A stretch of 64,000 nucleotides of DNA from a candidate division TM6 bacterium GW2011_GWF2_32_72. GTDB taxonomy: Bacteria > Babelota > Babeliae > Babelales > CAIQNR01. The notes beneath the pieces are model-generated. The model searched no databases. It had not been told where the DNA came from and saw only the letters and a program-made list of their open reading frames with translations. Where the stretch lies: assembly GCA_945882015.1 (NCBI GenBank), contig CAMCVM010000003.1:33342-97341 (forward strand). Direction: 5' to 3'. Shown here piece after piece: positions 1 to 64,000 of this stretch. Every line of letters starts with the position of its first letter. Positions within the stretch are counted from its first letter, which is position 1. A program made the translations under genes and the position numbers.

Positions 1-49
1 AGTTGAACGACCAGAATGGTTTAGTCTACCAGTTGGTGTGGGTGATTAA
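1..49 (+). CDS. 3' end of an upstream leucine-rich-repeat protein paralog (partial; start lies left of the window)
   Basis: Frame 2 reads VERPEWFSLPVGVGD then TAA (47-49). Nt 1-49 are near-identical to nt 982-1030, the 3' end of the next gene (TERPEWFGLPVGVTN-stop). Confidence 0.6.
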   Translation, partial: VERPEWFSLPVGVGD

Positions 50-79
50 AGAATATAAGAATAATTTTAAAAAAGATCT

Positions 80-1030
80 TTGGTTGTGAAAAAAATATTA
101 ATTGTAAGCGTGTTATTGGTTCAAGGTTTATGGGCAGCTGCGGCGGCAGATGGACCAAAAAGAAATTCCTCAAAACCTCCAACACTAAAAGACCTTGCGC
201 TACAAAGACTACTGGAAGATCAATCTTTTTATTTTCGTCCTGTCAGCGTTATTAGGGAGATACTTGAAAGTTCTGTATATAGTAGCCCTGAGCGAGCACT
301 TGCTGATATTTATAGTGCTTGGCTCAATCTAAATCCTGAAGCACCAATTATCATAGTGCAAACAGCTCGATCAGCTTGCTGGCGGATAGGCATTGGTACA
401 GGTGCTTTTCCAATAGAATGGTCACGACTTACTATCGATATTTCTCCTTATGTTGGACCCGATACGCCTATTAAGAATTTGCGCTTAAGACGAGGTACTA
501 TTGCTAATGCATTTAGCGGAAAAGGATTGGTCATTCAGCCAAATGGTTCTTTAGATCTTAGAAAGAAAAAACTTACCATCTGTGATCTGTGGAATAATCT
601 CCCTGATGAAAAAAAGCCTACTATAAAGAGAATTGTCCTTGATGGCAATTATCTTACAAAACTTACGCGAGATAGTTTTGCTGGACTGTATAGTTTAGTA
701 GCACTTTCTGTTGAGGAAAATTATCTTACACAACTTCCGTCGAATATCTTTACTGGGCTAGCTCTTTTGCAGACGATTTATCTTAGTAAGAATAATCTTA
801 GACAACTTCCGTCAAATATCTTTACTGGGCTACGTTTTTTGCAACGGATTTATCTTAATGGTAATTATCTTGAACAACTTGCGCCACATACTTTTGCAGG
901 ATTGCCTCATTTAACTGATCTTTGGCTGAGTGGTAATCCGGAATTACAATTGAATAATCCGGACAATTTAGAAGCTCTTAAAACTGAACGACCAGAATGG
1001 TTTGGTCTACCAGTTGGTGTGACTAATTAA
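80..1030 (+). CDS. secreted leucine-rich-repeat (LRR) protein with eukaryote-type 24-residue repeats
   Basis: 316-aa ORF with a non-ATG start (TTG 80 or GTG 86). The N-terminus is hydrophobic and signal-like (ILIVSVLLVQGLWAAAAA). The C-terminal half is LxxLxLxxNxLxxLPxxxFxGL repeats (NYLTQLPSNIFTGLALLQTIYLSKNNLRQLPSNIFTGLRFLQRIYLNGNYLEQL). Confidence 0.8.
   Translation: MVVKKILIVSVLLVQGLWAAAAADGPKRNSSKPPTLKDLALQRLLEDQSFYFRPVSVIREILESSVYSSPERALADIYSAWLNLNPEAPIIIVQTARSACWRIGIGTGAFPIEWSRLTIDISPYVGPDTPIKNLRLRRGTIANAFSGKGLVIQPNGSLDLRKKKLTICDLWNNLPDEKKPTIKRIVLDGNYLTKLTRDSFAGLYSLVALSVEENYLTQLPSNIFTGLALLQTIYLSKNNLRQLPSNIFTGLRFLQRIYLNGNYLEQLAPHTFAGLPHLTDLWLSGNPELQLNNPDNLEALKTERPEWFGLPVGVTN
719..934 (+). 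repeat. three in-frame 72-bp (24-codon) LRR units; the first two are nearly identical at nucleotide level
   Basis: Units start at 719, 791 and 863 (aattatctta / aataatctta / aattatcttg). Units 1 and 2 share long identical runs (caacttccgtc.aatatctttactgggcta). Confidence 0.8.
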
Positions 1031-1184
1031 GAATAATGAGAGATGCTTTTACTTTTAATAAGCAATTAGATTCTTTTTTATTAAGAAAGCAATCCTAAGA
1101 AGTCGACAGTAATTTCTAGTTATATTATAATGCATAATAATCGAGGTTTTGAAAAAAAAGTAATTTCAAAAAGGACAAAGCATT

Positions 1185-3014
1185 ATGAAAAAAAACAAAG
1201 GCGGATTTGGTGGAGGACTGGGAGGTCCGTTTAATTTATTCATTTTTGTGGTTGTACTCTGTGGTGCAATTATGATGTTAACACGCATAACCGACACCGC
1301 TCGTGAAAAAATTGAAATTCCTTATTCAGAGTATTTGAATTTAATTACTCAAGATAAAGTTAAAAAAGTAGAAATAGCAGGTGTTTCAGTTGTTGGGCAA
1401 TTACAAGATCAAAAACGATTTGAAACAGTTGTTCCTGAAAATAATCCAGAACAATGGGAAATTTTAAGAAAACATAATGTAGAAGTTCAAATTATTACTG
1501 GATCAAATCTTGGCTTTTGGCCATTATTTTTTATTGGGCTTTTATTAGCAGCTTTATTGGTAGCATGGTATTTTTTACGTCCTTCTCGTAATGCAGGTGG
1601 TGGCGGCAATATTTTTTCTATGGGTAAAAGTAAAGCAAAAATGTTTTTACCTTCAACCATTAAAGACAAATTTACCTCTGTTGCTGGGGCGCATGAAGCA
1701 AAAGAAGAATTAAAGGATGTGGTTGATTTTTTGAAAAACCCTGAAAAATACAAACGGCTTGGTGCAAAAATTACTCGTGGTGCTTTATTGGTTGGAGAGC
1801 CAGGAAATGGTAAAACCTTACTTGCACGAGCTGTTGCAGGCGAAGCAAACTGCCCATTTTTTAGTATCAGTGGTTCAGATTTTATCGAAGTGTTTGTAGG
1901 TGTTGGTGCGTCTCGTGTGAGAGATTTATTTGCTCAAGCGCGCAAACATGCACCAAGTATTATCTTTATTGATGAAATTGACGCGGTTGGCCGACAAAGA
2001 AGTGCGGGTGGGTTTGGTGGCGGTCACGATGAACGTGAACAGACACTTAACCAATTGTTAACAGAAATGGATGGTTTTGAAACTGCAAAAGATCCAGTGA
2101 TTGTGTTAGCTGCAACTAACCGTCCTGATGTTTTGGATAAAGCATTATTGCGTCCAGGAAGATTTGATCGTCGAGTTGAAGTTCCATACCCTGATCTTGC
2201 AAGCCGTGAACAAATTTTAAGTTTACATGCAAAAAGTGTCCATATTGATGTTAAAGTTGATATGAAAAAAATTGCTCGCGGAACTCCAGGGTTTTCTGGT
2301 GCAGATCTTGCAAATTTAATTAATGAAGCTGCAATTATTGCTTCAAAAAATAATCAAGATCAAGTGGTGCTTGAAGACTTTGAACAAGCACGAGATAAGA
2401 TTCTGTTGGGTAAAGAAATTAAAACGATTGCTTTAACTGCAGAAGATAGAAAATTAACAGCATTCCACGAAGCAGGTCATGCTTTAATTCGCTTGTTATT
2501 ACCAAAAGTTATGGATCCATTACATAAAGTAACAATTGTTCCACGTGGAAGAGCATTAGGGGTAACTCATTCTATTCCAGAACGAGAAAAGTATAATTCT
2601 AATAAAGAAGAAATGCTTGCTTCTATTAAAGCAGCTTTAGGTGGTCGGATTGCAGAAGAAATAGAATTTCAAGAACTTTCAACGGGTGCTTATTCCGACT
2701 TTTTAGCTGCAACTGATATTGCTCGTGATATGGTATGCCGTTATGGAATGACCGATGCACTTGGACCAGTTGTCTATTCGCAACGTCAAGGTGATTTTGT
2801 ATATTCTCAAAAAACTGCTGAAAAAATTGATAACGAAGTAAAAGCAATTATTGAAACTTGTTATACACAAGCAAAAGCAATGCTTAACCAAAACAGAGAT
2901 AAGTTAACACAACTTTCGCAAGCGTTGCTTGAAAAAGAAACCATGTATGCTCGTGATATTTATGAATTATTGGGTATTGAACCTCGTGAAGATCATAAAT
3001 TTACGCAAGAGTAA
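1185..3014 (+). CDS. ftsH: ATP-dependent zinc metalloprotease FtsH
   Basis: 609 aa with N-terminal TM segments. Motifs: Walker A GEPGNGKT, Walker [32 protein letters not shown], zinc site HEAGHAL. Confidence 0.95.
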
Positions 3015-3020
3015 AAGCTC

Positions 3021-3791
3021 ATGAATCTTGAACAGATTGCACAACAGGTTGAACCTATTGTAAGCCAAGCGGGAAAAATGCTGCTTTCTTATTATCACGC
3101 AGGCCTGATCAGAGCGTATAAACAAGATGGCAGCTTTGCAACACAAGCGGACAAGCAGGTCGAGCAATTTTTAATTGAGCGACTTAAAGAGCTTGTGCCA
3201 GGCGCAGCTTTCTTTGTTGAAGAATCTGGGCAAATTCAGGGTAATGATTATTGCTGGGTGATTGATCCGCTTGATGGAACTACTAATTTTGCTCAAGGGC
3301 TACCCCATTTTTGTATTTCAGTAGCTTTAACCTATAAGCATGAACCGGTCATAGCTTTTGTGTATCAACCATTATTACAAGAACTGTTTAAAGCTATTAA
3401 AGGTGGCGGAGCTTTTTTGCAGGGCAAACGATTACCAATCATTGAAAATAGACCATTAAAACAATCGATTATAGTTTTTTCATTTCCGTATCAACAGCAA
3501 GAAGGATATTTTACCTTTATCTGTGAAATTGAAAAAAAGGTTTATACTGCTCGTAACTTTGGAGCGGCAGCATTGGATCAGGCTTATTGTGCCGCAGGAA
3601 AAGTTGATTCAGTCATGTTTTGTAACCTTGCATGGTGGGACATTGCCGCAGGAATGCTTTTGATAAAAGAAGCTGGAGGGCAGGTAATGCAGTTTGATGG
3701 GTCACCTGTTGATCAATCATTTACAACATTTTTAGCAGGGAATAAGCTTATTTGTAGCGAGGTTATCAGCCTTGCACAAGATCTTTTGTAA
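3021..3791 (+). CDS. inositol monophosphatase family protein (SuhB/CysQ-like)
   Basis: 256 aa with IMPase signatures WVIDPLDGTTNF and WWDIAAG. Confidence 0.85.
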   Translation: MNLEQIAQQVEPIVSQAGKMLLSYYHAGLIRAYKQDGSFATQADKQVEQFLIERLKELVPGAAFFVEESGQIQGNDYCWVIDPLDGTTNFAQGLPHFCISVALTYKHEPVIAFVYQPLLQELFKAIKGGGAFLQGKRLPIIENRPLKQSIIVFSFPYQQQEGYFTFICEIEKKVYTARNFGAAALDQAYCAAGKVDSVMFCNLAWWDIAAGMLLIKEAGGQVMQFDGSPVDQSFTTFLAGNKLICSEVISLAQDLL

Positions 3792-3886
3792 GATTTGAAA
3801 AAATAGATAATTAGAGTATACTTATGATCTCTGGTCCTCTACATCATGAAAGAGGCATGTGACTTCAATAGACGAAAGGAACAGTT

Positions 3887-4090
3887 ATGGCAAGAATCTG
3901 TTTCGTTTGTGGCAAGGGTCCTCAAACGGCAAATTTAGTAAGTAAAGCAAATAATAAGGTGGGTCGCTGGGTTTATCCAAATGTTCATAAAATGAGATTT
4001 GTGGTAGAAAGTGATTGTAAAAATAAAGTACATCATGCAAAAGTTTGCACAAAATGTGTAAAAGCAAGCAAAGTACGTAAAGTATTATAA
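3887..4090 (+). CDS. rpmB: 50S ribosomal protein L28
   Basis: 67 aa. MARICFVCGKGPQTANLVSKANNKVGRW matches the L28 N-terminus. It has a CxxC...CxxC zinc-ribbon pattern and an AAAGGAA RBS upstream. Confidence 0.9.
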   Translation: MARICFVCGKGPQTANLVSKANNKVGRWVYPNVHKMRFVVESDCKNKVHHAKVCTKCVKASKVRKVL

Positions 4091-4111
4091 TTCAGGTAAG
4101 GATTGTTTGTT

Positions 4112-4405
4112 ATGGCCAATATTAAATCGGCACAAAAAAGAGCACGTCAAAGCGTTGTGAAAAAGCAAAGAAATTTAGGACGTAAAACTGCAGTTAAAAC
4201 TGCTGTTAAAAAAGTTTTGAGCGCTATCCAAGCTCAAGATCTTGATCAAGCTAAGTTGTTGCTCAAAGATGCTGAAGGTCAAATTGCTCGAGCTGCAGGA
4301 AAAAACGTATTACACAAAAAGACTGCTATGAGAAAAACAAGCCGTCTTGCAAAGCGACTTTCAAAAGCTGTTAAAGCAGCTGTTGTTGCGACACCTGCAC
4401 AGTAA
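4112..4405 (+). CDS. rpsT: 30S ribosomal protein S20
   Basis: MANIKSAQKRARQSVVKKQRN is the canonical S20 N-terminus. I prefer ATG 4112, preceded by AGGTAAGGA, over the upstream TTG at 4103. Confidence 0.9.
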   Translation: MANIKSAQKRARQSVVKKQRNLGRKTAVKTAVKKVLSAIQAQDLDQAKLLLKDAEGQIARAAGKNVLHKKTAMRKTSRLAKRLSKAVKAAVVATPAQ

Positions 4406-4433
4406 TAAAAGTTTTTCAAAAGAAAATTTTAAA

Positions 4434-4465
4434 AGCGAGTTGTTTCTAAACACTCGCTTTTTTTT
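4434..4465. terminator. bidirectional rho-independent terminator shared by convergent rpsT and PBP2
   Basis: Hairpin AGCGAGT-n11-ACTCGCT followed by a T-run and preceded by an A-run. The right arm overlaps the last codons and stop (4446-4448) of the minus-strand PBP2 gene. Confidence 0.7.
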
Positions 4466-6182
4466 GTCGTTCAGTTCTTAAATTGGTAAGATCGCGATAT
4501 CCTTTTAAAAATGCTCTTGCAATCATTAAAGAAAGTGCTGCAGAGCCTGCATTTTCAACTAAAACAACCATGGTCATGGTAGGTTCGTTTTTATATTTAA
4601 AATTTACTGCAACCCAGCCGTGTTCTAAATATTGTTCACCCATATCCCGCTTTTCTAAATCAGAAGTTTGAGCAGTACTTGTTTTTGCAAATACTTCAAA
4701 ACCTTTTAAATTAGCTAGAATTCGTGCAGTTCCTTCATTGACTACTTCTTTCATGGTGTCTTGTAAAAATAAGCGAGTTGAATGCGCAATATTGAGTGGT
4801 TCATAGTGTACGGTGCTTTCTTCTAAGATTCGTGGAGTTACAAGGTAGCCAGTATCGATTGATGCAATCATACGGGCAATTTGTATTGGAGTAACTAATA
4901 AAAAACTTTGTCCAATACAGGTGGCAAGTGTTTCGCCCAGCCACCAGCGTTCGCCTTTTGTTTTTAGTTTCCAGGCCTTGGTAGGGATCAGTCCAGGATT
5001 GTCATTAAAAACAGAATTGGTATTTTTGCCCAGCCCAAATCGGCCAGCATAGTTTGCAAGTGTGTCAACATCAATATCACGTGCAATGCGGTAAAAAAGA
5101 ATGTTACATGACTTTGCAACTGATTCAGTAATAGAAAGTGGACCATGACCTGTTTTGCGATGGCAGTGGAATTTACGTTGTCCTACCTTTGTAGATCCTT
5201 TGCAATTAATTATTTTATCAGCTTGAATAATATCAGTTTCAAGAGCTGCAGAAAGAGTGACTAATTTAAAGATTGAACCGGGTGGGTAACATGCATTATA
5301 AATCCGATTTAAAAATGGTTTATTGTCTTTAAGTACTTGCCAGTCAGCTTGATTAAGTTTTTCCAAAAATCTATTAGGGTCAAAATTTGGCCGAGAAACA
5401 GCAACGCGTAAATTACCATTTCTTGAGTCCATTAATAAAAAGATACCTTTTTTTTCAGCAGGGAAAAGCATTTCTGCTAACTTTTGTAATGAAAGATCAA
5501 GGGTGATGGTCAGATCTTGCCCTGCAAGACTTTGTTCAATCTGTTTTTCAGACAGATGTTTTCCAAAAGAATTAAGAATTTTTTGATTAATACCATGTTT
5601 ACCTTTTAAACTACTTTCATATAATTTTTCCAGCCCCATTTTTCCAGCCCAACCGGTATCAAGATTTCCAAGATACCCAAGAATATGGCTAGCCATGGTG
5701 TTGTATGGGTAAAAGCGTGCAAAGTCAGTTTCTATAATAATTGAACAATCAGCTGAAAATTGTTCTGAAATTTTACTCAATAGGTCAAATGGCAGGTCTT
5801 GAGCAATCACAATTTTTTGTGCTTTGCGTTCAGCTTGTTCCAATGTTTCTTGTGTAACGCACAGTTCGGGGATAAAGGTTTTCAGATGAGCAAGTAATTT
5901 TTTTTGTTCTTCAGAAAGTTTTTTATTTCCATTGCCTTTCCAGTACACATTAATCACTGGTCGGTTTGTTGCAAGTAATTTTCCCGTATAATCAATGATA
6001 TTACCACGTAGTGGATTAACTTTTTCATACCGTAAAAAATTATGCTGACTTTTTTTTAAAAGATTCTGAGTAAGGTTAATTTGTAAATAGCCAAGCCGAA
6101 TCACAATCAAAATGCAAACGATGCAAACAGTTGTTGCAAGAATAAAAATTTTACGTATAAAAGATTGTTCTTGGGCTATCAT
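4446..6182 (-). CDS. mrdA: penicillin-binding protein 2 (class B transpeptidase)
   Basis: 578 aa with an N-terminal TM anchor. Transpeptidase motifs are SxxK (GSIFKLVT), SxN (KSCNILF) and a K-T-S variant of KTG (FAKTST). Confidence 0.85.
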   Translation of the reverse strand: MIAQEQSFIRKIFILATTVCIVCILIVIRLGYLQINLTQNLLKKSQHNFLRYEKVNPLRGNIIDYTGKLLATNRPVINVYWKGNGNKKLSEEQKKLLAHLKTFIPELCVTQETLEQAERKAQKIVIAQDLPFDLLSKISEQFSADCSIIIETDFARFYPYNTMASHILGYLGNLDTGWAGKMGLEKLYESSLKGKHGINQKILNSFGKHLSEKQIEQSLAGQDLTITLDLSLQKLAEMLFPAEKKGIFLLMDSRNGNLRVAVSRPNFDPNRFLEKLNQADWQVLKDNKPFLNRIYNACYPPGSIFKLVTLSAALETDIIQADKIINCKGSTKVGQRKFHCHRKTGHGPLSITESVAKSCNILFYRIARDIDVDTLANYAGRFGLGKNTNSVFNDNPGLIPTKAWKLKTKGERWWLGETLATCIGQSFLLVTPIQIARMIASIDTGYLVTPRILEESTVHYEPLNIAHSTRLFLQDTMKEVVNEGTARILANLKGFEVFAKTSTAQTSDLEKRDMGEQYLEHGWVAVNFKYKNEPTMTMVVLVENAGSAALSLMIARAFLKGYRDLTNLRTERQKKASV

Positions 6183-6184
6183 TA

Positions 6185-7105
6185 TTAAAGTTCTTCTTTT
6201 TCCATAGTATTAAGCGGGTGAATCGTATCACACATATCAGCAAGTTGAGCAGAAGTAATATGGGTATACTTTTCAGTACTTGCTAGTGTAGCATGCCCTA
6301 ATAATTCTTGCACAACACGCAGATCAGTTCCTTGATTTAAAAGATGTGTCGCAAAAGAATGGCGAATTTTGTGTGGAGTAATATTTTTATTACCTTGTAA
6401 AAAAGATCTGAACATTTTCATAACGCGTTGCACTGTTCGTTGATTTAACGGTTCGTTAACGTGACTGACGAGTAAAAAATCTTTATCACTTACCGGTTTA
6501 GGTCGCTCTTTTTCAAGATATTCAATAATCCGTTCTTTTGCCTTTTTACCAAATAAAGCAAAGCGTTCCTTTCTGCCTTTTCCAGTAATACGGATAATTT
6601 TTTCTTCTAAATTAACATCTTGAATTTTAATATTGCATAATTCAGAGCACCGAATGCCCGTTGCATATAACAGTTCAAAAATAGTTTTATCGCGAATAGG
6701 GCGAATTGAGGGCAAATCTTCGTCTTTAACCGTATCCAGTAAATAAAAAACTTCATCAACGGTTAAATAGGTAGGGAGCTTTTTATCAATGCGTGGCCGT
6801 TTGAGTTTAAGATTAAGACGAATATCAAAAATTTTAAGATAATTTTCAAAAGATCTGAAGCATGAAATTTTGCGAGCTACAGAGCTTTTATCTATTTTTT
6901 TATGAAAAAGGAATACAAAGTACCGTTCTAAAGCTCGACGCAGTTCAATCTTTTCAGATTCTTCTTGTTCTACTCTGGTCCAAAAATCACAAAAAAGTTT
7001 AAAATCACCTTTGTAAGACTTTTGGGTATTAAGACTTAAATTTTTTTCGATATTAATATAGCTTAAAAAATCATTTCTATATTTTTTAAAATCTTGAAAA
7101 TACAT
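6185..7105 (-). CDS. tyrosine site-specific recombinase, XerC/XerD type
   Basis: 306 aa with the catalytic pattern ATGIRCSEL, HKIRHSFATHLL, LGHATLASTEKYTH. Its stop lies 2 nt upstream of the PBP2 start, so the two are probably co-transcribed. Confidence 0.85.
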   Translation of the reverse strand: MYFQDFKKYRNDFLSYINIEKNLSLNTQKSYKGDFKLFCDFWTRVEQEESEKIELRRALERYFVFLFHKKIDKSSVARKISCFRSFENYLKIFDIRLNLKLKRPRIDKKLPTYLTVDEVFYLLDTVKDEDLPSIRPIRDKTIFELLYATGIRCSELCNIKIQDVNLEEKIIRITGKGRKERFALFGKKAKERIIEYLEKERPKPVSDKDFLLVSHVNEPLNQRTVQRVMKMFRSFLQGNKNITPHKIRHSFATHLLNQGTDLRVVQELLGHATLASTEKYTHITSAQLADMCDTIHPLNTMEKEEL

Positions 7106-7249
7106 ACAATTCCTTTTTATAAAGATTTAAGCTTACAAGAGCTTATTTAAAAGAGCAATAAGAGGCTTAAAAGGCTACCCATTTGCCTTTCTGGGCTATT
7201 ACTTTAAACTATCTTTAGGTTAAATTGTTTCTAAAATGGTGAGGTTATA

Positions 7250-7987
7250 ATGTTTAAAATTCAAAAATTAATGTTAATTAGTTTTCTTGTTCTTTTTTCA
7301 GTTTTACAGGCAAAAGGTTTACGTGAAATTGCTCACTTGCCTCATGCTCAAGACCTTATTACAGAAGTTTTTAAAGAGCGTGGGTTAGATCCAAAAGATT
7401 TTGAATTTACATTTTATAATAAAAAAGGTAGTTGGTGTTACGTCTTAGGGAAAAATACCTTTGGATGTGATTTAATATTTTTGGAAAGATTAAATCAATT
7501 AGCTAAAGAAATTAAAGAAGAGTCTTCCATAAAGGGTAGGTTAATAAATTATGTAACTGGAAGAGATAAAAAATTTAATGAAAGTGTATTGCTTTTAGAA
7601 GGTTTTTTAGGTCATGAGATACAGCATCATTTTGATAGAGACGATTTGACAAGGGCTATCGTTTTATTTAATGGTTCACATGAATTGAAAAGAGAGATTT
7701 TTTTAGCGCTTGAAAAAAAAGCTGATTTATTCTCTTCAAACAATCCAGAAGTATTGAGAGCTTTAGCTTCTTATTTTGAAAAATTTTATCAAGAGTATGT
7801 TGTAACAATAAAATATATTGAAAGAATAAAAGCTCAAGGTTTTAGTATTCAAGAACCAGAAGAAGATAAGGATCATCCACATCCTTTAGAAAGAGCTTCT
7901 TATTTACGTGAAAAAGCAGATCAACTTAAAGCAGCACGAAGATTAGAATGGGGCAAAGAAGAAGATTATTTGATGCTTTCAAATTAA
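7250..7987 (+). CDS. secreted HExxH-motif protein, tandem paralog 1 of 5 (family not recognised)
   Basis: 245 aa with a signal-like N-terminus. Motifs: conserved LPHAQ..I..VF..RG..PKDFEF, then GHEIQHHFDRDD (HExxH) and KKADLFSSNNPEVLRALA. Confidence 0.8.
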   Translation: MFKIQKLMLISFLVLFSVLQAKGLREIAHLPHAQDLITEVFKERGLDPKDFEFTFYNKKGSWCYVLGKNTFGCDLIFLERLNQLAKEIKEESSIKGRLINYVTGRDKKFNESVLLLEGFLGHEIQHHFDRDDLTRAIVLFNGSHELKREIFLALEKKADLFSSNNPEVLRALASYFEKFYQEYVVTIKYIERIKAQGFSIQEPEEDKDHPHPLERASYLREKADQLKAARRLEWGKEEDYLMLSN

Positions 7988-8018
7988 ACTAAGTATTTTA
8001 AATGTTGGGGTTATAACT

Positions 8019-8708
8019 ATGGTTACTGTTTTTAATCGTTTTCTTTTAATTATTTTGGTATCGTTTTCAGGTTTGTTTGCAAAAGGTTTACGTGAAATTG
8101 CTCACTTGCCGCATGCGCAAGCTCTTATTACAAAAGTATTTAAAGAGCGTGGGTTAGATCCAAAAGATTTTGAATTTACATTTTATAATAAAAAAGGTGA
8201 CAATTGGTTATATTATCCAGGAATAAATGGTTTTTCTTTTGATTTATGGGACCTTGAAAAAGTTAACGATACGATGAATTATCCAGACTCTTTGTATCAA
8301 TTAATAAATTGTGACCGGTTTGGGCTTAAAAGCAGAAGAGAGCATCTATTATCTACTCAAGGATTTATAGGCCATGAATTGCAACATGCATGTGATCGTG
8401 CAGCAATAATCGATCTCTATTCTAGTGGGAAAAATTCAGATGAACTTACAGAAGAACTAAAAAAATTAGAAGCAAGAGCAGATCTTTTTTGTTCATCTGA
8501 TCCTGAAGTATTAAGAGCTTTAGCCAGATCTTTTAAGTATGCTTATGAACAAGTTAGATTACTTACTTTTTCAGGAAATCATGAAGCATGTACAATGTAT
8601 CTAAAAAAAATTGATCCAATACATCCTACATTCATTCAAAGATATCATTATTTATGTGCAGCAGCAGCTCAACTTGAGCAAGAAGGCTGTGGTTCTGCTC
8701 AACGATAA
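8019..8708 (+). CDS. secreted HExxH-motif protein, tandem paralog 2 of 5
   Basis: 229 aa. Residues ~21-60 are almost identical to paralog 1. HExxH is intact (GHELQHACDR), followed by ARADLFCSSDPEVLRALA. Confidence 0.8.
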   Translation: MVTVFNRFLLIILVSFSGLFAKGLREIAHLPHAQALITKVFKERGLDPKDFEFTFYNKKGDNWLYYPGINGFSFDLWDLEKVNDTMNYPDSLYQLINCDRFGLKSRREHLLSTQGFIGHELQHACDRAAIIDLYSSGKNSDELTEELKKLEARADLFCSSDPEVLRALARSFKYAYEQVRLLTFSGNHEACTMYLKKIDPIHPTFIQRYHYLCAAAAQLEQEGCGSAQR

Positions 8709-8794
8709 TTATTGAAATTTTTTATAGGTTCTTTAACCTGTAAAAAACCGTATGATAAATCTTTTATTAATAAAAAACTGAAAGCATCAGCAGA

Positions 8795-9562
8795 ATGAAA
8801 TTGCATAGATTAGGATTATTTGCTGTATGGATTCTATCTTTTCAACTACAATCAAGCTTTGTTTTTACAAAAAAAGCATATCCTTTAATAGTCCAAAGTT
8901 ATCTATTAGTAAAACGTCATGCAGCAAATCAACCATCTTTTGCTCTTAATGAATCGTTTAAAGAAAAAGATTGGGATAGATATTGGCGCCATTTCCCTTA
9001 TGCAGCATCGGCAGTAAAAGATATTTTTAATGCGAGAAATACCAGTCCAAAAGAATTTAGCTTTATTATAAAGCAAACTATAAATTGGGAATATTGTTGT
9101 GCTTTTAATACCTTTTATTATCCACAACAAGACATAGCAGAATTTGATGATACGTTACAAAGACAAACTTGGGGACTTGCTGAAAAAAAGAGATTACATT
9201 GGGATATTATGAAAGATGGTATGACAACTAAACAGCAGCATGTTCTTCTTGTAAAAGGGATTATTGGGCATGAACTACAGCATGCTTTTGATAGAGGCCA
9301 ACTGTTGTTATTATTGCATTCTCCTGTTGCTCTCCACTCTCAAGATAAAAAATATCAAATACTTAAAGAACTTGAACATAAGGCAGATACGTATGCTTCA
9401 CAAGATCCAGCAGTACTGGAAGCACTTGCAAAATTTTTTATGCATCTGCATCTATTGCATATAAAAAATCAAGAACTAGACCAAGAAAGTAAACAACATC
9501 CATCATGTTTAGAACGAGCACAGTATTTTTTTGAATTAAGTAAATTAAGAACGAAAAAATAA
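8795..9562 (+). CDS. secreted HExxH-motif protein, tandem paralog 3 of 5
   Basis: 255 aa with a signal-like N-terminus. Motifs: FPYAASAVKDIFNARN..PKEFSF, GHELQHAFDR, HKADTYASQDPAVLEALA. Confidence 0.8.
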   Translation: MKLHRLGLFAVWILSFQLQSSFVFTKKAYPLIVQSYLLVKRHAANQPSFALNESFKEKDWDRYWRHFPYAASAVKDIFNARNTSPKEFSFIIKQTINWEYCCAFNTFYYPQQDIAEFDDTLQRQTWGLAEKKRLHWDIMKDGMTTKQQHVLLVKGIIGHELQHAFDRGQLLLLLHSPVALHSQDKKYQILKELEHKADTYASQDPAVLEALAKFFMHLHLLHIKNQELDQESKQHPSCLERAQYFFELSKLRTKK

Positions 9563-9566
9563 AAGA

Positions 9567-9638
9567 TTATTCTGCAATTTCATAAAAATTAAGCCCGTGT
9601 TCTTTAAATCTTCTATTGGCAGAAGATTAATTGACACC
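9567..9638 (-). pseudogene. relic copy of the 3' end of the downstream regulator gene (the intact end is at 11439)
   Basis: The reverse strand reads ..SSANRRFKEHGLNFYEIAE-stop, compared with ..SSVNRRFKEHGLNFYETAE-stop for the real gene. An in-frame stop lies just upstream and there is no ORF body. Confidence 0.75.
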
Positions 9639-9723
9639 TAAGTTGATTTTTTTATTAATTAATTTTATCTTTTACTGATTCTTTAATAGAATAAAAATTA
9701 AAAATAAATAAAAAGGATCAAAA

Positions 9724-10509
9724 TTGAAGTTACACAAAATAGCTCTATTTTTCGTATTATCTGGATCTATAAGTTTGCACGCGATTCCTTTTTTACAAAG
9801 AGGGAAAAATCTTTTAGGTTTAGCTGCCGCTCATTTATCAAGAAAAAATCCGTCTTTAAATAATCAAAGATTGCTGAGTCAAAAATCGTTTAAACCAGGC
9901 AGCTTTGAAGCAATGCAGCGTGATTTTCCGCATGCAGCACAGAAAGTACAAGATATTTTTGCTGCAAGAAATCAAAATACAAAATCATTTGAATTTTTTT
10001 GTAAAGGTGAAAATATGTGGAATATTGTTTCTCTTCCACTCAACGTTTTTCATTATTCACAAAAATTTATGCAAGAAATTGATGATACCTTGAAGAAACA
10101 ATCAGATGTGTTAACAAGTGTATTGCCTCTTAATGAAACTTTAAGATGGGGAATCGAGACTAAACAAGAACAGGTTTTTCTTTTTTATGCAAGAGTTGGT
10201 TATTATTTGGAATGTAGCATTAATGTTAGTCAATGGCTAGAGTTATTAGCTATTGATAATGATAATATTAGATTTAATAAGCAGGTAGATTTTGTGCATA
10301 AAGTATACACTAATATGTATGGTGCTAAAAATCCAGAAATACCAGAAATATTAAAAGTCCTGCTTAAATATTATATGCATCAGCATGAATTATCTAAGGA
10401 TTTGTATGAAGCTCAATCTTTGATTACTCCAAAAGAGTTAGAGCCATTAACAAGCTTAGGAAGAGCCAAATTTATATCAAATTTAATTAAACAAAAAACG
10501 AAAAAATAA
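9724..10509 (+). CDS. secreted paralog 4 of 5, HExxH motif degenerate
   Basis: 261 aa with a TTG start 8 nt after AAGGA. It shares FPHAAQKVQDIFAARN..FEF with the family, but the HExxH position reads GYYLECSINV. Confidence 0.75.
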   Translation: MKLHKIALFFVLSGSISLHAIPFLQRGKNLLGLAAAHLSRKNPSLNNQRLLSQKSFKPGSFEAMQRDFPHAAQKVQDIFAARNQNTKSFEFFCKGENMWNIVSLPLNVFHYSQKFMQEIDDTLKKQSDVLTSVLPLNETLRWGIETKQEQVFLFYARVGYYLECSINVSQWLELLAIDNDNIRFNKQVDFVHKVYTNMYGAKNPEIPEILKVLLKYYMHQHELSKDLYEAQSLITPKELEPLTSLGRAKFISNLIKQKTKK

Positions 10510-10513
10510 AAGA

Positions 10514-10585
10514 TTATTCTGCAGTTTCATAGAAATTAAGCCCGTGTTCTTTAAATCTTCGGTTGGCAAAATATTAATTGAAACC
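10514..10585 (-). pseudogene. second relic copy of the regulator gene's 3' end
   Basis: ttattctgcagtttcatagaaattaagcccgtgttctttaaatcttcggttggc is near-identical to 11439-11495 and to 9567-9620. Confidence 0.75.
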
Positions 10586-10660
10586 TAATTATTAATTAAT
10601 TTTATCTTTTACTGATTATTTAATAAAATAAAAATTAAAAATAAATAAAAAGGATCAAAA

Positions 10661-11431
10661 TTGAAGTTACACAAAATAGCTCTATTTTTCGTATTATCTG
10701 GATTTGTAAGTTTGCATGCGATTCCTTTTTTACAAAGAGGTAAAAATATTTTAGGTTTAGCTGCCGCTCATTTATCAAGAAAAAATCAGTCTTTAAATAA
10801 TCAAAGGTTGCTGAGTCAGAGATCTTTTAAATCAGATAGTTTTGAAGCAATGAAGCATGATTTCCCGTATGCAGCACAGAAAGTACAAGATATTTTTGAT
10901 ACAAGAAATAAAAATACAAGAGGATTTGAATTTGTTATTAAAGGTAATAATACTTGGGGTTATGCTCCTGCTGTACAAGCTTTTTATTATCCACAAATAT
11001 GTATTCAAGAAGTTGATGATACGTTGCAAATAAAGACAGAGGGGTTACATCAAGAAGATAGGTCACCTTACGATTATAGCAAAGATGGAATAAAGACTAA
11101 ACAAGAACAGGTTTTACTTTTTTATGGAATGGTTGGATATCATTTACAGCGTTCTGTTGATTGGAATAAGTGGCTAGAATTATTAGCTATAAATGATGAT
11201 AATATTAGATTTAATAAGAATATAGATCTTTCGTGTAAAGCATACACTGATATGTATGGCGCAAAAAATCCAGAAATACCACAAATATTAGAAGTAATGG
11301 TCAAATATTATATGCATCAGCATGAATTACATAAAAATAAAGGATTGTATGTACCAAAAGAGTTGCGGCCGTTAACAAACTTAGGGCGAGCCAATTTTTT
11401 ATTTAATTTAATTAAACAAAAAACGAAATAA
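10661..11431 (+). CDS. secreted paralog 5 of 5, HExxH motif degenerate
   Basis: 256 aa with a TTG start. The N-terminal ~60 aa are near-identical to paralog 4. The HExxH position reads GYHLQRSVDW. Confidence 0.75.
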   Translation: MKLHKIALFFVLSGFVSLHAIPFLQRGKNILGLAAAHLSRKNQSLNNQRLLSQRSFKSDSFEAMKHDFPYAAQKVQDIFDTRNKNTRGFEFVIKGNNTWGYAPAVQAFYYPQICIQEVDDTLQIKTEGLHQEDRSPYDYSKDGIKTKQEQVLLFYGMVGYHLQRSVDWNKWLELLAINDDNIRFNKNIDLSCKAYTDMYGAKNPEIPQILEVMVKYYMHQHELHKNKGLYVPKELRPLTNLGRANFLFNLIKQKTK

Positions 11432-11438
11432 TAAAATA

Positions 11439-14192
11439 TTATTCTGCAGTTTCATAAAAATTAAGCCCATGTTCTTTAAATCTGCGATTTACAGAAGACC
11501 GATTGACCCCTAAAAAGAGCGCAATTTTATTCTGACTTTTGAATTTTTTCCATAAAACATTTAAAAGTTTTGAATCTTTTAGTGCATGTTTGCCAAGGCG
11601 AGCGGCTTCTATTAATTGTGGATCGGTTAAATGATAAGCACTTTCAAATTGAATTTCTTGATAAATTCCAGTCTTTTTAGATTTATTAATAAGTAGTTGC
11701 TGTATTCGTTCTTTCAGTTCTTTTAAACTTATTGGTGCTTGTGCTGCAAGATACTGTTTTTCATTATCAGAAAGTTTAATAAGATTTTTAAATTCTTGAG
11801 CTGTTAAAGTCTGATGAGTAAATCCTTCTATTAATTCTTCCATTTCTATCTCTGGCAAGGTTAATAAAGAAGGCATGCTCAAAGATTCTTTTTTAAGTTC
11901 ATTAAACAGGACGTTACTAAATTTGCCTTGTTGGACCATATAGGAAAGGTCTTGGTTTGTTGAACAAATGATTCGTACATCACTTTGCACTCGTTTGTCA
12001 CTTTTAAAAATAGTATAAAATCCATAGCGAATAAATTGAGCAAGATTATTTTGGGCATCAAGATCAAGGTGTTCAATATTTTTAATGAGCAATGTCCCTT
12101 TTCTATTTAGTTTTTCAAGAAGAGCTGCGTCATTTAAGCAACCATATAAAGGATTAATCCCAAACAGTTTCATGCAAGTGTCAGCGCATGAAATTTGTGA
12201 ATTTAATTCAAGAACATGTAATGTTTCTCGTAAACTGATAATGTGCAATAATTCAACCAGCGGGATTAAATCATCTTCGGGTAAATCAAGCAATAAGGCT
12301 TTTTTCCCTAAGGCTAACTTTAAAAGATTAACTTTAAAATTTAAGAGTATTTGACCATTGCCGGGAATTAATTGATTAATTAATTTGCCTGATTTTGTTG
12401 TTTCTAAATATAATAAATAGTCCCAATCAGAAGGGTCTTTTAAAGAATCGATCTGTTTTTTGATACTATCATAAATTTCAGGATAATAGAGCGTGATAAT
12501 CACTTGATGATGCTCTATTTCTGGCACACCAGAAATAACAATTTGCTTTCCTGAAAAAGTTTTAACTACTTGTGTTTGGTGTGTTTTATACAGCAGTGTT
12601 TGTTGTGCTATGTGGTGTAATGTTTTGGTAACGGTGTCACCTTTATGTTGATTAGGGTCTACTTCAAGCAATTGACTAGCATCTTGGTTAGCCATAATAA
12701 AACGATTATTTTTGTAAAATATAATTCCAATTGCTCGATGGCTATTATTTAAAAATGAACGGATACTTTCTTTATATTGATTAATTTCTTGATGTTTTAA
12801 ATAAAGTTCTTCAATAATTGTTTTTCGTTGCTTTAAAAGTTCATGAAGATTTCTATTTTGTAAAAGATTAATAATTTTTGATAAAAAGCTTGCAAAAACG
12901 ATCATCTCATCACGTTCTCTATCACTGTAAAGCTGCTTACCACGGGCATGGCGTTCTATAGTAATTGAGCCGATAATTTTTTGTTCTTCATAAATAGGTA
13001 AAAAAATATCTGCCTGTATGGTATCTAAAAATCCAAGTGCAATTTGATGAGAGGTTTGCGTTTCATAAAAATCATCATATTCAACTTCATCATAGATAAG
13101 AATTTTTTCTCGTTTTAAGTAATCATTCATAGTTAAAGAAGATTCTATGTTTTTTTCATTTAAGAAGTGTTCTAACTGATTGCTATTAAATTCGTTGCCA
13201 TCGGTATTTTTATAATCAGTTGCAATATTTGATTCAAAAGATCGTATGGCTAATTTTACATTTGCATAAGGGATATTAAATGCTTGTCCAAAAAAACGTT
13301 GTGTAAGGAGCGTGACTTCATGGCTTGTTGTTGCGCTTCCTAATGATTCAAGGATTGTTTTAAGATGGTCAGCACAATTAAAGGTATCAGAAGCATGATG
13401 TACATGGTTATGCATATTTAAAAAACGAAGACGAATAATTTTTTTTAAACAGTAATAGAGAGCAACTGTTAAAAAAATGTTAGAACAAATGGTTGCAAGA
13501 ATTGAAATGCCATCTGTGATCCCATAAATGGCAAGCGGAAAAGTATGATAAATATTAATCAGTACATGAAAAATAAAAAATATAATAACATAGGTAAGTT
13601 GAGTCTTTAAAATTTTATGAGATTTGTTTTTTTGCAGCTGTTTTAAACCATACAATAAGCTGAGTGGCATTAAGATAAGCAGAGCAAAAATCGATTCATG
13701 AGTATAAATGGTGAATTCAAAATCAGGCCTATAAGAGGGGTCAAAATAAAAAATCGCAATTACTAAGGGGCTTAAGAAGAAAAATAAACTAATGAAGCAT
13801 GCAACCATTTGGTGGTAAGAGATTCTTTTAATGCGCTGAGTAAATGATTCTAAAAAAAGAGCTAATGATTGATACATTAAAATATTAGATGCCCATGTAA
13901 TTCGAATCAATAAAATTACCGGTTTATAGTCAATATTTGGTAGGAATGTATATCGAGCCAATGAAACTATCCATGAAAAATCTTCTAACGTAGAGCACCC
14001 AATAACAATTAAAAGATAATACCACGAAATAGGAGATTTTTTAGCGGTTATTAATCTTTTTATAAACGATAGAAATAAAGTAATTTTAAAAAAAAATGAG
14101 ATTGTTTGGACACTAAAAAGAATACATCGCATTGTGTAGACATCATGCAAGACACTAGCAAAAGCTTTAAATAAGCTAGACACGAATAACAC
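11439..14192 (-). CDS. membrane-anchored transcriptional regulator with polytopic N-domain, GAF/PAS-like middle, degenerate sigma54-activator AAA+ core and Fis-type HTH
   Basis: 917 aa. The first ~260 aa are multiple hydrophobic helices. The central region aligns by eye to the NtrC AAA+ core (KGTLLIKNIEHLDLDAQNNLAQFIRYG..DVRIICSTNQDL..VQQGKFSNVLFNEL). Walker A, GAFTGA, Walker B DE and the Arg fingers are replaced. The C-terminal HTH is IALFLGVNRSSVNRRFKEHGL. Confidence 0.7.
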   Translation of the reverse strand: MLFVSSLFKAFASVLHDVYTMRCILFSVQTISFFFKITLFLSFIKRLITAKKSPISWYYLLIVIGCSTLEDFSWIVSLARYTFLPNIDYKPVILLIRITWASNILMYQSLALFLESFTQRIKRISYHQMVACFISLFFFLSPLVIAIFYFDPSYRPDFEFTIYTHESIFALLILMPLSLLYGLKQLQKNKSHKILKTQLTYVIIFFIFHVLINIYHTFPLAIYGITDGISILATICSNIFLTVALYYCLKKIIRLRFLNMHNHVHHASDTFNCADHLKTILESLGSATTSHEVTLLTQRFFGQAFNIPYANVKLAIRSFESNIATDYKNTDGNEFNSNQLEHFLNEKNIESSLTMNDYLKREKILIYDEVEYDDFYETQTSHQIALGFLDTIQADIFLPIYEEQKIIGSITIERHARGKQLYSDRERDEMIVFASFLSKIINLLQNRNLHELLKQRKTIIEELYLKHQEINQYKESIRSFLNNSHRAIGIIFYKNNRFIMANQDASQLLEVDPNQHKGDTVTKTLHHIAQQTLLYKTHQTQVVKTFSGKQIVISGVPEIEHHQVIITLYYPEIYDSIKKQIDSLKDPSDWDYLLYLETTKSGKLINQLIPGNGQILLNFKVNLLKLALGKKALLLDLPEDDLIPLVELLHIISLRETLHVLELNSQISCADTCMKLFGINPLYGCLNDAALLEKLNRKGTLLIKNIEHLDLDAQNNLAQFIRYGFYTIFKSDKRVQSDVRIICSTNQDLSYMVQQGKFSNVLFNELKKESLSMPSLLTLPEIEMEELIEGFTHQTLTAQEFKNLIKLSDNEKQYLAAQAPISLKELKERIQQLLINKSKKTGIYQEIQFESAYHLTDPQLIEAARLGKHALKDSKLLNVLWKKFKSQNKIALFLGVNRSSVNRRFKEHGLNFYETAE

Positions 14193-14324
14193 CGCCTTGA
14201 TTTTTTTAGAGAGAATTATAGTTTGAGTAAGATAGCATAACGCATTTTTTTGTAAAGTTATAAGATCGATCTATTGCTTATTTTAAGCAATCATACTGCG
14301 ATTATAATGATGCATAAAAGTTTA

Positions 14325-14352
14325 TTGACTTCTTAATGCCGGGCTTTATACT
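14325..14352 (+). promoter_or_regulatory. sigma70-like promoter (TTGACT-16 nt-TATACT)
   Basis: TTGACT lies at 14325-14330 and TATACT at 14347-14352. It points at the small ORF and terminator downstream. Confidence 0.45.
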
Positions 14353-14393
14353 AAAGTTCCAGGTCACATTATTCAACATATGAAAGAGCGTTT

Positions 14394-14489
14394 ATGAATT
14401 TCATCAATTTTTTTCTAAGACATATTGTAGAGTCAACGGTATTTACAACTTTGATTCTTATTCTGAATTCTCAACCGCCAGTATCGTAA
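14394..14489 (+). CDS. possible 31-aa hydrophobic peptide (MNFINFFLRHIVESTVFTTLILILNSQPPVS)
   Basis: The short ORF sits between a good promoter and a terminator. It is preceded by a 5-codon mini-ORF (14380-14397, MKERL) whose TGA overlaps the ATG (ATGA). There is no homology evidence, so the transcript could equally be a non-coding RNA. Confidence 0.25.
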   Translation: MNFINFFLRHIVESTVFTTLILILNSQPPVS

Positions 14490-14513
14490 GATTCTTTTAG
14501 ATTTTAAATTATA

Positions 14514-14553
14514 AGTAAAAAAAAACACCTACCAAAAAAGTAGGTGTTTTTTT
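14514..14553. terminator. bidirectional rho-independent terminator
   Basis: Hairpin ACACCTAC-caaaaaa-GTAGGTGT with an A-run on the left and a T-run on the right. It lies 3' of both the small plus-strand ORF and the minus-strand histone-like gene. Confidence 0.8.
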
Positions 14554-14573
14554 AGCTTTGTAAGCTGTTACGC

Positions 14574-14795
14574 TTAAGCTGCTTTTTGAGGAGCTGCTTT
14601 GCGTTTTGCAACTTTACGTTTAGCTGCTTTTTTAGGAGCGGCTTTACGTTTTGCAACTCTGCGTTTAGCTGTTCTTTTAGGAGCAGCCTTACGTTTTGCA
14701 ACTTTACGTTTAGCTGTTCTTTTTGGAGCAGCTTTACGTTTTGCAACTCTCTTTTTAGCAACTCTTTTTTTGGTTGCTTTCTTTACTACTGTCAT
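14574..14795 (-). CDS. histone H1-like / Hc-like lysine-alanine-rich DNA-binding protein
   Basis: 73 aa from ATG 14795 (strong GAGGGAG RBS; the ORF track starts 6 codons earlier). Sequence is MTVVKKATKKRVAKKR followed by (VAKRKAAPKRTAKRK)x3.8. It is extremely basic and bounded by its own terminator. Confidence 0.75.
   Translation of the reverse strand: MTVVKKATKKRVAKKRVAKRKAAPKRTAKRKVAKRKAAPKRTAKRRVAKRKAAPKKAAKRKVAKRKAAPQKAA
14577..14747 (-). repeat. in-frame 45-bp tandem repeats (about 3.8 units) encoding VAKRKAAPKRTAKRK
   Basis: The repeat is directly visible in the DNA (gctttacgttttgcaact.t.cgtttagctg.t.tttt.ggagc) and in the translation. Confidence 0.85.
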
Positions 14796-14942
14796 TGTAC
14801 TCTCCCTCACCATTACGGTTACTCATATTTCCTTCCAACTGATGATACACCCAGGTGATTTTACTTCTGATGATACAGATTTAAATGAGAAGAAGTCAAC
14901 AATTTTTTTACAAGTAAAGATTTTTTTTATGATAAAAAATTC

Positions 14943-14991
14943 AAAAAAAGCTGTACAATAGCATTTTGGAAATAGTGTACAGCTTTTTTTT
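14943..14991. terminator. rho-independent terminator downstream of thrS (bidirectional)
   Basis: Hairpin GCTGTACA-n18-TGTACAGC flanked by an A-run and a T-run, 10 nt after the thrS stop. Confidence 0.8.
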
Positions 14992-15000
14992 CTTTTATTT

Positions 15001-16701
15001 TTATAAGAGTTTTTGCATTTTTTCTAATACCGAATTGTAAGAAATTCCCATTTCTTGCTTGCCATCATGGTATCTGACGGTAAGTGTTTCAAGCTCAACT
15101 TCTTTTTTCCCAATAATAAGCATCCACGGAATCTTTTTAAGCTGCGCATCTTTGATTTGTCCTGACAATGTATCGCCAGATTGGTCAATTTCTACCCTTA
15201 TTCCTGCTTCTTGTAATAATGAAAGTATTTTTTGAGCGTACGGTTTTTGTTCATCAGTTACGGTTAAAATTTTAGCTTGAACGGGAGCAAGCCAAAACGG
15301 CAAATGTCCTTTGTGGTGTTCTAGTAAAATCCCAAAAAAGCGTTCAAAAGATCCATGAAAAGCTTGATGCAGGATGACTGGACGCTTTGCAGTTCCTTCA
15401 GATGAAACATAGGAAAGATCAAAATTTTCTGGCTGGAAAAAATCAAGTTGGATTGTTCCACATTGCCATTGACGTTCCATAGAATCTTCAATTCTAAAAT
15501 CTATTTTAGGACCATAAAAAGCTCCGTCACCTTCGTTAATTGTATAGGTAACTCCTGACGCATTCAGGGCGCTTTTAAGAGCAGCAATAGCCTTTTGCCA
15601 GATAGCGTCATCACCCATTGCTTTTTCAGGTTTTGTAGAAAGCCCAATTTTGATATTCTCAAAACCACATTTTTTAATGGTTTGCATTAAAAGGGACAAG
15701 CTTTTTAAGATTTCAGCCTCAACTTGGTCAATGGTGCAATAAATATGGGTGTCATCAATCGTAAAAGAACGCACTCTAAATAAGCCATGCAATACCCCAG
15801 ATAGCTCATGCCTGTGAACTTTACCAAATTCGTGTAAGCGTAACGGAAGTTCACGATAAGAACGAGGACGGTCTTTATAAATTAAAATTGAACCAGGACA
15901 GTTCATAGGTCTGACCGCATAACTTTTTTCGTCTATTTCTGAAAAATACATATTTTCTTTATAAAAATTGTAATGCCCTGACCTTCTCCATAATTCATCA
16001 CTGAGCATAATAGGAGTTTCAATTTCCAAATATCCAGCTTTTCTTAATCGTTCACGCATTGCATTACGTAATTGATTAAGCACGACTTTGCCTTTTGGGT
16101 GGAAAAAAGGAAAACCAACACCTTCATCATGAAATGAAAAAAGTTCTAATTGCTTTCCAAGTTTTCTATGATCGTACATTTGCGCTTGTTCTTCTTTAAG
16201 CAGTTGTTTGTCCATTGCTTCTTGGGTTAAGAAGGCAATCCCGCTGATTCGTTGTAATGCAACGCCATCACGGTTAGCACGCCAATAAGAACCTGAAAGC
16301 GCAGTCAATTTAAAATATTTAATATCACCAGTTTTTGCAACGTGGCCTCCGCGACATAAATCATAAAATTCACCTTGTCGCGCAAGCCCAACAGTGTCAC
16401 CTTCTAAGTCATTGATAAGCTCAAGCTTAAATGGATTATCTTTGTATAGTTTTTGTGCTTCTGATTTTGAAATTTGCTCATGAGTAATAGGTAAATTGCG
16501 TTGTGAAATTTCATGCATGCGCTGCTCAATGAACGCAAGATCAGCTTCTTTGAAATTTTTTGAAGGTAAGATGTCATAAAAAAAACCAGCTTCAGTTGCA
16601 GGACCAATCGTCAATTGCGTCTCAGGGTAAAGCTCTATAAGTGCATGCGCAAGTAGATGTGCGGCAGAGTGACGAACTATTTTTAGGTCTTGCTCGTTCA
16701 T
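15001..16701 (-). CDS. thrS: threonyl-tRNA synthetase (no N-terminal TGS domain)
   Basis: 566 aa. It starts at the editing/SAD region (HSAAHLLAHAL). Class II core motifs are RPMNCPG, FRVRSFTIDDTHIY and GAFYGPKIDF, followed by a C-terminal anticodon-binding domain. Confidence 0.93.
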   Translation of the reverse strand: MNEQDLKIVRHSAAHLLAHALIELYPETQLTIGPATEAGFFYDILPSKNFKEADLAFIEQRMHEISQRNLPITHEQISKSEAQKLYKDNPFKLELINDLEGDTVGLARQGEFYDLCRGGHVAKTGDIKYFKLTALSGSYWRANRDGVALQRISGIAFLTQEAMDKQLLKEEQAQMYDHRKLGKQLELFSFHDEGVGFPFFHPKGKVVLNQLRNAMRERLRKAGYLEIETPIMLSDELWRRSGHYNFYKENMYFSEIDEKSYAVRPMNCPGSILIYKDRPRSYRELPLRLHEFGKVHRHELSGVLHGLFRVRSFTIDDTHIYCTIDQVEAEILKSLSLLMQTIKKCGFENIKIGLSTKPEKAMGDDAIWQKAIAALKSALNASGVTYTINEGDGAFYGPKIDFRIEDSMERQWQCGTIQLDFFQPENFDLSYVSSEGTAKRPVILHQAFHGSFERFFGILLEHHKGHLPFWLAPVQAKILTVTDEQKPYAQKILSLLQEAGIRVEIDQSGDTLSGQIKDAQLKKIPWMLIIGKKEVELETLTVRYHDGKQEMGISYNSVLEKMQKLL

Positions 16702-16901
16702 TTGATTATTCCTTTAACTAAGAAGGTTTATAATGACAATTTCTTCTTTATTTTATCAAATAGCGCACAAAAGAAAACCTTTATCGCTTAAGGTAGGGCT
16801 CTTTGTTAAGTTAAGCTCAAAAGTTATTGTTTTACTGCAAGTGGCAATGCTAGAATGCGCTTGTGTAGTCATCTGTTAAACCGTCAAACTCAGGGGGCAA
16901 A

Positions 16902-18329
16902 ATGTCTATAAAGCCACCAGAAATGAAGAAAATGTTTGTTCTTGATACAAACGTACTGCTTCACGATCCCCGTGCAATTTTTAGCTTTGGTGATTCAATT
17001 GTAGGAATTCCCATAGCCGTGCTTGAAGAACTTGAAAATTTTAAAAAAGAATCATCTGAAAGGGGAAAAAGCGCTCGTGATTTTATTCGTTATCTTGATG
17101 AAATGCGCAAAAGTGGATCTTTAAGTGAAGGTGTTAAGCTTGAAGAAGGAGGAACATTAAAAGTACTTTTTTCACAGAGTGCGCTTCCGCATATTACATC
17201 GTTAAATCTTGATCTTGTCGATAATGAAATTTTACTCAATGCGCTTGCGATTAAAAATACTGGACAACCGGTTAAATTTATTTCAAAAGATTTAAATGCT
17301 CGAGTTAAAGCAGATGTGCTTGGTTTAGAATCCGAAGATTATCTTAAAGGGCATGTCCCGCGTGAAGAATTTTACAAAGGATGGGTCCGTTTAATGGTTC
17401 CTTCAGTACAACTTAAACAAGAAGTTCCTGATGACTTGATTGCTTTAAGTAAAGAGTATTCATTTATGCCTAATGAATACGTGCTGGTTGAATCGCAACA
17501 CAACCCCCATAATTATAAAATTTTTAGACATGTTAATTCTAAAAAAATGTTTAAAGCGATTGATCAACCGTCATTACGTTGGAATGTGGGAGCACGTAAT
17601 CCACAGCAAGTAATGGCACTTGATGCTTTATTTGATCCGACCTTAGAGTTTGTTGCTTTATTAGGGCCTGCAGGAACAGGAAAAACCTTTTTAGCATTAC
17701 TTGCAGGATTGCACCAAGTAATGGTTGAAGACTTGTATCAAAAATTATTAGTATCACGCCCTGTTGTTCCATTAGGACCTGACATTGGATATTTGCCAGG
17801 TGGGTTGCAAGAAAAAATGTTTTCATGGATGCAGCCTATTTATGACAACGTTGATGTTTTATTGCACGCAAGTAATAATCAAGAGCATCTTCAACAGGTA
17901 GAATCAGAAGCAATTGTTACGCTTGATGAACAACAGACGAAAAAAAAGAAAAAGAAAAAGCATGATGATAAAGGTGCACATAGAAATTCTTTAGGCTCTG
18001 TTGATGATCTTGTTAGTCAAGGCTTTATTAGTCTTGAAGCTATTACGTATATGCGTGGCCGTTCTATACCTTATCAGTTTATTCTTATTGATGAAGTACA
18101 AAATTTAAGTCCTCATGAGGCAAAAACTATTATTAGCCGTGTTGGTCAAGGGAGTAAAATCGTATTATGTGGTGACCCGTATCAGATCGATTCACCATAT
18201 TTAGATTTTAGTAGTAATGGTCTGGTTGTAGCCAGTGATAAATTTAAGGAGCAAGACTTATTTGCAACGGTATTTTTAGAAAGTAGTGAACGAAGCCGTT
18301 TAAGTCAACTTGCAGCGGAATTAATGTAA
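16902..18329 (+). CDS. PIN domain + PhoH-like ATPase (PhoH2/YlaK type)
   Basis: 475 aa. PIN N-terminus is VLDTNVLLHDP..VLEELE. PhoH Walker A is LLGPAGTGKTFLAL and Walker B is FILIDEVQNL. A lysine-rich insertion (TKKKKKKKHDDKG) lies between them. Confidence 0.85.
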   Translation: MSIKPPEMKKMFVLDTNVLLHDPRAIFSFGDSIVGIPIAVLEELENFKKESSERGKSARDFIRYLDEMRKSGSLSEGVKLEEGGTLKVLFSQSALPHITSLNLDLVDNEILLNALAIKNTGQPVKFISKDLNARVKADVLGLESEDYLKGHVPREEFYKGWVRLMVPSVQLKQEVPDDLIALSKEYSFMPNEYVLVESQHNPHNYKIFRHVNSKKMFKAIDQPSLRWNVGARNPQQVMALDALFDPTLEFVALLGPAGTGKTFLALLAGLHQVMVEDLYQKLLVSRPVVPLGPDIGYLPGGLQEKMFSWMQPIYDNVDVLLHASNNQEHLQQVESEAIVTLDEQQTKKKKKKKHDDKGAHRNSLGSVDDLVSQGFISLEAITYMRGRSIPYQFILIDEVQNLSPHEAKTIISRVGQGSKIVLCGDPYQIDSPYLDFSSNGLVVASDKFKEQDLFATVFLESSERSRLSQLAAELM

Positions 18330-19358
18330 TTAACTTTTGGTGGCCGCTTCCTCTATACTTTTATTAAGTGCTCGAGTTTTTTCTCCTGTATTTAAACTGA
18401 GTGTCATAGGGCGGCCCCAAATTTTCTCAAATGTTTTTTTATAAGAGTCACTCAGCGCTTCTTCTTTTTTATAAATAAGATCACTATCTTGATGAGCCGA
18501 TTTCATAATAAAGACCATACCGTCAGTATCAATTTTTTTAGTACTTATATGAGCTGCAAAAGTGGATAGGTTTTTTTTATGTAATGGGTAATCAGCACTT
18601 ATTTTTTTTACAATTTTAAGAAATTTTTGTCCGTCTTGTGATAAAAGAGCATTCTGTTGGGCATGTTGATTTTCGATCAATAAAAGAATCGTTGTTTTAT
18701 TAAGAGTAAGAGTTTCCGGGTACGTGTGGGTATAAGTCGGATGGAGTGTTGGGTGTGGTAAGGTAAATGCATGGTCTGAATAAAAAGAAAATAAGTTTTG
18801 TATAGTATTTTGATTGGGAGCATAGTCTGCATAATTATTTTGTGTGTCAAAAGGAAAAATCGGAGTTAACAATTGTATGACTACATCAAATTTATTTTTG
18901 GTACTATTACTTGCAAGGTTAATAACATTACCACCTTGCCCTATTCCAATAAAAATACACTGACTTTCTTTAAATCGATTTTTTAAATCATTGATTGCTG
19001 TTGCTAAATCTTGACCAGCTTGTTTTCTGATCTGTGCATTTTCTGCTTCTTGCCATTCAAAAAAAAGAACTATTGGTTTTTTTGTAGTAATAGATTTACC
19101 TAAGGTTAAAAGATCTTTTTGAACCATGATAGTTTGTGAAAAATTTTCCAGACTCTTGATCACTTGGTCATTAAAAATTTCTGGGACAATAATGCAAAAG
19201 ATTATATCTTCATTATTTTCAGGAACAGTGATAGTGCTATTTTTTTTATTATTACTCAGCGTTACCATTCCTTTAGGTAGCGGAGTAACTCCAGAACAGG
19301 AATATATAATCAAAGAAAATAAACAAAATTTTAAACCATAGACCCAACGTTTGTCCAT
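18330..19358 (-). CDS. hypothetical lipoprotein / secreted protein
   Basis: ORF 18330-19412. The likely start is the internal ATG at 19358, giving MDKRWVYGLKFCLFSLIIYSC (lipobox-like). No family was recognised. Its stop codon abuts the phoH2 stop (18327-18332, taatta). Confidence 0.6.
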   Translation of the reverse strand: MDKRWVYGLKFCLFSLIIYSCSGVTPLPKGMVTLSNNKKNSTITVPENNEDIIFCIIVPEIFNDQVIKSLENFSQTIMVQKDLLTLGKSITTKKPIVLFFEWQEAENAQIRKQAGQDLATAINDLKNRFKESQCIFIGIGQGGNVINLASNSTKNKFDVVIQLLTPIFPFDTQNNYADYAPNQNTIQNLFSFYSDHAFTLPHPTLHPTYTHTYPETLTLNKTTILLLIENQHAQQNALLSQDGQKFLKIVKKISADYPLHKKNLSTFAAHISTKKIDTDGMVFIMKSAHQDSDLIYKKEEALSDSYKKTFEKIWGRPMTLSLNTGEKTRALNKSIEEAATKS

Positions 19359-19415
19359 CGCTTTCCCCTTACCTTTTTTATATGCAAAGCTTCTTTTATC
19401 TTTGCACGCCAAGGT

Positions 19416-19598
19416 TTATTTTGTAAAGGGGTTGCAGGAAAGTAATCGAGAAATGATGAGGGGGATTGCTTTATAAAAAGGTTCTTTTGAAAGGAGCTCA
19501 AGTGCAAAATTGGTACAAGTAAATGAATACTTACAAGTTGCAGGACCAAGTAAAGGACGGAAGGTAATAATGCAGAGTGATAAAAAACGATTAATCAT
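19416..19598 (-). CDS. yidD: membrane protein insertion efficiency factor YidD
   Basis: 60 aa. RPLLGPATCKYSFTCTNFALE...ISRLLSCNPF matches the YidD/DUF37 pattern. It overlaps rnpA by 8 nt in the canonical rpmH-rnpA-yidD order. Confidence 0.8.
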   Translation of the reverse strand: MINRFLSLCIITFRPLLGPATCKYSFTCTNFALELLSKEPFYKAIPLIISRLLSCNPFTK

Positions 19599-19935
19599 TG
19601 CTATTTTGTAGTGCAGAAAAAAGAAGCTGTTTGAGTTTAGAGTAAGAAAGTTTTACACCTTGCTTGTCAGTGATCACAACGAAATTTTTTTGTGAAGCTG
19701 TAAAACCTTCTTCTCTGAAAATTGATCTGATACGTCGCTTGAATAAGTTACGCTCAGGGGCATTGCCACACGCTTTTGGTGTGACAATTAAAATTCTTGC
19801 GCAAGTAGCACTAGTTGAAGCTGTCAAAACACGAACACCACAATATCTTATTCTTAAACGAGCTTGTTTAAAAAGTTGATCAATCTCTTCTTGTAAAAAC
19901 GAAGAAATTTTACTTGTTAGTTGCGTCTTTGGCAT
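19591..19935 (-). CDS. rnpA: ribonuclease P protein component
   Basis: 114 aa with the RNR motif GNAPERNLFKRRIR. It lies immediately downstream of rpmH. Confidence 0.85.
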   Translation of the reverse strand: MPKTQLTSKISSFLQEEIDQLFKQARLRIRYCGVRVLTASTSATCARILIVTPKACGNAPERNLFKRRIRSIFREEGFTASQKNFVVITDKQGVKLSYSKLKQLLFSALQNSND

Positions 19936-19942
19936 TTTCCTC

Positions 19943-20086
19943 CTATGCGCGTACTGCTATTCTTTTTCTACCTTTTGCTCTGCGGCGATTTAAAATCTTT
20001 CTACCTTGACGAGTAGACATACGTTTACGAAAACCGTGTTTTCTATTTCTTTTTAAACGACTTTTTCTAAAAAATGTCACTGACAT
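19943..20086 (-). CDS. rpmH: 50S ribosomal protein L34
   Basis: Not in the ORF track because it is under 60 aa. The reverse strand translates to [47 protein letters not shown] (47 aa), a typical L34. Confidence 0.9.
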
Positions 20087-20199
20087 GCTTGCGTTCCTTC
20101 AACCTAAATAATAATGACAATATAAGCCTATTTTAAAGATAAATTAACTTTTTATCAATCAAAATTTACGTTAACGAGTAATAAGAGGAGCTTTTAAGC

Positions 20200-21135
20200 T
20201 TAAAGTGTCTCAAGAAACCTTTGGCAATCAAGTGCTGCCATGCATCCACTGCCGGCAGAAACGATAGCTTGGCGGTATTTAAAGTCTACTACATCCCCTG
20301 CTGCAAAGACACCGGCAACAGAAGTAAGTGTTCCATTTCGTGTTACAATATAGCCCATTTTATCAAGTTCTAACTGTTCTTTAAAAAGATGAGTATTGGG
20401 TTTTTGTCCAATAGCAAGAAACATGACATCAGCAGAAAGGGTAGTTTTTTCTTGAGTTTTTTGGTTTGTTACTACCACATGAGTAACATGGTTACCGTTA
20501 CCGATTACTTGTGTTACGGTGTGACTATATAAAATTTTAATAGTTTTATTATTAAGCACTCGTTCTTGCATAATCGGTGATGCAGTTAATTTATCAAAAA
20601 TATGAACAATGGTGATGTCACTCGTGTACTTAGTCATAAAAGAAGCATCTTCCATCGCAGTGTCTCCACCGCCGACAATTACTACTTTTTTATTTGGATA
20701 AAATGCACCATCACATACCGCACAAACAGTGACTCCTTTTCCCCAATAATCTTGTTCCCCAGGACATCCAAGTTTATTAGCAGATGCTCCTGTTGAAATA
20801 ATGACCGAATGGCTTTTATACGTTTTATTATTATTGGTCACAAGCGTAAAAGGGCGTTGCGAAAGATCAACGCTTACTATTTGTTCTGAAATTATCTGAG
20901 TTCCAAGATGTTGCGCTTGTTCTCTCATATTCATAACAAGCTGAGGACCCATAATACTTTTATTGCCTGGCCAGTTTTCAACCGCAGTTGTTCCCATGAG
21001 TTGACCACCTGGAGCAGATCCTTCAAATAATAAAGGCTTTAAAAAAGCTCGTGCAGTATAAATTCCAGCAGTAAGTCCAGCTGGACCAGAACCGATTATA
21101 ATAACGTCATGAATGTCTTGTTGGGGTTTGTTCAT
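20200..21135 (-). CDS. trxB: thioredoxin reductase
   Basis: 311 aa. FAD motif GSGPAGLTAGIY, redox centre CAVCDG, NADPH motif GGGDTAMEDA. Confidence 0.93.
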   Translation of the reverse strand: MNKPQQDIHDVIIIGSGPAGLTAGIYTARAFLKPLLFEGSAPGGQLMGTTAVENWPGNKSIMGPQLVMNMREQAQHLGTQIISEQIVSVDLSQRPFTLVTNNNKTYKSHSVIISTGASANKLGCPGEQDYWGKGVTVCAVCDGAFYPNKKVVIVGGGDTAMEDASFMTKYTSDITIVHIFDKLTASPIMQERVLNNKTIKILYSHTVTQVIGNGNHVTHVVVTNQKTQEKTTLSADVMFLAIGQKPNTHLFKEQLELDKMGYIVTRNGTLTSVAGVFAAGDVVDFKYRQAIVSAGSGCMAALDCQRFLETL

Positions 21136-22448
21136 GGGACTCTTGCCTTTTGCTTAGAAAGAGAATGTATTGCATAATTAAGTGTTTTTTCTCTTAAACA
21201 GGATTCTTCAAGAAGCGCAGCAGAAAGCGGCATTTCTTGACCAAGGAATTTTGAATGAGGTGGTTCAAAATAAATAAATTCTTTAGTTCGAGGTCGCTTA
21301 GTAAGATTAAGATAATTTTTTATATCATCAACTCCAACAGCAATATTTTCATAGTAAGCAAGTTGGTGCGTTAAAATAACTTCCTTTACTTGTTTGATTG
21401 CAAGTTTTTTTACTTTATCATTAAAGTCATCTTGCATTCTATACACTTGATAATCAGGGTTATCGTGAATAGCATCAAGAATTTCTTTTTGCTGTCGTAA
21501 CACTAAATGGTTAGGAACATCAAAAGCATGCCGCGAAAGCAATAATTTTAATGTCTCTTCTGCTGTTGAACGTCTTTGTGAAATATCATTTCGATATGAA
21601 AAAACTTCAATCATTTTTTCATGAAGTTCTTGATTGTTTTTAATTTTAAAATGTTTTTTGAATTCATCAAGATCAAAATAGGCAAACGGTGTGAAATCTA
21701 AGACTTTTATGGCAAAAGGATAATGCGTTTCGATATGGCTGCTAAAATATTCTTGTAAACTGAGTTCTGTTGTAACAAATGTATCACCAATTTTTTTTCC
21801 AATAAAGAGCGTATTAAATGGTAAATCAGCTTCTTCAAAACCAATTTTTAACCATAATGTTTCTGGGGTTCCTTCAAAGATGCTTTTTCCTTGCATATCA
21901 AGTAACTGCACTGAAAAATGAACCCAGTCACCTATTTGGATTTCAGTGTTGCGAGCATTTTTTTGAGCTGTTGCTTCTTCTTTCAAAAAATTCTTTACCT
22001 GGCGATCAAGATCTTTATAATTTTTTCGTCGAGGAGCTTTAAACGGAAGCCGTTTCCACCCTTGTAATGAAATAGGTTGAGCAAGGGTTAATGAAAAACT
22101 GTAACAAGCACCACTAAGAGGTGTAATGCTAATATCAGTTAACCGAGGCTGACCTGCAAGTAAAATTTTATTATCAGAAATTTTTCTATGAAGCCAACTA
22201 ATCACAAAATATTTGAAAAAAAATTCCTTAATATGTTCTAACAAATGTGGTTGGAAATTTGATTCAATATAAGAAAGAGGAGTCGTTCCTTTTAAAAAAC
22301 CAGGAGTATGAGTTCCTAGTTGCTGTGTTGAGGAAGCTAAAGAATACAATTTTTTTACGTAATTATCAGGTATTGTAATAGTAGTGTACGCAAAATGAGG
22401 ACCGATATGCTTTAAAGAGAAATCAAGATCAGCTTGATGTTCTTTCAT
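21132..22448 (-). CDS. tig: trigger factor (divergent)
   Basis: 438 aa. PGFLKGTTP resembles the TF ribosome-binding signature GFRxGxxP. A central FKBP-like segment reads IGDWVHFSVQLLDMQGKSIFEG..LWLKIG. It overlaps trxB by ATGA. Confidence 0.6.
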   Translation of the reverse strand: MKEHQADLDFSLKHIGPHFAYTTITIPDNYVKKLYSLASSTQQLGTHTPGFLKGTTPLSYIESNFQPHLLEHIKEFFFKYFVISWLHRKISDNKILLAGQPRLTDISITPLSGACYSFSLTLAQPISLQGWKRLPFKAPRRKNYKDLDRQVKNFLKEEATAQKNARNTEIQIGDWVHFSVQLLDMQGKSIFEGTPETLWLKIGFEEADLPFNTLFIGKKIGDTFVTTELSLQEYFSSHIETHYPFAIKVLDFTPFAYFDLDEFKKHFKIKNNQELHEKMIEVFSYRNDISQRRSTAEETLKLLLSRHAFDVPNHLVLRQQKEILDAIHDNPDYQVYRMQDDFNDKVKKLAIKQVKEVILTHQLAYYENIAVGVDDIKNYLNLTKRPRTKEFIYFEPPHSKFLGQEMPLSAALLEESCLREKTLNYAIHSLSKQKARVP

Positions 22449-22466
22449 TACTACTCCTTACCCTTA

Positions 22467-22553
22467 TGGTGCGAGAGGAGGGACTTGAACCCACACTCCG
22501 ATTAGGGAACTGGATCCTAAGTCCAGTGCGTCTGCCAATTTCGCCACTCTCGC
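22467..22553 (-). tRNA. tRNA-Leu (anticodon UAG), class II long variable arm, CCA encoded
   Basis: The reverse strand is GCGAGAGTGGCGAAATTGGCAGACGCACTGGACTTAGGATCCAGTTCCCTAATCGGAGTGTGGGTTCAAGTCCCTCCTCTCGCACCA. Anticodon arm is CTGGA-CTTAGGA-TCCAG. There is one U-U mismatch in the T stem. Confidence 0.9.
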
Positions 22554-22566
22554 ATATACTTTTTTA

Positions 22567-22639
22567 TGGGCCGTATTGGAATCGAACCAATAACCTGCAG
22601 ATTAAGAGTCTGTCGCTCTACCAATTGAGCTAACGGCCC
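22567..22639 (-). tRNA. tRNA-Lys (anticodon CUU), CCA not encoded
   Basis: The reverse strand is GGGCCGTTAGCTCAATTGGTAGAGCGACAGACTCTTAATCTGCAGGTTATTGGTTCGATTCCAATACGGCCCA. It resembles bacterial tRNA-Lys, with anticodon loop CTCTTAA. Confidence 0.88.
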
Positions 22640-22703
22640 TTAGTCTTTTGAAGCTTAATACCCTACATAGTGTATCAAAAGCAATAAGAAAGTAAAAGAG
22701 GAA

Positions 22704-23291
22704 TTATAACTTTAAATCACTTTCTTTTTTTGCTGCTAATTCTTCAGCCTTTTTAATGGACTGATCGGTTAATTTTTGCAACAAATCATTAAGACGTTTT
22801 GCAAAATCATCAGAAATAGCTTTATCTTTTTGACAGTCTCTGACAAAATTCTGTACGTTTTTACGAATATTTCTAACACTTACTCTGCATTCTTCAAGTT
22901 TTTTACCAAGCAGTTTGAGTAATTCTTCACGACGATCAGAAGACATTTCTTGCAGCTGCAATCTAATGATGTTTCCATCATTGATTGGTGTTAATCCAGT
23001 GTCAGATTCTTTAATTGCACGTTCAATATCAACTAACGTTGTCGGGTCCCATGGTTGCACAACAATGCAACGAGGTTCTGGAGTAGAAATAGAAGCTAAA
23101 CTTTTAAGTGGAAGTTCTGACTCTCCCCCATAACATACAACTTTGATGCTTTCGATCATAGCTGGATGCGCTCTTCCTGAACGAATTCCAACAAGTTCAT
23201 GCTCAAAATGCTTAATGCTTTTGGTCATTTCTTCTTGAGTTGCTTTTTCAAAAGGCGCGGTTGCCCCTTCTGTCAGAGTAATACCAATCAT
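22704..23291 (-). CDS. frr: ribosome recycling factor
   Basis: 195 aa. IRSGRAHPAMIESIKV, SSDRREELLK and VRNIRKN align with RRF. Confidence 0.9.
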   Translation of the reverse strand: MIGITLTEGATAPFEKATQEEMTKSIKHFEHELVGIRSGRAHPAMIESIKVVCYGGESELPLKSLASISTPEPRCIVVQPWDPTTLVDIERAIKESDTGLTPINDGNIIRLQLQEMSSDRREELLKLLGKKLEECRVSVRNIRKNVQNFVRDCQKDKAISDDFAKRLNDLLQKLTDQSIKKAEELAAKKESDLKL

Positions 23292-23311
23292 ATGTTTCCT
23301 TTAGCGTAAAA

Positions 23312-23908
23312 TTACGCTCCAATTTGATAACGAGCAAATCGACGAATTTTAATTTTTTCACCAAACTTACCAATGACATCTTTAATCACTTCATCAACAG
23401 TAAGCTTGTCATTTTTTACAAACTTTTGTTGTAAAAGACAGACGTCGGCATAAAGCTTTTGCACTTTGCCTTCAATGATTTTTTCAACAAAATCACCTTT
23501 TTTGCCTTCTTGTGCTAACTGTTCTCTCATAAAAGTTTTTTCTTTTTCTAAGAACGCAGTATCAACTTCTTCAGGGCTTAAATATAAAGGATTTGATGCA
23601 GCAATGTGCATTCCGATATCATTAGCCAACTGTTTTAACGATTCATTGCGCGCTACAAAATCTGTCTCGCAATTAATTTCAATTAAAACGCCAATCAATG
23701 AACCAGGGTGGATGTACGCATGTACAAGGCCAGCAGCGGTTTCATTGTCGCCTCTTTTTGCAGCAACTTTAGCGCCTTTTTTGCGCAACAGGTCAACTGC
23801 TACTTCCATATCACATCCAGCTTCTTCAAGAGCATTTTTGCAATCCATCATGCCCATGCTGGTTCGTTCACGTAACTTTTGTATTTGTTCTAAACTAGGC
23901 TTTGTCAT
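23312..23908 (-). CDS. tsf: elongation factor Ts (short form)
   Basis: 198 aa with an N-terminal UBA-like region (IQKLRERTSMGMMDCKNALEEAGCDMEVAVDLLRKKG) and INCETDFVARN. Confidence 0.9.
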   Translation of the reverse strand: MTKPSLEQIQKLRERTSMGMMDCKNALEEAGCDMEVAVDLLRKKGAKVAAKRGDNETAAGLVHAYIHPGSLIGVLIEINCETDFVARNESLKQLANDIGMHIAASNPLYLSPEEVDTAFLEKEKTFMREQLAQEGKKGDFVEKIIEGKVQKLYADVCLLQQKFVKNDKLTVDEVIKDVIGKFGEKIKIRRFARYQIGA

Positions 23909-24010
23909 ATAAGCTCCTTGCTTTTGACGCTATTACTTATTGTTTTCTAGTGTGCCAGAAGTAGTTTTTTTGGCAATAAAAAGCTAATGATAAGGTTTAA
24001 GAAAGCTTAT

Positions 24011-25654
24011 TTACATAGTTTCTGGTTTTGAAACGCCCATTAAATCTAAGCAACGTTCAAATTGTTCTTTAACTAGAGTAGTCAGTAAAAGTCGACCACG
24101 GCTTTGGCCTATAGTCTCAGGTTCAATAACTCGATTATGGTGGTAATAATTGTGGAAAATATGAGCAACTTCTAAAAGATAATAAGCGATCAAGTGTACC
24201 TGATGATTGGTTGCAATCGTAGCTAACAAAGTTTTTAATTCAATAATTTTTTTGAGCATCAGCACTTCACCATCAGTCAAGTATTGTGCATCATCGGCAG
24301 TAATACCTTGTAAGCCAGGGTGTTCTTGTGCCTTTTCTAAAATGCTTTTTGTTCTAACATAAGCGTATTGTAAATAATAGACAGGGTTTTCATCAGTTTT
24401 TGAAAGTGCTAAGTCCATATCAAAATCAAGATGCGCATCGGCTTTTCTGTTTAAGTAGAAAAAACGTGCAATATCTTTACCAACTGTTTGCGTAACATCA
24501 GATAATCCAATAATTCTGCCAGCTCGTTTTGAAAGTTTTAAATATTGGTCGCCTTCTTTGATAGATACTAATTGGTAGATAATGCATTCCAGTTTAACGT
24601 CATCAAGGTCAAGTGCTTTTCTAATACCTTCAAGTCGTTTTGGATAGCTATGATGATCTTGACCAAGTACAATAATTAAATGGTTAAAGCCACGTTCTGC
24701 TTTAGCAAGTAAATATGCTGCATCAGCAGCGGCATAGGTGTATTCACCATCAGCTTTTTTAAGGACTCGGTCTTTATCGTCCCCAAAATAAGTCGAACGG
24801 AACCACAATGCACCTTCAGAATGGTAGAGGTAACCATTTTTTTCTAAAAGTTCAAGTGCTTGTTTAATTTTATTGCCATGTAATGTTTGTTCAGAAAACC
24901 AAACATCAAATTCAATGCCATACTCATGTAACGTTGTTTTAAGAAGCGCTAATAAATGTTGGTAACCGTATTGAATAAAAAATGTGTTTGGTTTTTCAAG
25001 CACGGCTTTTCCGTGTTCTTGAATACATTGCGCAGCCAAATCTTTAAGGTACTGACCTTGGTAAGCATCTTCTGGCATAATAACTAAATGGCCAAGTTCT
25101 TGCTGACAACGAATTTTTAATGAGTTACCTAATTTTTGCATTTGTGCGCCAGCATCATTGATATAATGTTCGGCTGATACTTGATACCCTAAAAATTTTA
25201 AAACACGAGTAAGTGTGTCTCCAATAATACCGCCTCTGCCATGTCCAAGATGTAATGGGCCTGTTGGATTGGCACTGACAAATTCAACATTGTAACGTGT
25301 AAGAGGATTTTCAACTTTAAAGAATTTATGTTTCTGATTAAAAAGATCCTGAGAAAGTGACTGAAAAACAGCTAAAGTAAGGTGAAAATTTAAAAAACCT
25401 GGACCAGCGCTTTCAATTTTTGTTACAAAAGGGTGCTTAAAATTGGTAATAATTGCTTGTGCTATGTCCCGAGGTGCTTTATTTATTTGTTTTGCAAGTT
25501 GCAATGCAACGGTGCAGTTGATATCACCAAATTGTGCTTTTTGAGGGTCAGTATTAATGACAAAATCAATATCGCGGCGCTGTTCAGGGGTAAGCGAAAA
25601 GTGATTAATCAAAAATTCAGAAAACGATTGTTTTAAATTCTCAAGAGCATTCAT
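24011..25654 (-). CDS. argS: arginyl-tRNA synthetase
   Basis: 547 aa. HIGH region is SANPTGPLHLGHGRG. It has an ArgRS N-domain and a C-terminal anticodon-binding domain. Confidence 0.93.
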   Translation of the reverse strand: MNALENLKQSFSEFLINHFSLTPEQRRDIDFVINTDPQKAQFGDINCTVALQLAKQINKAPRDIAQAIITNFKHPFVTKIESAGPGFLNFHLTLAVFQSLSQDLFNQKHKFFKVENPLTRYNVEFVSANPTGPLHLGHGRGGIIGDTLTRVLKFLGYQVSAEHYINDAGAQMQKLGNSLKIRCQQELGHLVIMPEDAYQGQYLKDLAAQCIQEHGKAVLEKPNTFFIQYGYQHLLALLKTTLHEYGIEFDVWFSEQTLHGNKIKQALELLEKNGYLYHSEGALWFRSTYFGDDKDRVLKKADGEYTYAAADAAYLLAKAERGFNHLIIVLGQDHHSYPKRLEGIRKALDLDDVKLECIIYQLVSIKEGDQYLKLSKRAGRIIGLSDVTQTVGKDIARFFYLNRKADAHLDFDMDLALSKTDENPVYYLQYAYVRTKSILEKAQEHPGLQGITADDAQYLTDGEVLMLKKIIELKTLLATIATNHQVHLIAYYLLEVAHIFHNYYHHNRVIEPETIGQSRGRLLLTTLVKEQFERCLDLMGVSKPETM

Positions 25655-25732
25655 GGTAAACCTTTATAGTAAAAATATACTGTTACAGCATACTTAAAAA
25701 CCTCTAAAAAGTCATCTTTACTATTTATAGTT

Positions 25733-26041
25733 TTATTCGCAACAGGCTGAAGATATATGGATTATTCCATAACACCCAGTTGCAGAGCTTGCAATTAATC
25801 CAGCAACAACTAATGGATTAGTACAGCACATTACGCCACATACTCCTGCTCCAACAGCTCCTGCTATAAGCGCTAGAGGCCCTAACGGTTCACATTCTTG
25901 TCCAGGAAGTCTTATGTGATGAGGATTATTGTTACCAGGTAAAAGTAGGGCTGCCGGATTAACAATTACAAGCCTATCTTGACTTGCATGGGTCTTTAAA
26001 ATTGTAAAGCAGAGAACAATAAGCAGTTTAAAAGTAGCCAT
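25733..26041 (-). CDS. small secreted/membrane protein with a Gly/Ala/Cys-rich hydrophobic C-terminus
   Basis: 102 aa. Signal peptide is MATFKLLIVLCFTILKTHA. The C-terminus is LALIAGAVGAGVCGVMCCTNPLVVAGLIASSATGCYGIIHISSACCE, with 8 Cys in the mature part. No family was recognised. Confidence 0.55.
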   Translation of the reverse strand: MATFKLLIVLCFTILKTHASQDRLVIVNPAALLLPGNNNPHHIRLPGQECEPLGPLALIAGAVGAGVCGVMCCTNPLVVAGLIASSATGCYGIIHISSACCE

Positions 26042-26076
26042 AGTTAATCACCTTTTATGTAAAAATTTTACATAGC

Positions 26077-26736
26077 CTATGATGACTTTTTTTCTAAAGC
26101 AAATTTTTCTTCTGCTGTTTGAAAAAATAGATTAATCAAAACGGCAATAGCTAATACTTCTTCGTGAGGGTCAAATATAATATCGTATTTTTCTTGTTGT
26201 ATTCTATGCTTATGATTTTCGCATGCAACTCTAATCAGATCGGTCAGTTCAATCCCTTCTGTTCGTTCTTCTTCCAAAGAGAGTGCTTCTTTAAAAGTTT
26301 GATAAAGGATAGGTGAAAAATCATCAGAAATAAAAGGAAGAAAGGTTTTTTTTAATGTACTTTTGTATTCATCTGTATTGAGAGCTGAATAATTAATCCG
26401 AGCTATTTTATGAATTGGCGGATTGTATCCAGAAAATTTTGCTGCAACTTGCATCATAAGTGGTAATTTTTCTTGGAAAGTTTCTTTTTTTGTAATGTTA
26501 TTAAACATTGTAGCTAAAAAATTTTTAAGTTTTTCATCTCGAAGTGCAAACAGTTTTTTATTTTCAATTTCTTGTTGAGCATGAGATGTTTTTTGCATGT
26601 CAGCATCTGTAATTCCAAAAAATGCTTGTTCTGCTAATTCTCCTGCTGTAATAAAAGACTGATTAAATGCTCCTGATTCAGCGCAAGAGGCTGAGCTTAT
26701 TGTTATGGTTATTATGATGAAAATTACTTTGTGCAT
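26077..26736 (-). CDS. hypothetical secreted protein (possible lipoprotein)
   Basis: 219 aa with signal MHKVIFIIITITISSASC. The rest looks helical. No family was recognised. Confidence 0.6.
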   Translation of the reverse strand: MHKVIFIIITITISSASCAESGAFNQSFITAGELAEQAFFGITDADMQKTSHAQQEIENKKLFALRDEKLKNFLATMFNNITKKETFQEKLPLMMQVAAKFSGYNPPIHKIARINYSALNTDEYKSTLKKTFLPFISDDFSPILYQTFKEALSLEEERTEGIELTDLIRVACENHKHRIQQEKYDIIFDPHEEVLAIAVLINLFFQTAEEKFALEKKSS

Positions 26737-26916
26737 ATTAATTCCCTCTTTTTACTTTTAAGGGTAAAGAATCTTATTTTCTAATGTCTATAAAAAGTCT
26801 AAAATAAGCTTGAAATCATTATTTTAGATAGATTGCTTGTTTTTACGTGAAAAAAATTGTTACAATTAGAATATATTTTAAATGGATAAGTTATTTTAAA
26901 ATGGAGAAAAGTTATT

Positions 26917-27594
26917 ATGAAAAAAATAATGATTCATGGTTTGTTTTTAGTTTCAATAGTTTTTGCACATCTGAATGGTTCGGTACTAAGCAGTTATACT
27001 AAGCTTCTAGATAGCGCAGAAAATCTGCAAGAAATTTTAGACCTTAAACTTATGTTGGATAATTCAGCGCATTTAACACAAAAAGAAGAAAAACAGTTTA
27101 TAAGTAGAGCAGTTGTAAAAATAAGCGAGTTGTTTCCTTCTCGTAAAGGGGAAATTTATGGACTGTCAGCGGAACCAAATTTAAGAGATCGATTTTTAGA
27201 TGATTTAAAAAGGCTTTCACAAAAAGCATTAGAATTACATTTACCTTTTATTGTCGACATTTTGGTTTATAGATATCCAAAAATGTTTAACAATGATCGT
27301 CAGAAAGCAATTAAATTCCTAAAAATGCTTTATAAAAAACCGTTTACTATAAACGATTATACAGAAAAATATTTATTTACTACTGTTGCGCAAGAGGCTC
27401 AGGATACAGACCAAGCAGATTCACTAGACTCAGGATCATCAGGGACAGTTTCTCCTTCTGGATCTATTATGCTTCATCAAGTTCCAATGCATCTAAAAAG
27501 GCCTGAACTTGGTCATAAAAAGTCTACGAAAATCACAGTTAAGCCTGCTCAAGTTGCGCCTGAAGAAGATGATATTGAAGAGGTTGCCCTTTAA
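26917..27594 (+). CDS. hypothetical secreted protein
   Basis: 225 aa with a signal-like N-terminus and an acidic/Ser-rich C-terminal tail. No family was recognised. Confidence 0.6.
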   Translation: MKKIMIHGLFLVSIVFAHLNGSVLSSYTKLLDSAENLQEILDLKLMLDNSAHLTQKEEKQFISRAVVKISELFPSRKGEIYGLSAEPNLRDRFLDDLKRLSQKALELHLPFIVDILVYRYPKMFNNDRQKAIKFLKMLYKKPFTINDYTEKYLFTTVAQEAQDTDQADSLDSGSSGTVSPSGSIMLHQVPMHLKRPELGHKKSTKITVKPAQVAPEEDDIEEVAL

Positions 27595-27625
27595 AAAGTA
27601 AAACTATTTACACTAAGAGGTTATA

Positions 27626-28945
27626 ATGAAGAAATTTTTAATTGGAATAATACTATGGTGTTCTGTTGCTATTCAGGCAGCTGAACAAGGACCAGAAAAA
27701 GATGAAAAGAAAAAAGAGAGACGTCAAAGAGCACAAAGCGCAGGACCTTTACCAGTGCCCGTACCTGTTTCTCCAAGCGGGGGTTTAAGTCCAGCGGCAG
27801 CATCTCCAGGTTCAGTTCAGCCAAATATCGGTGCAAGTGCAAGTCCAACATCGCCAGTTTTATTAGGAGTTGTGCAACAAGCAATAGAACTAGAAGGAAA
27901 CGAAATTGAAAGACTAAGAGAACGAAATAAACCTTTTAGACTTTTCAATAGAAAAAAATCTCCTGTTGTTTCCCCTGGAAGGCCAGCATCAGTCGGAGCT
28001 ATTCCTCAAAGATCAGCATCAGTCGGAGCTATTCCTCAAAGATCAGCATCAGCAGGCACTGAAAATTCTTATTCAGAAAGTGATGTTGTTCAAGAATTTT
28101 TAAAGTTGTTTGAATTTAAGAAAGCTCTTTTTAGAAAAGAAGTTATTGAACGTTCCCCAACTGATCAAGAATTAGATCATTTGGCTGAAAAATTGTCTGT
28201 TGATCTCTATCAACGCTATTTGAAGAGTCTTGAGAGTAACCCTTTGGATCCTAAACGCTTTATTGAAAATCTTAATAGGAAATTATTTGCAAGTGATGCA
28301 TTTAAAGATGCGAAGAAAGAAAAACAAGACATATTAGCGAAAACATTCAGAAAACTAACAGATAAGGTTGAACAAAAGCTTCAAAAATTTCGTGTAATGA
28401 GTCCACATCAGTTGCAATTGGCAAAAAATCGTGAAAGAGCACTTTCGGAATCGCCGCCAGGAGGTGGACAATTTTCTCCGCCACCAATGATGTCGTCTTT
28501 ACCAGCATTTATTATCGATGATGGTGATAGTGATGATGATAGTGATGATGATAGTGATAGCGCGTTCGCCCCTATTGAAAAAGAATCGGACCAGCATACT
28601 CATGGATCTCCAGCAGATTTTTTTCGACCAGGGCGATCAGTAACTCCAAGACCAGATACTACTATATTAACTGGAAGAGGATATAAAGAACATGAATCAT
28701 CCTCAGGTCTAGCTGCAAGAAGACTTGTTGTTCTTCCGGTTTTTCCAGAAGAAGAACCATATGATTCATTTGAATGGGAACCAGATTATCAAGTTGCAGG
28801 GAATGATGTTTTACCTGCAGATAATGATGGTTTACCAGCAGATAATGATGATGATGATCAAGGGGAAGAAGATGAGCCAAATTTAGCGGACTTTATGGCA
28901 CAAGAACAAAATCCAAAAGTTCGTGACAAAGAAACTGAAATTTAA
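27626..28945 (+). CDS. secreted low-complexity protein rich in Pro/Ser and acidic residues
   Basis: 439 aa with signal MKKFLIGIILWCSVAIQA. It has Pro/Ser tracts, a tandem ASVGAIPQRS repeat, a DDSDDDSDDDSD run, NDVLPADNDGLPADNDDDD and a helical middle part. Confidence 0.65.
   Translation: MKKFLIGIILWCSVAIQAAEQGPEKDEKKKERRQRAQSAGPLPVPVPVSPSGGLSPAAASPGSVQPNIGASASPTSPVLLGVVQQAIELEGNEIERLRERNKPFRLFNRKKSPVVSPGRPASVGAIPQRSASVGAIPQRSASAGTENSYSESDVVQEFLKLFEFKKALFRKEVIERSPTDQELDHLAEKLSVDLYQRYLKSLESNPLDPKRFIENLNRKLFASDAFKDAKKEKQDILAKTFRKLTDKVEQKLQKFRVMSPHQLQLAKNRERALSESPPGGGQFSPPPMMSSLPAFIIDDGDSDDDSDDDSDSAFAPIEKESDQHTHGSPADFFRPGRSVTPRPDTTILTGRGYKEHESSSGLAARRLVVLPVFPEEEPYDSFEWEPDYQVAGNDVLPADNDGLPADNDDDDQGEEDEPNLADFMAQEQNPKVRDKETEI
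27986..28053 (+). repeat. perfect 30-bp in-frame tandem repeat (2.3 units)
   Basis: gcatcagtcggagctattcctcaaagatca occurs at 27986-28015 and 28016-28045, followed by the partial unit gcatcagc. Confidence 0.9.
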
Positions 28946-29006
28946 GAAACTTTTTAGTCGGCTGAGTCAACAAGACAAGGCCGATTTTTTTTAGAGTTTA
29001 TTAAAT

Positions 29007-29501
29007 TTATAATTGATGAGCTAATTGAATTCTTCCAGATTTGCGTGCTAATTTTTCAAGCTCAGCAAATGAAAATCCTGCAGCAAGTCCATATTGTATA
29101 AACTCTTGATCGTTTAAAGCGTAGGGTAAATACTCTGCCCCGACAGTAAACGCTTTAACTAAATTGTTATTGTGGTCAATACGTTTATTGTAGAGTTTTC
29201 TAAAATAAAATCGTGCTACATAAATATGACCCGAACGAATTGCAGAAAGTAAACCGTAAAGAATTCCACAACCGGTAATTGAAACAAAAAATGCGGTAAC
29301 TTTTTCTTGAGCCAAAGTAGTTGCGCCAAGTACTACAGGAACGGTTAGCAAAACAGTATAAAAAACCCCATTTTTTAAGCTTTTACGAAAACCAGTATGA
29401 GCGGTTAAATTTTCAACAGCAGCGTCTCTTGTATTATAGGCCGCAAAAGTATATTCAGTTGTCATGGCCAAAAGAGCAAAAGATAGAATAAATTTTTTCA
29501 T
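29007..29501 (-). CDS. hypothetical membrane protein
   Basis: ORF 29007-29570. The likely start is the internal ATG 29501 (MKKFILSFALLAMTTEYTFA). There are two further hydrophobic helices. No family was recognised. Confidence 0.55.
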   Translation of the reverse strand: MKKFILSFALLAMTTEYTFAAYNTRDAAVENLTAHTGFRKSLKNGVFYTVLLTVPVVLGATTLAQEKVTAFFVSITGCGILYGLLSAIRSGHIYVARFYFRKLYNKRIDHNNNLVKAFTVGAEYLPYALNDQEFIQYGLAAGFSFAELEKLARKSGRIQLAHQL

Positions 29502-29642
29502 GATAAGGTTTTCTATTAAGGATGTCATAATTTTGATATTAAATTTAGGGTGTAAATACTTAAAAGTCAAAAATCAAGCGACAGAAGGCGTTTTTGCTGC
29601 TATACTTGCTTTACACAATTAATCATAAATAAGGTAAAAAAA

Positions 29643-30704
29643 GTGAATATCGCAGTATTACTTTCTGGCGGGGTTGACAGTTCTGTAGCGTTGCGTCTTT
29701 TGCAAGCTCAGGGGCACACTGTTACTGCTTTTTACCTTAAAATCTGGCTAGAAGATGAGCTTTCTTTTTTAGGAGATTGTCCCTGGCAGGAAGATCTGTC
29801 ATATGTTCAGGCTGTCTGCGAGCAAGCTGGGGTTGAGCTTAAAATTGTGTCTTTTCAAAAAGAATATCATGAAACAGTTATTGCCTATGCTATTGAAGAA
29901 ATTAAAAAAGGGCTAACTCCTAATCCCGACATAATGTGTAACAGCATGATCAAATTCGGGGCGTTTTATGATACGTTTGCTCAGCAGTATGACAAGATTG
30001 CAACAGGTCATTATGCAGGACTTACTGAAATTGATGGAACTTTTTATCTTAAACAAACTCCTGATGCTATTAAAGACCAAACCTACTTTTTAGCGCGATT
30101 AAGCCAAGCGCAATTGAGTAAAGCATTGTTTCCATTAGGTGATTTAACTAAGCAAGAGGTTCGTCAATTGGCGCAAACATTTAATTTGCCTAATAAAGAC
30201 CGGAAAGATAGCCAGGGGTTATGCTTTTTAGGAAAAATTAAATTTAGTGATTTTATTAAAGAGCATATTGGGACCAGGCAGGGACCTTTGGTTGAATTTG
30301 AAACAGGAAAAGTTCTTGCATATCATGAAGGTTTTTGGTTTTATACCATTGGTCAGCGAAAGGGGATAAAGCTTTCTCACGGACCTTGGTATGTTGTTGC
30401 AAAAGATCCGTTTACCAATACTGTTTTTATTTCAAAAGAATATCATGATGAAACTAAGCAAAGGGACACCTTTACGGTTACAGCGCTCAATTGGTTTTCG
30501 GGTAATATGCCTGATAAAAAAGAGCTGTTAGTCAAAATGCGTCATGGTCCACAGCTGTATCAAGCATCTCTTACACAAGAAAACCAGCAATTGGTGGTCA
30601 GATTAGCGCAGCGAGATCAGGGTATTGCAACAGGGCAATTTGCGGTTTTTTATGATGGGCAATTATGCCTTGGTTGCGGTGTTATTGAGCATGTGCTATC
30701 TTAA
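29643..30704 (+). CDS. mnmA: tRNA-specific 2-thiouridylase MnmA
   Basis: 353 aa with a GTG start after AAGGTA. PP-loop is VLLSGGVDSSVA. Other matches are NPDIMCNSMIKF and DSQGLCFLG. Confidence 0.92.
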   Translation: MNIAVLLSGGVDSSVALRLLQAQGHTVTAFYLKIWLEDELSFLGDCPWQEDLSYVQAVCEQAGVELKIVSFQKEYHETVIAYAIEEIKKGLTPNPDIMCNSMIKFGAFYDTFAQQYDKIATGHYAGLTEIDGTFYLKQTPDAIKDQTYFLARLSQAQLSKALFPLGDLTKQEVRQLAQTFNLPNKDRKDSQGLCFLGKIKFSDFIKEHIGTRQGPLVEFETGKVLAYHEGFWFYTIGQRKGIKLSHGPWYVVAKDPFTNTVFISKEYHDETKQRDTFTVTALNWFSGNMPDKKELLVKMRHGPQLYQASLTQENQQLVVRLAQRDQGIATGQFAVFYDGQLCLGCGVIEHVLS

Positions 30705-30745
30705 TTGATATTCAAGGTACTCTATTTTCTGAAAGTATTGTTTAC

Positions 30746-31357
30746 ATGCGTCGGTTTTCATTTGCTTTGTTTTCAAAGCTCCCTGCAGATCAATTTCGTC
30801 TTACTTTTTCTACCATGCTTACAATGGCTCGTATAGCATTAGTTCCTTGGATTGTTATTGCTATGGTTAAAGGGTATTGGCAAGCGGCATTTGTATTTTT
30901 TTTGATTGCAGCAATTACCGATTCACTTGATGGATTGCTTGCTCGAATGCTCAAGCAGAAAACATTTTTGGGAGCATGTCTTGATCCATTGGCAGATAAA
31001 ATTTTATTAATTGCTTGTTTTTCGACACTTGCTTGTACCGATGTGCTACCTTTTAATGTTCCTTATTGGTTTGTTTTGTTAGTTTTATCGCGAGAATTAT
31101 TAGTCATAGTCGGATTTATTGGTTTATATTATACCAAGCAGGGAATGGATGTCCGGCCAACCCGATTAGGAAAAGCAACAGCGGCGTTACAAATGTTATT
31201 TATTGGTTGGTTATTGCTTTGTTATTTATATGGATGGGCCCCGGCAAAAACGTATTATGTTGCATTATATAGTATTACTACTTTAATTATTGTTTCTTTT
31301 GTGCAGTATGCGCGTATTGGATTAGATAGTTTTAAGAATGGAAAAGTATGCTTATAA
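30746..31357 (+). CDS. pgsA: CDP-alcohol phosphatidyltransferase (PgsA-like)
   Basis: 203 aa and polytopic. It carries the motif DSLDGLLARMLKQKTFLGACLDPLADK (D-x2-DG-x2-AR-x8-G-x3-D-x3-D). Confidence 0.85.
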   Translation: MRRFSFALFSKLPADQFRLTFSTMLTMARIALVPWIVIAMVKGYWQAAFVFFLIAAITDSLDGLLARMLKQKTFLGACLDPLADKILLIACFSTLACTDVLPFNVPYWFVLLVLSRELLVIVGFIGLYYTKQGMDVRPTRLGKATAALQMLFIGWLLLCYLYGWAPAKTYYVALYSITTLIIVSFVQYARIGLDSFKNGKVCL

Positions 31358-31737
31358 ATTTAAAAAAATTTAAGATTCTTTTGATAGTGCTGTTTGGTTT
31401 AAGTTCTTATGTAGTTGCTGATGAATCTGGGCTGCAAAAACGCACTACAGTGCATCGTAAAAAAGTATGCGATGTGCAGGCAGAAATAGGATCGGTTGCA
31501 GAAGAAATGTTGACGACTTTGACTGCTTTGATAAGTTCTTTATCAGACGAAATTACTGATATTATTAAAAAAATGAAAGCATTAGCTTCGGGCAATGATC
31601 CGTTTTTTTCAAAACGAAAAGCCAATCAACTAGACCAATACCGAAGAAAATTAGAAGCTCGAATGAAAAAGTTACAGGTAATGCTTGATGAAACGCATCA
31701 AGATTTAGCTGATTTAGATAAAAATTTTGACCTCTGA
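31348..31737 (+). CDS. hypothetical secreted coiled-coil protein
   Basis: 129 aa with a signal-like N-terminus and a heptad-like charged sequence. It overlaps the pgsA end by 10 nt. Confidence 0.55.
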   Translation: MLINLKKFKILLIVLFGLSSYVVADESGLQKRTTVHRKKVCDVQAEIGSVAEEMLTTLTALISSLSDEITDIIKKMKALASGNDPFFSKRKANQLDQYRRKLEARMKKLQVMLDETHQDLADLDKNFDL

Positions 31738-31748
31738 AAGGGTATGAC

Positions 31749-32363
31749 ATGGCAGGCGGATATAATAGAATTGTAATGGTAGGTAATTTAACACGTGACC
31801 CTGAACTAAAAACATTACCTTCAGGGCAAGGTGTATGTCGTTTGAATTTAGCATCTAACCGTCAATTTAAAAATCGTCAATCTGGCGATATGGTTCAAGA
31901 AGTATGTTACGTTGATATTGATGTTTGGGGGCCACAAGCGGACTCATGCAGCCAATATTTACAAAAAGGACGCCAAGTTTTAATTGAAGGTCGTTTAAAA
32001 TTAGATTCATGGCAAGATCAAGAAGGTAACAATCGTAGTAAGCATTCCATTGTTGCAGACCGTGTTGTCTTTTTATCTTCTGGAAATAACGTTGAAGTTG
32101 CTGATGGCGCTGAAGCTGGAGCTTCTTCATTTGGAGCAACAAAAGCAGACGATGCATTTGAGCCACGCAATGATGTTGAACGCGAATTAATGTCACAATT
32201 AAATAACATTAAAAAACGAACAACCACAGCAGCAAAACCGGCAGCTCAAACAAAAAAAGTTACCTTAGAGCAAGAACAGTTTTCGCAAGAAGAACCAACA
32301 GCACGTTCAGGTTCAGTAGCCTTTAAAGATGAGCCACCTTTTCAAGACGATCTTCCCTTTTAA
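31749..32363 (+). CDS. ssb: single-stranded DNA-binding protein
   Basis: 204 aa. OB-fold N-terminus is NRIVMVGNLTRDPELKTLPSG..RLNLASN. A long disordered linker ends in the canonical acidic tip DDLPF. Confidence 0.92.
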   Translation: MAGGYNRIVMVGNLTRDPELKTLPSGQGVCRLNLASNRQFKNRQSGDMVQEVCYVDIDVWGPQADSCSQYLQKGRQVLIEGRLKLDSWQDQEGNNRSKHSIVADRVVFLSSGNNVEVADGAEAGASSFGATKADDAFEPRNDVERELMSQLNNIKKRTTTAAKPAAQTKKVTLEQEQFSQEEPTARSGSVAFKDEPPFQDDLPF

Positions 32364-32387
32364 TTGATTTTTTAATCTATAAAAAAA

Positions 32388-32427
32388 GCCATTCTGTAGT
32401 TTTAGTAACATCAGAATGGCTTTTTTT
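32388..32427 (+). terminator. rho-independent terminator after ssb
   Basis: Hairpin GCCATTCTG-n15-CAGAATGGC followed by T7. Confidence 0.85.
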
Positions 32428-32505
32428 ATAGTAAAGTTGTTCTTTAACAATTAAACGAGTAAGAATAAGAGTAAAAATATCAAAGAAACCTAAAAAAGAT
32501 TGTGC

Positions 32506-33120
32506 TTATTGTTCATCAGATTCTTTTTCTTTTGGCTGTAGCTTTCCAAATAAATCCGACGATGATCGTTGTGCATGAGCCTCCCTCATTATTTTTTCCC
32601 ATAGCTGCAATTTCCCATTACGTGAACCTGCACATAAAAAATTACAATTTTCATCAAAAGCTAGGCTTGTTATCACAGGTAGTTGCCCTTCGTGATTATC
32701 ACAATCAAATTCTGTATTTATTTCTGTCCTTTCGATTGGGTTTCCCGTTTGATCCAATTTTTCTATCAAAATTGTTCCAGGGCTACAATAACAACTATTA
32801 GCTATAACCCTCAAACGGCCTACCATTAAAACAACGAACGGATTTCTAAGACGATTAACTGCCAATTGGTCATCACTTATCGGAACTACGCTGCTAGCAA
32901 GGGTCCCAACATGGTCTGATTGAACTCTAAAATTACGTTCAGCACCAGTTTGATTTGCAGCTATGTATACTTCACCTGGGTTAGCTTCACATACATCTAT
33001 TGTTAAGGAATCAATAGCACTATTAGCAAGTTGTATTGTTTTACCAAATTTTTTCCAATCACCAGTTTGTGTAAGCTGATACTGTAAGGAGAATAGACAC
33101 AATAATAAAAATTTTTTCAT
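32506..33120 (-). CDS. hypothetical secreted protein
   Basis: 204 aa with signal MKKFLLLCLFSLQYQLTQT. No family was recognised. Confidence 0.6.
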   Translation of the reverse strand: MKKFLLLCLFSLQYQLTQTGDWKKFGKTIQLANSAIDSLTIDVCEANPGEVYIAANQTGAERNFRVQSDHVGTLASSVVPISDDQLAVNRLRNPFVVLMVGRLRVIANSCYCSPGTILIEKLDQTGNPIERTEINTEFDCDNHEGQLPVITSLAFDENCNFLCAGSRNGKLQLWEKIMREAHAQRSSSDLFGKLQPKEKESDEQ

Positions 33121-33167
33121 GATAACTCCAGAATTGTAATGTTTATAAATAATAAGTAAAAAGCATT

Positions 33168-33914
33168 TTATGCTACAAAAATTTCTCCATTTTTTCTATA
33201 AGCTAATGCTGGTTTATGGCGACGAATATTAAATAAAAAGTGACCAATAATAGTAGAGCAGTTAAGTAAAGGCTTATTGCTTAAATGCATCTGACGCATA
33301 AGATGAAACCCAAAAACGCTCATTGCGTAAGGATTAAACCAATGTTCATGACGATATTGCGTATGAAGGCTAGTAAAATAACATCCTGCAACCATTGATA
33401 CAGAAAGGTCTATCCAGGGATTGTTTAATCCAGAGGCTTTTTTAAATCCTCTAACTAATAATTGTGGTAACATAACATAGAGCGCTTCTTCTTCAATTAC
33501 ATTAGCTAGAACGTCAAGGTAATTGATTTTAGGAGCTTGTTGCGGTTTATTATTTGGCTTCTCCCACCATCTCGGTTTGGGGGGTTCTTGCCTTGGAGCA
33601 ATTATACTGCGTAAATTTTGAGCACTGTTATCAAGCAATACAGCATCGAGGCATAATCGTGCCCCTGCCAATAATTGTTGACCTAAATCTGGTTGAGTAG
33701 GAAGCAATCCTAAATCTTGACCTACTGTTTTAGCTAAATAAGATAATCCAGCACGGGCAAGAGCAGGAACAGCTGATTGAGATTCTTGTGTAAATGCAAA
33801 TTTATTGTAAGTAGTTATAAAAATTAAAAAAAATAGATATTTCTTATAATCAGTGAGTATCAAGCTTTTTTCTTTCATGATAGGTTTTTGTATTAACAGA
33901 GTAATTGTATTCAC
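33168..33914 (-). CDS. hypothetical membrane-associated protein
   Basis: 248-aa ORF with a probable start at the internal Met 33878 (MKEKSLILTDYKKYLFFLIFI..). It has C-terminal hydrophobic segments. No family was recognised with confidence. Confidence 0.5.
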   Translation of the reverse strand: MNTITLLIQKPIMKEKSLILTDYKKYLFFLIFITTYNKFAFTQESQSAVPALARAGLSYLAKTVGQDLGLLPTQPDLGQQLLAGARLCLDAVLLDNSAQNLRSIIAPRQEPPKPRWWEKPNNKPQQAPKINYLDVLANVIEEEALYVMLPQLLVRGFKKASGLNNPWIDLSVSMVAGCYFTSLHTQYRHEHWFNPYAMSVFGFHLMRQMHLSNKPLLNCSTIIGHFLFNIRRHKPALAYRKNGEIFVA

Positions 33915-34075
33915 TAGTAGAAATTATATACTGATTATTGGAAAATTCAATAGATTGTGTTTAAGCAAGATTAAGCCTGTATTCTTAACTTTCTTTCTGT
34001 GTTTTTATTGACAAATAGAGTAGTTATTTGTCAAGATTATAAGTGATGAAAGGGTCTTATATGCAGGGGGTTATT

Positions 34076-34621
34076 ATGAATTATAACTACAGTTTTTTAG
34101 TTTTATTAAGCTTATTTTATTCTATTTCTGGGGATTATGCTCATGATAATAATAGCATAGTTATGGATTTTACCACTAATTTGTATCCAACAACGCCAAT
34201 GAAAAAAGTACAATCGCTGACCATGAAATTGTGGGGGCATGTTGATGCAGCATTTTACCATGAACAAATGCGTGAAACATTTATGGTTAATCAAGAGCAG
34301 TTTGCTCATCAAGTGATTATGTTGCAAAGCATGCTTGATTTTTTATTGTGCTCCCTTGAACAACAAGCCTATGAGTGCCCTGATTGTGTAACACATGCTT
34401 TGTATGATTTTGAGCATTTAGTGCAAGCATTTGCCCAAATGAAGCATCATTATCAAGCTTTGATAGATTATTATCAGCGTTATGATGCTCCATGCGTTGT
34501 GATTAACTATATGTTGCAGTTTATGTATGAAAAATTAAAAGAAGTTGTAGAGAATCAAAGGATTAATACTCCGCTTTATGCAATGCTTACTGTTAAACGT
34601 GAGAACTTTTTAGTAAGTTAA
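34076..34621 (+). CDS. hypothetical secreted protein
   Basis: I prefer ATG 34076, preceded by the AGGGGG RBS, over the upstream start at 34043. The N-terminus is MNYNYSFLVLLSLFYSISG. No family was recognised. Confidence 0.6.
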   Translation: MNYNYSFLVLLSLFYSISGDYAHDNNSIVMDFTTNLYPTTPMKKVQSLTMKLWGHVDAAFYHEQMRETFMVNQEQFAHQVIMLQSMLDFLLCSLEQQAYECPDCVTHALYDFEHLVQAFAQMKHHYQALIDYYQRYDAPCVVINYMLQFMYEKLKEVVENQRINTPLYAMLTVKRENFLVS

Positions 34622-34678
34622 ATTATTATATTTTTCATTCGCTCTTCTCATATTCAATCTTAATCAACTATTGCTGTA

Positions 34679-35056
34679 CGCCCTACGCGGGCGTTGCGGC
34701 AAAGCGGGGTTACTGCCAACCCCCTTTGCAATCCGGGCACCAGGGATAAATCCCTTGGAACCCTTTGCAAATTCTAATTCCCTCCGGTTCGCGCTCGCCT
34801 TTGCTACGCACGGCTGCACGTCTGAAGATAATTTGCGCTAAAGTACTTAACTTGATTAGAAAAGATGTCATCATGAGCGCAGCGTGGTGATCCAAGATTA
34901 TAGTTTATTAATGATAGCTCTTTATCAGCTTAGCTGAGCGGAAGTCCCGCAGGATCTGCAGTGAATCTAAGCGTGGGGTTTTAAGGGGTACCCCCTAATG
35001 TGTTGAGTCCAGAGGGGTGCACAAACATCCCTTTGGTGCAACGCCCGCAGAGGGCG
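34679..35056 (+). repeat. GC-rich hairpin-dense repeat element, copy A (MITE/REP-like or structured RNA)
   Basis: The ends are palindromic GC hairpins forming ~19-nt terminal inverted repeats (CGCCCTACGCGGGCGTTGC ... GCAACGCCCGCAGAGGGCG). Its reverse complement matches 46152-46504. GC content is far above the surrounding sequence. Confidence 0.85.
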
Positions 35057-35199
35057 CGCAGAGAGTAAATAATTAAGATTAAATATTAAGAGAAAAATAG
35101 AACTACAAAAATTAATACAAATATAATCTTGGACCTTCACACTGCCTTCAGGGTGACATCTAAGAAAGAACACTTTTAAAATAAGAAAATTTGTAAGCT

Positions 35200-37989
35200 T
35201 TATTGTAAAGCGACAACCCCTTTATTGCCGCCTGCAAAAATGGCACCTGTTGCTCCAATATTGCTGATCCAATAAAAGCGATCTTGTGTTTCTAAAGCAT
35301 TGTCAGCTTCAAACCCTGGTTCGGTATTGATATTCCAATCAGCAGTTCCCACGCGATAGGGTAAGCAATAGATATTATTCTGACGTCCATCTGAACTTGC
35401 AGGAATACCAATAAAAAATCTACGTGCTCCATCAGACCAGAAATATTTGGTTGGTACCACATCTGTTATGGTTGATCCATCAGTGCAAAATTGTGCATTG
35501 GGCATATCAGCAAGGGTGACAATATCAGAACTATTAATTTGACGCCATGAAGAGCGAGTATAAGTTTGTAACCCGAGCGCATCATCTGCCCAATGGCTTG
35601 CCCATACGGTTGATTCATAACGATTGTGAGTCGGTCCAGTTAAAAAATCATAAACATTTTCATCAGTTGCAGGGTTAGTCACTTGTGTCCAGGTTGCTTC
35701 TGTCTGAGTAGTGTCAGCATTGACTGCTGCAGCAGAACGATAGAGTCCATCATTGGTTGCAAGTAACAGTTTATCCGTTGAATTGTCAGCAGCGGACGGC
35801 ATAGGGAATATATCATAGAATAAAGTAGCAGTGCTCAAATCAGAAGCGGTTCCTAATCCAGTTCCAGATGATGCAATTAAAACAGTATCGCGAATTAAGT
35901 CTGTAATGTCTTCAGCGATTTCAATTCTATAAACTCTGTCAACAATGGTAGTATTGTTTCTGTCTAAATCACGGGTTAAAACATAGATCTGATTTTTAGT
36001 ACTTTTAATCTGTTTAACTTCACCAGAAATTGCAGTAATTTTTTGCCAAGAATAGGTTGTGGTATCAAATGGTACTGCGTTTAAATCCGCATAATTGGCT
36101 GAGTCAAATCCAGCTCCATTCGCAGTCAAGGCCCAGGCATACAATCCATTTTTGGTTCCAGCTAAAAAATAACCATTAGTCCCACCGCCTGCTCCTTTTG
36201 AATAACCAAGTGCAGTTACCGGTGCAGTTTCATTGGTAATTTGCGTAACCAGATAGGCGGTTGCTGCAGTAAAGTCAGAAGTTTCAGATTGGACTCCAAG
36301 AAATGCATTAGTTGCTGAAGTGCTTGTTTTAACAAAGACAACTTTTCCAGCCGCTCCACCAAAATAGGCATAACGTCTTGCTGCAGTGCTGGTGTCTCCA
36401 AAATTCACCGTTGATTGATTTAAATCATAAAAAGAAAAGCATCCGCTAGAAAGTAAGCTATTCAGTTGAGCAACTAATGAAGTTGTACCAGCTCCAGTTG
36501 TAGTCCACTCTGTCTTTTTAATCACGGTGCCACTTATTGTTACACCCCAGATATCACCGGTTGTTGCGTCAACTGCTATTTTTTTTGTTGAACCATCGGT
36601 TGCAGAATTTCCCAAACTAAACGGTGCAGCTTTTGCCCAATCGGTCCAGCGAGCAATTTTACCCAAGTCATTAAAAACTGCTTGTGAAAAATAAACACCT
36701 GGGGCATTGGTTGCTCCAACGGTATCGCTTGAAATTGCGCAATAAACCGCATCACCGACAACGTGCATATCAGAAACATAAATGTCTGCGTCATTTGCAA
36801 CTATAGGTAATACTCCACCACCAACTAAGGCAGAAGCAGTAGTTTTTGTGGCAAGATGTTCTGCAGCAGAGGCTTGGACATTAAAATGGCTGACCGTATC
36901 AAAGGTATTTGCGCGTGCCAACGTTCCATCGATATCGGTACCATTTCCCGAAACTAAGGGAACTGCATAGACTTCATTGCGAGTATTTGCGTCAGCTGAA
37001 CCACTTCCATTAACAATTAAATAATAAAAACCAGTTGAAGTTTTCATAACTGCCAATTTGCGTAATGCAACAACATCTTGTCGCCCTTTAAAACCAACAA
37101 TTCGTGTATTGTCATTCATTGACATTGCCTGATTTGCACACTGATTTAATTTGGTCAGCGTATTATTGTCAGGGTCAACTTTAAAGATTGCAACACCAAA
37201 AGCTCTGTCATTTTCATCAACGTTTTCACCGGTCATTTGTGCTGAAACATAGAGCCGTTTTAAATCGTCATTGTAAATCATATCAAAAAAAGGGCCCGGG
37301 ACAGAATTTGCTGTAATACCAAAAATAGCGCTTGCTTCCGTTGCATCAACATTAACGGCTTTTGGAGTGTTAGTGGTTCCATTGCTTGCGTCATAATACG
37401 TAAAGGTTGGAGTGGTTGCGCGATTTATGCGTACTAATGCAAGTCCATCATGTGCATCTTCGCCAAAATTATTATCGACTTGTCCGTTATCTTTAACCGC
37501 TACAATAACATGTGTTGGCGTAGCAACAAGACCAAGGATTTCTCCTGTTGTGTCTCCATTTTCATCCTTAATCGCCGCACTTGCTGCATAACTAGTACCT
37601 GCATAATCAATTACTTTAAAGATAGTTGAGCTGACCGTTGCATCATCTTCTGCAGTAAATACCAAATATGGTTGTGTTGGTAATGTTGCACTCTGTGAAA
37701 GGGACAGGTTACCAATATATTTACCCGTTACTGCTGCATTGCTGCCAATTGCAGCAAATGTCGGTTCTTGATTAAACCAATCATGGGTTACTTTTGAAAG
37801 AGCATAACTACCAGCGCCATTGGTTAAACCAACAAACCAGGTTTGTGATGGCCGATGGAAAGCGCTTGAAACTAAAGCGGTGGTAAAGGTTGTATTTGCG
37901 GTGGTTGAGTTGCCGTTTGCAATCACGACCGGATTGGTTTTTTGTATGGAACTGACAAAACATAACAGTAAAAATTTATTAAACTTCAT
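35200..37989 (-). CDS. large secreted Thr/Ala/Gly/Asn-rich surface protein, paralog of 41272-44094 (beta-propeller-like, family not recognised)
   Basis: 929 aa with a signal-like N-terminus and an AAGGA RBS. It shares long blocks with the 940-aa paralog (VYAVPLV.G.GTD.DGT, ARW..WAKAAP, GLYAWA, WQ.IT.I.G..K.IKS, LLATNDGLYRS, W.DG.RRF.I, YRVG.A.WNI). Confidence 0.8.
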   Translation of the reverse strand: MKFNKFLLLCFVSSIQKTNPVVIANGNSTTANTTFTTALVSSAFHRPSQTWFVGLTNGAGSYALSKVTHDWFNQEPTFAAIGSNAAVTGKYIGNLSLSQSATLPTQPYLVFTAEDDATVSSTIFKVIDYAGTSYAASAAIKDENGDTTGEILGLVATPTHVIVAVKDNGQVDNNFGEDAHDGLALVRINRATTPTFTYYDASNGTTNTPKAVNVDATEASAIFGITANSVPGPFFDMIYNDDLKRLYVSAQMTGENVDENDRAFGVAIFKVDPDNNTLTKLNQCANQAMSMNDNTRIVGFKGRQDVVALRKLAVMKTSTGFYYLIVNGSGSADANTRNEVYAVPLVSGNGTDIDGTLARANTFDTVSHFNVQASAAEHLATKTTASALVGGGVLPIVANDADIYVSDMHVVGDAVYCAISSDTVGATNAPGVYFSQAVFNDLGKIARWTDWAKAAPFSLGNSATDGSTKKIAVDATTGDIWGVTISGTVIKKTEWTTTGAGTTSLVAQLNSLLSSGCFSFYDLNQSTVNFGDTSTAARRYAYFGGAAGKVVFVKTSTSATNAFLGVQSETSDFTAATAYLVTQITNETAPVTALGYSKGAGGGTNGYFLAGTKNGLYAWALTANGAGFDSANYADLNAVPFDTTTYSWQKITAISGEVKQIKSTKNQIYVLTRDLDRNNTTIVDRVYRIEIAEDITDLIRDTVLIASSGTGLGTASDLSTATLFYDIFPMPSAADNSTDKLLLATNDGLYRSAAAVNADTTQTEATWTQVTNPATDENVYDFLTGPTHNRYESTVWASHWADDALGLQTYTRSSWRQINSSDIVTLADMPNAQFCTDGSTITDVVPTKYFWSDGARRFFIGIPASSDGRQNNIYCLPYRVGTADWNINTEPGFEADNALETQDRFYWISNIGATGAIFAGGNKGVVALQ

Positions 37990-38001
37990 AATTTATATCC
38001 T

Positions 38002-38048
38002 TTTTTAAGATAGTAACTATGATAGTCCGACGTTTATAATGTTGCAAG
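38002..38048 (-). promoter_or_regulatory. sigma70-like promoter of the 929-aa gene; copy 1 of a 47-bp direct repeat
   Basis: The minus strand reads TTGCAA(38047-38042)-17 nt-TATCAT(38024-38019), about 30 nt upstream of ATG 37989. It matches 38767-38813 at 46 of 47 positions. Confidence 0.6.
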
Positions 38049-38064
38049 GTTATGCAAAAGAGAA

Positions 38065-38451
38065 TCAATTTTTATTTTTTTGTAATACTTCAATAAGCTC
38101 ACTAAATGCTTTCTTGAATGATGGGAGTAAGATGATCAATTTACTGATTGCGTTATCCATATAAGTATGAGATGTCATATTACGCATATCTAAAAAATCA
38201 AACCATAATTGCGGTTCAATATTAAATTTTTCAGCAGATTTCCTAAAAACTTCTCTTGGGCTTTTTGTTTCAATTCCTTCATGAAGTAAGGCTCTTTTGA
38301 GGGCTTTCCAACTTAATTCATAGCAATATTCAAATGCTTTTATAACGGCCGTTTCTTCTGCTTCATTCTGCATTTTTGAGAATTGTAGTAATTTTTTTTC
38401 TGCTTTAATCAGTTGTTCAATATTAACTTTTTCATAATTTTCTTTATTCAT
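38065..38451 (-). CDS. hepT: HEPN-domain toxin, nucleotidyltransferase substrate-binding (HI0074/HepT) family
   Basis: 128 aa and helical, with the Rx4-6H HEPN motif in DMRNMTSHTY. It overlaps the upstream NTase gene by 8 nt. Confidence 0.8.
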   Translation of the reverse strand: MNKENYEKVNIEQLIKAEKKLLQFSKMQNEAEETAVIKAFEYCYELSWKALKRALLHEGIETKSPREVFRKSAEKFNIEPQLWFDFLDMRNMTSHTYMDNAISKLIILLPSFKKAFSELIEVLQKNKN

Positions 38452-38752
38452 TTTCTATTCCTAGATTTTTTTTATTAAGCAGTACTAGATCTTTTTCAAT
38501 ACTGGCAACGAATTTCGGATCACAACGTTCTTGTATTACAACGTCAACCGTAAATGGTAAATAAGATTCTTCAAAAGCATCGTTAATATAAAACGATTCT
38601 AAATTGGTGACTGGCTCTTTAATGAATAAATCTAAATCAGAAAATTTACGGCATTTACCGGTTACCCGGGATCCAAATGCGTAAAAGGTAAAGGGAAACT
38701 GTTTAATAATTTCCCAAACTATTTTTTTATCTTTTTCTTCCATATAAATCAT
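38444..38752 (-). CDS. mntA: minimal nucleotidyltransferase antitoxin (MNT/MntA, HI0073 family)
   Basis: 102 aa. The pol-beta NTase motif is AFGSRVTGKCRKFSDLDLF (GS-x9-12-DxD). It is paired with a HEPN gene. Confidence 0.8.
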   Translation of the reverse strand: MIYMEEKDKKIVWEIIKQFPFTFYAFGSRVTGKCRKFSDLDLFIKEPVTNLESFYINDAFEESYLPFTVDVVIQERCDPKFVASIEKDLVLLNKKNLGIENE

Positions 38753-38766
38753 AGAGGCTTACTTTC

Positions 38767-38813
38767 TTTTTAAGATAGTAACTATGATAGTCAGACGTTT
38801 ATAATGTTGCAAG
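38767..38813 (-). promoter_or_regulatory. copy 2 of the 47-bp repeat; likely promoter of the mntA-hepT operon
   Basis: It carries the same TTGCAA(38812-38807)-17 nt-TATCAT(38789-38784) arrangement, about 30 nt upstream of the mntA start. Confidence 0.55.
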
Positions 38814-38943
38814 TATACTGAAAAAAGAGAAGCTTAATTTTAAAAAAATAAGCTTAAAATCTAATTATTCTTGTTACTGAGTTATCTATTTTGTTATAAT
38901 CAGAAGCGTATCAAGGTAAATCAGAATCAAAAAGGAGGTTTTT

Positions 38944-39804
38944 ATGAAAAATATATCTAATAATTTGTATTTTTATTTACTCTTATTTATTTCAACAATA
39001 AGCAAGGCTGATGGTCCTTCTAAGGCTTTAGAGCTTATGCAAGCTATAGTAGATAATAATTATCCCGATTACGTTATTCCAATCGATCAAGCAATAATAC
39101 CTGATTTGCCATATCAACTTAAAATGGTTCAACAGAATTTACTTGATAATAATCCTGAAAAAGCACATCATAATCTCCGTTTTTTATTACGTGATCCAAA
39201 CAAAATTCCAGGTTTTATAAAATGTGCTAATTTTTATCAAAAAGTAACAGATTATGCAAGCGGAGGAAGATTGACAGGTGTAAAGATTTTTGATGAAAGA
39301 ATTGAACAATTTTTCGTAAAGCTTTTTGAGGCGATTGTCACTTATGGGAATCAGCAAGAATTTTTATTGGTAGCAGATGATTTATTTCATGGACATGTAA
39401 TTTTATTGCATGATAAAGTAACTAACTTTTCTGATATTATAATTGTATTTCATGCTAAAGAATTTCCTGCTGATTTGCCTGAAGCGGGAGGATTTAAAAG
39501 TAGAGCTGCTTCTCCTGTTAATTTTAATATGAAAGATGACACAGCATTTAATAAAAGAAATTTTATTTATTCATTGCGTTCTCATGCATTAATTAATTTG
39601 CAAAAAAATCCTTTAAGTCCAGACTATAAAAGCTATAAAGAGCTCATTACTGAATATGATCCATATTCAGACCTTAGAGTTAATACGGTAAGAGAGCATT
39701 ATTTTGGGCAACCATTATTTGATATTAACTATTTTCCTAATTTACATGGATTTGCAAAGAATGTTCCTGACCCACAAAGATGTCCCGTTTTATTTGCTTA
39801 TTAA
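38944..39804 (+). CDS. hypothetical secreted protein
   Basis: 286 aa with a strong AAGGAGG RBS and signal-like N-terminus YFYLLLFISTISKA. No family was recognised. Confidence 0.65.
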   Translation: MKNISNNLYFYLLLFISTISKADGPSKALELMQAIVDNNYPDYVIPIDQAIIPDLPYQLKMVQQNLLDNNPEKAHHNLRFLLRDPNKIPGFIKCANFYQKVTDYASGGRLTGVKIFDERIEQFFVKLFEAIVTYGNQQEFLLVADDLFHGHVILLHDKVTNFSDIIIVFHAKEFPADLPEAGGFKSRAASPVNFNMKDDTAFNKRNFIYSLRSHALINLQKNPLSPDYKSYKELITEYDPYSDLRVNTVREHYFGQPLFDINYFPNLHGFAKNVPDPQRCPVLFAY

Positions 39805-39830
39805 AAATAAGATCACTCAGGATGATATAC

Positions 39831-41081
39831 TTAGAAATCAGACGTAATTGAAAATCCGACCGATCCGGTAACAGTGTGGTTTTCAAATGCTCTTCGTGCT
39901 CTGACAACATGATTGTAACCAATACCAAACTTTGGGTGAATTCTACGTTCTTGCGAGTTTGCAAAATCAAATTCTGCGCCAACATGTACCACATGCATTG
40001 ACCAATCTTTGAGCATGCTGTCTTGGTTAATCACAGAACCTGGATAAAGTGCATTGTTTTTTGCAACCAGGCTGTCATTACCTTTGTGACTATAGGTGTA
40101 GCCGGTATATAATACAGCAGCACCATATTCTATTTTAAAGTGTCCGCCAACTTCATATAAATTACCCATTGTTTTACTGACGTGTGTTTTTGCAAGTTTG
40201 ATAAAACCATTTTGGCCCAGTGCAGATTGAATGCGTTGTAATGAACTGCGTTTAAACAAAAATGTTTCCTGTAAATGGAACCCAAATGAATAATATGAAG
40301 CAAACCCAAATGCCATATCAAAGCCCAGAAAGACTCCTTTATGTTTGTCATAACCAGGAGCAACAGAAAACGCATAATCTTGATCTTTTGCTGCAGCGGT
40401 GCCAAGTAATGCACCAACCTTAAGTGTCGCATCAAGATAATCTAAGTTATCAAGCGTGTCGGTGCTACGGGTCCATCCAGCAAAGACAGAAACATCACCA
40501 ATCCCTTTGATGCTGTGTCCTTGTCTGCTTAAATTGCTGTCAGCTAAAATAGTATCAAACAAGGCAAAAAATTGGTTCCATTCCGCATCGCGGTCAACTT
40601 CTGCAGTCAAATCAACAAAGGTTGGAGTTTTGATCTCAATTTTATAAAAAGGAATGGTTGAGCCAATAAAAAATTCATCAGTCAGATTCAGCCCAACTGA
40701 AATGGCACCACCTGAATAACAACATTTGCCGGTAAAAGCTAACGTTGCATAATTTTGATCTTCTGTAGTTGGAGTATGACGCCACAACGTATCAAGAACA
40801 TCTTGGCTTATTGCTGATAGGTTTTGATTTTCAACATTTTTACCAATTTGATGCATTTTGTGATTGCCATAAATGCCTAAAACATTCACGCTTTTTCCAT
40901 CACCATCTTTACCTTTGGTGGTGTTGCCATGTCCTCCGAAAGCATCGATGGTTAATAAGCCTTTGCGCTCATAACGTGTTCCAAAGGGATACTGGTGTGC
41001 CGTATAAAAATGTGAATGGGCATAAAAGGTGTGTGGTAACAGAATCAATAAACTGAGTAATTTGAGTTTGTCAGATAACAT
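39831..41081 (-). CDS. outer-membrane beta-barrel protein (porin-like), paralog of 44116-45381
   Basis: About 416 aa from ATG 41081 (AAGGAA RBS). It has a signal peptide and alternating amphipathic beta-strand pattern. The C-terminus ends SVGFSITSDF, with the terminal aromatic Phe typical of OMPs. Confidence 0.7.
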   Translation of the reverse strand: MLSDKLKLLSLLILLPHTFYAHSHFYTAHQYPFGTRYERKGLLTIDAFGGHGNTTKGKDGDGKSVNVLGIYGNHKMHQIGKNVENQNLSAISQDVLDTLWRHTPTTEDQNYATLAFTGKCCYSGGAISVGLNLTDEFFIGSTIPFYKIEIKTPTFVDLTAEVDRDAEWNQFFALFDTILADSNLSRQGHSIKGIGDVSVFAGWTRSTDTLDNLDYLDATLKVGALLGTAAAKDQDYAFSVAPGYDKHKGVFLGFDMAFGFASYYSFGFHLQETFLFKRSSLQRIQSALGQNGFIKLAKTHVSKTMGNLYEVGGHFKIEYGAAVLYTGYTYSHKGNDSLVAKNNALYPGSVINQDSMLKDWSMHVVHVGAEFDFANSQERRIHPKFGIGYNHVVRARRAFENHTVTGSVGFSITSDF

Positions 41082-41220
41082 CACAATTTCCTTTTGCTTG
41101 AAGAGTAGTTGTTTCTAAGCGTTACCTAGTCTGACAAAAAAGTAAAGAGTCAAGATGTTTATAAAGAATAAACAAACATCTTAATCCGCCGAAGGTAAAA
41201 ACGAAGGAGGGTAGGGTAAT

Positions 41221-41250
41221 AAAAAAGGCGAGCCGGAGCCCGCCTTTTTT
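41221..41250. terminator. rho-independent terminator after the 940-aa gene (bidirectional)
   Basis: AAAAAA-GGCGAGC-cgga-GCCCGCC-TTTTTT, 22 nt beyond the stop at 41272. Confidence 0.75.
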
Positions 41251-41271
41251 ATTTGTATATCGTAAGTTGTT

Positions 41272-44094
41272 TTACAGTAGAACAATGCCAGTGCTTGTAC
41301 CAACTGCAATATGTCCATCAGGTAGTTGATTGATGCAGTACAGGGTTTTATTTGCTAATGCTGAAGCTGATACTTTCTCAACAGGGTCAGTAATATTCCA
41401 ATTTGCTGCACCTACTCTATATGGCCAAATGTAAAGCCCGGTTGTACCTGTTGAATCTTCAGGAGTTGCAATCATAAAGCGACGTACACCGTCAGTCCAG
41501 TAATCAAGAATTCTCTTAGCTCTTAAGAAGGTTGTTGTGCTATCAGAAAGATAATGACTAAATGGTAATGATGTTACCACATTATTACCTGTTGCGCCAT
41601 TATCATCATCTGAACAAATAAATTGATCTAAATCACGGAAATTATATGTTCTGGTATTACTACTATTATCTTTAAGTGAAACTGCTTGGAGTGTTGTAGT
41701 TAAGTTAGTTTTGCCTTTTGAGAAAATACCAGTAAACATTTGCCCTCTTGTATCCTTATTTCCGACTTTTTCACCAATCGGTGTCCATAGAGCAGTTGCT
41801 TGGGAAGTTGCACCAGCTATACCAAGAACGTCGTCAGTTTTTGATTGGTAAAGGCCATTATTAGTCGCTAAAATTACTTGTGAACCTGTGCCAGCTGTTA
41901 AACCATTGATGATTTCAAAATCAAGGATTTGAGTAGCAAGTGTTAAATCACTGCTGGTTGCTGAAACACCAGATTGAGCAACCACTACAGTACCGGTAAT
42001 TAATGTACCAACAGTAGTAGCATTAGTTGCTAGCATATACAGTGTATCAACTATCGTAGAGTCTGTTCCAATATCACGAGCAAGTATAAAGGTTCCAGCA
42101 TCAGATGATTTAATCTTCTTAATATGACCAGTAATACTGGTAATAGCTTGCCAAGTATTTGCATTAGCAAAGAAGCCATCATTTAAATTGGTAAGAAGTT
42201 CTGCTACCCCTGAGTTTAATTCAGCACCTTCTCCATCTGCTGTATTTGCATACGCATAAAGGCCCTCTGTTGTTCCAGCTAAGAAAAAGAAAGCTTTCGC
42301 GGTTGTAGTATGAAGAGTTCCACCAAGTGCTGTTACATAACCCGCACCAGAAGGTAAGGTTGTGGCTAAGAAATTTATAGCAGCAGAATAATCAGTAATA
42401 GCTGTTTCATCAATCGAATATGTTCCAGCTGGATCATCTTCAGCAGATGTTCTTGTTTGGACAGTAAAGACTACTTTTTCTTTACCACCAAACACTGCCA
42501 TACGCGAAATAACCTGAGCACCCCAATTAACGGTTGTTCTGTCAAATACAGCCATTGCGGTACAGCCATCAGTTGCTAATTGTGCGTTAACAGCTCCAGC
42601 AAGTTCTGTAGCGCCTGTTTGATCTCCCCAGGTAGTAACTTTTACAGTAGAAAGAGCATTACCTACTATTGCCCATACTTTACCACTACGCGGATCAACT
42701 TTAAAATCATGTACGTCGCCATCAGCTGTTCCTGTTCCGATTGCGTTTGGAGCAGCTTTTGCCCAGCGTGACCAACGAATTATTTTACCGTTTTCATTAA
42801 ATTCTGGAGTTGAATAAAAAATACCAGCTTCATCGCCATTAGCATGACCTAGAACGCTTGATGAGACGTATACTGTATCACCAATTACTTGCATTCTTGT
42901 TAGTGTATCAGCTGTGAAGGGCAGTTTAACAGTTCCAACAATAGCATGAGCATCAGTATTAAGTGGAATATCTGTCGCACCGCTTGCTTGAATGTTAAAA
43001 GTAGGGGTATTTAATTCACTTTTAGCAAAAGTACCATCAGCATCCGTTCCAAGTCCTTTAACTAGTGGTAAAGCATAAACTTGATCTCTTAAATCAGCAC
43101 CAGCAGCTCCTGAGCCACCATTAATAATTAAGTATGCGTGTCCGGTTGAAGTATGCATGACTCCTAAATTATATGCTTTTGCAACTCTTGCCGCAGGAAC
43201 AGCAGATGCAGCAGCAAAAACAATTCTTGTTGCAACATCTCCAGTATCAAAAGCAGCTGTATTAGCAACAGTTGCTAATACGGTTAAGTTACCAGCAGCA
43301 TTAGTTGTTTTTGCAACTAATGTACTAATAGCAATATCTCCCGCTGTGCCGCCTGAAGTTACTTGTCCCCCAATATACAGTCGAGATAAAGTTTCATCCC
43401 AATGAAGAACAGGGTCTTGATTTGCTGTTAAAACTGCAGTTGCAGTTTTTCCATGAGATGTTCCAAGAGGTGCTGCTGTAGCTATTATTGCAGCAGAGTT
43501 AGAAGCTCCAGGAATAGTTAAAGCAGTTTGATCAGTAATTGCTATGACGTTAATACCACGGCCTGCAGTAGCCCAGTTAGTGCTAGCTGTAACAGCTGTT
43601 GCTGCAAAAATAGCAGAACCATTAGCTGCTAATGCTCTTATACCGTTAGCTGCAATATCGGCTCCAGCAATATCTTTTAAAGTAGCGTTTGTTCTTTCAT
43701 CTACTGTGCCGTCTGCACTTTGGATACATACTCTTGTAGTATTAGTTGTGTCTTCTACAAAAGCAAGACGAATAGCATTAGTTGTTGGGTGGTATGATGG
43801 TGCCATTAAACGAATACTAACGTTTGTTGCAAGTCCAGATGCAACACCAGTTTGAGTTGGCGTTGTACCATCATTAGTATGAGCAGAAATTTTGGTAATA
43901 TTATTTAGATCTGCTGCACCAGCTGCAGCTGTTCCAATATAAAGATCACCAGTTGTTCTATCAAGTACCATCGTATTTGTACCAGTGGTAATTGCAGTAT
44001 CAAGGGTTACCGAATCAGGGGCGCATTGTATAAACGGCATAGCTAGGAAACTGCTTAAAAGCAGTCCTAACTTAAACGTTCTGAATGTTTTCAT
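41272..44094 (-). CDS. large secreted Thr/Ala/Gly-rich surface protein, paralog of 35200-37989
   Basis: 940 aa with a signal peptide and an AAGGAA RBS. It starts 21 nt after the upstream OMP gene stop, so it is probably co-transcribed. Conserved blocks are listed under the 929-aa paralog. Confidence 0.8.
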   Translation of the reverse strand: MKTFRTFKLGLLLSSFLAMPFIQCAPDSVTLDTAITTGTNTMVLDRTTGDLYIGTAAAGAADLNNITKISAHTNDGTTPTQTGVASGLATNVSIRLMAPSYHPTTNAIRLAFVEDTTNTTRVCIQSADGTVDERTNATLKDIAGADIAANGIRALAANGSAIFAATAVTASTNWATAGRGINVIAITDQTALTIPGASNSAAIIATAAPLGTSHGKTATAVLTANQDPVLHWDETLSRLYIGGQVTSGGTAGDIAISTLVAKTTNAAGNLTVLATVANTAAFDTGDVATRIVFAAASAVPAARVAKAYNLGVMHTSTGHAYLIINGGSGAAGADLRDQVYALPLVKGLGTDADGTFAKSELNTPTFNIQASGATDIPLNTDAHAIVGTVKLPFTADTLTRMQVIGDTVYVSSSVLGHANGDEAGIFYSTPEFNENGKIIRWSRWAKAAPNAIGTGTADGDVHDFKVDPRSGKVWAIVGNALSTVKVTTWGDQTGATELAGAVNAQLATDGCTAMAVFDRTTVNWGAQVISRMAVFGGKEKVVFTVQTRTSAEDDPAGTYSIDETAITDYSAAINFLATTLPSGAGYVTALGGTLHTTTAKAFFFLAGTTEGLYAYANTADGEGAELNSGVAELLTNLNDGFFANANTWQAITSITGHIKKIKSSDAGTFILARDIGTDSTIVDTLYMLATNATTVGTLITGTVVVAQSGVSATSSDLTLATQILDFEIINGLTAGTGSQVILATNNGLYQSKTDDVLGIAGATSQATALWTPIGEKVGNKDTRGQMFTGIFSKGKTNLTTTLQAVSLKDNSSNTRTYNFRDLDQFICSDDDNGATGNNVVTSLPFSHYLSDSTTTFLRAKRILDYWTDGVRRFMIATPEDSTGTTGLYIWPYRVGAANWNITDPVEKVSASALANKTLYCINQLPDGHIAVGTSTGIVLL

Positions 44095-44115
44095 AATTAT
44101 ATTCCTTTTTTTAAA

Positions 44116-45381
44116 TTAGAATTTCCAGGTGATATTTAAGCCAGCATTACCACCAATTGTGTTGGTGTTGAAAATTCTTTTACCAGCAACCGGGTGATTG
44201 TAGAAAATACCAAGTTTTGGGTTCCAGCATTGGCCTTCTTGTGCAAAATCATATTCTGCTGCAACACTAACAGTATGCATTCTCCATTTTTTCAGCATTT
44301 CATCAGAATTTACAATTAAGTCTGTAAATACATCAGTATCTTCAACAGCAAGTGTTGTGTCTTCTTGTGCTGTGTAGTTATAGCCAACCATTAAAGAAAA
44401 ACCACCAAAAATATGGTCAGCTTTTACATAGGTTCCGATATCCCACAAGTTGCCCAAGTCTTCCCGTGCTTTTCCGCTTGCTAATTTGATAAAACCATTT
44501 TGGTCAGCATGAGTTTTCATTCTTGCATGCACATCGTGCTTTAAGAAGAACTGTCCACCAACATGTGCACCAAAGGTAAACCAGTCATATAATCCTAAAG
44601 CCATATCAAATGACAATGGAATTCCAACGTGTCCGTTGTATCCACCAGGGATTGAAAATGCGTGAGTTGATTTGCGTTCACGTGCTGTTGGGATAGAAAG
44701 ACCAGATTTAATGGTTACATCAAGGAAATCTAAGTAATCAATTGTGTCGTTGTTGTAAGTCCAACCCCCATAAACTACTATATCACCAATATTAGTTTCT
44801 TTAGTTGCAGCCTTTGATACACCATGACGAGTCAAAATGTTATCAAAGCGAGCTAAAAATTGAGTCCATTCAGCAGAGTTAATGTTAGGTAATCCTGTTG
44901 AAGGTGAAATATCGGTAAATGCAACATTTGAAACTTCAAGTCTATGAACTGGAAGTACTACTTGTGCAAAAAATCCATTACAGAAATTTTGAGTTAACGT
45001 TACATCAACACCAAGATATTTGAATTTTCCACTAAATTGTACTTTACCAAAATTTCCGTTATTTGGTTGAGCCATCAAGTTGATTAAGATTGCATCATCA
45101 ATATTCAGAGGGTCAAGGTTTTGAATGCCTTCACCTAAACGATGCATATTGTGAGCGCCATAGATGTTTAAAAGATCAGTTTTGTTTTTGTCACCATTAC
45201 GACCATTCTTTGTGCTTCCTCCCATTACAGAAACGTCAACTGACGAAAGACAGTTGCGGTCAAAGCGTGGCTCACTGTGATAGTCAGCTGCTCTGTAATG
45301 AAAACGGTAACCCAACGCTGAGGCTGGTACCATCAGGAGGGCAAGAACAAAGAAGGCATGAGAAACGAACGTCTTCTTCAT
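44116..45381 (-). CDS. outer-membrane beta-barrel protein (porin-like), paralog of 39831-41081
   Basis: About 421 aa from ATG 45381 (AAGGAA RBS). Signal is MKKTFVSHAFFVLALLMVPASALG. It ends NAGLNITWKF. Blocks shared with its paralog include NIYG.H.MH..G, F.GK, W.QF.A.FD.IL, GD..V..GWT, DYLD.T.K.G, QNGFIKLA and K.W.MH.V.V.AE.DFA. Confidence 0.7.
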   Translation of the reverse strand: MKKTFVSHAFFVLALLMVPASALGYRFHYRAADYHSEPRFDRNCLSSVDVSVMGGSTKNGRNGDKNKTDLLNIYGAHNMHRLGEGIQNLDPLNIDDAILINLMAQPNNGNFGKVQFSGKFKYLGVDVTLTQNFCNGFFAQVVLPVHRLEVSNVAFTDISPSTGLPNINSAEWTQFLARFDNILTRHGVSKAATKETNIGDIVVYGGWTYNNDTIDYLDFLDVTIKSGLSIPTARERKSTHAFSIPGGYNGHVGIPLSFDMALGLYDWFTFGAHVGGQFFLKHDVHARMKTHADQNGFIKLASGKAREDLGNLWDIGTYVKADHIFGGFSLMVGYNYTAQEDTTLAVEDTDVFTDLIVNSDEMLKKWRMHTVSVAAEYDFAQEGQCWNPKLGIFYNHPVAGKRIFNTNTIGGNAGLNITWKF

Positions 45382-45580
45382 ACACACTTCCTTTTTTTTG
45401 TGGTTGAATATTTCTTCACACGTACTGGATTAGACCTAAATAATTATAAAGGAAAAGTAAAGCCTTTTTTTAAGAGGCTCGTTTTTACTTGGTTGAAGTT
45501 AGTTACTTGTTGCCCCTTTTGACCTGTGTTATACTACCTTTATCAATTTTATAAAATTCTTTAAGTAGGTATAAAAAATT

Positions 45581-46108
45581 ATGAGTAATCATTTAGATCA
45601 AGATGGATTTCCTGAATTAGATTCAGAAATGGCACAATCAGAGCATAATAATAAAGAACAATCAGACGCGTGTCAGGTTGAACTTACAGCAATTAAAGAA
45701 CAGTTGGTACGTTTAGGAGCTGATTTTCAGAACTATAAAAAGCGTATTGAACGGGACAAGTCTGAATGGTATCAAACTGCTCAAACTCAGTTATTGTTAG
45801 ACCTGTTACCAGTTATTGATGATTTTGACAGAGCTATGCAAGAATCAAAAAAGGGTGAAGTTTCTTCAGAAATAACACAATGGCTTGCGGGCTTTGCGTT
45901 AATTTATAAAGCATTAACTGAATTTTTAAAGCAACGTTCTGTCAAGGAAATTGACCAAGTTACCACTTTTGACCCAGAGTTGCATGAAGCGTTGATGCAA
46001 GTTGATTCACCAGAACATAAGACTGATGAGATTGTGCAAGTTTTACAACGTGGTTTTATGTTTAATGGTAAAGTTTTAAGACCAGCCAAAGTGAGTGTTG
46101 CTAAGTAA
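45581..46108 (+). CDS. grpE: nucleotide exchange factor GrpE
   Basis: 175 aa. LRLGADFQNYKKRIERDK and the C-terminal beta-domain pattern HEALMQV...VLQRGFMFNGKVLRPAKV match GrpE. No dnaK follows. Confidence 0.9.
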   Translation: MSNHLDQDGFPELDSEMAQSEHNNKEQSDACQVELTAIKEQLVRLGADFQNYKKRIERDKSEWYQTAQTQLLLDLLPVIDDFDRAMQESKKGEVSSEITQWLAGFALIYKALTEFLKQRSVKEIDQVTTFDPELHEALMQVDSPEHKTDEIVQVLQRGFMFNGKVLRPAKVSVAK

Positions 46109-46151
46109 TTTTTAGGTCGTTTGCAGACCCAAGCATAGTACTATTTTTGTT

Positions 46152-46504
46152 CGCCCTCTGCGGGCGTTGCACCAAAGGGATGTTTGTGCACCCCTCTGGA
46201 CTCAGCACATTAGGGGGTACCCCTTAAAACCCCTGACGCTCTGATTCACTTCTGGCCCTTTATTACATTGCACACAATGTAATACGGTTGCATCCGATCA
46301 ACAGAGCTAATACAGAGCTATCATTATTAATTAAAGAGATACTTTAGCGCAAATTATCTGAGACGTGCAGCCGTGCGCAGCAAAGGCGAGCGCGAACCGA
46401 AGGGAATTATAATTTGCAAAGGGTTCTAAGGGATTTATCCCTGGCACCTGGATTGTAAAGGTGGTTGGTGATAACCGCCTTTACCGCAACGCCTGCGTAA
46501 GGCG
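46152..46504 (-). repeat. GC-rich hairpin-dense repeat element, copy B (inverted relative to copy A)
   Basis: 46152-46249 is the reverse complement of 34961-35056 with 2-3 differences. 46342-46504 is the reverse complement of 34679-34844 at roughly 88% identity by eye. The centre has diverged with indels. Confidence 0.85.
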
Positions 46505-46560
46505 CTCATAAATAATGTTAGAAATTATGATGTTAGAAGCAAGAATGAGGATAGGGAATA

Positions 46561-46679
46561 AATATAATCCTGGACCCTTCAGCCTACGTTAAAACTACGG
46601 CTGACAGGCACGCTAAGCTTTCATATGCTCGTGCGCCATAGCCTTGGCGACGGTGGAACACTGCGTTCAGGATTATATT
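46561..46679. repeat. 119-bp GC-rich element bounded by a perfect 12-bp inverted repeat
   Basis: AATATAATCCTG (46561-46572) pairs with CAGGATTATATT (46668-46679). A related left end (AATATAATCTTGGACCTTCA) occurs at 35120-35139. The element lies 28 nt 3' of the minus-strand gene ending at 46708. Confidence 0.7.
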
Positions 46680-46707
46680 GAAAAAACGCTATCGACCGCG
46701 TAGATCG

Positions 46708-47775
46708 TTATTTAAACAAGCCAAGTAAAACTTCAATAAAAATCAAAATAATAACTAATACAGAAAGGATGTCTTCTCTGATAGAGTTGACCTTGCTTTG
46801 ATAAATAGTTCTGATTTCACGAACAATAGAAAGCTTTTTTTCAACCGATTCACGAAGTTCATTCAGTTCTAGTTTTTCGGCAAGTAGGTCATAAATTTCA
46901 GAATAATACACTTCGCCCACTGTTTTGATAGAGCTTCCCAAACGTTCGGTAATCACAGAAATATCAACTTTTAATTTTGAAAGTTCACCAATTGGGTCGT
47001 ACATAGTCCCAATGAATGGTAAACAGTTTTTAAATGAAGGTTGTTGTAAAATGCCATTATACACTTCATCAAGTTTGCGATCTAACAGATGGTTAAAGTA
47101 ACGCAGTTCAAGTTGTTGTGTTATAGCAAGTTCAAAGAAATCTAATAAATCATGTGCTTGATGGTCATAAGCAAATGCAGCTTCGGTATCGATAATCACT
47201 AAATCGTCACGGTAATAACCGGTAGCTGATTCTAAAATATCTTCTACTTGGTATGAAGATATATTGGTCTTTTCAAAACGAAGTGTTGAAGCAATCAGTC
47301 CACCATATTCTTCACGTAGTTTTTGAGCCGGAACTTTTGCGTCAGGATTAATCGTCATGACCAGATAAGCATTACGTTGATGAAAGAATTTTGGCTGGCC
47401 AATATTTTTTTCGATCTTTTTAAAAATTTGATGCGCATCAGCTACACTTTGTTTTTGGTATTGTGCATCAACATCATTTAATGTATTGCGTAATGAAGTT
47501 AAGGTTCCGGTAAATGCAACAGGATAGATCATTGAAAGTGCACCGTAATGATGCAAATTGATATGTTTTGCTTTAATAAAAGTTTCTGAATGGGTTACAT
47601 CAATTAATAACGGCTTGTGATAACTTTTTAGATATTTTGGCCAGTCCCGTTGTAATGTTCTAATTGAAGGGCATTTGCGTACCGCATCAAGATTAATATC
47701 ATCACCAATGTCAAATGCGTAGACTAAATAAATAACCCCAGAAAATATATGCTCTTCAGAGCTGTTTGATTGCAT
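46708..47775 (-). CDS. hypothetical protein with a C-terminal TM helix, possibly RMD1/DUF155 (YagE) family
   Basis: 355 aa. The overall pattern (soluble N-domain, helical ..QQLELRYFNHLLDRKLDEV.., KKLSIVREIRTIYQSKVNSIREDILSVLVIILIFIEVLLGLF) resembles DUF155. The call is by eye only. Confidence 0.4.
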   Translation of the reverse strand: MQSNSSEEHIFSGVIYLVYAFDIGDDINLDAVRKCPSIRTLQRDWPKYLKSYHKPLLIDVTHSETFIKAKHINLHHYGALSMIYPVAFTGTLTSLRNTLNDVDAQYQKQSVADAHQIFKKIEKNIGQPKFFHQRNAYLVMTINPDAKVPAQKLREEYGGLIASTLRFEKTNISSYQVEDILESATGYYRDDLVIIDTEAAFAYDHQAHDLLDFFELAITQQLELRYFNHLLDRKLDEVYNGILQQPSFKNCLPFIGTMYDPIGELSKLKVDISVITERLGSSIKTVGEVYYSEIYDLLAEKLELNELRESVEKKLSIVREIRTIYQSKVNSIREDILSVLVIILIFIEVLLGLFK

Positions 47776-47784
47776 TGTGTTCCT

Positions 47785-49011
47785 TTATTTTCCAAATGGT
47801 AGCAAGTTTACCATAAACTGCCAGCATGATAAGAAAAAGTTTGTAATTTTTTGAGAGACCGTTTCAAAGAAGGTCAGCTCTGGTTGCGGTTTTGGTTGTT
47901 CAATTGTAACCGGTTCTTCGGGACCGGCAAGTACAACTTTTAAGCTGGACGTTCTATCTGTTACTTTTTGATGTTGTAATGGCTCTGGTGTTGCAATAAT
48001 TTGTTTGCGCGGTTGATTACTTGGTTCTGGAACGCGATTTTCTGTTTGCGTAATTTTTCCGGTTCCTTCAGAAATCAGCGCTTGTCGTTCTTCAAATGTT
48101 GCCGCTTTAACTTGTGCTTTTGGGGTTTGTGTTGCAAAGGCAGTTTTGTCACCAGTTGAACCGCCAACAGCCTTTGGTTGTTGTTGCGCACGAGGAGTTT
48201 GCTGATAATCTTGCATTGGGTAATAATTTGGATAACCAGGGTACGGCTGACCTTGTTGTGGATTATTTAAAACAGGAGCATCTTTTTTTGATTCTGTTTT
48301 GTTATCTCTTGATTGCTTGTCTTTGTGTTGTTCTAATAATCGTGGATCATATAACGCTGGATGATTTCTTTCTTTATCTTTTTTCTTATCTTCTTTTTCG
48401 TTTTTATTCAGTGGTTCTTCTGCTTTTTTATGAGCGTCTTCCGGTCCATTTGGTCCACCTGACCCATTGGGTCCGTTGGGTTGATCAGGTGGTGTTGGCC
48501 CGTTAGGTTGATTTGGTGTAGGCATTGCAGGAGCTTTAGTTTGACCGTGTTGATTAGCTGGCTGCCGGGTAGCCATATTTTGTGCCTTAGGTTGCAAGAT
48601 TTGAGTGATTGCTTCACGTAATGCTCCTGTTTGTCGTTCATCAAGATTAAATTGGATATTTGATGGTGAAGCATGCAACGTTACAACAACCCCTGATTGA
48701 TTCTGTTCAAGAGTAATATTGGTTATTTTTTGCTCATCTAAAATACGATTAATGTTTTTAAAAACAGACAAATCAGGGCCATTTGATTGTTGAGCAGTTT
48801 CGGCTAAAACTTTAAATGCATCGCGGACCAGTTTTTGTTCATCAGGTTGTTCTTGAAATGCTGGTTCTACTTGAGTTGCTTTATCAGCTAGAGTTTCCAT
48901 TTCTGGTAAAGGTACTTCAATATAATCTTCATTTTCAGCCGCAGCACTCTTTAAACCAGTACATAGAATAAGCAGCAGTGATAACAGATACATTTTTTTT
49001 ATTTTTAACAT
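47785..49011 (-). CDS. secreted Pro/Gln/Asn-rich low-complexity protein
   Basis: 408 aa with a signal peptide and a long PNQPNGPTPPDQPNGPNGSGGPNGP / QQGQPYPGYPNYYP region. Its stop lies 9 nt upstream of the next gene, so they probably form an operon. Confidence 0.65.
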   Translation of the reverse strand: MLKIKKMYLLSLLLILCTGLKSAAAENEDYIEVPLPEMETLADKATQVEPAFQEQPDEQKLVRDAFKVLAETAQQSNGPDLSVFKNINRILDEQKITNITLEQNQSGVVVTLHASPSNIQFNLDERQTGALREAITQILQPKAQNMATRQPANQHGQTKAPAMPTPNQPNGPTPPDQPNGPNGSGGPNGPEDAHKKAEEPLNKNEKEDKKKDKERNHPALYDPRLLEQHKDKQSRDNKTESKKDAPVLNNPQQGQPYPGYPNYYPMQDYQQTPRAQQQPKAVGGSTGDKTAFATQTPKAQVKAATFEERQALISEGTGKITQTENRVPEPSNQPRKQIIATPEPLQHQKVTDRTSSLKVVLAGPEEPVTIEQPKPQPELTFFETVSQKITNFFLSCWQFMVNLLPFGK

Positions 49012-49271
49012 TGCTCAATCTCCATCCATTTATTGATTATCTTGTTTAAGTATACCAAAAATAGGGTTGATTATCCAAACACTCTTTTAGTTTAAGCTTA
49101 ATATTAAAAAAATTAAAGTGAGAGAACGTACTGACCTTTAGTCAAAAGAGTTAAAAAGTTCTTTAATCAAAAAACAAGCTTAATTATTAATATTTAATTT
49201 GAAATATTGAATTATTGCTTTAAGAGTAATTATTATTAGTAGTAAGAAATTTTAATTATTGTAAGGATGTT

Positions 49272-50837
49272 ATGAAAAATAAACTTTTTTTAAGATTATT
49301 CTTTTTAGGGGCAATAGTAAGCGCAATTTTTGTAAATGCTTTTTCTATGCAGCACAAGCCTGCAAAAATAAAGCGACAAGTAGGTTTTTTAGATGAAATT
49401 GGATTGACCGATTTTGAAAAAAAAGTTCCAGGTTATTTTTTGCAAGATCGTTTATCTCGATTTTTAGGAGCAATAAGTGCAGACTCAGATACCTTTTATG
49501 AATTAAACAGTCCTTTTTTGCCATTAAATGTTAAAATTGAACTGATAAGTTTTTTGTTGACCAAAGAGCCTTTTTTTTCATTAGATACTCTTTTATCTAA
49601 AATGGTAGAAGCAACTAATCTATCGACTGGTGCTCAACATTATAGATTTAAAGATCCGTTTCAAAATCCACTTCAAGAGCTTTATAAGTATATTCAGCCT
49701 TCTAGAGGGCCAAAAATAATACTTAACAGAGCTTTGGTAGATAGTTATAAAGAAGAGCTTGAAAACTTTTTAGCAAGATTCTTAGCGCTGAAAAAACAGT
49801 TAGAACAAGAGAGTCCAGAACAAAGACAAAGAAGATTGCAGAGTGAAAAAGATAGGCAAAAAGCTCAAAAACAACAAATTGAAAAAGCAGGTGAACAGTC
49901 TGAAGTTCAAGGAAAAGTAGAGCAGCAAAAAGCCCAAGATGAAGAAGTTCAAGGATCATCTGATACCGAAAGTTTAGAGAGTGATAGTTCTAAAGAAAAA
50001 CAATCGAGTGATCCAGAATCTATTGCTAGTCCCGCTGTTTCTAGAAGTAAATCTAAACGACGTCGTAGATCTAAACAAAGTGCTCGTGCAGCAAATTCAG
50101 ATCAATCAGAAACTGTTGTTGCTTCTGCTGCTGCAAGCTCTCTTGAGCCAGCTGTTTTTACCTTGCCTGAAGGCATGTTGCAGGTACCTTTTTACAAGTC
50201 AGACGCTTTACAAGAATGGAATCGTCTTTTTATGTATCTGGCTACTCTAAAACCGATTGATTTTAGAGGGTTTCCATTACAAGAAAACCGATTCTTGCAA
50301 GAACAAGGGTATTTTGAAAATCCTGAAACTGTAAAGGATAATAAAGCTAAGCAGTCCCGTGCGGCATTGTATCAAAGATTATTAAGAACAAAATTTACAG
50401 ATGATGAAATATTTTTACGCCTTTCTTTTGTACATAGTATTCCAGATGAACTAACCACGCTTGTATTAAGTATGTTTTATGAAACATTAGCAAGTGATGA
50501 AGCTGTCAAAGCAAAAACAATTACTATCAACATACCAATTGCATTAAGATTCGGGGATAAATCTTATGAAGCATTTAATTATACATTGATAGCTTCATGT
50601 AATAAATCCAATCATTATTTTATTTTTCATGAACTCTTATATCAAAATCAAAGATATTTTCAAAAATTAGATATTAAACTTAAAAGCAATTATTCTGAAA
50701 TCAACCCTCGTTTTGAATTTAAAATTGATAAAAGAAATGAAAATTATATTTTAAAAGATAGAGCAACAGAACAAGAAATTTTTTATCGAATTAGCCAGGA
50801 TGTTACAAAAGGTACAATTGCAATCGAGGAAAATTAA
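49272..50837 (+). CDS. hypothetical secreted protein with a central charged low-complexity region
   Basis: 521 aa with a signal-like N-terminus and an EQ/K-rich and Ser-rich middle (RSKSKRRRRSKQ). No family was recognised. Confidence 0.65.
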   Translation: MKNKLFLRLFFLGAIVSAIFVNAFSMQHKPAKIKRQVGFLDEIGLTDFEKKVPGYFLQDRLSRFLGAISADSDTFYELNSPFLPLNVKIELISFLLTKEPFFSLDTLLSKMVEATNLSTGAQHYRFKDPFQNPLQELYKYIQPSRGPKIILNRALVDSYKEELENFLARFLALKKQLEQESPEQRQRRLQSEKDRQKAQKQQIEKAGEQSEVQGKVEQQKAQDEEVQGSSDTESLESDSSKEKQSSDPESIASPAVSRSKSKRRRRSKQSARAANSDQSETVVASAAASSLEPAVFTLPEGMLQVPFYKSDALQEWNRLFMYLATLKPIDFRGFPLQENRFLQEQGYFENPETVKDNKAKQSRAALYQRLLRTKFTDDEIFLRLSFVHSIPDELTTLVLSMFYETLASDEAVKAKTITINIPIALRFGDKSYEAFNYTLIASCNKSNHYFIFHELLYQNQRYFQKLDIKLKSNYSEINPRFEFKIDKRNENYILKDRATEQEIFYRISQDVTKGTIAIEEN

Positions 50838-50899
50838 AATTAATAGTTTTTTGTAGCCTGCTACTGTGCTCTGGATGACATCTGGGAAAATCTCGCTTG

Positions 50900-52720
50900 T
50901 TAATCTTTAGTCAAAATAGTTAAAAACGCTTCTTGTGGAACTTCAACGTTACCCACTTGCTTCATACGTTTTTTACCTTTTTTCTGTTTTTCAAGCAATT
51001 TACGTTTACGGGAAATGTCACCACCGTAACATTTTGCAATCACGTTTTTACGCAATGCAGAAACGGTTTCACGGGCTACAATCGTTCCGCCTAAAGCTGC
51101 TTGAATGGCAACTTCAAATAATTGGCGCGGAATGACTTTACGTAATTTTGTAGTCAATTCACGGCCCATTTCATACGCATTTTCTTTGTGAATAATAACA
51201 GAAAGTGCATCAACTGCTTTACCATTGAGTAAGAAATCCATTTTAACCAAATCAGCTGGAGCATACTGCGCAATTTCGTAATCAAACGATGCGTAGCCAG
51301 ATGACAGTGATTTTAATTGATCATAAAAATCGGTAGCAACTTCATTTAAAGGAAGGCGATATTTTAAGATTAATCGTTCTTCGTCTAAATATTTCATCTC
51401 TTTTTGTTCGCCCCGTTTTTCTTGGCACAACTTTAAAATGTTACCTAAATAGTCTTTAGGAACAATAATGGTTGCATCAATAATCGGTTCGTAGACAGTT
51501 TCAATGTAGTTACGCTCTGGAAAATCTGATGGGTTTTCAATCGTGATTTTTTCACCATTGGTTAAATCAAGTTCGTACCGAACGCTTGGCGCAGTAATAA
51601 TAACCGCAAGGTCATATTCTTGCTCAAGCCGTTGTTTGAAAACATCCATATGCAAAAGTCCTAAAAATCCACAACGGAACCCGAGGCCTAAAGCGGGGGA
51701 TGATTTTTTTTCAATAGAAACAGATGCATCATTAAGTGTTAATTTTTCAATTGCATCACGTAGTTGTTCAAATTCTGAATTTTCAACCGGAAAAATTCCT
51801 GCAAAGACCATCGGTTTTGCGGGTTTAAATCCTGGAAAAGGAGTAACAGGTGATTTGGTATGATAGAGCGTATCACCAACACGTGCTTCTTTAACGGTCT
51901 TCATACCGGTGATAATGTAACCAACTTGTCCAGCAAATAAAGCATCAGTTGGAGTCGGTTCTGGGTACATCAGACCAATATCAAGTACTTCATAGTTTCC
52001 GCCAGCTTGTGATAATGAAACTGAATCGCCTTTGGTAATGGTACCGTCATGCACTGCAATTAAACAGATAACACCACGATATTCATCAAACCAAGAATCA
52101 AATAATAATGCTTTAACCGGTTTGTTTAAATCAGCTTTTGGTTGCGGCATGCGCTCAACAATAGCTGCTAAAATTTCTTGAATACCAATGCCTGCTTTTG
52201 CCGAAGCAAGAATCAGTTCTGATGGTTTAAAATCAAAAAGTGTATCAAGCTCGCGACTTACCCGTGGTACGTCAGCGGTTGCCATATCAATTTTATTAAT
52301 AATCGGAACAATGGTTAAATCTTGATCAAAAGCTAAATAGAAGTTTGCCATGGTTTGCGCTTGTACCCCTTGACCTGCGTCAACGAGCAACAACGCACCT
52401 TGGCATGCATACAAAGAACGGGAAACTTCGTAACTAAAATCAACGTGACCAGGAGTATCAATTAAATTGAGTAAATACTGAGTACCTTTGTATTCATAAA
52501 TCATGGAAGCACTTTGTGCCTTGACCGTGATTCCACGTTCTTTTTCAACTTGCAGTTTATCTAAAAACTGTTCGTTTTTGTGACGTGTTGAAAGGGTCCC
52601 AGTAATTTCTAGTAATCGATCTGACAAGGTAGATTTACCATGGTCAATATGCGCGATCACGCAAAAGTTACGAATTCTGTCGGGCGTAAATGTTTTAAGC
52701 AGTTCTTTTGTTATCTTCAT
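50900..52720 (-). CDS. lepA: translation elongation factor 4 (LepA)
   Basis: The start is taken at ATG 52720 (MKITKELL..). GTPase motifs are AHIDHGKST, DTPGHVDF and NKID, followed by the LepA-specific C-terminal domain. Confidence 0.93.
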   Translation of the reverse strand: MKITKELLKTFTPDRIRNFCVIAHIDHGKSTLSDRLLEITGTLSTRHKNEQFLDKLQVEKERGITVKAQSASMIYEYKGTQYLLNLIDTPGHVDFSYEVSRSLYACQGALLLVDAGQGVQAQTMANFYLAFDQDLTIVPIINKIDMATADVPRVSRELDTLFDFKPSELILASAKAGIGIQEILAAIVERMPQPKADLNKPVKALLFDSWFDEYRGVICLIAVHDGTITKGDSVSLSQAGGNYEVLDIGLMYPEPTPTDALFAGQVGYIITGMKTVKEARVGDTLYHTKSPVTPFPGFKPAKPMVFAGIFPVENSEFEQLRDAIEKLTLNDASVSIEKKSSPALGLGFRCGFLGLLHMDVFKQRLEQEYDLAVIITAPSVRYELDLTNGEKITIENPSDFPERNYIETVYEPIIDATIIVPKDYLGNILKLCQEKRGEQKEMKYLDEERLILKYRLPLNEVATDFYDQLKSLSSGYASFDYEIAQYAPADLVKMDFLLNGKAVDALSVIIHKENAYEMGRELTTKLRKVIPRQLFEVAIQAALGGTIVARETVSALRKNVIAKCYGGDISRKRKLLEKQKKGKKRMKQVGNVEVPQEAFLTILTKD

Positions 52721-52868
52721 AAAGTAGTAGTTTAAAAGAACTCTGCCCACTTGTAAAATTTAACTTTTAAAGAGTTGAAGTCTGCATGTTCTTGTCTTAT
52801 TTTGAGCTTCGGGGTATTATACTTTTATCTCACTTTTGATAATTGTTTATAAGTAAAGGGAACGACGT

Positions 52869-55673
52869 ATGGCAGCTGAACAAGAAAAGCAAAAAATTGA
52901 AAAAGGCATTAAGCCAGTTTTAATTGAAGAAGAGTTAAAAAGTTCTTTTTTAGACTACGCTATGTCAGTTGTGGTCAGTCGTGCAATTCCTGATGTGCGT
53001 GATGGGTTAAAACCTGTGCATCGCCGTGTATTATATGCAATGCATGAGCTTGGATATCATTATAATAAACCGTACAGAAAATCTGTTCGTGTAGTTGGTG
53101 ACGTACTTGGTAAGTACCATCCGCATGGTGATCAAGCAGTGTACAATACAATGGTTGGTATGGTGCAAGATTTTGCAAAGCGCTACCCTTTACTTGATGG
53201 ACAAGGTAACTGGGGGTCTGTTGACGGGGACAACGCAGCGGCAATGCGTTATACCGAAGTCAGAATGGAAAGAATTACGCAAGAAATTTTAGCTGATATA
53301 GATAAAAACACCGTTCCTTTTGTACCAAACTTTGATGAATCAACCGTTGAGCCAGTTATTTTGCCAAGCCGTTTACCAAATTTATTAATTAATGGAACAG
53401 CTGGTATTGCAGTTGGTATGGCAACTTCTATTCCGCCGCATAACTTGGGCGAAGTAATTGATGGCTGTTTAGCGTTTTTAGCAAATGAAGCAATTAGTGA
53501 TGATGAACTGATTAAATTAATTCCTGCTCCAGATTTTCCAACAGGTGGTATTATTTGCGGCCGTGGCGGTGTTTTAAAAGCATATAAAACAGGTCGCGGA
53601 AACGTGGTGGTTCGTGGTGTTACAGAAATTCAAGAGACCAAAAAAGGGTCAGCAATCATTATTTCTGAACTACCGTATCAAGTTAATAAGGCTGAACTGA
53701 TTATTAAAATAGCAGACCTTGTTAAAGAAAAAATTATTGAAGGTATCACCAATATTCGTGATGAGTCAGACAGACGCGGAATGCGTGTGGTTATTGACAT
53801 CAAGCGTGGTGAAATTCCTGATGTTGTCTTAAATCAACTCTATAAATTTACGCCATTACAAACTTCAATTTCTATTTTAAGTTTGGCGTTGCTTGATAAC
53901 CGTCCATTGATTTTCACCTTGCGTGAGCTGATCAAACAGTTCTTGCTGCACCGTGAAACAATCGTTTATAAGCGAACTGTTTATGATCTTGAACGAGCAA
54001 AAGCACGTGAACACCTGTTAGAAGGTTTTATTGTTGCACTTGATAATATTGATGCAATTGTACAATTGATTAAAAAATCAAAAACTGCAGAAATAGCAAT
54101 TGAAGCACTTGAAAAGGGTTATAAGCTTTCACTTGAACAAGGTAAAGCAATTCTTGAAATGCGCTTGCAACGTTTAACTGGTCTTGAACAAGAAAAAATT
54201 CACGAAGAAATTGCAGATCTTAAAAAGCGGATTAGCTATCTCTTATCTGTTATTGAAAACAGAGATGTTCTTAAAAAAGAAATTATTGATGAATTGGTCT
54301 TTATCAAACAAACCTATTCAAATCCTCGAAGAACGCAAATTGAAGATGTGTTTGAAGCGTTAACTGATGAAGATTTAATTCCTGATGAAGATGTGGTTGT
54401 TACCTTGACGCAAAAAGGATACATCAAACGGGTACAATTAAGTACCTATGATGTGCAGCATCGTGGCGGAAAAGGTAAGATGGGAATGCAATCACTTGAC
54501 GACGTTGATGACGTGGTGCGCGATATGTTCGTTGCAAAAAGTCATGATGAATTGTTGTTCTTTACCAATCTTGGCAGAGTGTATAGCTTTAAAGTGTACC
54601 AAGTTCCTGAAGGTTCACGAACTGCAAAAGGTCGTGCTGTTATTAACTTACTTCCATTAACAGAAGGCGAAATTGTTGTTCGCTTATTATGTATGCGTGA
54701 GATGGAAGGCAAGAATATTGTCATGGTTACCAAAAACGGTATCATCAAAAAAACTGACGCAGAATCATTTGCAAAGATCCGGGTTTCTGGAATTAGAGCA
54801 TTAGGTCTTCGTGATGATGACCAACTTTCATTCTGCGGAGTTTCTGATGGAGATGATGATATTGTTCTTGCAACAGCATTTGGACAAGGTATTAGATTTA
54901 AAGAAACTGAAGTACGGGCAATGGGTCGCCAAGCTGAAGGTGTTATTGGTATTAGACTGAAAAAAGATGACCATGTTGTTGGTATGGAAATTATTGATGA
55001 TGAAAACAAAACTTTATTATTTGCAACATCAAATGGATATGGAAAACAGACACGTGTTGGCGACTTCCGGGTTGCACATCGTGGCGGTCAAGGGGTAAGG
55101 ACTATTCCAACAGATCACAGAAATGGTGATGTGGTAGGTCTTGTTATTATTGGACCCGATTCGCATATTCTCTTAATTGATGACAATGGTAAGATTATTC
55201 ACTTATTGCCAAAAGAAATCAGAACCATGGGACGCCAGGCAAAAGGTGTTCGCTTGATCCGTCTTGATGAAGGACGCCGCTTAGCTTCGGTTGTTGCGTT
55301 TGAATCTGATGAGGCAGATCCAGCAGGTGGCAGTGATGACGGCAGTTCATCTGGTATGATGCGTAAAGACACGTCAGTTCCAAGTGGCGAAGCAGCATTA
55401 AAAGCAGCAGTGAGAGCCGAAGGAGCACATGAAGAAAATTCTGATATTGCTTCGGTGCAAAAAGTTCCATCTCAAGAACCAAAGTTGAATGCACGTTCAT
55501 CAGATGATGAGCAAGGTTTATCATTTGATAGTTCAGCGCCAAAAGCTTCTTTTACTGAACCGGGTATGGAATTTAAAGATTCGGTTTCTGCAGCAGCTGA
55601 GCTCCATGCTGATGATGATTTAGCTATTTTTGATATTGATAAAAGTGACGATTCGCAAATGACCATGTTCTAG
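52869..55673 (+). CDS. gyrA: DNA gyrase subunit A with a long acidic/Ser-rich C-terminal tail
   Basis: 934 aa. Matches are DGLKPVHRR, AAMRYTE (catalytic Tyr) and GyrA-box-like HRGGKGKMG, with beta-pinwheel repeats. About 125 aa of low-complexity tail follow ..VVAFESDEAD. Confidence 0.95.
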   Translation: MAAEQEKQKIEKGIKPVLIEEELKSSFLDYAMSVVVSRAIPDVRDGLKPVHRRVLYAMHELGYHYNKPYRKSVRVVGDVLGKYHPHGDQAVYNTMVGMVQDFAKRYPLLDGQGNWGSVDGDNAAAMRYTEVRMERITQEILADIDKNTVPFVPNFDESTVEPVILPSRLPNLLINGTAGIAVGMATSIPPHNLGEVIDGCLAFLANEAISDDELIKLIPAPDFPTGGIICGRGGVLKAYKTGRGNVVVRGVTEIQETKKGSAIIISELPYQVNKAELIIKIADLVKEKIIEGITNIRDESDRRGMRVVIDIKRGEIPDVVLNQLYKFTPLQTSISILSLALLDNRPLIFTLRELIKQFLLHRETIVYKRTVYDLERAKAREHLLEGFIVALDNIDAIVQLIKKSKTAEIAIEALEKGYKLSLEQGKAILEMRLQRLTGLEQEKIHEEIADLKKRISYLLSVIENRDVLKKEIIDELVFIKQTYSNPRRTQIEDVFEALTDEDLIPDEDVVVTLTQKGYIKRVQLSTYDVQHRGGKGKMGMQSLDDVDDVVRDMFVAKSHDELLFFTNLGRVYSFKVYQVPEGSRTAKGRAVINLLPLTEGEIVVRLLCMREMEGKNIVMVTKNGIIKKTDAESFAKIRVSGIRALGLRDDDQLSFCGVSDGDDDIVLATAFGQGIRFKETEVRAMGRQAEGVIGIRLKKDDHVVGMEIIDDENKTLLFATSNGYGKQTRVGDFRVAHRGGQGVRTIPTDHRNGDVVGLVIIGPDSHILLIDDNGKIIHLLPKEIRTMGRQAKGVRLIRLDEGRRLASVVAFESDEADPAGGSDDGSSSGMMRKDTSVPSGEAALKAAVRAEGAHEENSDIASVQKVPSQEPKLNARSSDDEQGLSFDSSAPKASFTEPGMEFKDSVSAAAELHADDDLAIFDIDKSDDSQMTMF

Positions 55674-55687
55674 TAAATTTAACTAAA

Positions 55688-55757
55688 ATGCCATTCTGAC
55701 CTTTTTCCAGATAAGTTTTGGAAGAAATGGAAGCAGTGTTAGGATGGCATTTTTTTG
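55688..55757. terminator. long compound hairpin plus T-run after gyrA
   Basis: ATGCCATTCTGAC ... GTTAGGATGGCAT (G-U tolerated) encloses the inner hairpin TTCCA-n9-TGGAA and is followed by T6. Confidence 0.6.
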
Positions 55758-55769
55758 TAATCACTTTTT

Positions 55770-56024
55770 TTATTGATTATAAGGTACGCGAACTATTGGA
55801 CCAAGAAATTGGTCAGCGGCTTGATTATGATTGTCAGGGATCTGGTATTCAGGATCAAACAGAGGATTTTCAAATTCAACAGTAAACTGGTTAGCGCTGT
55901 TTTCTTGTGCTGCTGTGCTTTTTTTAAAACATAATAAGCATTGTGCAAGAAACGCACCAATTTTTTGAGCACCAGCTAGATTGACAGTATAAAAAACGAT
56001 ACCAATTAACCATAATCTTTTCAT
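55770..56024 (-). CDS. small N-terminally anchored/secreted protein, paralog of 56418-56672
   Basis: 84 aa. MKRLWLIGIVFYTVNLAGAQ..QCLLCFKK..EFENPLFDPEY is clearly paralogous to the 84-aa ORF at 56418. Confidence 0.6.
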   Translation of the reverse strand: MKRLWLIGIVFYTVNLAGAQKIGAFLAQCLLCFKKSTAAQENSANQFTVEFENPLFDPEYQIPDNHNQAADQFLGPIVRVPYNQ

Positions 56025-56038
56025 GGATTGTCTCCTTT

Positions 56039-56278
56039 TTATTCATCATCACTATGATTAGTACTCAAATCACTTTCTAAGAATTCTGGATCGGTGTCGT
56101 CATGTTGAGCAGTTTGACGCTGTGCAGTCATTGTAACATGCACTGCAGCAACTATCTCTTGGGGGTTTGCTAAAGTGGGTCTTTTTGATATACCACTTAT
56201 ATCGGAACATTCAGGGAGATGCTCACTGTTAATTGTGAAAAAAGCGCATAAAAAAGCTAATAAGAGTTTATTTTTCAT
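56039..56278 (-). CDS. small secreted acidic protein
   Basis: 79 aa with signal MKNKLLLAFLCAFFTINS and an acidic C-terminus. No family was recognised. Confidence 0.5.
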   Translation of the reverse strand: MKNKLLLAFLCAFFTINSEHLPECSDISGISKRPTLANPQEIVAAVHVTMTAQRQTAQHDDTDPEFLESDLSTNHSDDE

Positions 56279-56417
56279 AAGACCCTATTTAAGATTTTTA
56301 AAAATACCATCAAACAGTATGCTACTAAAACTATTTTGTCATTAATGATTGCATTATTATAAGAGTAGTAAATGCAAAAGACAAAAAGCAATTTTTATTG
56401 AGTTTTTGAATATAATC

Positions 56418-56672
56418 TTATTGATTATCAAGATTATCACTATTAGGAGTATCTGATATTGGTCTAAAATAGTTCTGAGTCGATTTAGGAGAATCATACG
56501 GAGTGTTTTCAAACTTAACAATTGCTCTATCATCAGCGCTATAGTCTTGTAAACATTGCTCTCTGTCTTTTTTAAAACAGGGCAAGCATTTTTGAAGTAA
56601 CGCGTACATAGACTGAGCACCAATTAGATTAACATTATAAAAAATGATACCGATTAACCATAATTTTTTCAT
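56418..56672 (-). CDS. small N-terminally anchored/secreted protein, paralog of 55770-56024
   Basis: 84 aa: MKKLWLIGIIFYNVNLIGAQ..KCLPCFKK..KFENTPYDSP. Confidence 0.6.
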   Translation of the reverse strand: MKKLWLIGIIFYNVNLIGAQSMYALLQKCLPCFKKDREQCLQDYSADDRAIVKFENTPYDSPKSTQNYFRPISDTPNSDNLDNQ

Positions 56673-56822
56673 TTTTTTTCTTTCTCTGTAAAATTATTAA
56701 TAGCTTTTAAGGTTAGGGGGAAACAACAGGCAATGCAATAGTTGTAAAAGTTAATGATGCAACTATACTGCTGATACACGGGTCTTCTGCCTGTCGCTTT
56801 TAGGTTACTTTTGCAATTGTAA

Positions 56823-57899
56823 ATGGATATCTTTATGAACCGTAATATCTTATTACATCTTTCTTTAATCTCGGGTCTTGGTCCAGCAAAGCTAGAAGGA
56901 CTTATTGCTCAACTGGACAATGATCAATTAGCAAGTTTAGATTCTTTTTCAGTCAATGATTTTCAAAGGTATGGTTTTACAATTGATAAAGCTCAAGTAA
57001 TTGTTGAAGGTTTGAAAGATACCAGACTGCTTGAGCAAGAGTTGCAGTTACTTGAAAGACATAACATACGTTGGTTTACATTGTTTGATGACCAATACCC
57101 TGCACTGTTAAAAGAAATTCATTTACCTCCACCAATTATATATGTTCAAGGCTCAACAGATTTTTCAGAGCAGGCACTTGCTTTTGTTGGTTCGCGAGCA
57201 ACTAGTAGTTACGGCAAAAAAGTAGTGCAAACATTGGTTCCTGATTTGGTTGCGCAAAATTGGACCATTGTCAGTGGCGGGGCTTATGGGATTGATACTA
57301 TTGCGCATCAGGCAGCACTTGATGCTGGTGGCAAAACAGTTGCTGTTTTAGGTTCTGGGTTGTTGCAAAAATATCCAGCTGATAATAAAAAATTATTTGA
57401 ATCTATTATTGCCAATAATGGTTCAATTGTTAGTTCTTTCCCTTTAATGATGCAACCACTGCCGCACAATTTTCCTGCTCGAAATAGAATTATTTCAGGG
57501 TTAAGTCAAGGGTCGGTAATAGTCAGAGCTGCTCAAAAAAGTGGGGCATTAATTACCGCTCATTATGCTTTACAGCAAGGAAGAAGAGTCTTTGCAGTGC
57601 CAGGTTTAATTGATGACCCATTAAGTGCAGGATGTCACGATTTGCTGCGCAAGGGGGCACTATTGGTTGATAGCGCAAACGCTATTTTTGAGGAATTTGG
57701 TCAAAAAGATCAAAAAACAGAACAACAACCATTGGTATTTGCCGATCCTTTAGTAGTATTGTGTCAACAACCTAAAACAGTTGATGAATTGTTAATTTTG
57801 ACCGATTTAACAGAAAATAAGCTCAATGATCGACTTTTCGAGCTTCAGCTTGAAGGTAAATTGCAACAAAACTTTATTGGATTGTGGCAATCACTGTAA
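56823..57899 (+). CDS. dprA: DNA processing protein DprA (Smf)
   Basis: 358 aa (an alternative start is ATG 56835). Matches are VGSRATSSYG, SGGAYGIDTIAHQAAL and FPARNRIISGLS, with a C-terminal winged-helix-like tail. Confidence 0.88.
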   Translation: MDIFMNRNILLHLSLISGLGPAKLEGLIAQLDNDQLASLDSFSVNDFQRYGFTIDKAQVIVEGLKDTRLLEQELQLLERHNIRWFTLFDDQYPALLKEIHLPPPIIYVQGSTDFSEQALAFVGSRATSSYGKKVVQTLVPDLVAQNWTIVSGGAYGIDTIAHQAALDAGGKTVAVLGSGLLQKYPADNKKLFESIIANNGSIVSSFPLMMQPLPHNFPARNRIISGLSQGSVIVRAAQKSGALITAHYALQQGRRVFAVPGLIDDPLSAGCHDLLRKGALLVDSANAIFEEFGQKDQKTEQQPLVFADPLVVLCQQPKTVDELLILTDLTENKLNDRLFELQLEGKLQQNFIGLWQSL

Positions 57900-57980
57900 G
57901 ATTTTTGCTTTTTTTACAGGTTTTGATACCTTTAATACAAGCACATTTAAAGAATATTTAGCTTTATCAAGGAGTTTACC

Positions 57981-58259
57981 ATGCCAGTACCAAAACGTAA
58001 GCGGTCTCGAGCTCGTCGAGATAGTCGTTTTGCAAATAAAGGAATCCAAGCTGCTGCAGTTGGATCATGCTTAAGTTGTAATGCAGCAGTTCAACCTCAT
58101 AGTGCATGCCATGGATGTGGATTCTATCAAGGGCGTAAGATTTTTACTCCTAAATCAGAACGATCAATTATCCGTACTTTAGCTCGTAAAGAAATTGCAG
58201 CAAAAGTAGCCGCTCGTACACAAGGTGGACAAGGGTCTTCAGATACGCAAGTTCAATAA
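57981..58259 (+). CDS. rpmF: 50S ribosomal protein L32 with a C-terminal extension
   Basis: MPVPKRKRSRARRDSR is the L32 N-terminus. It has a CxxC...CxxC zinc ribbon. At 92 aa it is about 30 aa longer than usual. Confidence 0.88.
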   Translation: MPVPKRKRSRARRDSRFANKGIQAAAVGSCLSCNAAVQPHSACHGCGFYQGRKIFTPKSERSIIRTLARKEIAAKVAARTQGGQGSSDTQVQ

Positions 58260-58277
58260 TAAAAAGGGTGAGCAGGT

Positions 58278-58946
58278 ATGATGCAAGAAACTTTACAAGA
58301 ACTTTTGAAAAATGGGTGGCGTCAATTTAAAAAAGATACTTACTCAGTTGTTTTCACTGTTTTATTGTTAGCATTGTTATTAGGATATGGTGGCTATAAA
58401 GCTCATCAATGGTACAGAGTCAGTAAAGAAAGCAAAGCTCAAAAGTTATTTGCACAAGCACTTACCGAATATGAACATGCATTTGCAGAACTTACTAACG
58501 GTGCTCAAACAGTAGCTTGGCAAGATATTGCGCTTGCTTTTGAAGAAGTAACGCAAAAACATCAAGGAACAACGTATAGCTTGTATGCTCAGGCATTTGA
58601 AGCTGATATTAAAGCTCGTCAAGGCCAATTGCAAGAAGCGATAACGCAACTTGAAGGACTTGTTGCAACAATGGCAGCTGATGCACCTGGTTATTATTTT
58701 TTCAAAACAAAAATTGCATTGTTAACTATTGATGCTCAAAATGTTCAGGTAGGTCTTGACCAATTACATGCATTAACTCAAACAGGAAATGCACAAGCAG
58801 ATACAGCAGCATTCTTTTTGGGTCTTTATTATTGGACGCATGATGATGTTGCAAAAGCTCAAGAAGTATGGAAATTCTTTGATGCTACACAAGCTGATTC
58901 ACCATGGGCACAAATTGTTCAAGCTAAACTTTTACAAGTAGCATAA
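58278..58946 (+). CDS. membrane-anchored TPR-like protein (YfgM-like)
   Basis: 222 aa with a single N-terminal TM (VVFTVLLLALLLGYGGY) followed by helical repeats, as in YfgM/UPF0070. The call is by eye. Confidence 0.4.
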   Translation: MMQETLQELLKNGWRQFKKDTYSVVFTVLLLALLLGYGGYKAHQWYRVSKESKAQKLFAQALTEYEHAFAELTNGAQTVAWQDIALAFEEVTQKHQGTTYSLYAQAFEADIKARQGQLQEAITQLEGLVATMAADAPGYYFFKTKIALLTIDAQNVQVGLDQLHALTQTGNAQADTAAFFLGLYYWTHDDVAKAQEVWKFFDATQADSPWAQIVQAKLLQVA

Positions 58947-58953
58947 GACTATT

Positions 58954-60369
58954 ATGGCATCATCACAAAACATTAGGGTTCGTTTTGCTCCATCTCCAAC
59001 AGGGAATTTACATATTGGGGGCATGCGAACCGCTCTTTTTAATTATCTTTTTGCAAAACATTATCAAGGCACATTTTTAATTCGTATTGAAGACACAGAC
59101 CTTGAGCGTTCAAAGCCAGAATTTGTTACTGCGCAACTTGCAGCGCTTGAGTGGTGTGGCATTGAAAGTGACGAACCATTAGTGTTTCAATCGCAACGGA
59201 CTCAAGCATATCAAGAAGTTTTGAGTAAGTTGTTTCAAGAAAAAAGAATCTATCGTTGTGTGTGCAGTCCAGAAGCGGTTGAAGCTCGCGTTAAAGCATC
59301 GGGTAATACTGATGAATTTTTTGCGTATGATCAACTCTGTCGTAATAAGAATATTCCAGCTGATTGTGGAAAACCATTTGTTATTCGGTTTGCAGTTCCA
59401 GAAGAGCAACAGCCAATTGTGGTTAATGATTTAATTAGAGGCAAGGTTGTGTTTGAAAAAGCACAGTTTGATGACTTTATTATTATTCGTTCTGACGGTT
59501 CGCCCATGTATAACTTTGCAGTTGTGGTTGATGATGCATTCATGAACATTACCCATATTATTCGTGGAGAAGAACATTTAGGTAACACTCCAAAACAGAT
59601 CATGTTGGCTCAAGCTATGGGTTTTGCAATGCCAGAGTGTGCACATATTCCGTTAATCTTAAGTCCCAATGGTGGCAAATTAAGTAAGCGTGATGGTGCA
59701 GTTGATGTTAATCAATTTAAAAAAGATGGTTACTTAGCCCATGCGTTGGTTAACTATGTAGTACGTCTTGGTTGGGCGCATGCAGACCAAGAAGTTTTTA
59801 CCCAAGAAGAACTCATAAAAGCGTTTACTCTTGATGGGGTTGGTAAAAAAGGTGCTGTTTTTGATTTGCAAAAACTTGACTGGTTAAATGGGTTATATCT
59901 TAAACAATTAACGCCGCATGCTTGTCTTGACTGGCTCATTAAAGATGTTTGCCCCGATTTGAAAGAGCAACTAACATCTTGGAATACTCAAACTATTGAA
60001 ACTGCGATAAAATTGTACCAAGAGCGCGTTAAACTTGGTTCTGAGCTTTGCACTATACTTAAAGCATTGCATGACGGACCAACTGTTTATGATGCTCATG
60101 AGATAGCAACATGGCTTACCGCAGAGGCTCGAATTCATTTGGTGGTTCTTTTGTCTGAACTTAAAAATCTTACCAGTTTTACGCATGACGCCATCAGTGA
60201 AACATTGAAACAGTTCTGTAAAAATCAAAATATTAAATTGGTTGCCATTGCGCAACCGTTACGCATCGCTTTGACTGGCGGTACCAGCAGCCCTGGAGTT
60301 TTTGATCTTGTTGCTTTACTGGGCAAAGAAACAGTGATTAAACGTATTGAACTGTTGCTGCAAGTTTAA
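58954..60369 (+). CDS. gltX: glutamyl-tRNA synthetase
   Basis: 471 aa. HIGH region is RFAPSPTGNLHIGG and KMSKS is KLSKRDG. Confidence 0.93.
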   Translation: MASSQNIRVRFAPSPTGNLHIGGMRTALFNYLFAKHYQGTFLIRIEDTDLERSKPEFVTAQLAALEWCGIESDEPLVFQSQRTQAYQEVLSKLFQEKRIYRCVCSPEAVEARVKASGNTDEFFAYDQLCRNKNIPADCGKPFVIRFAVPEEQQPIVVNDLIRGKVVFEKAQFDDFIIIRSDGSPMYNFAVVVDDAFMNITHIIRGEEHLGNTPKQIMLAQAMGFAMPECAHIPLILSPNGGKLSKRDGAVDVNQFKKDGYLAHALVNYVVRLGWAHADQEVFTQEELIKAFTLDGVGKKGAVFDLQKLDWLNGLYLKQLTPHACLDWLIKDVCPDLKEQLTSWNTQTIETAIKLYQERVKLGSELCTILKALHDGPTVYDAHEIATWLTAEARIHLVVLLSELKNLTSFTHDAISETLKQFCKNQNIKLVAIAQPLRIALTGGTSSPGVFDLVALLGKETVIKRIELLLQV

Positions 60370-60497
60370 AACTCTTTCAAAATTTTCTTTTCTGAGCCTA
60401 TTTGGCTAGGCTTTTGTTTTTTCTGATAAAATCCCTATAGTATATCCCTAATGGATGTCAGTGCTTATATATTGTAAGCTTAAAATGTGGGGTTATT

Positions 60498-61898
60498 GTG
60501 AAAAAATATGGGGTTATGCCTTTTTTAAGGCTCTTAGTCGCTTTATTAGTAGTACATACTTCTGTTAAAAGTTCTGAACAGTCAATTATTGATGTGCAAG
60601 CTGTTAAAGGTATTTTTCAACAATTAATTGTTTCGCCTACTTCTTCATATTCTAGCTATGGCAGGACTGTTGATCAATTGACTCAAAAGATTTTACAGCA
60701 ATCGCTTAACGACAATAATCCTATCACAGCATTTTTACGTGCGACAGATCAAGATGGAAGGTGCAAGAATCATCAAACTACGGTTATGGAAAAAGTACTT
60801 GAACAGCAACCTGCAGCGTTATCTATTTTTGCTGAATACTTTTTACAAAAGAAATCATTGTTGGGGGTTTGTGAGGAACAATTCATTCAAGACTGGAAAG
60901 AAGCACTACAAGGGAAAAAATCATTAACGCAAACGTGCGCACATTTAAGTACTCAAGGATTGAATAAGCCGCTTGAGTTTTTTACCAAGCATTATCAGCC
61001 ACAATTGATCAAAGCTGCTCTGAAAGAACGCGAACTGAATGATCAAGGGTATACTGTTTTTTACCATGGGCAGCAGAATTTTTTTGGATTTTATCAAGAT
61101 TTTTGTAAAAAATTATTACTTGAATGTTTCAAGCAGGGTATTGTTACCTATAAACTGCCTAAGGATTTCTTTTTTGTAAGAATACCATCTTCTTTAAAAG
61201 ATTTGATGCATAACGGTTTATCTGCAGCAATGCAACAAAAAGAAACTGCAAAGCGAAACAATATTATGAATTGCGTGATAAGCGATTATAATAGTTGCTT
61301 GTCTGTGAATGGATTTTTATTTGGAAGTACCGGCAATTGCGCTTGTTCAACATGGAATTTTGTGGTTTCTAATTCGAATTGCTTATCTTATTCGGGCCCA
61401 AATTTAGGAAAACAGATTTTTGAAAGCCTTGGTTATGAAGCTTCTTTTAGTAAATTTAAGTTATCAATAAGCAACCTCTTAAAAGAATATAAAGAGTTTT
61501 TTAGCGTTGGTAGATTATTGCAAGTAGCGGTCCCAGCACACTTAGTTGACGAATGTACTTTTATTTCATCAGGGCAAGCTTATAAAATTTCGGTTGATTG
61601 TGGGCGGTCAGTTGGGTCAATTTCAAAAGTTTCAGAGCAAATGAAGTACTGCAAGGAGAAAAATTTTTCTGCTTATGGGCGGTATTGTGAAAACCATTAT
61701 TGTGTAATTATGACAGAAGACATGGCTTTAAACCCAAGAAGTGGGATTAAGTATTTTAGTTATGATGGTACTCCTGAACAGCAAATTGCATTCCGTTTTC
61801 TTGGAGAGGAGCGCACGGTTACGTATTCAGAGCATTGTGCCAAAGTTGATCAATTGATTTGTGATATTGTGCAGCACTTGAAGCATAAAAGCCGTTAA
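60498..61898 (+). CDS. hypothetical secreted Cys-rich protein
   Basis: 466 aa (GTG 60498 or ATG 60516) with a signal-like N-terminus and many Cys. No family was recognised. Confidence 0.6.
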   Translation: MKKYGVMPFLRLLVALLVVHTSVKSSEQSIIDVQAVKGIFQQLIVSPTSSYSSYGRTVDQLTQKILQQSLNDNNPITAFLRATDQDGRCKNHQTTVMEKVLEQQPAALSIFAEYFLQKKSLLGVCEEQFIQDWKEALQGKKSLTQTCAHLSTQGLNKPLEFFTKHYQPQLIKAALKERELNDQGYTVFYHGQQNFFGFYQDFCKKLLLECFKQGIVTYKLPKDFFFVRIPSSLKDLMHNGLSAAMQQKETAKRNNIMNCVISDYNSCLSVNGFLFGSTGNCACSTWNFVVSNSNCLSYSGPNLGKQIFESLGYEASFSKFKLSISNLLKEYKEFFSVGRLLQVAVPAHLVDECTFISSGQAYKISVDCGRSVGSISKVSEQMKYCKEKNFSAYGRYCENHYCVIMTEDMALNPRSGIKYFSYDGTPEQQIAFRFLGEERTVTYSEHCAKVDQLICDIVQHLKHKSR

Positions 61899-61909
61899 AC
61901 GTAGCAGTG

Positions 61910-62869
61910 TTAATCATTTTCATGCTCAAAAATTAATGGTTCTTTCCCTACAAAAGTAAGCAATGCATTCATATCTTCAAAGGTAACGACAGTAAACACT
62001 TTTTTATCAGGATGAGCTGTTTCAAGTTGTTTTTGTAGCTCTTTTGATGGGCCAATAATAATAATAACATCACAGAATGAAAATGCGTCAATTACCTTTT
62101 TCCATTGCAAGGGTGCATGGATCTGTTGCATAATACCCGCTCGAATAGCATCACCACTTGTTAATGCTTGGCCAGTTACACTTGTGATAAAAGGGACTTG
62201 CGAATCTTTAAAATCGACTTTTTCAAGGTACATTTTCATCGTTTTAACTAAATCGTCCATTAACTGACTATGCAGTCCTCCCCCAATTTCGCCTAACGTT
62301 GTGGGAATGCTGGTTAAGGTAGCAATTGTTTTTTTAAGGCAGTTTATCGATTCATTGGTTCCTGTTATTAACGTTTGTTCGTCAGTTTCGTACGCTGCAA
62401 TAGTTACTAAATTATTGCCATTGGTGCATTCTAAGCAGGCTTTTTTTATTGTTTCAAGTTCAACATGAAAAATATTGATTGCAGTAAGTTTGCGTTGATC
62501 TAACAGTTCTTGATAAAGTCCTGAATATTTACGCAACAAATAGACTGCATCAGGTAACGTAATGCCATCAACAGCAGCAAGTGCGGCATATTCACCAATG
62601 TCCCGCCCAGCAACCAAAGAAGGAATAATGCCCTGTTCTTTTAAAATGCCATTAAGGGATAATGAAACTAAAAATAAAGAAATATAGGCATTTTCAAGCT
62701 CAGTCAAGGTTGAGTCTGAAGAAGCAAAACATAATTTTACAAAATTTTTATCAAGGCAATTGGCAGCTTCTTCAAAGTGCTCTTGCATAATACGAGAATG
62801 GTCATAAAACTCTTTTGCCATACCGACAAATTGACCGCCATATCCTGGAAATATAAATCCAAATTTCAT
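61910..62869 (-). CDS. malonyl-CoA:ACP transacylase (FabD) homolog with substituted active-site residues
   Basis: The start is taken at ATG 62869 (AAGGGG RBS). FGFIFPGYGGQFVGM, LVAGRDIGEYAAL, GGGLHSQLM and APLQW align with FabD FPGQGSQ, GHSLGEY, PSHCALM and NPVQW. The nucleophile Ser is Asp and the preceding His is Arg. Confidence 0.75.
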   Translation of the reverse strand: MKFGFIFPGYGGQFVGMAKEFYDHSRIMQEHFEEAANCLDKNFVKLCFASSDSTLTELENAYISLFLVSLSLNGILKEQGIIPSLVAGRDIGEYAALAAVDGITLPDAVYLLRKYSGLYQELLDQRKLTAINIFHVELETIKKACLECTNGNNLVTIAAYETDEQTLITGTNESINCLKKTIATLTSIPTTLGEIGGGLHSQLMDDLVKTMKMYLEKVDFKDSQVPFITSVTGQALTSGDAIRAGIMQQIHAPLQWKKVIDAFSFCDVIIIIGPSKELQKQLETAHPDKKVFTVVTFEDMNALLTFVGKEPLIFEHEND

Positions 62870-62997
62870 AGCCGACCCCTTTTTTTTATCTTTATGCATA
62901 AGATAGCAAGTCAATGACCGTTGTTGCTACAATTAATTTTTGCTATCATGCTTAAGTCGTTTAAACCGGTTATGTAAGTAATAATTAAAGGAACGTA

Positions 62998-63249
62998 ATG
63001 GCAAAGACAAAATCAGAAATCACAGAAACGGTAACAACATTGGTTGCTCAAATTCTTGAAAAAGAAGACACCATTTCAATTATTCCAGCAGTCCACTTAA
63101 AAGATTTAGGAATGGACCAGTTTGATGTTATTGAATTGGCCATGAAGTTAGAAGATCAATTAAGTATTGCAATTGATGATAAAGAGATTGAGCATTTTGA
63201 TTCAATTGAAAGCGTGGTTGAATGTGTTGCAGGCAAAAAGGTAGAGTAG
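62998..63249 (+). CDS. acyl carrier protein homolog lacking the phosphopantetheine-attachment serine
   Basis: 83 aa and acidic. LKDLGMDQFDVIELAMKLEDQL aligns with ACP DLGADSLDTVELVM. The DSL serine codon is CAG (Gln). Confidence 0.75.
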   Translation: MAKTKSEITETVTTLVAQILEKEDTISIIPAVHLKDLGMDQFDVIELAMKLEDQLSIAIDDKEIEHFDSIESVVECVAGKKVE

Positions 63250-63276
63250 ACGACGTCCATTAATAAAAGAAAGAAG

Positions 63277-64000
63277 ATGAAAGTGAAGTTTTTTAAGATA
63301 ATAGTTTTATTGATTCCATTGCTCTGTAATGCGGTACCACATGGTTCTGAATACGATTGCATGTTGGTGTCTTTACCAGCAAGTGGAAGTTCTTTTTTTG
63401 CGGCAGCAATAGCCAAAAGTAACCAAAATGTACGGTATAATTCTGAACAACTTACTCGGCAATGGGGTGGAATTAATTATGTTAAATATTTACCGGAAGG
63501 TCAGTTAAAAGGTCTTTATAATAGTCGCTTTGCAAGAACAGATTATAATTTTACTAAAGAAGTTTTTATGAGTCTGCACACCGGGCTTTGGATACAACGT
63601 TTTACTGTGTTTTGTTTGTATAGAAAGCGGCAGCATACTTTCCCCTGTAAGAAACATACCCAATATTTTTTAGATATGTTTAAAGAATTTGTTACATTGC
63701 CTTGTCCAGATCAGATAAAAGAGTCGGTAAGAACTTATATTAAAAAAAATGCTCATACTGATTTAGAAAAGCAGGTGGCAATACATACGCTACTTAATTA
63801 TATTATGTGTTCTGATGCTCAAAAATATGGCCTTAATGTTATAGAATATGCACAAATAATGCAATTAGAGGGGCCACAATTACACGAGTATTTAGAAAAT
63901 AAAGTTCCAAAGCAATTAATGACTCATCAATTAGTTAGTCAAATACTTGTAGATCGTTTTGAAGATTCAGATTTTTTAAGTAAAAGAGAACAAAATTATC
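63277..64000 (+). CDS. hypothetical secreted protein (partial; runs off the right edge of the window)
   Basis: The frame is open from ATG 63277 to the window end and is absent from the ORF track. The N-terminus is MKVKFFKIIVLLIPLLCNA. SLPASGSSFF faintly resembles a sulfotransferase PAPS-loop, which I treat as not established. Confidence 0.5.
   Translation, partial: MKVKFFKIIVLLIPLLCNAVPHGSEYDCMLVSLPASGSSFFAAAIAKSNQNVRYNSEQLTRQWGGINYVKYLPEGQLKGLYNSRFARTDYNFTKEVFMSLHTGLWIQRFTVFCLYRKRQHTFPCKKHTQYFLDMFKEFVTLPCPDQIKESVRTYIKKNAHTDLEKQVAIHTLLNYIMCSDAQKYGLNVIEYAQIMQLEGPQLHEYLENKVPKQLMTHQLVSQILVDRFEDSDFLSKREQNY

Follow-up and report, generated by a model that had tools for sequence, protein, structure and literature searches.

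An MNT/HEPN gene pair between promoter-like 47-nt direct repeats at a polymorphic site in a candidate division TM6 bacterium

Toxin-antitoxin pairs are patchily distributed across genomes, and the movement of bare cassettes that carry no mobility gene is poorly documented. Here, we describe a site in candidate division TM6 bacterium GW2011_GWF2_32_72 at which a nucleotidyltransferase (NTase) gene and a HEPN gene lie between two copies of a 47-nt promoter-like sequence, and at which one species presents filled, clean empty, disarmed-cassette and replaced versions at base-pair resolution. Taken as a whole, the locus is likely to represent a promoter-less MNT/HEPN cassette held between promoter-like copies and turned over without a recombinase of its own, a structure that fits a little-known insertion mode so far described for restriction-modification systems. 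The analysis covered a 64,000-nt stretch of contig CAMCVM010000003.1 (hereafter the window, to which all coordinates refer) and the genomes related to it, and it largely supports the overall reading of the locus given in the original prediction made from the letters of the window.

The repeat pair and the genes it encloses

The two copies of the repeat, P1 (38002-38048) and P2 (38767-38813), both read on the minus strand, are identical at 46 of 47 positions, a count already given in the original prediction and returned again by realignment, with no match in any of 100 shuffles. The single mismatch falls at the 27th position of the plus strand, where P1 has C and P2 has A, and appears on the coding strand as GTCGGAC in P1 and GTCTGAC in P2. 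The sequence occurs only twice in the 819-kb genome, both when up to three mismatches are allowed and by blastn-short; scans of species-representative genomes and of viral contigs returned no match to it, a scan of metagenome contigs returned the one match that is the source of the allele series described below, and Rfam recognizes no RNA family between 37000 and 40000. Each copy contains the arrangement TTGCAA-17 nt-TATCAT, at 38047-38019 in P1 (-35 hexamer 38047-38042, -10 hexamer 38024-38019, then a leader of about 17 nt) and at 38812-38784 in P2, exactly as had been read before. P1 stops 12 nt short of the ATG of a 929-aa surface-protein gene and P2 14 nt short of that of the NTase gene; measured from the end of TATCAT, the two start codons (37989 and 38752) lie 29 and 31 nt away, in keeping with the earlier estimate of about 30 nt for each. 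Within the repeat, half-sites alternate as ACTAT-C-ATAGT-T-ACTAT. A faint likeness persists for some 19-30 nt upstream of the core (TTCTCTTTT...), its score being matched by 52 of 5000 random 25-mers (p about 0.01), which is suggestive of an upstream extension beyond the 47 nt. The stretch from the HEPN stop codon to P1 (38049-38064, minus strand; TTCTCTTTTGCATAAC) is weakly similar to the sequence upstream of P2, so that the duplication may reach about 66 nt.

The insert measures 702 nt and codes for nothing other than the two genes, which overlap by 8 nt and are preceded by a 14-nt leader (38753-38766, minus strand; GAAAGTAAGCCTCT) that marks the left-hand boundary of the inserted cassette and is common to the filled and variant-cassette alleles; the repeats bracket the pair as tightly as had been proposed. 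The upstream gene (38444-38752, minus strand) encodes an MNT-type NTase of 102 aa, a putative antitoxin, that scores 35.6 bits against PF18765 and 32 bits against PF01909 (cut-off 21) and matches HI0073 in the structure database (PDB 1no5, E 2.5e-11); alignment to HI0073 places the GSX10DXD motif at FGSRVTGKCRKFSDLDLF, that is GS, 10 residues and DLD. The downstream gene (38065-38451, minus strand) encodes a HEPN protein of 128 aa, a putative RNase toxin of the HI0074 / NTase_sub_bind family, which scores 82.6 bits against PF08780 (cut-off 31.8) and 64 bits against TIGR01987 (cut-off 55.8), matches PDB entries 1wty, 8xdj (a Legionella HEPN toxin) and 1jog (HI0074; E 2.2e-7), and carries the RX4HXY motif as RNMTSHTY, aligned with RNLTNHTY of TTHA0048. 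A word-based protein search with the HEPN protein returned two near-identical proteins only, and profile searches recognized no DNA-binding domain in either product.

Class I HepT/MntA systems have been defined by GSX10DXD together with RX4HXY, a definition that includes PF08780/PF01909 pairs (PMC7641770), and the pair described here has both motifs and neighbouring PF01909 and PF08780 genes. Neither protein reaches the curated cut-off of the model named for MntA or HepT, the NTase scoring 29.8 bits against the NCBIfam MntA equivalog NF047752 (cut-off 60) and the HEPN protein 17.6 bits against the HepT-like PF01934 (cut-off 23.5). The mntA-hepT label of the original prediction is thus valid by motifs and architecture but not by the named models. 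The TIGR01987 score and the 1no5 and 1jog matches support assignment of the pair, from its sequence, as a putative MNT/HEPN toxin-antitoxin module of the HI0073/HI0074 type. These two Haemophilus influenzae proteins are the best named relatives of both products and are encoded by two small genes in the same order, although they are distant (E 2e-7 to 2.5e-11). The pair most likely acts as a type VII toxin-antitoxin module, in which the RNase activity of the HEPN toxin would be neutralized when the GSX10DXD NTase AMPylates the tyrosine of RX4HXY. It shares with the type VII HepT/MntA systems of Shewanella (SO_3166/SO_3165) and Legionella (HEPN-MNT) the overlapping, adjacent genes with MNT first, both motifs and the class I pairing of PF01909 with PF08780 (PMC7641770, PMC11586414), but differs from them in that its HEPN protein belongs to HI0074 / NTase_sub_bind, not DUF86/HepT, and its NTase falls under the MntA cut-off.

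That the repeat serves as a promoter is suggested by its position and by its hexamers, which match the sigma-70-type consensus at 9 of 12 positions with a 17-nt spacer, inside the 16-18 nt of a sigma-70-like layout. The original prediction went further in calling it probably a strong promoter, a grade that the match does not sustain, as 9/12 or better is also reached by 33% of upstream regions in the genome in the sense direction (16% antisense, 9% within genes). Such matches are nevertheless enriched upstream of genes, in favour of the promoter reading. Against that reading, the 3-kb region has seven promoter-like sites, fewer than the 13.5 found in shuffles; a promoter-like site (38871-38900, plus strand; TTGTTA-18-TATAAT with TG) is a candidate for the 286-aa gene described below and stands back to back with P2.

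Four versions of the site and a young islet

Public assemblies of the species hold four versions of the site. The filled version is found in at least six assemblies, all of which have the G/T difference between the copies, the T variant of P2 being fixed across them. The empty version (allele B) is found on one 203-kb contig, L042, where the order is the 286-aa gene, a single repeat copy, AGGATATAAATT and the ATG of the 929-aa gene; it amounts to one underlying assembly, represented by JGI and NCBI copies of the same contig, and single-base indels in its 929-aa and 417-aa genes make errors possible. Alignments of L042 to the window stop at 38064 and restart at 38767, overlapping on one repeat copy, and this copy has a P2-type flank upstream, a P1-type flank downstream, G at the diagnostic site and one or two base differences, including a private change. 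An empty site with a single 47-bp copy had been expected in a related strain, and L042 supplies one within the species; its presence in another strain indicates that no transposase took part in the gain or loss of the pair. In L043 and L046 (allele C), the same two repeat copies enclose a HEPN gene with 39% identity whose motif no longer has its H and Y and which is joined to the initial 23 nt of the NTase gene. The fourth version (allele D) has other genes and one repeat copy, and a diverged GAAAGTAAGCCTCT-type leader follows the stop codon of its 417-aa gene. Two or three independent assemblies show each of alleles C and D, whose fused HEPN protein, 136 aa long, would be expected to lack toxicity. 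The repeat in alleles B and D is preceded by a gene on the opposite strand, yet its distance to the ATG of the 929-aa gene is unchanged, which suggests that the 929-aa gene needs a promoter there. All 47 nt of P1 are the same wherever an allele type includes the start of the 929-aa gene, bar the empty-site allele. The locus is not visible in the same-genus genome G001, whose assembly is too fragmented.

The pair and both repeats form part of a 1.84-kb islet (37996-39833) that runs from the stop codon of the 417-aa gene to the ribosome-binding site of the 929-aa gene and also contains the 286-aa gene. The 929-aa gene (35200-37989, minus strand), downstream of P1, encodes a secreted or surface protein of no Pfam family; it is a paralog of a 940-aa gene and has orthologs throughout the family. 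The 417-aa OMP-like gene (39831-41084, minus strand) is its ancestral upstream operon partner, and in the genus-level relative G003 a 930-aa ortholog begins 24 nt after the OMP-like gene with no islet between them. The 286-aa gene (38944-39804, plus strand) is transcribed away from P2 and encodes a signal-peptide protein of no family, a homolog of which occurs in another genome (G006) in an unrelated context; the filled and variant-cassette alleles share its 861 nt in full, and the empty-site allele matches them at 860.

The islet is young within the species. Between strains, it shows no differences in stretches of 1020, 47 and 53 nt and 0-2 in 718 nt, whereas the flanking genes differ by 6.5-9% (417-aa gene) and 3-4% (929-aa gene), with dS of 0.1-0.39 (0.29-0.39 for the 417-aa gene). 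Diversifying selection as the source of the diverged flanks is ruled out by dN/dS of 0.06-0.18 together with this high dS. The G+C content is 29-30% in the islet and 39-41% in the flanking genes. A tiny islet has thus been able to spread over old, diverged alleles of surface-protein genes in a reduced-genome intracellular bacterium, which implies ongoing recombination between strains. These results divide the earlier proposal that the pair was inserted into, or duplicated with, the promoter region of the surface-protein gene: the position of the pair between the copies and the single-copy empty site uphold the insertion or duplication, but the absence of the islet from G003 and its near-invariance within the species tell against the origin proposed for the promoter. 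Since the islet with both copies is near-invariant while its flanks have reached dS of 0.1-0.39, the promoter-like element appears to have arrived in the young inserted DNA, and it is unlikely to be the ancestral promoter of the 929-aa gene itself.

Turnover of the cassette and rival explanations

As had been noted, the cassette neither contains nor adjoins a recombinase gene, the closest one for a tyrosine recombinase in the window being about 31 kb distant. The genome encodes RecA and, away from this site, two tyrosine recombinases of XerC/D size (about 310 aa), and no serine recombinase was found. In the mechanism that we favour, the original duplication would have been an illegitimate or one-sided-homology join. 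In the empty allele, the repeat lies between the divergent 286-aa and 929-aa genes and is the sole candidate promoter of the 929-aa gene; where the site is filled, P2 would drive the NTase and HEPN genes and P1 would be the 929-aa gene's own copy. With no terminator in between, transcription from P2 would probably extend into the 929-aa gene, and since the 929-aa gene keeps P1, its expression should survive the insertion. If the repeat is a promoter, as we infer, its duplication would be a way for an insertion to avoid silencing the gene downstream. Host RecA acting on the 47-nt repeats and the conserved flanks could suffice without a dedicated recombinase, the possible outcomes being deletion between the copies, reintegration of a circle and allelic replacement after DNA uptake. 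A transposon or insertion sequence was rejected, there being no transposase and, by inspection, no terminal inverted repeats at the ends of the insert, and the repeats that flank related cassettes measure 29-99 nt, not the short fixed length of a transposon duplication. An integron cassette was likewise set aside: the repeat is unique to the locus, has no attC-like imperfect palindrome and is accompanied in the genome only by the two distant XerC/D-sized recombinases.

The direction of change could also be the reverse, with the duplication and the cassette already in the islet and the single-copy allele produced by RecA-mediated or slipped-strand deletion between P1 and P2. We regard this as possible but doubtful. 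Loss between 47-nt direct repeats would give exactly the L042 junction, the genome encodes the RecA required, and the combination in L042 of G, as in P1, with a P2-type upstream flank would correspond to a crossover within the first 20 nt. L042 has, however, three private differences in the 1020 nt on the side of the 286-aa gene and one or two in the repeat, where filled alleles have none, which places it outside the filled group, not nested within it; the loss of an active toxin-antitoxin pair should also be counter-selected, and a deletion would alter only the direction of change and leave the nature of the structure unaffected. A collapsed assembly, in which a loop between the 47-nt repeats was dropped from L042, is an unlikely source of the empty site. 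The contig does stem from a single assembly and contains frameshifting indels, but it is 203 kb long and belongs to a distinct strain with flanks 3-12% diverged and a private base change within the repeat, and the independent assemblies of alleles C and D make the site polymorphic regardless.

Two further explanations assign the repeat a function of its own. As an operator over the -10 hexamer, it would let the pair be regulated together with the 929-aa surface protein. The half-sites do overlap the -10 hexamer, and the core is identical at 46 of 47 positions while its possible upstream extension has decayed. We consider a shared operator very unlikely: neither the NTase nor the HEPN protein offers a DNA-binding domain to occupy it, there is no third copy to mark a regulon, and variation is absent from the whole islet, not from the repeat alone, so that recency accounts for the identity of the copies. 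Alternatively, the 47 nt could be the attachment site of a site-specific recombinase, Xer-like or unknown, which would make the cassette an integron-like or IMEX-like module. The two tyrosine recombinases in the genome, the alternating half-sites and the occupation of one site pair by different cassettes would all agree with this, but the genome has no further copy of the sequence, inspection of the repeat found no dif-like 11-6-11 architecture and there is no adjacent integrase. The repeats of five other cassettes in the same bacterial order, moreover, are unrelated in sequence, 29-99 nt long and derived from local gene ends, terminators or upstream regions, and such variable, local repeats are the signature of target duplication, not of sites carried by an element; an attachment site is accordingly highly improbable, and turnover of the cassette by host recombination continues to be the reading that we prefer.

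Known modes of insertion and related cassettes

By analogy, the known phenomenon that appears closest is one reported from complexes of restriction-modification genes and named insertion with long target duplication (Nobusato et al. 2000, Gene 259:99; Furuta, Abe and Kobayashi 2010, PMC2853133), in which genes without mobility functions are flanked by long, variable target duplications (e.g. 45/46 bp), often over start or stop sites (PMC2853133). Measured against the criteria of Furuta et al. 2010, the locus has repeats of more than 30 bp (47 nt), a single-copy, collinear empty site (in one assembly) and an insert that, at 702 nt, is under 20 kb and free of mobility genes, while its cargo is an NTase/HEPN pair in place of restriction and modification genes. 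In both settings, a small addiction-type pair stands between repeats of more than 30 bp of local DNA, the repeat covers a gene start and leaves the neighbour intact, a related strain has a one-copy empty allele, no transposase or integrase is present and other cassettes substitute at the same site as alleles; the repeats of the H. influenzae restriction-modification examples, at 45/46 bp, are close in length to the 47 nt found here. The differences lie in the host, here a reduced-genome intracellular bacterium, and in the cargo, which is DNA-cleaving in restriction-modification systems and here a predicted RNase-type toxin-antitoxin pair, so that the proposal in which DNA breakage by the cargo itself drives insertion cannot apply. 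In the literature searched, we found no report of classical toxin-antitoxin modules inserted with long target duplications.

In the minimal mobile elements of Neisseria, cassettes are swapped between conserved genes by transformation and homologous recombination. The locus resembles these elements in that strain-specific gene sets lie between two conserved genes (here the 417-aa and 929-aa genes) without mobility genes, and in the near-identity of an islet set within diverged flanks, but internal direct repeats such as those found here form no part of the definition of minimal mobile elements. Integron gene cassettes offer a further likeness, being promoter-less and dependent on an upstream promoter, with toxin-antitoxin pairs as common cargo in chromosomal integrons; unlike them, the present cassette has no attC structure and no IntI integrase, and its repeats are copies of the target.

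A survey of the order did not reveal a significant enrichment of flanking repeats at HEPN cassettes, which had them in 3 of 73 cases against 3 of 286 control gene intervals (p = 0.10) or, under loose criteria, in 5 of 71 against 6 of 112. A tentative proposal is that the HEPN/MNT cassettes of this order are, as a group, mobile modules without recombinases, which would insert duplicatively at gene starts or stops, generate duplications of 29-99 nt that preserve the promoter, terminator or 3' end of the neighbour, and later use these as handles for excision or exchange. If so, insertion with long target duplication would not be peculiar to DNA-cutting restriction-modification systems, and addiction modules in general would enter genomes by this route, with this species providing a natural allelic series (empty, armed, disarmed and replaced) for its study. 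Repeats of local DNA, 29-99 nt long, flank 5 of the 73 related cassettes.

Direct repeats around an MNT/HEPN gene pair

The sequences at 38002-38048 (P1, before the 929-aa secreted or surface-protein gene) and 38767-38813 (P2, before a 102-aa NTase gene) share 46 of 47 bases, as had been predicted, reading TTTTTAAGATAGTAACTATGATAGTC[C/A]GACGTTTATAATGTTGCAAG on the plus strand, and dinucleotide-preserving shuffles returned such a match in 0 of 100 cases. These are the only two copies in the 819-kb assembly (92% complete) to which the window's contig C3 belongs, a pattern search permitting up to three mismatches and blastn-short being in agreement. Upstream of this core, weak similarity runs on for 19-30 nt (TTCTCTTTTG-CA-TAAC versus TTCTCTTTTTTCAGTATA), of a level that about 1% of random 25-mers reach. 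The duplicated unit may be about 66 nt rather than 47, in which case the insert would be exactly the 14-nt leader and both genes through the stop codon (702 nt).

Between P2 and P1, on the minus strand, lies a cassette of the NTase (MNT) gene and an overlapping 128-aa HEPN gene. The 102-aa protein matches PF18765 and PF01909, both above cut-off, contains GS-X10-DLD, and has HI0073 as its single PDB relative by sequence, while the 128-aa protein matches PF08780 (NTase_sub_bind, 82.6 bits) and TIGR01987 (the HI0074 family, 64 bits), contains the motif RNMTSHTY and has TTHA0048, the Legionella HEPN toxin 8xdj and HI0074 as PDB relatives. Class I HepT/MntA systems are defined by RX4HXY and GSX10DXD in adjoining PF01934 or PF08780 and PF01909 genes (Yao et al. 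2020, PMC7641770), a definition within which the window pair falls. The original prediction of 'MntA/HepT' thus holds for motifs and class I architecture but not for the named profiles, as the Pfam HepT-like model gives the HEPN protein 17.6 bits (cut-off 23.5) and the NCBIfam MntA equivalog gives the NTase 29.8 bits (cut-off 60). Judged by profile and motif, the proper label is HI0073/HI0074-type MNT/HEPN pair, which most likely works as a putative type VII toxin-antitoxin module. It is present once in the genome and its gene family is ordinary, HEPN matches occurring in 144 of 261 genomes of the order, often several per genome, and all at most 47% identical to the window protein. Gene order also varies: MNT comes first in the window (38065-38752), G040 and G048, and HEPN first in four other comparison genomes, G012, G010, G195 and G249 (loci L004 1131-1837, L005 1413-2095, L056 1492-2170 and L066 2977-3662).

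Four alleles and a young islet

By look-ups of exact sequence and a single metagenome scan, the locus was found in 13 public assemblies of the species, at 96-100% identity and in four versions; this series, together with the young islet that lies between old alleles of surface genes (described below), is what we find most interesting. Allele A, the window type, is found in at least six assemblies (L034, L035, L036, L040, L045, L047) and has both P1 and P2 with a constant G/T difference. Allele B, in which the cassette is absent, is found on a 203-kb contig of JGI 3300049043 (L042, also at NCBI), where the 286-aa gene is followed by ...CAGTATA, a single repeat copy, AGGATATAAATT and the ATG of the 929-aa gene; cassette polymorphism is now documented, including the empty site with one 47-nt copy that the original prediction proposed to look for in related strains. 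Allele B is known from one underlying assembly, in which single-base indels (window equivalents 35585, 40133 and 40722) leave the 929-aa gene in two parts of 802 and 139 aa and the 417-aa OMP-like gene in three ORFs, these being either true pseudogenes or assembly errors. As the contig carries such gene-splitting indels, we retain some chance that the empty site is an assembly artefact, and consider this quite improbable. Allele C, from two Logan assemblies (L043, L046), has both repeat copies and the same leader with a fused HEPN gene. Allele D, from three assemblies (L033, L037, L038), is without the 286-aa gene and P2; its fused HEPN gene, as in C, starts 26 nt past the 417-aa gene stop codon and is followed by four small genes, a 37-nt MITE-like repeat fragment and, 5 nt on, one P1-identical copy before the 929-aa gene.

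The fused gene (136 aa; L043:3042-3452, minus strand, and L037:6899-7309) thus occurs in two different contexts, and joins the NTase gene's opening 23 nt (MIYMEEK) in frame to a diverged HI0074-type HEPN gene. Its allele C product is 39% identical to the window HEPN protein. With RNKAANFF as its motif, it retains neither the catalytic His nor the acceptor Tyr, and it has the look of a disarmed toxin that outlived the deletion of its antitoxin and no longer needs one.

The setting of the cassette is itself an insertion. G003 represents a different genus within the family; there, the 929-aa gene has an ortholog (58% identity) that lies only 24 nt after a 424-aa OMP-like gene, with a second pair, OMP-like and 948-aa, directly upstream. 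The window shares this tandem layout (421-aa then 940-aa gene; 417-aa then 929-aa gene, the last at 35200..37989), but its second pair is split by 1.84 kb (37996-39833), an islet in which, following gene orientation, the oppositely transcribed 286-aa gene is succeeded by 130 nt of spacer, P2, the cassette and P1. Compared with the window, this islet hardly varies among A and C alleles (0/1020 nt different on the 286-aa gene side, 0/47 in P2, 0-2/718 in the cassette and 0/53 in P1), whereas the flanks of the same alleles differ by 6.5-9% in the 417-aa gene and 3-4% in the 929-aa gene. Flank dS is 0.29-0.39 and about 0.10, respectively, with dN/dS of 0.06-0.18; since divergence is mainly synonymous, the flanks are old alleles under purifying selection, and hypervariability of these genes is ruled out on the same grounds. 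Identity ends 1 to ~370 nt outside the islet borders, differing by allele, as would be expected of homologous recombination tracts, and G+C is 29-30% in the islet and 39-41% in its neighbours. From these comparisons we conclude that the islet, promoter-like repeat included, is young DNA spread over diverged backgrounds, implying recent spread by recombination in a reduced-genome bacterium.

The 286-aa gene (38944-39804) encodes a signal-peptide protein without a Pfam or NCBIfam family; its nucleotides are identical in A and C alleles and differ by one base in allele B, and among 20 relatives searched the lone distant homolog is in G006 (38-44% identity, different context). Copies or fragments of a GC-rich MITE-like repeat lie in intergenic parts of the window (34661-35160) and of L037 (4993-5511, 9249-9285, 12259-12482). 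The paralogous 940-aa gene (41272-44094) differs by 23% in the strain with allele D (L037 1863-4721, 952 aa) and by 0.2-0.5% in others, suggesting that this gene for a large secreted protein has undergone allelic replacement.

Promoter-like character of the repeat

On the minus strand both copies read TTGCAA-17 nt-TATCAT, and the predicted spacing of about 30 nt is seen in each, the -10 hexamer ending 29 nt before the 929-aa gene ATG (P1) and 31 nt before that of the 102-aa gene (P2). The distance to the 929-aa gene is constant across all four alleles. In alleles B and D the gene preceding the repeat is transcribed the other way, which leaves the 929-aa gene in need of a promoter; the same argument applies to the NTase gene in allele A, where P2 is the sole sigma-70-like match on its strand in the spacer. 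The consensus is matched at 9 or more of 12 positions in 33% of this genome's 100-nt upstream regions, compared with 16% for the antisense strand and 9% within genes, so that it has some predictive value, yet a 9/12 match such as that of the repeat is unremarkable, and the 'strong' in the predicted strong promoter finds no support. Nor was the repeat probably the ancestral promoter of the surface-protein gene, as also proposed, because it belongs to the young islet; it is probably an islet-borne, outward-facing candidate promoter restoring 929-aa gene expression after separation from the OMP-like gene. An operator role could be imagined from alternating half-sites (ACTAT-C-ATAGT-T-ACTAT) that overlap the -10 hexamer, but both cassette proteins lack a DNA-binding domain and we give it low weight. 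Rfam found no RNA element in the locus.

Gain and loss of the cassette

The genome encodes RecA and two XerC/D-sized tyrosine recombinases, and no serine recombinase was found in it; the closest such gene in the window (~6254-6769, minus strand; G000:C3:39595-40110), of the tyrosine type, is 31 kb from the cassette, in keeping with the claim of mobility with no recombinase gene nearby. The repeat was also considered as a dif-like site and rejected, having no dif-like architecture and occurring nowhere else in the genome. Most economical would be a two-step pathway. An illegitimate or one-sided-homology join would first make the duplication, or else a circle bearing part of the target would integrate via a single crossover; RecA would then recombine the copies with each other, or act in the flanks, to yield deletion (allele B, if secondary) or cassette exchange (allele C). 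The few private differences of allele B tend to favour its being older than allele A. The predicted mobility is largely right, given a polymorphism that includes the empty site.

The window structure has the features of a process referred to as 'insertion with long target duplication' and reported for restriction-modification genes of naturally competent bacteria, where long duplications (e.g. 45/46 bp), often across start or stop sites, leave the target gene intact (PMC2853133). Its known cargo is restriction-modification genes, whereas here it is an MNT/HEPN pair; the mode is thus known from another class of addiction modules, and no report for classical toxin-antitoxin pairs was found in the literature searched.

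Of 73 other HEPN cassettes examined in the order, five lie between near-perfect direct repeats made up of unrelated local sequence: a 29-nt duplication of the dnaJ terminator hairpin in G195 (L056 1417-2204), 43 nt from upstream of lepA in G010 (L005 1366-2521), the last 99 nt of the upstream gene in G249 (L066 2854-3754), and local sequence in G040 (L102 2587-3457; 61/61 identical) and G048 (L104 2442-3469; 56/57 identical). Because these repeats vary in length and are of local origin, target duplication is favoured over sites carried by an element or a staggered cut of constant width. Enrichment over control gene intervals is not significant (3/73 versus 3/286, p = 0.10), and flanking repeats as a common trait of HEPN cassettes are a lead, not a result. 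Elsewhere in the window's genome, an isolated 70-nt direct repeat (G000:C8:22556-22625 and 25096-25165; 67/70 identical, 2.5 kb apart) may mark a second such insertion.

What the first reader, a model, noticed from the sequence alone, without database searches (positions are those of the whole stretch)
61910..63249. Divergent FabD-like and ACP-like genes have both lost their essential serines
- The FabD homolog aligns well with E. coli FabD.
- At GHSLGEY it reads GRDIGEY, so the nucleophile Ser92 becomes Asp and His91 becomes Arg.
- At FPGQGSQ it reads FPGYGGQ.
- The Arg117 position appears substituted (LLRKYSGLYQ vs LVEMRGKFMQ).
- The adjacent ACP homolog reads DLGMDQFDVIEL where ACPs have DLGxDSLDxVEL. 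The 4'-phosphopantetheine attachment Ser is Gln (codon CAG at about 63118-63120).
- No fabH, fabG or fabF flank the pair, although rpmF, which heads the classical rpmF-plsX-fabHDG-acpP cluster, lies ~4 kb away.
- Both ORFs are intact, which suggests retention of a non-catalytic or re-purposed pair after loss of type II fatty-acid synthesis.
Basis: partly seen in the sequence, partly recalled or inferred. Interest (0 to 1): 0.65.

Follow-up and report, generated by a model that had tools for sequence, protein, structure and literature searches.

The report
Dead FabD and serine-less ACP pair
A parasitic Babeliales (Dependentiae/TM6) bacterium keeps, under purifying selection, the last two genes of its lost fatty-acid-synthesis cluster, although the enzyme has no catalytic serine and the carrier protein has no cofactor-attachment serine, so both must now do something other than make fatty acids.

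Summary
The FabD homologue (61910-62869, minus strand) reads GRDIGEY, FPGYGGQ and Tyr where E. coli FabD has Ser92/His91, Gln11 and Arg117. The ACP homologue (62998-63249, plus strand) has Gln (CAG, 63118-63120) at the phosphopantetheine serine.

This is not a local oddity.
- The Ser-less FabD is a large Dependentiae family. None of the 120 closest homologues has the serine, and only 3 of 96 stand-alone representatives at 50% identity do.
- Its active site is consistently re-lined: Q11Y, Q63Y, H91Y, S92 to D/N/G, R117 to Y/F, M121Y.
- A basal TM6 contig still has gltX-fabD(Ser)-fabG-acpP-fabF at the same locus, so the pair is the orthologous remnant of FAS II.
- Most relatives pair the dead FabD with a normal DSL ACP, often with plsX nearby. 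One large clade, which includes this window, and one small clade have lost the ACP serine (Q, K, E, W, R).

Both genes are under purifying selection (ω about 0.12 and 0.2) and fold confidently as FabD and ACP. The most likely reading is a non-catalytic, cofactor-independent binding function. The mechanism itself is inferred. I found no description of this in the literature searched.

The parts
61910..62869 (-). fabD* : FabD-fold protein, 319 aa, lacking the Ser nucleophile (pseudo-malonyl-CoA:ACP transacylase)
   Evidence: Pfam Acyl_transf_1 85.2 bits. TIGR00128 154.7 bits, below the 260.9 cut-off. AlphaFold2 pLDDT 94.8. Foldseek 1mla/6u0j TM 0.87-0.89.
62600..62605 (-). codons CGG-GAC = Arg-Asp at the positions of E. 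coli His91-Ser92 (nucleophile elbow reads G-R-D-I-G)
62840..62842 (-). TAT = Tyr at the position of Gln11 (oxyanion-hole residue), motif FPGYGGQ
   Evidence: Tyr in 111 of 120 homologues
62525..62527 (-). TAT = Tyr at the position of Arg117 (malonyl-carboxylate clamp)
   Evidence: Tyr or Phe in 109 of 120 homologues
62270..62272 (-). CAT = His retained at the position of His201
   Evidence: His in 117 of 120 close homologues, but Tyr/Phe/Asn/other (non-His) in about 22 of 96 distant representatives
62870..62997 (.). 128-bp spacer between the divergently transcribed fabD* and acp*, with a Shine-Dalgarno-like box before each start
   Evidence: The promoter scan gave nothing above the shuffled background.
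62998..63249 (+). acp* : ACP-fold protein, 83 aa, that cannot be phosphopantetheinylated at the canonical site
   Evidence: Pfam PP-binding 38.4 bits. TIGR00517 43.6 bits, below the 70.45 cut-off. AlphaFold2 pLDDT 80.4 with four helices. Foldseek ACPs TM about 0.8.
63118..63120 (+). CAG = Gln at the position of the 4'-phosphopantetheine Ser (DSL -> DQF)
57981..60369 (+). conserved upstream synteny block rpmF (57981-58259), TPR_21 protein (58278-58946), gltX (58954-60369). This is the remnant of the rpmF-plsX-fab cluster head, and plsX is absent here.
60498..61898 (+). 466-aa ORF that starts with a hydrophobic, signal-peptide-like segment and has no Pfam match. It sits between gltX and the inverted fabD*, in a variable slot in sister strains. 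It is context only, probably not part of the module.

Best explanation
The pair is the vertically inherited remnant of the fabD-(fabG)-acpP-(fabF) part of the classical rpmF-plsX-fab cluster, in a Babeliales (Dependentiae/TM6) genome that scavenges host lipids.

Shown:
- FabD* has lost the Ser nucleophile, the Arg117 carboxylate clamp, the Gln11 and Gln63 side chains, and the Asn160 and Asn162 side chains that line the pantetheine groove in E. coli FabD. It therefore cannot carry out covalent malonyl transfer.
- ACP* has Gln in place of the attachment Ser, so it cannot carry acyl groups.
- Both are nevertheless kept intact, confidently folded and under purifying selection.
- The former FabD active site has not drifted. 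It has been replaced by a conserved set of aromatic residues: Tyr11, Tyr63, Tyr91 (Arg in this window), Tyr/Phe117 and Tyr121.

Inferred:
- FabD* is a pseudoenzyme that now works by binding, either a protein partner or a small hydrophobic or cationic ligand in the Tyr-lined pocket.
- ACP* works as a cofactor-independent protein-interaction subunit, as the Ser-less mitochondrial ACP of Plasmodium does.
- The history has three steps. First, FabD died and fabG/fabF were lost, while holo-ACP was kept to serve PlsX-type phospholipid acylation. Second, in the clade that contains this window, that last acyl-ACP use disappeared and the ACP serine was lost. Third, both proteins persisted for the binding role.
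- Persistent adjacency, often with overlapping stop and start codons in relatives, suggests the two act together. This has not been shown.
For: - Catalytic columns.
- Family-wide pattern: 0 Ser among the 120 closest homologues (S92 -> D 58, N 53, G 7, E 2; Y11 111/120; Y63 112/120; Y/F117 109/120; Y121 108/120). Only 3 of 96 stand-alone 50%-identity representatives have Ser, and two of those three carry the full canonical QQHSR set; the third (P0356) keeps Gln11, Ser92, Arg117, His201 and Gln250 but has His63, Tyr91 and Leu121.
- Orthology: conserved synteny. L011 has gltX-fabD(GHSSGEY, R117)-fabG-acpP(DSL)-fabF, and its FabD already carries the lineage motifs QEYFEEA, NFVRLCFASS and KVDF.
- Selection: fabD* ω 0.11-0.13, equal to ftsK (0.117) in the same genome pair. 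acp* pN 0.144 against pS 0.48, p = 1.2e-6.
- Folds: pLDDT 94.8 and TM 0.88 to 1mla; pLDDT 80.4 and TM about 0.8 to ACPs.
- ACP serine loss is clade-specific, and the replacement is itself conserved: 35 clusters carry GFDWLAH.
- plsX lies between rpmF and fabD* in 17 of 33 Ser-ACP loci and in 0 of 7 Ser-less loci (p = 0.014).
- ACP lies immediately downstream, 0-50 bp away, in most of the 93 loci.
- Literature: TM6 lack fatty-acid synthesis genes (PMC4776705). There is a precedent for an essential Ser-less ACP (PMC8547962).
Against: - No direct evidence of what is bound, or that the two proteins interact.
- The residues through which E. coli FabD docks AcpP (K189, R190, L192, K279, K286, R287) are not conserved in FabD*. 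A complex, if it exists, does not use the canonical interface.
- In this species group the two genes are no longer co-transcribed, because fabD* is inverted. In the complete Noda2021 genome no ACP gene lies within 10 kb of fabD*.
- ACP* evolves about 1.5 times faster, relative to FabD*, in Ser-less lineages. Its dN between sister species is 4-6 times that of the housekeeping neighbours, so constraint on it is relaxed.
- Absence of acpS, a second ACP and FAS II from the rest of this genome was not checked.
Confidence: 0.6

Rival explanations
1. FabD* is still an enzyme, with new chemistry that needs no covalent Ser intermediate. One example would be a His-assisted hydrolase or transferase acting on a host-derived acyl-thioester or lipid held in the aromatic pocket. 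ACP* would be an accessory subunit.
For: His201 is kept in 117 of 120 close homologues and Gln/His250 is largely kept. The pocket residues are conserved rather than random. Losing Arg117 is the change known to open FabD to non-carboxylated acyl groups (10.1101/2020.05.15.098798).
Against: Position 92 alternates between Asp, Asn and Gly, so it has no consistent chemical role. His201 is Tyr/Phe/Asn/other (non-His) in about 22 of 96 distant representatives. The Gln11 side chain at the oxyanion-hole position and the Asn160 and Asn162 side chains that line the pantetheine groove in E. coli FabD are replaced.
Confidence: 0.17
2. The two proteins have unrelated surviving functions, and their adjacency is only inherited gene order. 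ACP* would be a structural subunit of some other complex, as ACP is in NFS1-ISD11, Ycf2-FtsHi or EmbA-EmbB. FabD* would act alone or with a different partner.
For: The canonical docking residues are not conserved. fabD* is inverted here. Noda2021 has fabD* without a neighbouring ACP. The two genes evolve at very different rates. ACP appears as a structural subunit in many solved complexes, and MCAT appears in a mitoribosome assembly intermediate, 8csp.
Against: Tight adjacency with overlapping or nearly abutting ORFs has been kept across about 90 loci that span 40% identity, in genomes whose surrounding gene order is otherwise fluid.
Confidence: 0.15
3. The genes are decaying relics under relaxed selection, that is, pseudogenes not yet disrupted.
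For: The catalytic and attachment residues are lost, FAS II partners are missing from the window, and ACP* evolves faster in Ser-less lineages.
Against: ω is 0.11-0.13 for fabD* and neutrality is rejected for acp*. ORFs are intact in more than 90 loci and hundreds of clusters. Invariant motifs persist. AlphaFold confidence is very high. The one apparent truncation (P0055) sits on long-read contigs in which gltX, ftsK and EF genes are also fragmented, so it is an assembly artefact.
Confidence: 0.03
4. They are ordinary extra paralogues alongside a complete, functional FAS II (with true FabD and AcpP) elsewhere in the genome.
For: The rest of the genome was not inspected. One basal TM6 lineage does keep fabD-fabG-acpP-fabF.
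Against: The pair occupies the ancestral fab locus next to rpmF/gltX, not a secondary site. There is only one FabD-like and one ACP-like ORF in the 64 kb window. Published genome comparisons report no fatty-acid synthesis in TM6.
Confidence: 0.05

Closest known systems
FabD, malonyl-CoA:ACP transacylase (E. coli 1MLA / 6U0J; TIGR00128)
   Same: Same two-subdomain fold (TM 0.87-0.89, rmsd 2.0-2.3 Å). Same length. Shares the FPG.G.Q and G..xGEY framework, His201 and Gln250. Same genomic locus, downstream of rpmF and next to acp.
   Different: No Ser92. His91, Gln11, Gln63, Arg117 and Met121 are all replaced, mostly by Tyr. The pantetheine-groove residues Asn160/162 and the AcpP-docking Lys/Arg residues are not conserved. 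Scores below the TIGR00128 cut-off.
AcpP, bacterial acyl carrier protein (TIGR00517)
   Same: Four-helix ACP fold, acidic (net charge -11), with Asp35, Asp38 and Glu41 equivalents on helix II retained, and located next to fabD.
   Different: DSL is DQF, so there is no attachment serine. Scores below the TIGR00517 cut-off. Evolves faster than Ser-containing orthologues.
Plasmodium falciparum mitochondrial ACP (mACP; Ser replaced by Phe113; eLife 2021, PMC8547962)
   Same: An ACP retained and functional after loss of the FAS II enzymes, with the Ppant serine replaced. In the sister Dependentiae clade the replacement is a conserved aromatic residue (Trp). The organism is a parasite with reduced metabolism.
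   Different: mACP is eukaryotic and organellar and works through the LYR protein Isd11 in Fe-S cluster biogenesis. No LYR partner is known or was tested here. The bacterial case also keeps a dead FabD alongside the ACP, which Plasmodium mitochondria do not. The residue in this window is Gln, not an aromatic.
ACP or MCAT as non-catalytic subunits of large complexes (NFS1-ISD11-ACP 5WKP; Ycf2-FtsHi 8XKS; EmbA-EmbB-AcpM2 7BVG; MCAT in the mitoribosome small-subunit intermediate 8CSP)
   Same: These show that both folds are used as structural or regulatory subunits outside fatty-acid synthesis.
   Different: Those proteins keep their catalytic or attachment serines and their primary FAS role. No such complex is identified for the Dependentiae pair.

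Membership tests
FabD / ACP S-malonyltransferase (TIGR00128 equivalog) | Whole-protein score at or above the curated cut-off (260.9 bits) | tested here: not met
   154.7 bits
FabD / ACP S-malonyltransferase (TIGR00128 equivalog) | Nucleophilic Ser92 in the GHSxG elbow | tested here: not met
   G-R-D-I-G; Asp at the Ser column
FabD / ACP S-malonyltransferase (TIGR00128 equivalog) | His201 of the Ser-His dyad | tested here: met
   His200 of the window protein aligns to His201
FabD / ACP S-malonyltransferase (TIGR00128 equivalog) | Arg117 binding the malonyl carboxylate, and Gln11 at the oxyanion hole | tested here: not met
   Both are Tyr
FabD / ACP S-malonyltransferase (TIGR00128 equivalog) | Malonyl transfer from CoA to holo-ACP | not testable with these tools
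   Needs an enzyme assay
Acyl_transf_1 superfamily (Pfam PF00698; FabD-like fold) | Domain score above the gathering threshold, and an alpha/beta-hydrolase-like plus ferredoxin-like two-subdomain fold | tested here: met
   85.2 bits against 32.7; TM 0.87-0.89 to 1mla/6u0j
AcpP acyl carrier protein (TIGR00517 equivalog) | Whole-protein score at or above the cut-off (70.45 bits) | tested here: not met
   43.6 bits
AcpP acyl carrier protein (TIGR00517 equivalog) | Ser of the D-S-L motif at the N-terminus of helix II, as the 4'-phosphopantetheine attachment site | tested here: not met
   D-Q-F; CAG at 63118-63120
AcpP acyl carrier protein (TIGR00517 equivalog) | Small, acidic, four-helix bundle | tested here: met
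   83 aa, net charge -11, predicted helices at 5-19, 34-37, 41-55, 61-65 and 70-82, of which 5-19, 41-55, 61-65 and 70-82 correspond to ACP helices I-IV; TM about 0.8 to ACP structures
Phosphopantetheine-independent ACP (apicomplexan mACP type) | Attachment Ser replaced while the gene stays under selection | tested here: met
   Gln here; K, E, W or R in relatives; pN 0.144 against pS 0.48, p = 1.2e-6
Phosphopantetheine-independent ACP (apicomplexan mACP type) | FAS II enzymes and phosphopantetheinyl transferase absent from the same genome or compartment | tested here: inconclusive
   None in the 64 kb window, and the literature says TM6 lack FAS. The whole genome was not available.
Phosphopantetheine-independent ACP (apicomplexan mACP type) | Acts by binding an LYR-motif protein (Isd11) | not tested
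   No partner was searched for. Bacteria generally lack LYRM proteins (own knowledge).
Pseudoenzyme (catalytically dead homologue retained for another role) | Key catalytic residues missing, with conservation and purifying selection retained | tested here: met
Pseudoenzyme (catalytically dead homologue retained for another role) | Experimentally shown lack of the ancestral activity, and an identified new role | not testable with these tools
   Needs biochemistry

The most novel reading that the evidence does not exclude
FabD* and ACP* form a previously unrecognised, phylum-wide, cofactor-independent module. The acyltransferase fold would have been converted into a tyrosine-lined ligand- or partner-binding protein, for example for handling host-derived lipid. 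The ACP would have become a pure protein-interaction subunit, and the residue that replaced the serine (Trp, Gln, Lys or Glu) would take over the docking role of the lost phosphopantetheine arm. This would be the first bacterial counterpart of the apicomplexan Ser-less ACP, and a new function for the FabD fold.
Probability: 0.3. Interest if true: 0.8.

Novelty: new variant of a known kind. Interest (0 to 1): 0.62.

Why it matters
ACP and FabD are textbook essential parts of bacterial lipid synthesis and are antibiotic targets. Here an entire phylum of obligate intracellular parasites has discarded the pathway but kept these two proteins for hundreds of millions of substitutions' worth of divergence. 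Their chemistry has been deleted and the old active site rebuilt.

This gives a natural, stepwise series: active FabD with FAS II, then dead FabD with holo-ACP and PlsX, then dead FabD with Ser-less ACP. The series can be used to ask which functions of ACP and FabD, other than making fatty acids, are important enough to be retained. That question is also open for mitochondria and apicomplexans.

There is a practical point as well. Annotation pipelines label these proteins 'ACP S-malonyltransferase' and 'acyl carrier protein'. This can wrongly suggest fatty-acid synthesis capacity in metabolic reconstructions of Dependentiae genomes assembled from metagenomes.

Tried and rejected
- **Promoter and terminator scan** of 61700-63500: nothing above the shuffled background.
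- **Word-indexed search with the single ACP sequence**: only 3 hits. A profile of 13 Ser-less ACPs taken from loci was needed.
- **Genome-contig scan with the full-length alignment**: swamped by canonical FabDs through the shared GMGKELYD-type pattern, and only six Dependentiae loci were recovered. A family-specific N-terminal segment alignment (NFVKLCFA) worked for the metagenome scan.
- **The 175-aa 'truncated' FabD* (P0055)**: considered as evidence of real pseudogenisation and rejected. The same contigs also fragment gltX, ftsK and EF genes, so these are indel errors.
- **DNA for the 94%-identical P0002**: could not be fetched. L173/L174 were used instead.
- **The family motifs NFVKLCFASS and MYLEKVDF as signs of a new function**: rejected, because the still-canonical FabD of L011 already has them.
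- **A retained Ser-His-like dyad with Asp as nucleophile**: rejected, because position 92 is Asn or Gly in most of the family and His201 is not universal.
- **Canonical FabD-AcpP docking as the basis of a complex**: rejected, because the interface residues are not conserved.
- **A fused-chain AlphaFold prediction of the complex**: not possible under the tool's input rules.
Full report
**Observation**

The window is AT-rich, about 35% G+C. At 61910-62914 (-) there is an intact ORF. Its likely start is the ATG at 62867-62869 (MKFGFIFPGYGGQ...), preceded by an AAGGGG box. At 62998-63249 (+) there is an intact 83-codon ORF preceded by AAAGGA. The two are divergent and separated by 128 bp.

- The first ORF matches Pfam Acyl_transf_1 (E 7.5e-24). 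It matches NCBIfam fabD at only 154.7 bits against a cut-off of 260.9.
- The second ORF matches PP-binding (E 1.5e-9). It matches acyl_carrier at 43.6 bits against a cut-off of 70.45.

The HMMER alignment to E. coli FabD (1mla, E 6.5e-25) and MAFFT column mapping give:
- Ser92 -> Asp, His91 -> Arg, Gln11 -> Tyr, Gln63 -> Tyr, Arg117 -> Tyr, Met121 -> Tyr.
- His201 and Gln250 are retained.

The ACP reads DLGMDQFD, with CAG at 63118-63120. The same residues recur in independent assemblies.

**Organism**

The closest homologues that carry names are 'Candidatus Dependentiae' and 'Candidatus Babeliales'. The near-identical protein on a 437-kb contig is deposited as Candidatus Babeliales bacterium.

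**The FabD-like protein belongs to a large Ser-less family**

- All 120 best homologues (40-98% identity) lack Ser at the nucleophile column: D 58, N 53, G 7, E 2.
- They share Tyr at position 11 (111/120), Tyr at 63 (112), Tyr at 91 (86), Tyr or Phe at 117 (109) and Tyr at 121 (108). His201 is kept in 117.
- An exhaustive profile search of 1.84 billion cluster representatives returned 96 stand-alone proteins among the top 150. At position 92 they have G 41, N 25, D 21 and other residues 6. Only 3 have Ser; two of these have the full canonical QQHSR residue set and the third (P0356) keeps Gln11, Ser92, Arg117, His201 and Gln250 but has His63, Tyr91 and Leu121. In this wider set His201 is replaced by another residue, mostly Tyr, in about 22.
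- The Asn160 and Asn162 side chains that line the pantetheine groove in E. coli FabD, and the AcpP-docking residues defined by the crosslinked FabD-AcpP structure (K189, R190, L192, K279, K286, R287; 10.1101/2020.05.15.098798), are not conserved.
- AlphaFold2 with a 114-sequence alignment gives pLDDT 94.8 and pTM 0.92. Foldseek places the model on 6u0j_A, 1mla and 2g1h with TM 0.87-0.89 and rmsd 2.0-2.3 Å.

The protein is therefore a well-folded FabD whose active site has been replaced consistently, not degraded at random.

**Origin**

In relatives the gene order is gyrA-dprA-rpmF-(plsX)-TPR_21-gltX-fabD*-acp, all on one strand.

A contig of a basal TM6 lineage (L011, UASB124-like) has gltX-fabD-[ankyrin and unknown genes]-fabG-acpP-fabF. 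Its FabD is fully canonical (FPGQGSQ, GHSSGEY, Arg117, Asn160/162). It already carries the lineage motifs QEYFEEA, NFVRLCFASS and KVDF, and it is 39% identical to the window protein, against 30% or less for FabDs of other phyla.

The window pair is therefore the orthologous remnant of the FAS II cluster. The substitutions that separate FabD* from its active ancestor are concentrated in the active site.

In the window's species group, fabD* alone has been inverted. The slot between gltX and fabD* is variable: a 466-aa ORF here, and a nucleotidyltransferase/HepT pair plus NUDIX and unknown genes in sister strains.

**The ACP**

Across 93 Dependentiae loci, an ACP gene lies immediately downstream of fabD*, 0-50 bp away and often overlapping, in most of them.

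- About 70 loci keep the canonical DLGADSLD motif.
- The serine is lost in one large clade of the FabD* tree. Replacements are Gln in the window, Lys in L173/L174, Glu in L003, L094, L095 and L112, and Trp in L001, L008, L097, L102, L103 and L110.
- It is also lost in a second, small clade (Glu in L161, Arg in L170).

A profile search with the Ser-less ACPs found 39 clusters scoring 95-117 bits, all of them Ser-less (W 35 with a conserved GFDWLAH motif, K 2, Q 1, E 1). Scores then drop sharply to canonical DSL ACPs at 80 bits or less.

plsX sits between rpmF and fabD* in 17 of 33 Ser-ACP loci and in 0 of 7 Ser-less loci (Fisher p = 0.014). This fits the idea that holo-ACP was retained only where an acyl-ACP-using step of phospholipid synthesis survives.

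The window ACP is predicted as a four-helix ACP (pLDDT 80.4) with Gln41 at the N-terminus of helix II. It superposes on ACP structures with TM about 0.8.

**Selection**

All values compare this species group (the window or its 98%-identical strain L091) with its sister species L173.

| Gene | dN | dS | ω |
|---|---|---|---|
| fabD* | 0.03 | 0.22-0.26 | 0.11-0.13 |
| ftsK | 0.041 | 0.35 | 0.117 |
| bacA | 0.035 | 0.154 | 0.23 |
| bipA | 0.011 | 0.325 | 0.034 |
| acp* | 0.16 | 0.77-0.92 | about 0.2 |

- For acp*, site counts give pN 0.144 against pS 0.48, which rejects neutrality (p = 1.2e-6).
- Its dN is nevertheless 4-6 times that of the housekeeping neighbours.
- Relative to FabD*, ACP diverges about 1.5 times faster in Ser-less lineages than in Ser lineages.
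- ACP* is therefore retained, but under weaker or shifted constraint.
- The apparently truncated FabD* (P0055) is an artefact of indel-rich long-read contigs.

**Context**

The 64-kb window has no fab gene, no plsX, no recognisable PPTase and no second ACP. It does have a PgsA-like CDP-alcohol phosphatidyltransferase.

Published comparative genomics states that TM6 genomes lack fatty-acid biosynthesis and degradation genes and probably use host lipids (PMC4776705; PMC6561590). L011 shows that at least one basal lineage is an exception.

The searches of the paper library returned no paper among those listed that mentions Dependentiae or Babela together with FabD or ACP, and no description of a Ser-less FabD family.

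**Interpretation**

Shown:
- The two genes are orthologous remnants of fabD and acpP.
- Neither can perform its canonical chemistry.
- Both are retained under purifying selection and fold normally.
- The FabD serine loss is ancient and family-wide.
- The ACP serine loss is later and clade-specific.

Inferred:
- FabD* is a pseudoenzyme that acts by binding. Its pocket is now lined by five aromatic residues plus Asp/Asn/Gly.
- ACP* acts as a cofactor-independent interaction subunit, analogous to Plasmodium mACP, where Phe113 replaces the serine and contributes to partner binding (PMC8547962).
- The two may act together, given their persistent adjacency.

Against a canonical complex: the known docking residues are not conserved, the genes are divergently transcribed here, and Noda2021 has fabD* without a neighbouring ACP.

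A residual non-covalent catalytic activity of FabD* cannot be excluded. It is disfavoured by the variability of position 92 and of His201.

**Verdict**

The finding is a new variant of known kinds (a pseudoenzyme and a Ser-less ACP), and I did not find it described in the literature searched. Its function remains to be determined experimentally.

Noticed in passing
window 7250-11431 (+): Five tandem paralogous ORFs (229-261 aa, 19-65% pairwise identity) with no Pfam match. This is a locally expanded gene family of unknown function.
   Followed up: partly
window 35200-45387 (-): A duplicated two-gene module: 929-aa plus 417-aa ORFs (35200-37989, 39831-41084) and 940-aa plus 423-aa ORFs (41272-44094, 44116-45387). 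Each pair is about 34% identical and none has a Pfam match.
   Followed up: partly
window 55770-56024 and 56418-56672 (-): Two small paralogous ORFs (84 aa each, 53% identity over 60 residues) with hydrophobic N-termini, lying between gyrA and dprA.
   Followed up: no
window 60498-61898 (+); L088-L090, L174: The slot between gltX and the inverted fabD* is variable. This window has a 466-aa ORF that starts with a hydrophobic, signal-peptide-like segment and has no Pfam match. Sister strains have a nucleotidyltransferase/HepT toxin-antitoxin-like pair, a NUDIX protein and unknown genes.
   Followed up: partly
window 62998-63249 vs L173 1137-1385: Synonymous divergence of acp* (dS 0.77-0.92) is 2-5 times that of fabD* and the other neighbouring genes (dS 0.15-0.36) in the same genome pair. 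The cause could be small-gene noise, recombination or mutation bias, and it is unresolved.
   Followed up: partly
L011 1146-7974: A TM6 (UASB124-like) MAG contig encodes canonical fabD, fabG, acpP and fabF, although the comparative study that included UASB124 states that TM6 lack fatty-acid synthesis genes.
   Followed up: partly
L135 581-1513: One family member has Ser back at (or still at) the nucleophile column (GYSLGEY). It nevertheless carries Tyr11, Tyr63, Tyr91 and Phe117, and is paired with a DSL ACP. It may be an intermediate or a reversion.
   Followed up: no
window 30746-31357 (+): A PgsA-like CDP-alcohol phosphatidyltransferase. Phospholipid head-group chemistry is therefore retained even though no acyl-chain synthesis genes are visible.
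   Followed up: no
L088-L090 (JGI contigs Ga0496538_0084, Ga0496538_1876 and Ga0506816_0525; 34, 437 and 203 kb): These contigs of the same species show many split genes (gltX in three pieces, ftsK and EF-type GTPase genes fragmented). This points to uncorrected indel errors, so gene calls from them should not be read as pseudogenes.
   Followed up: yes
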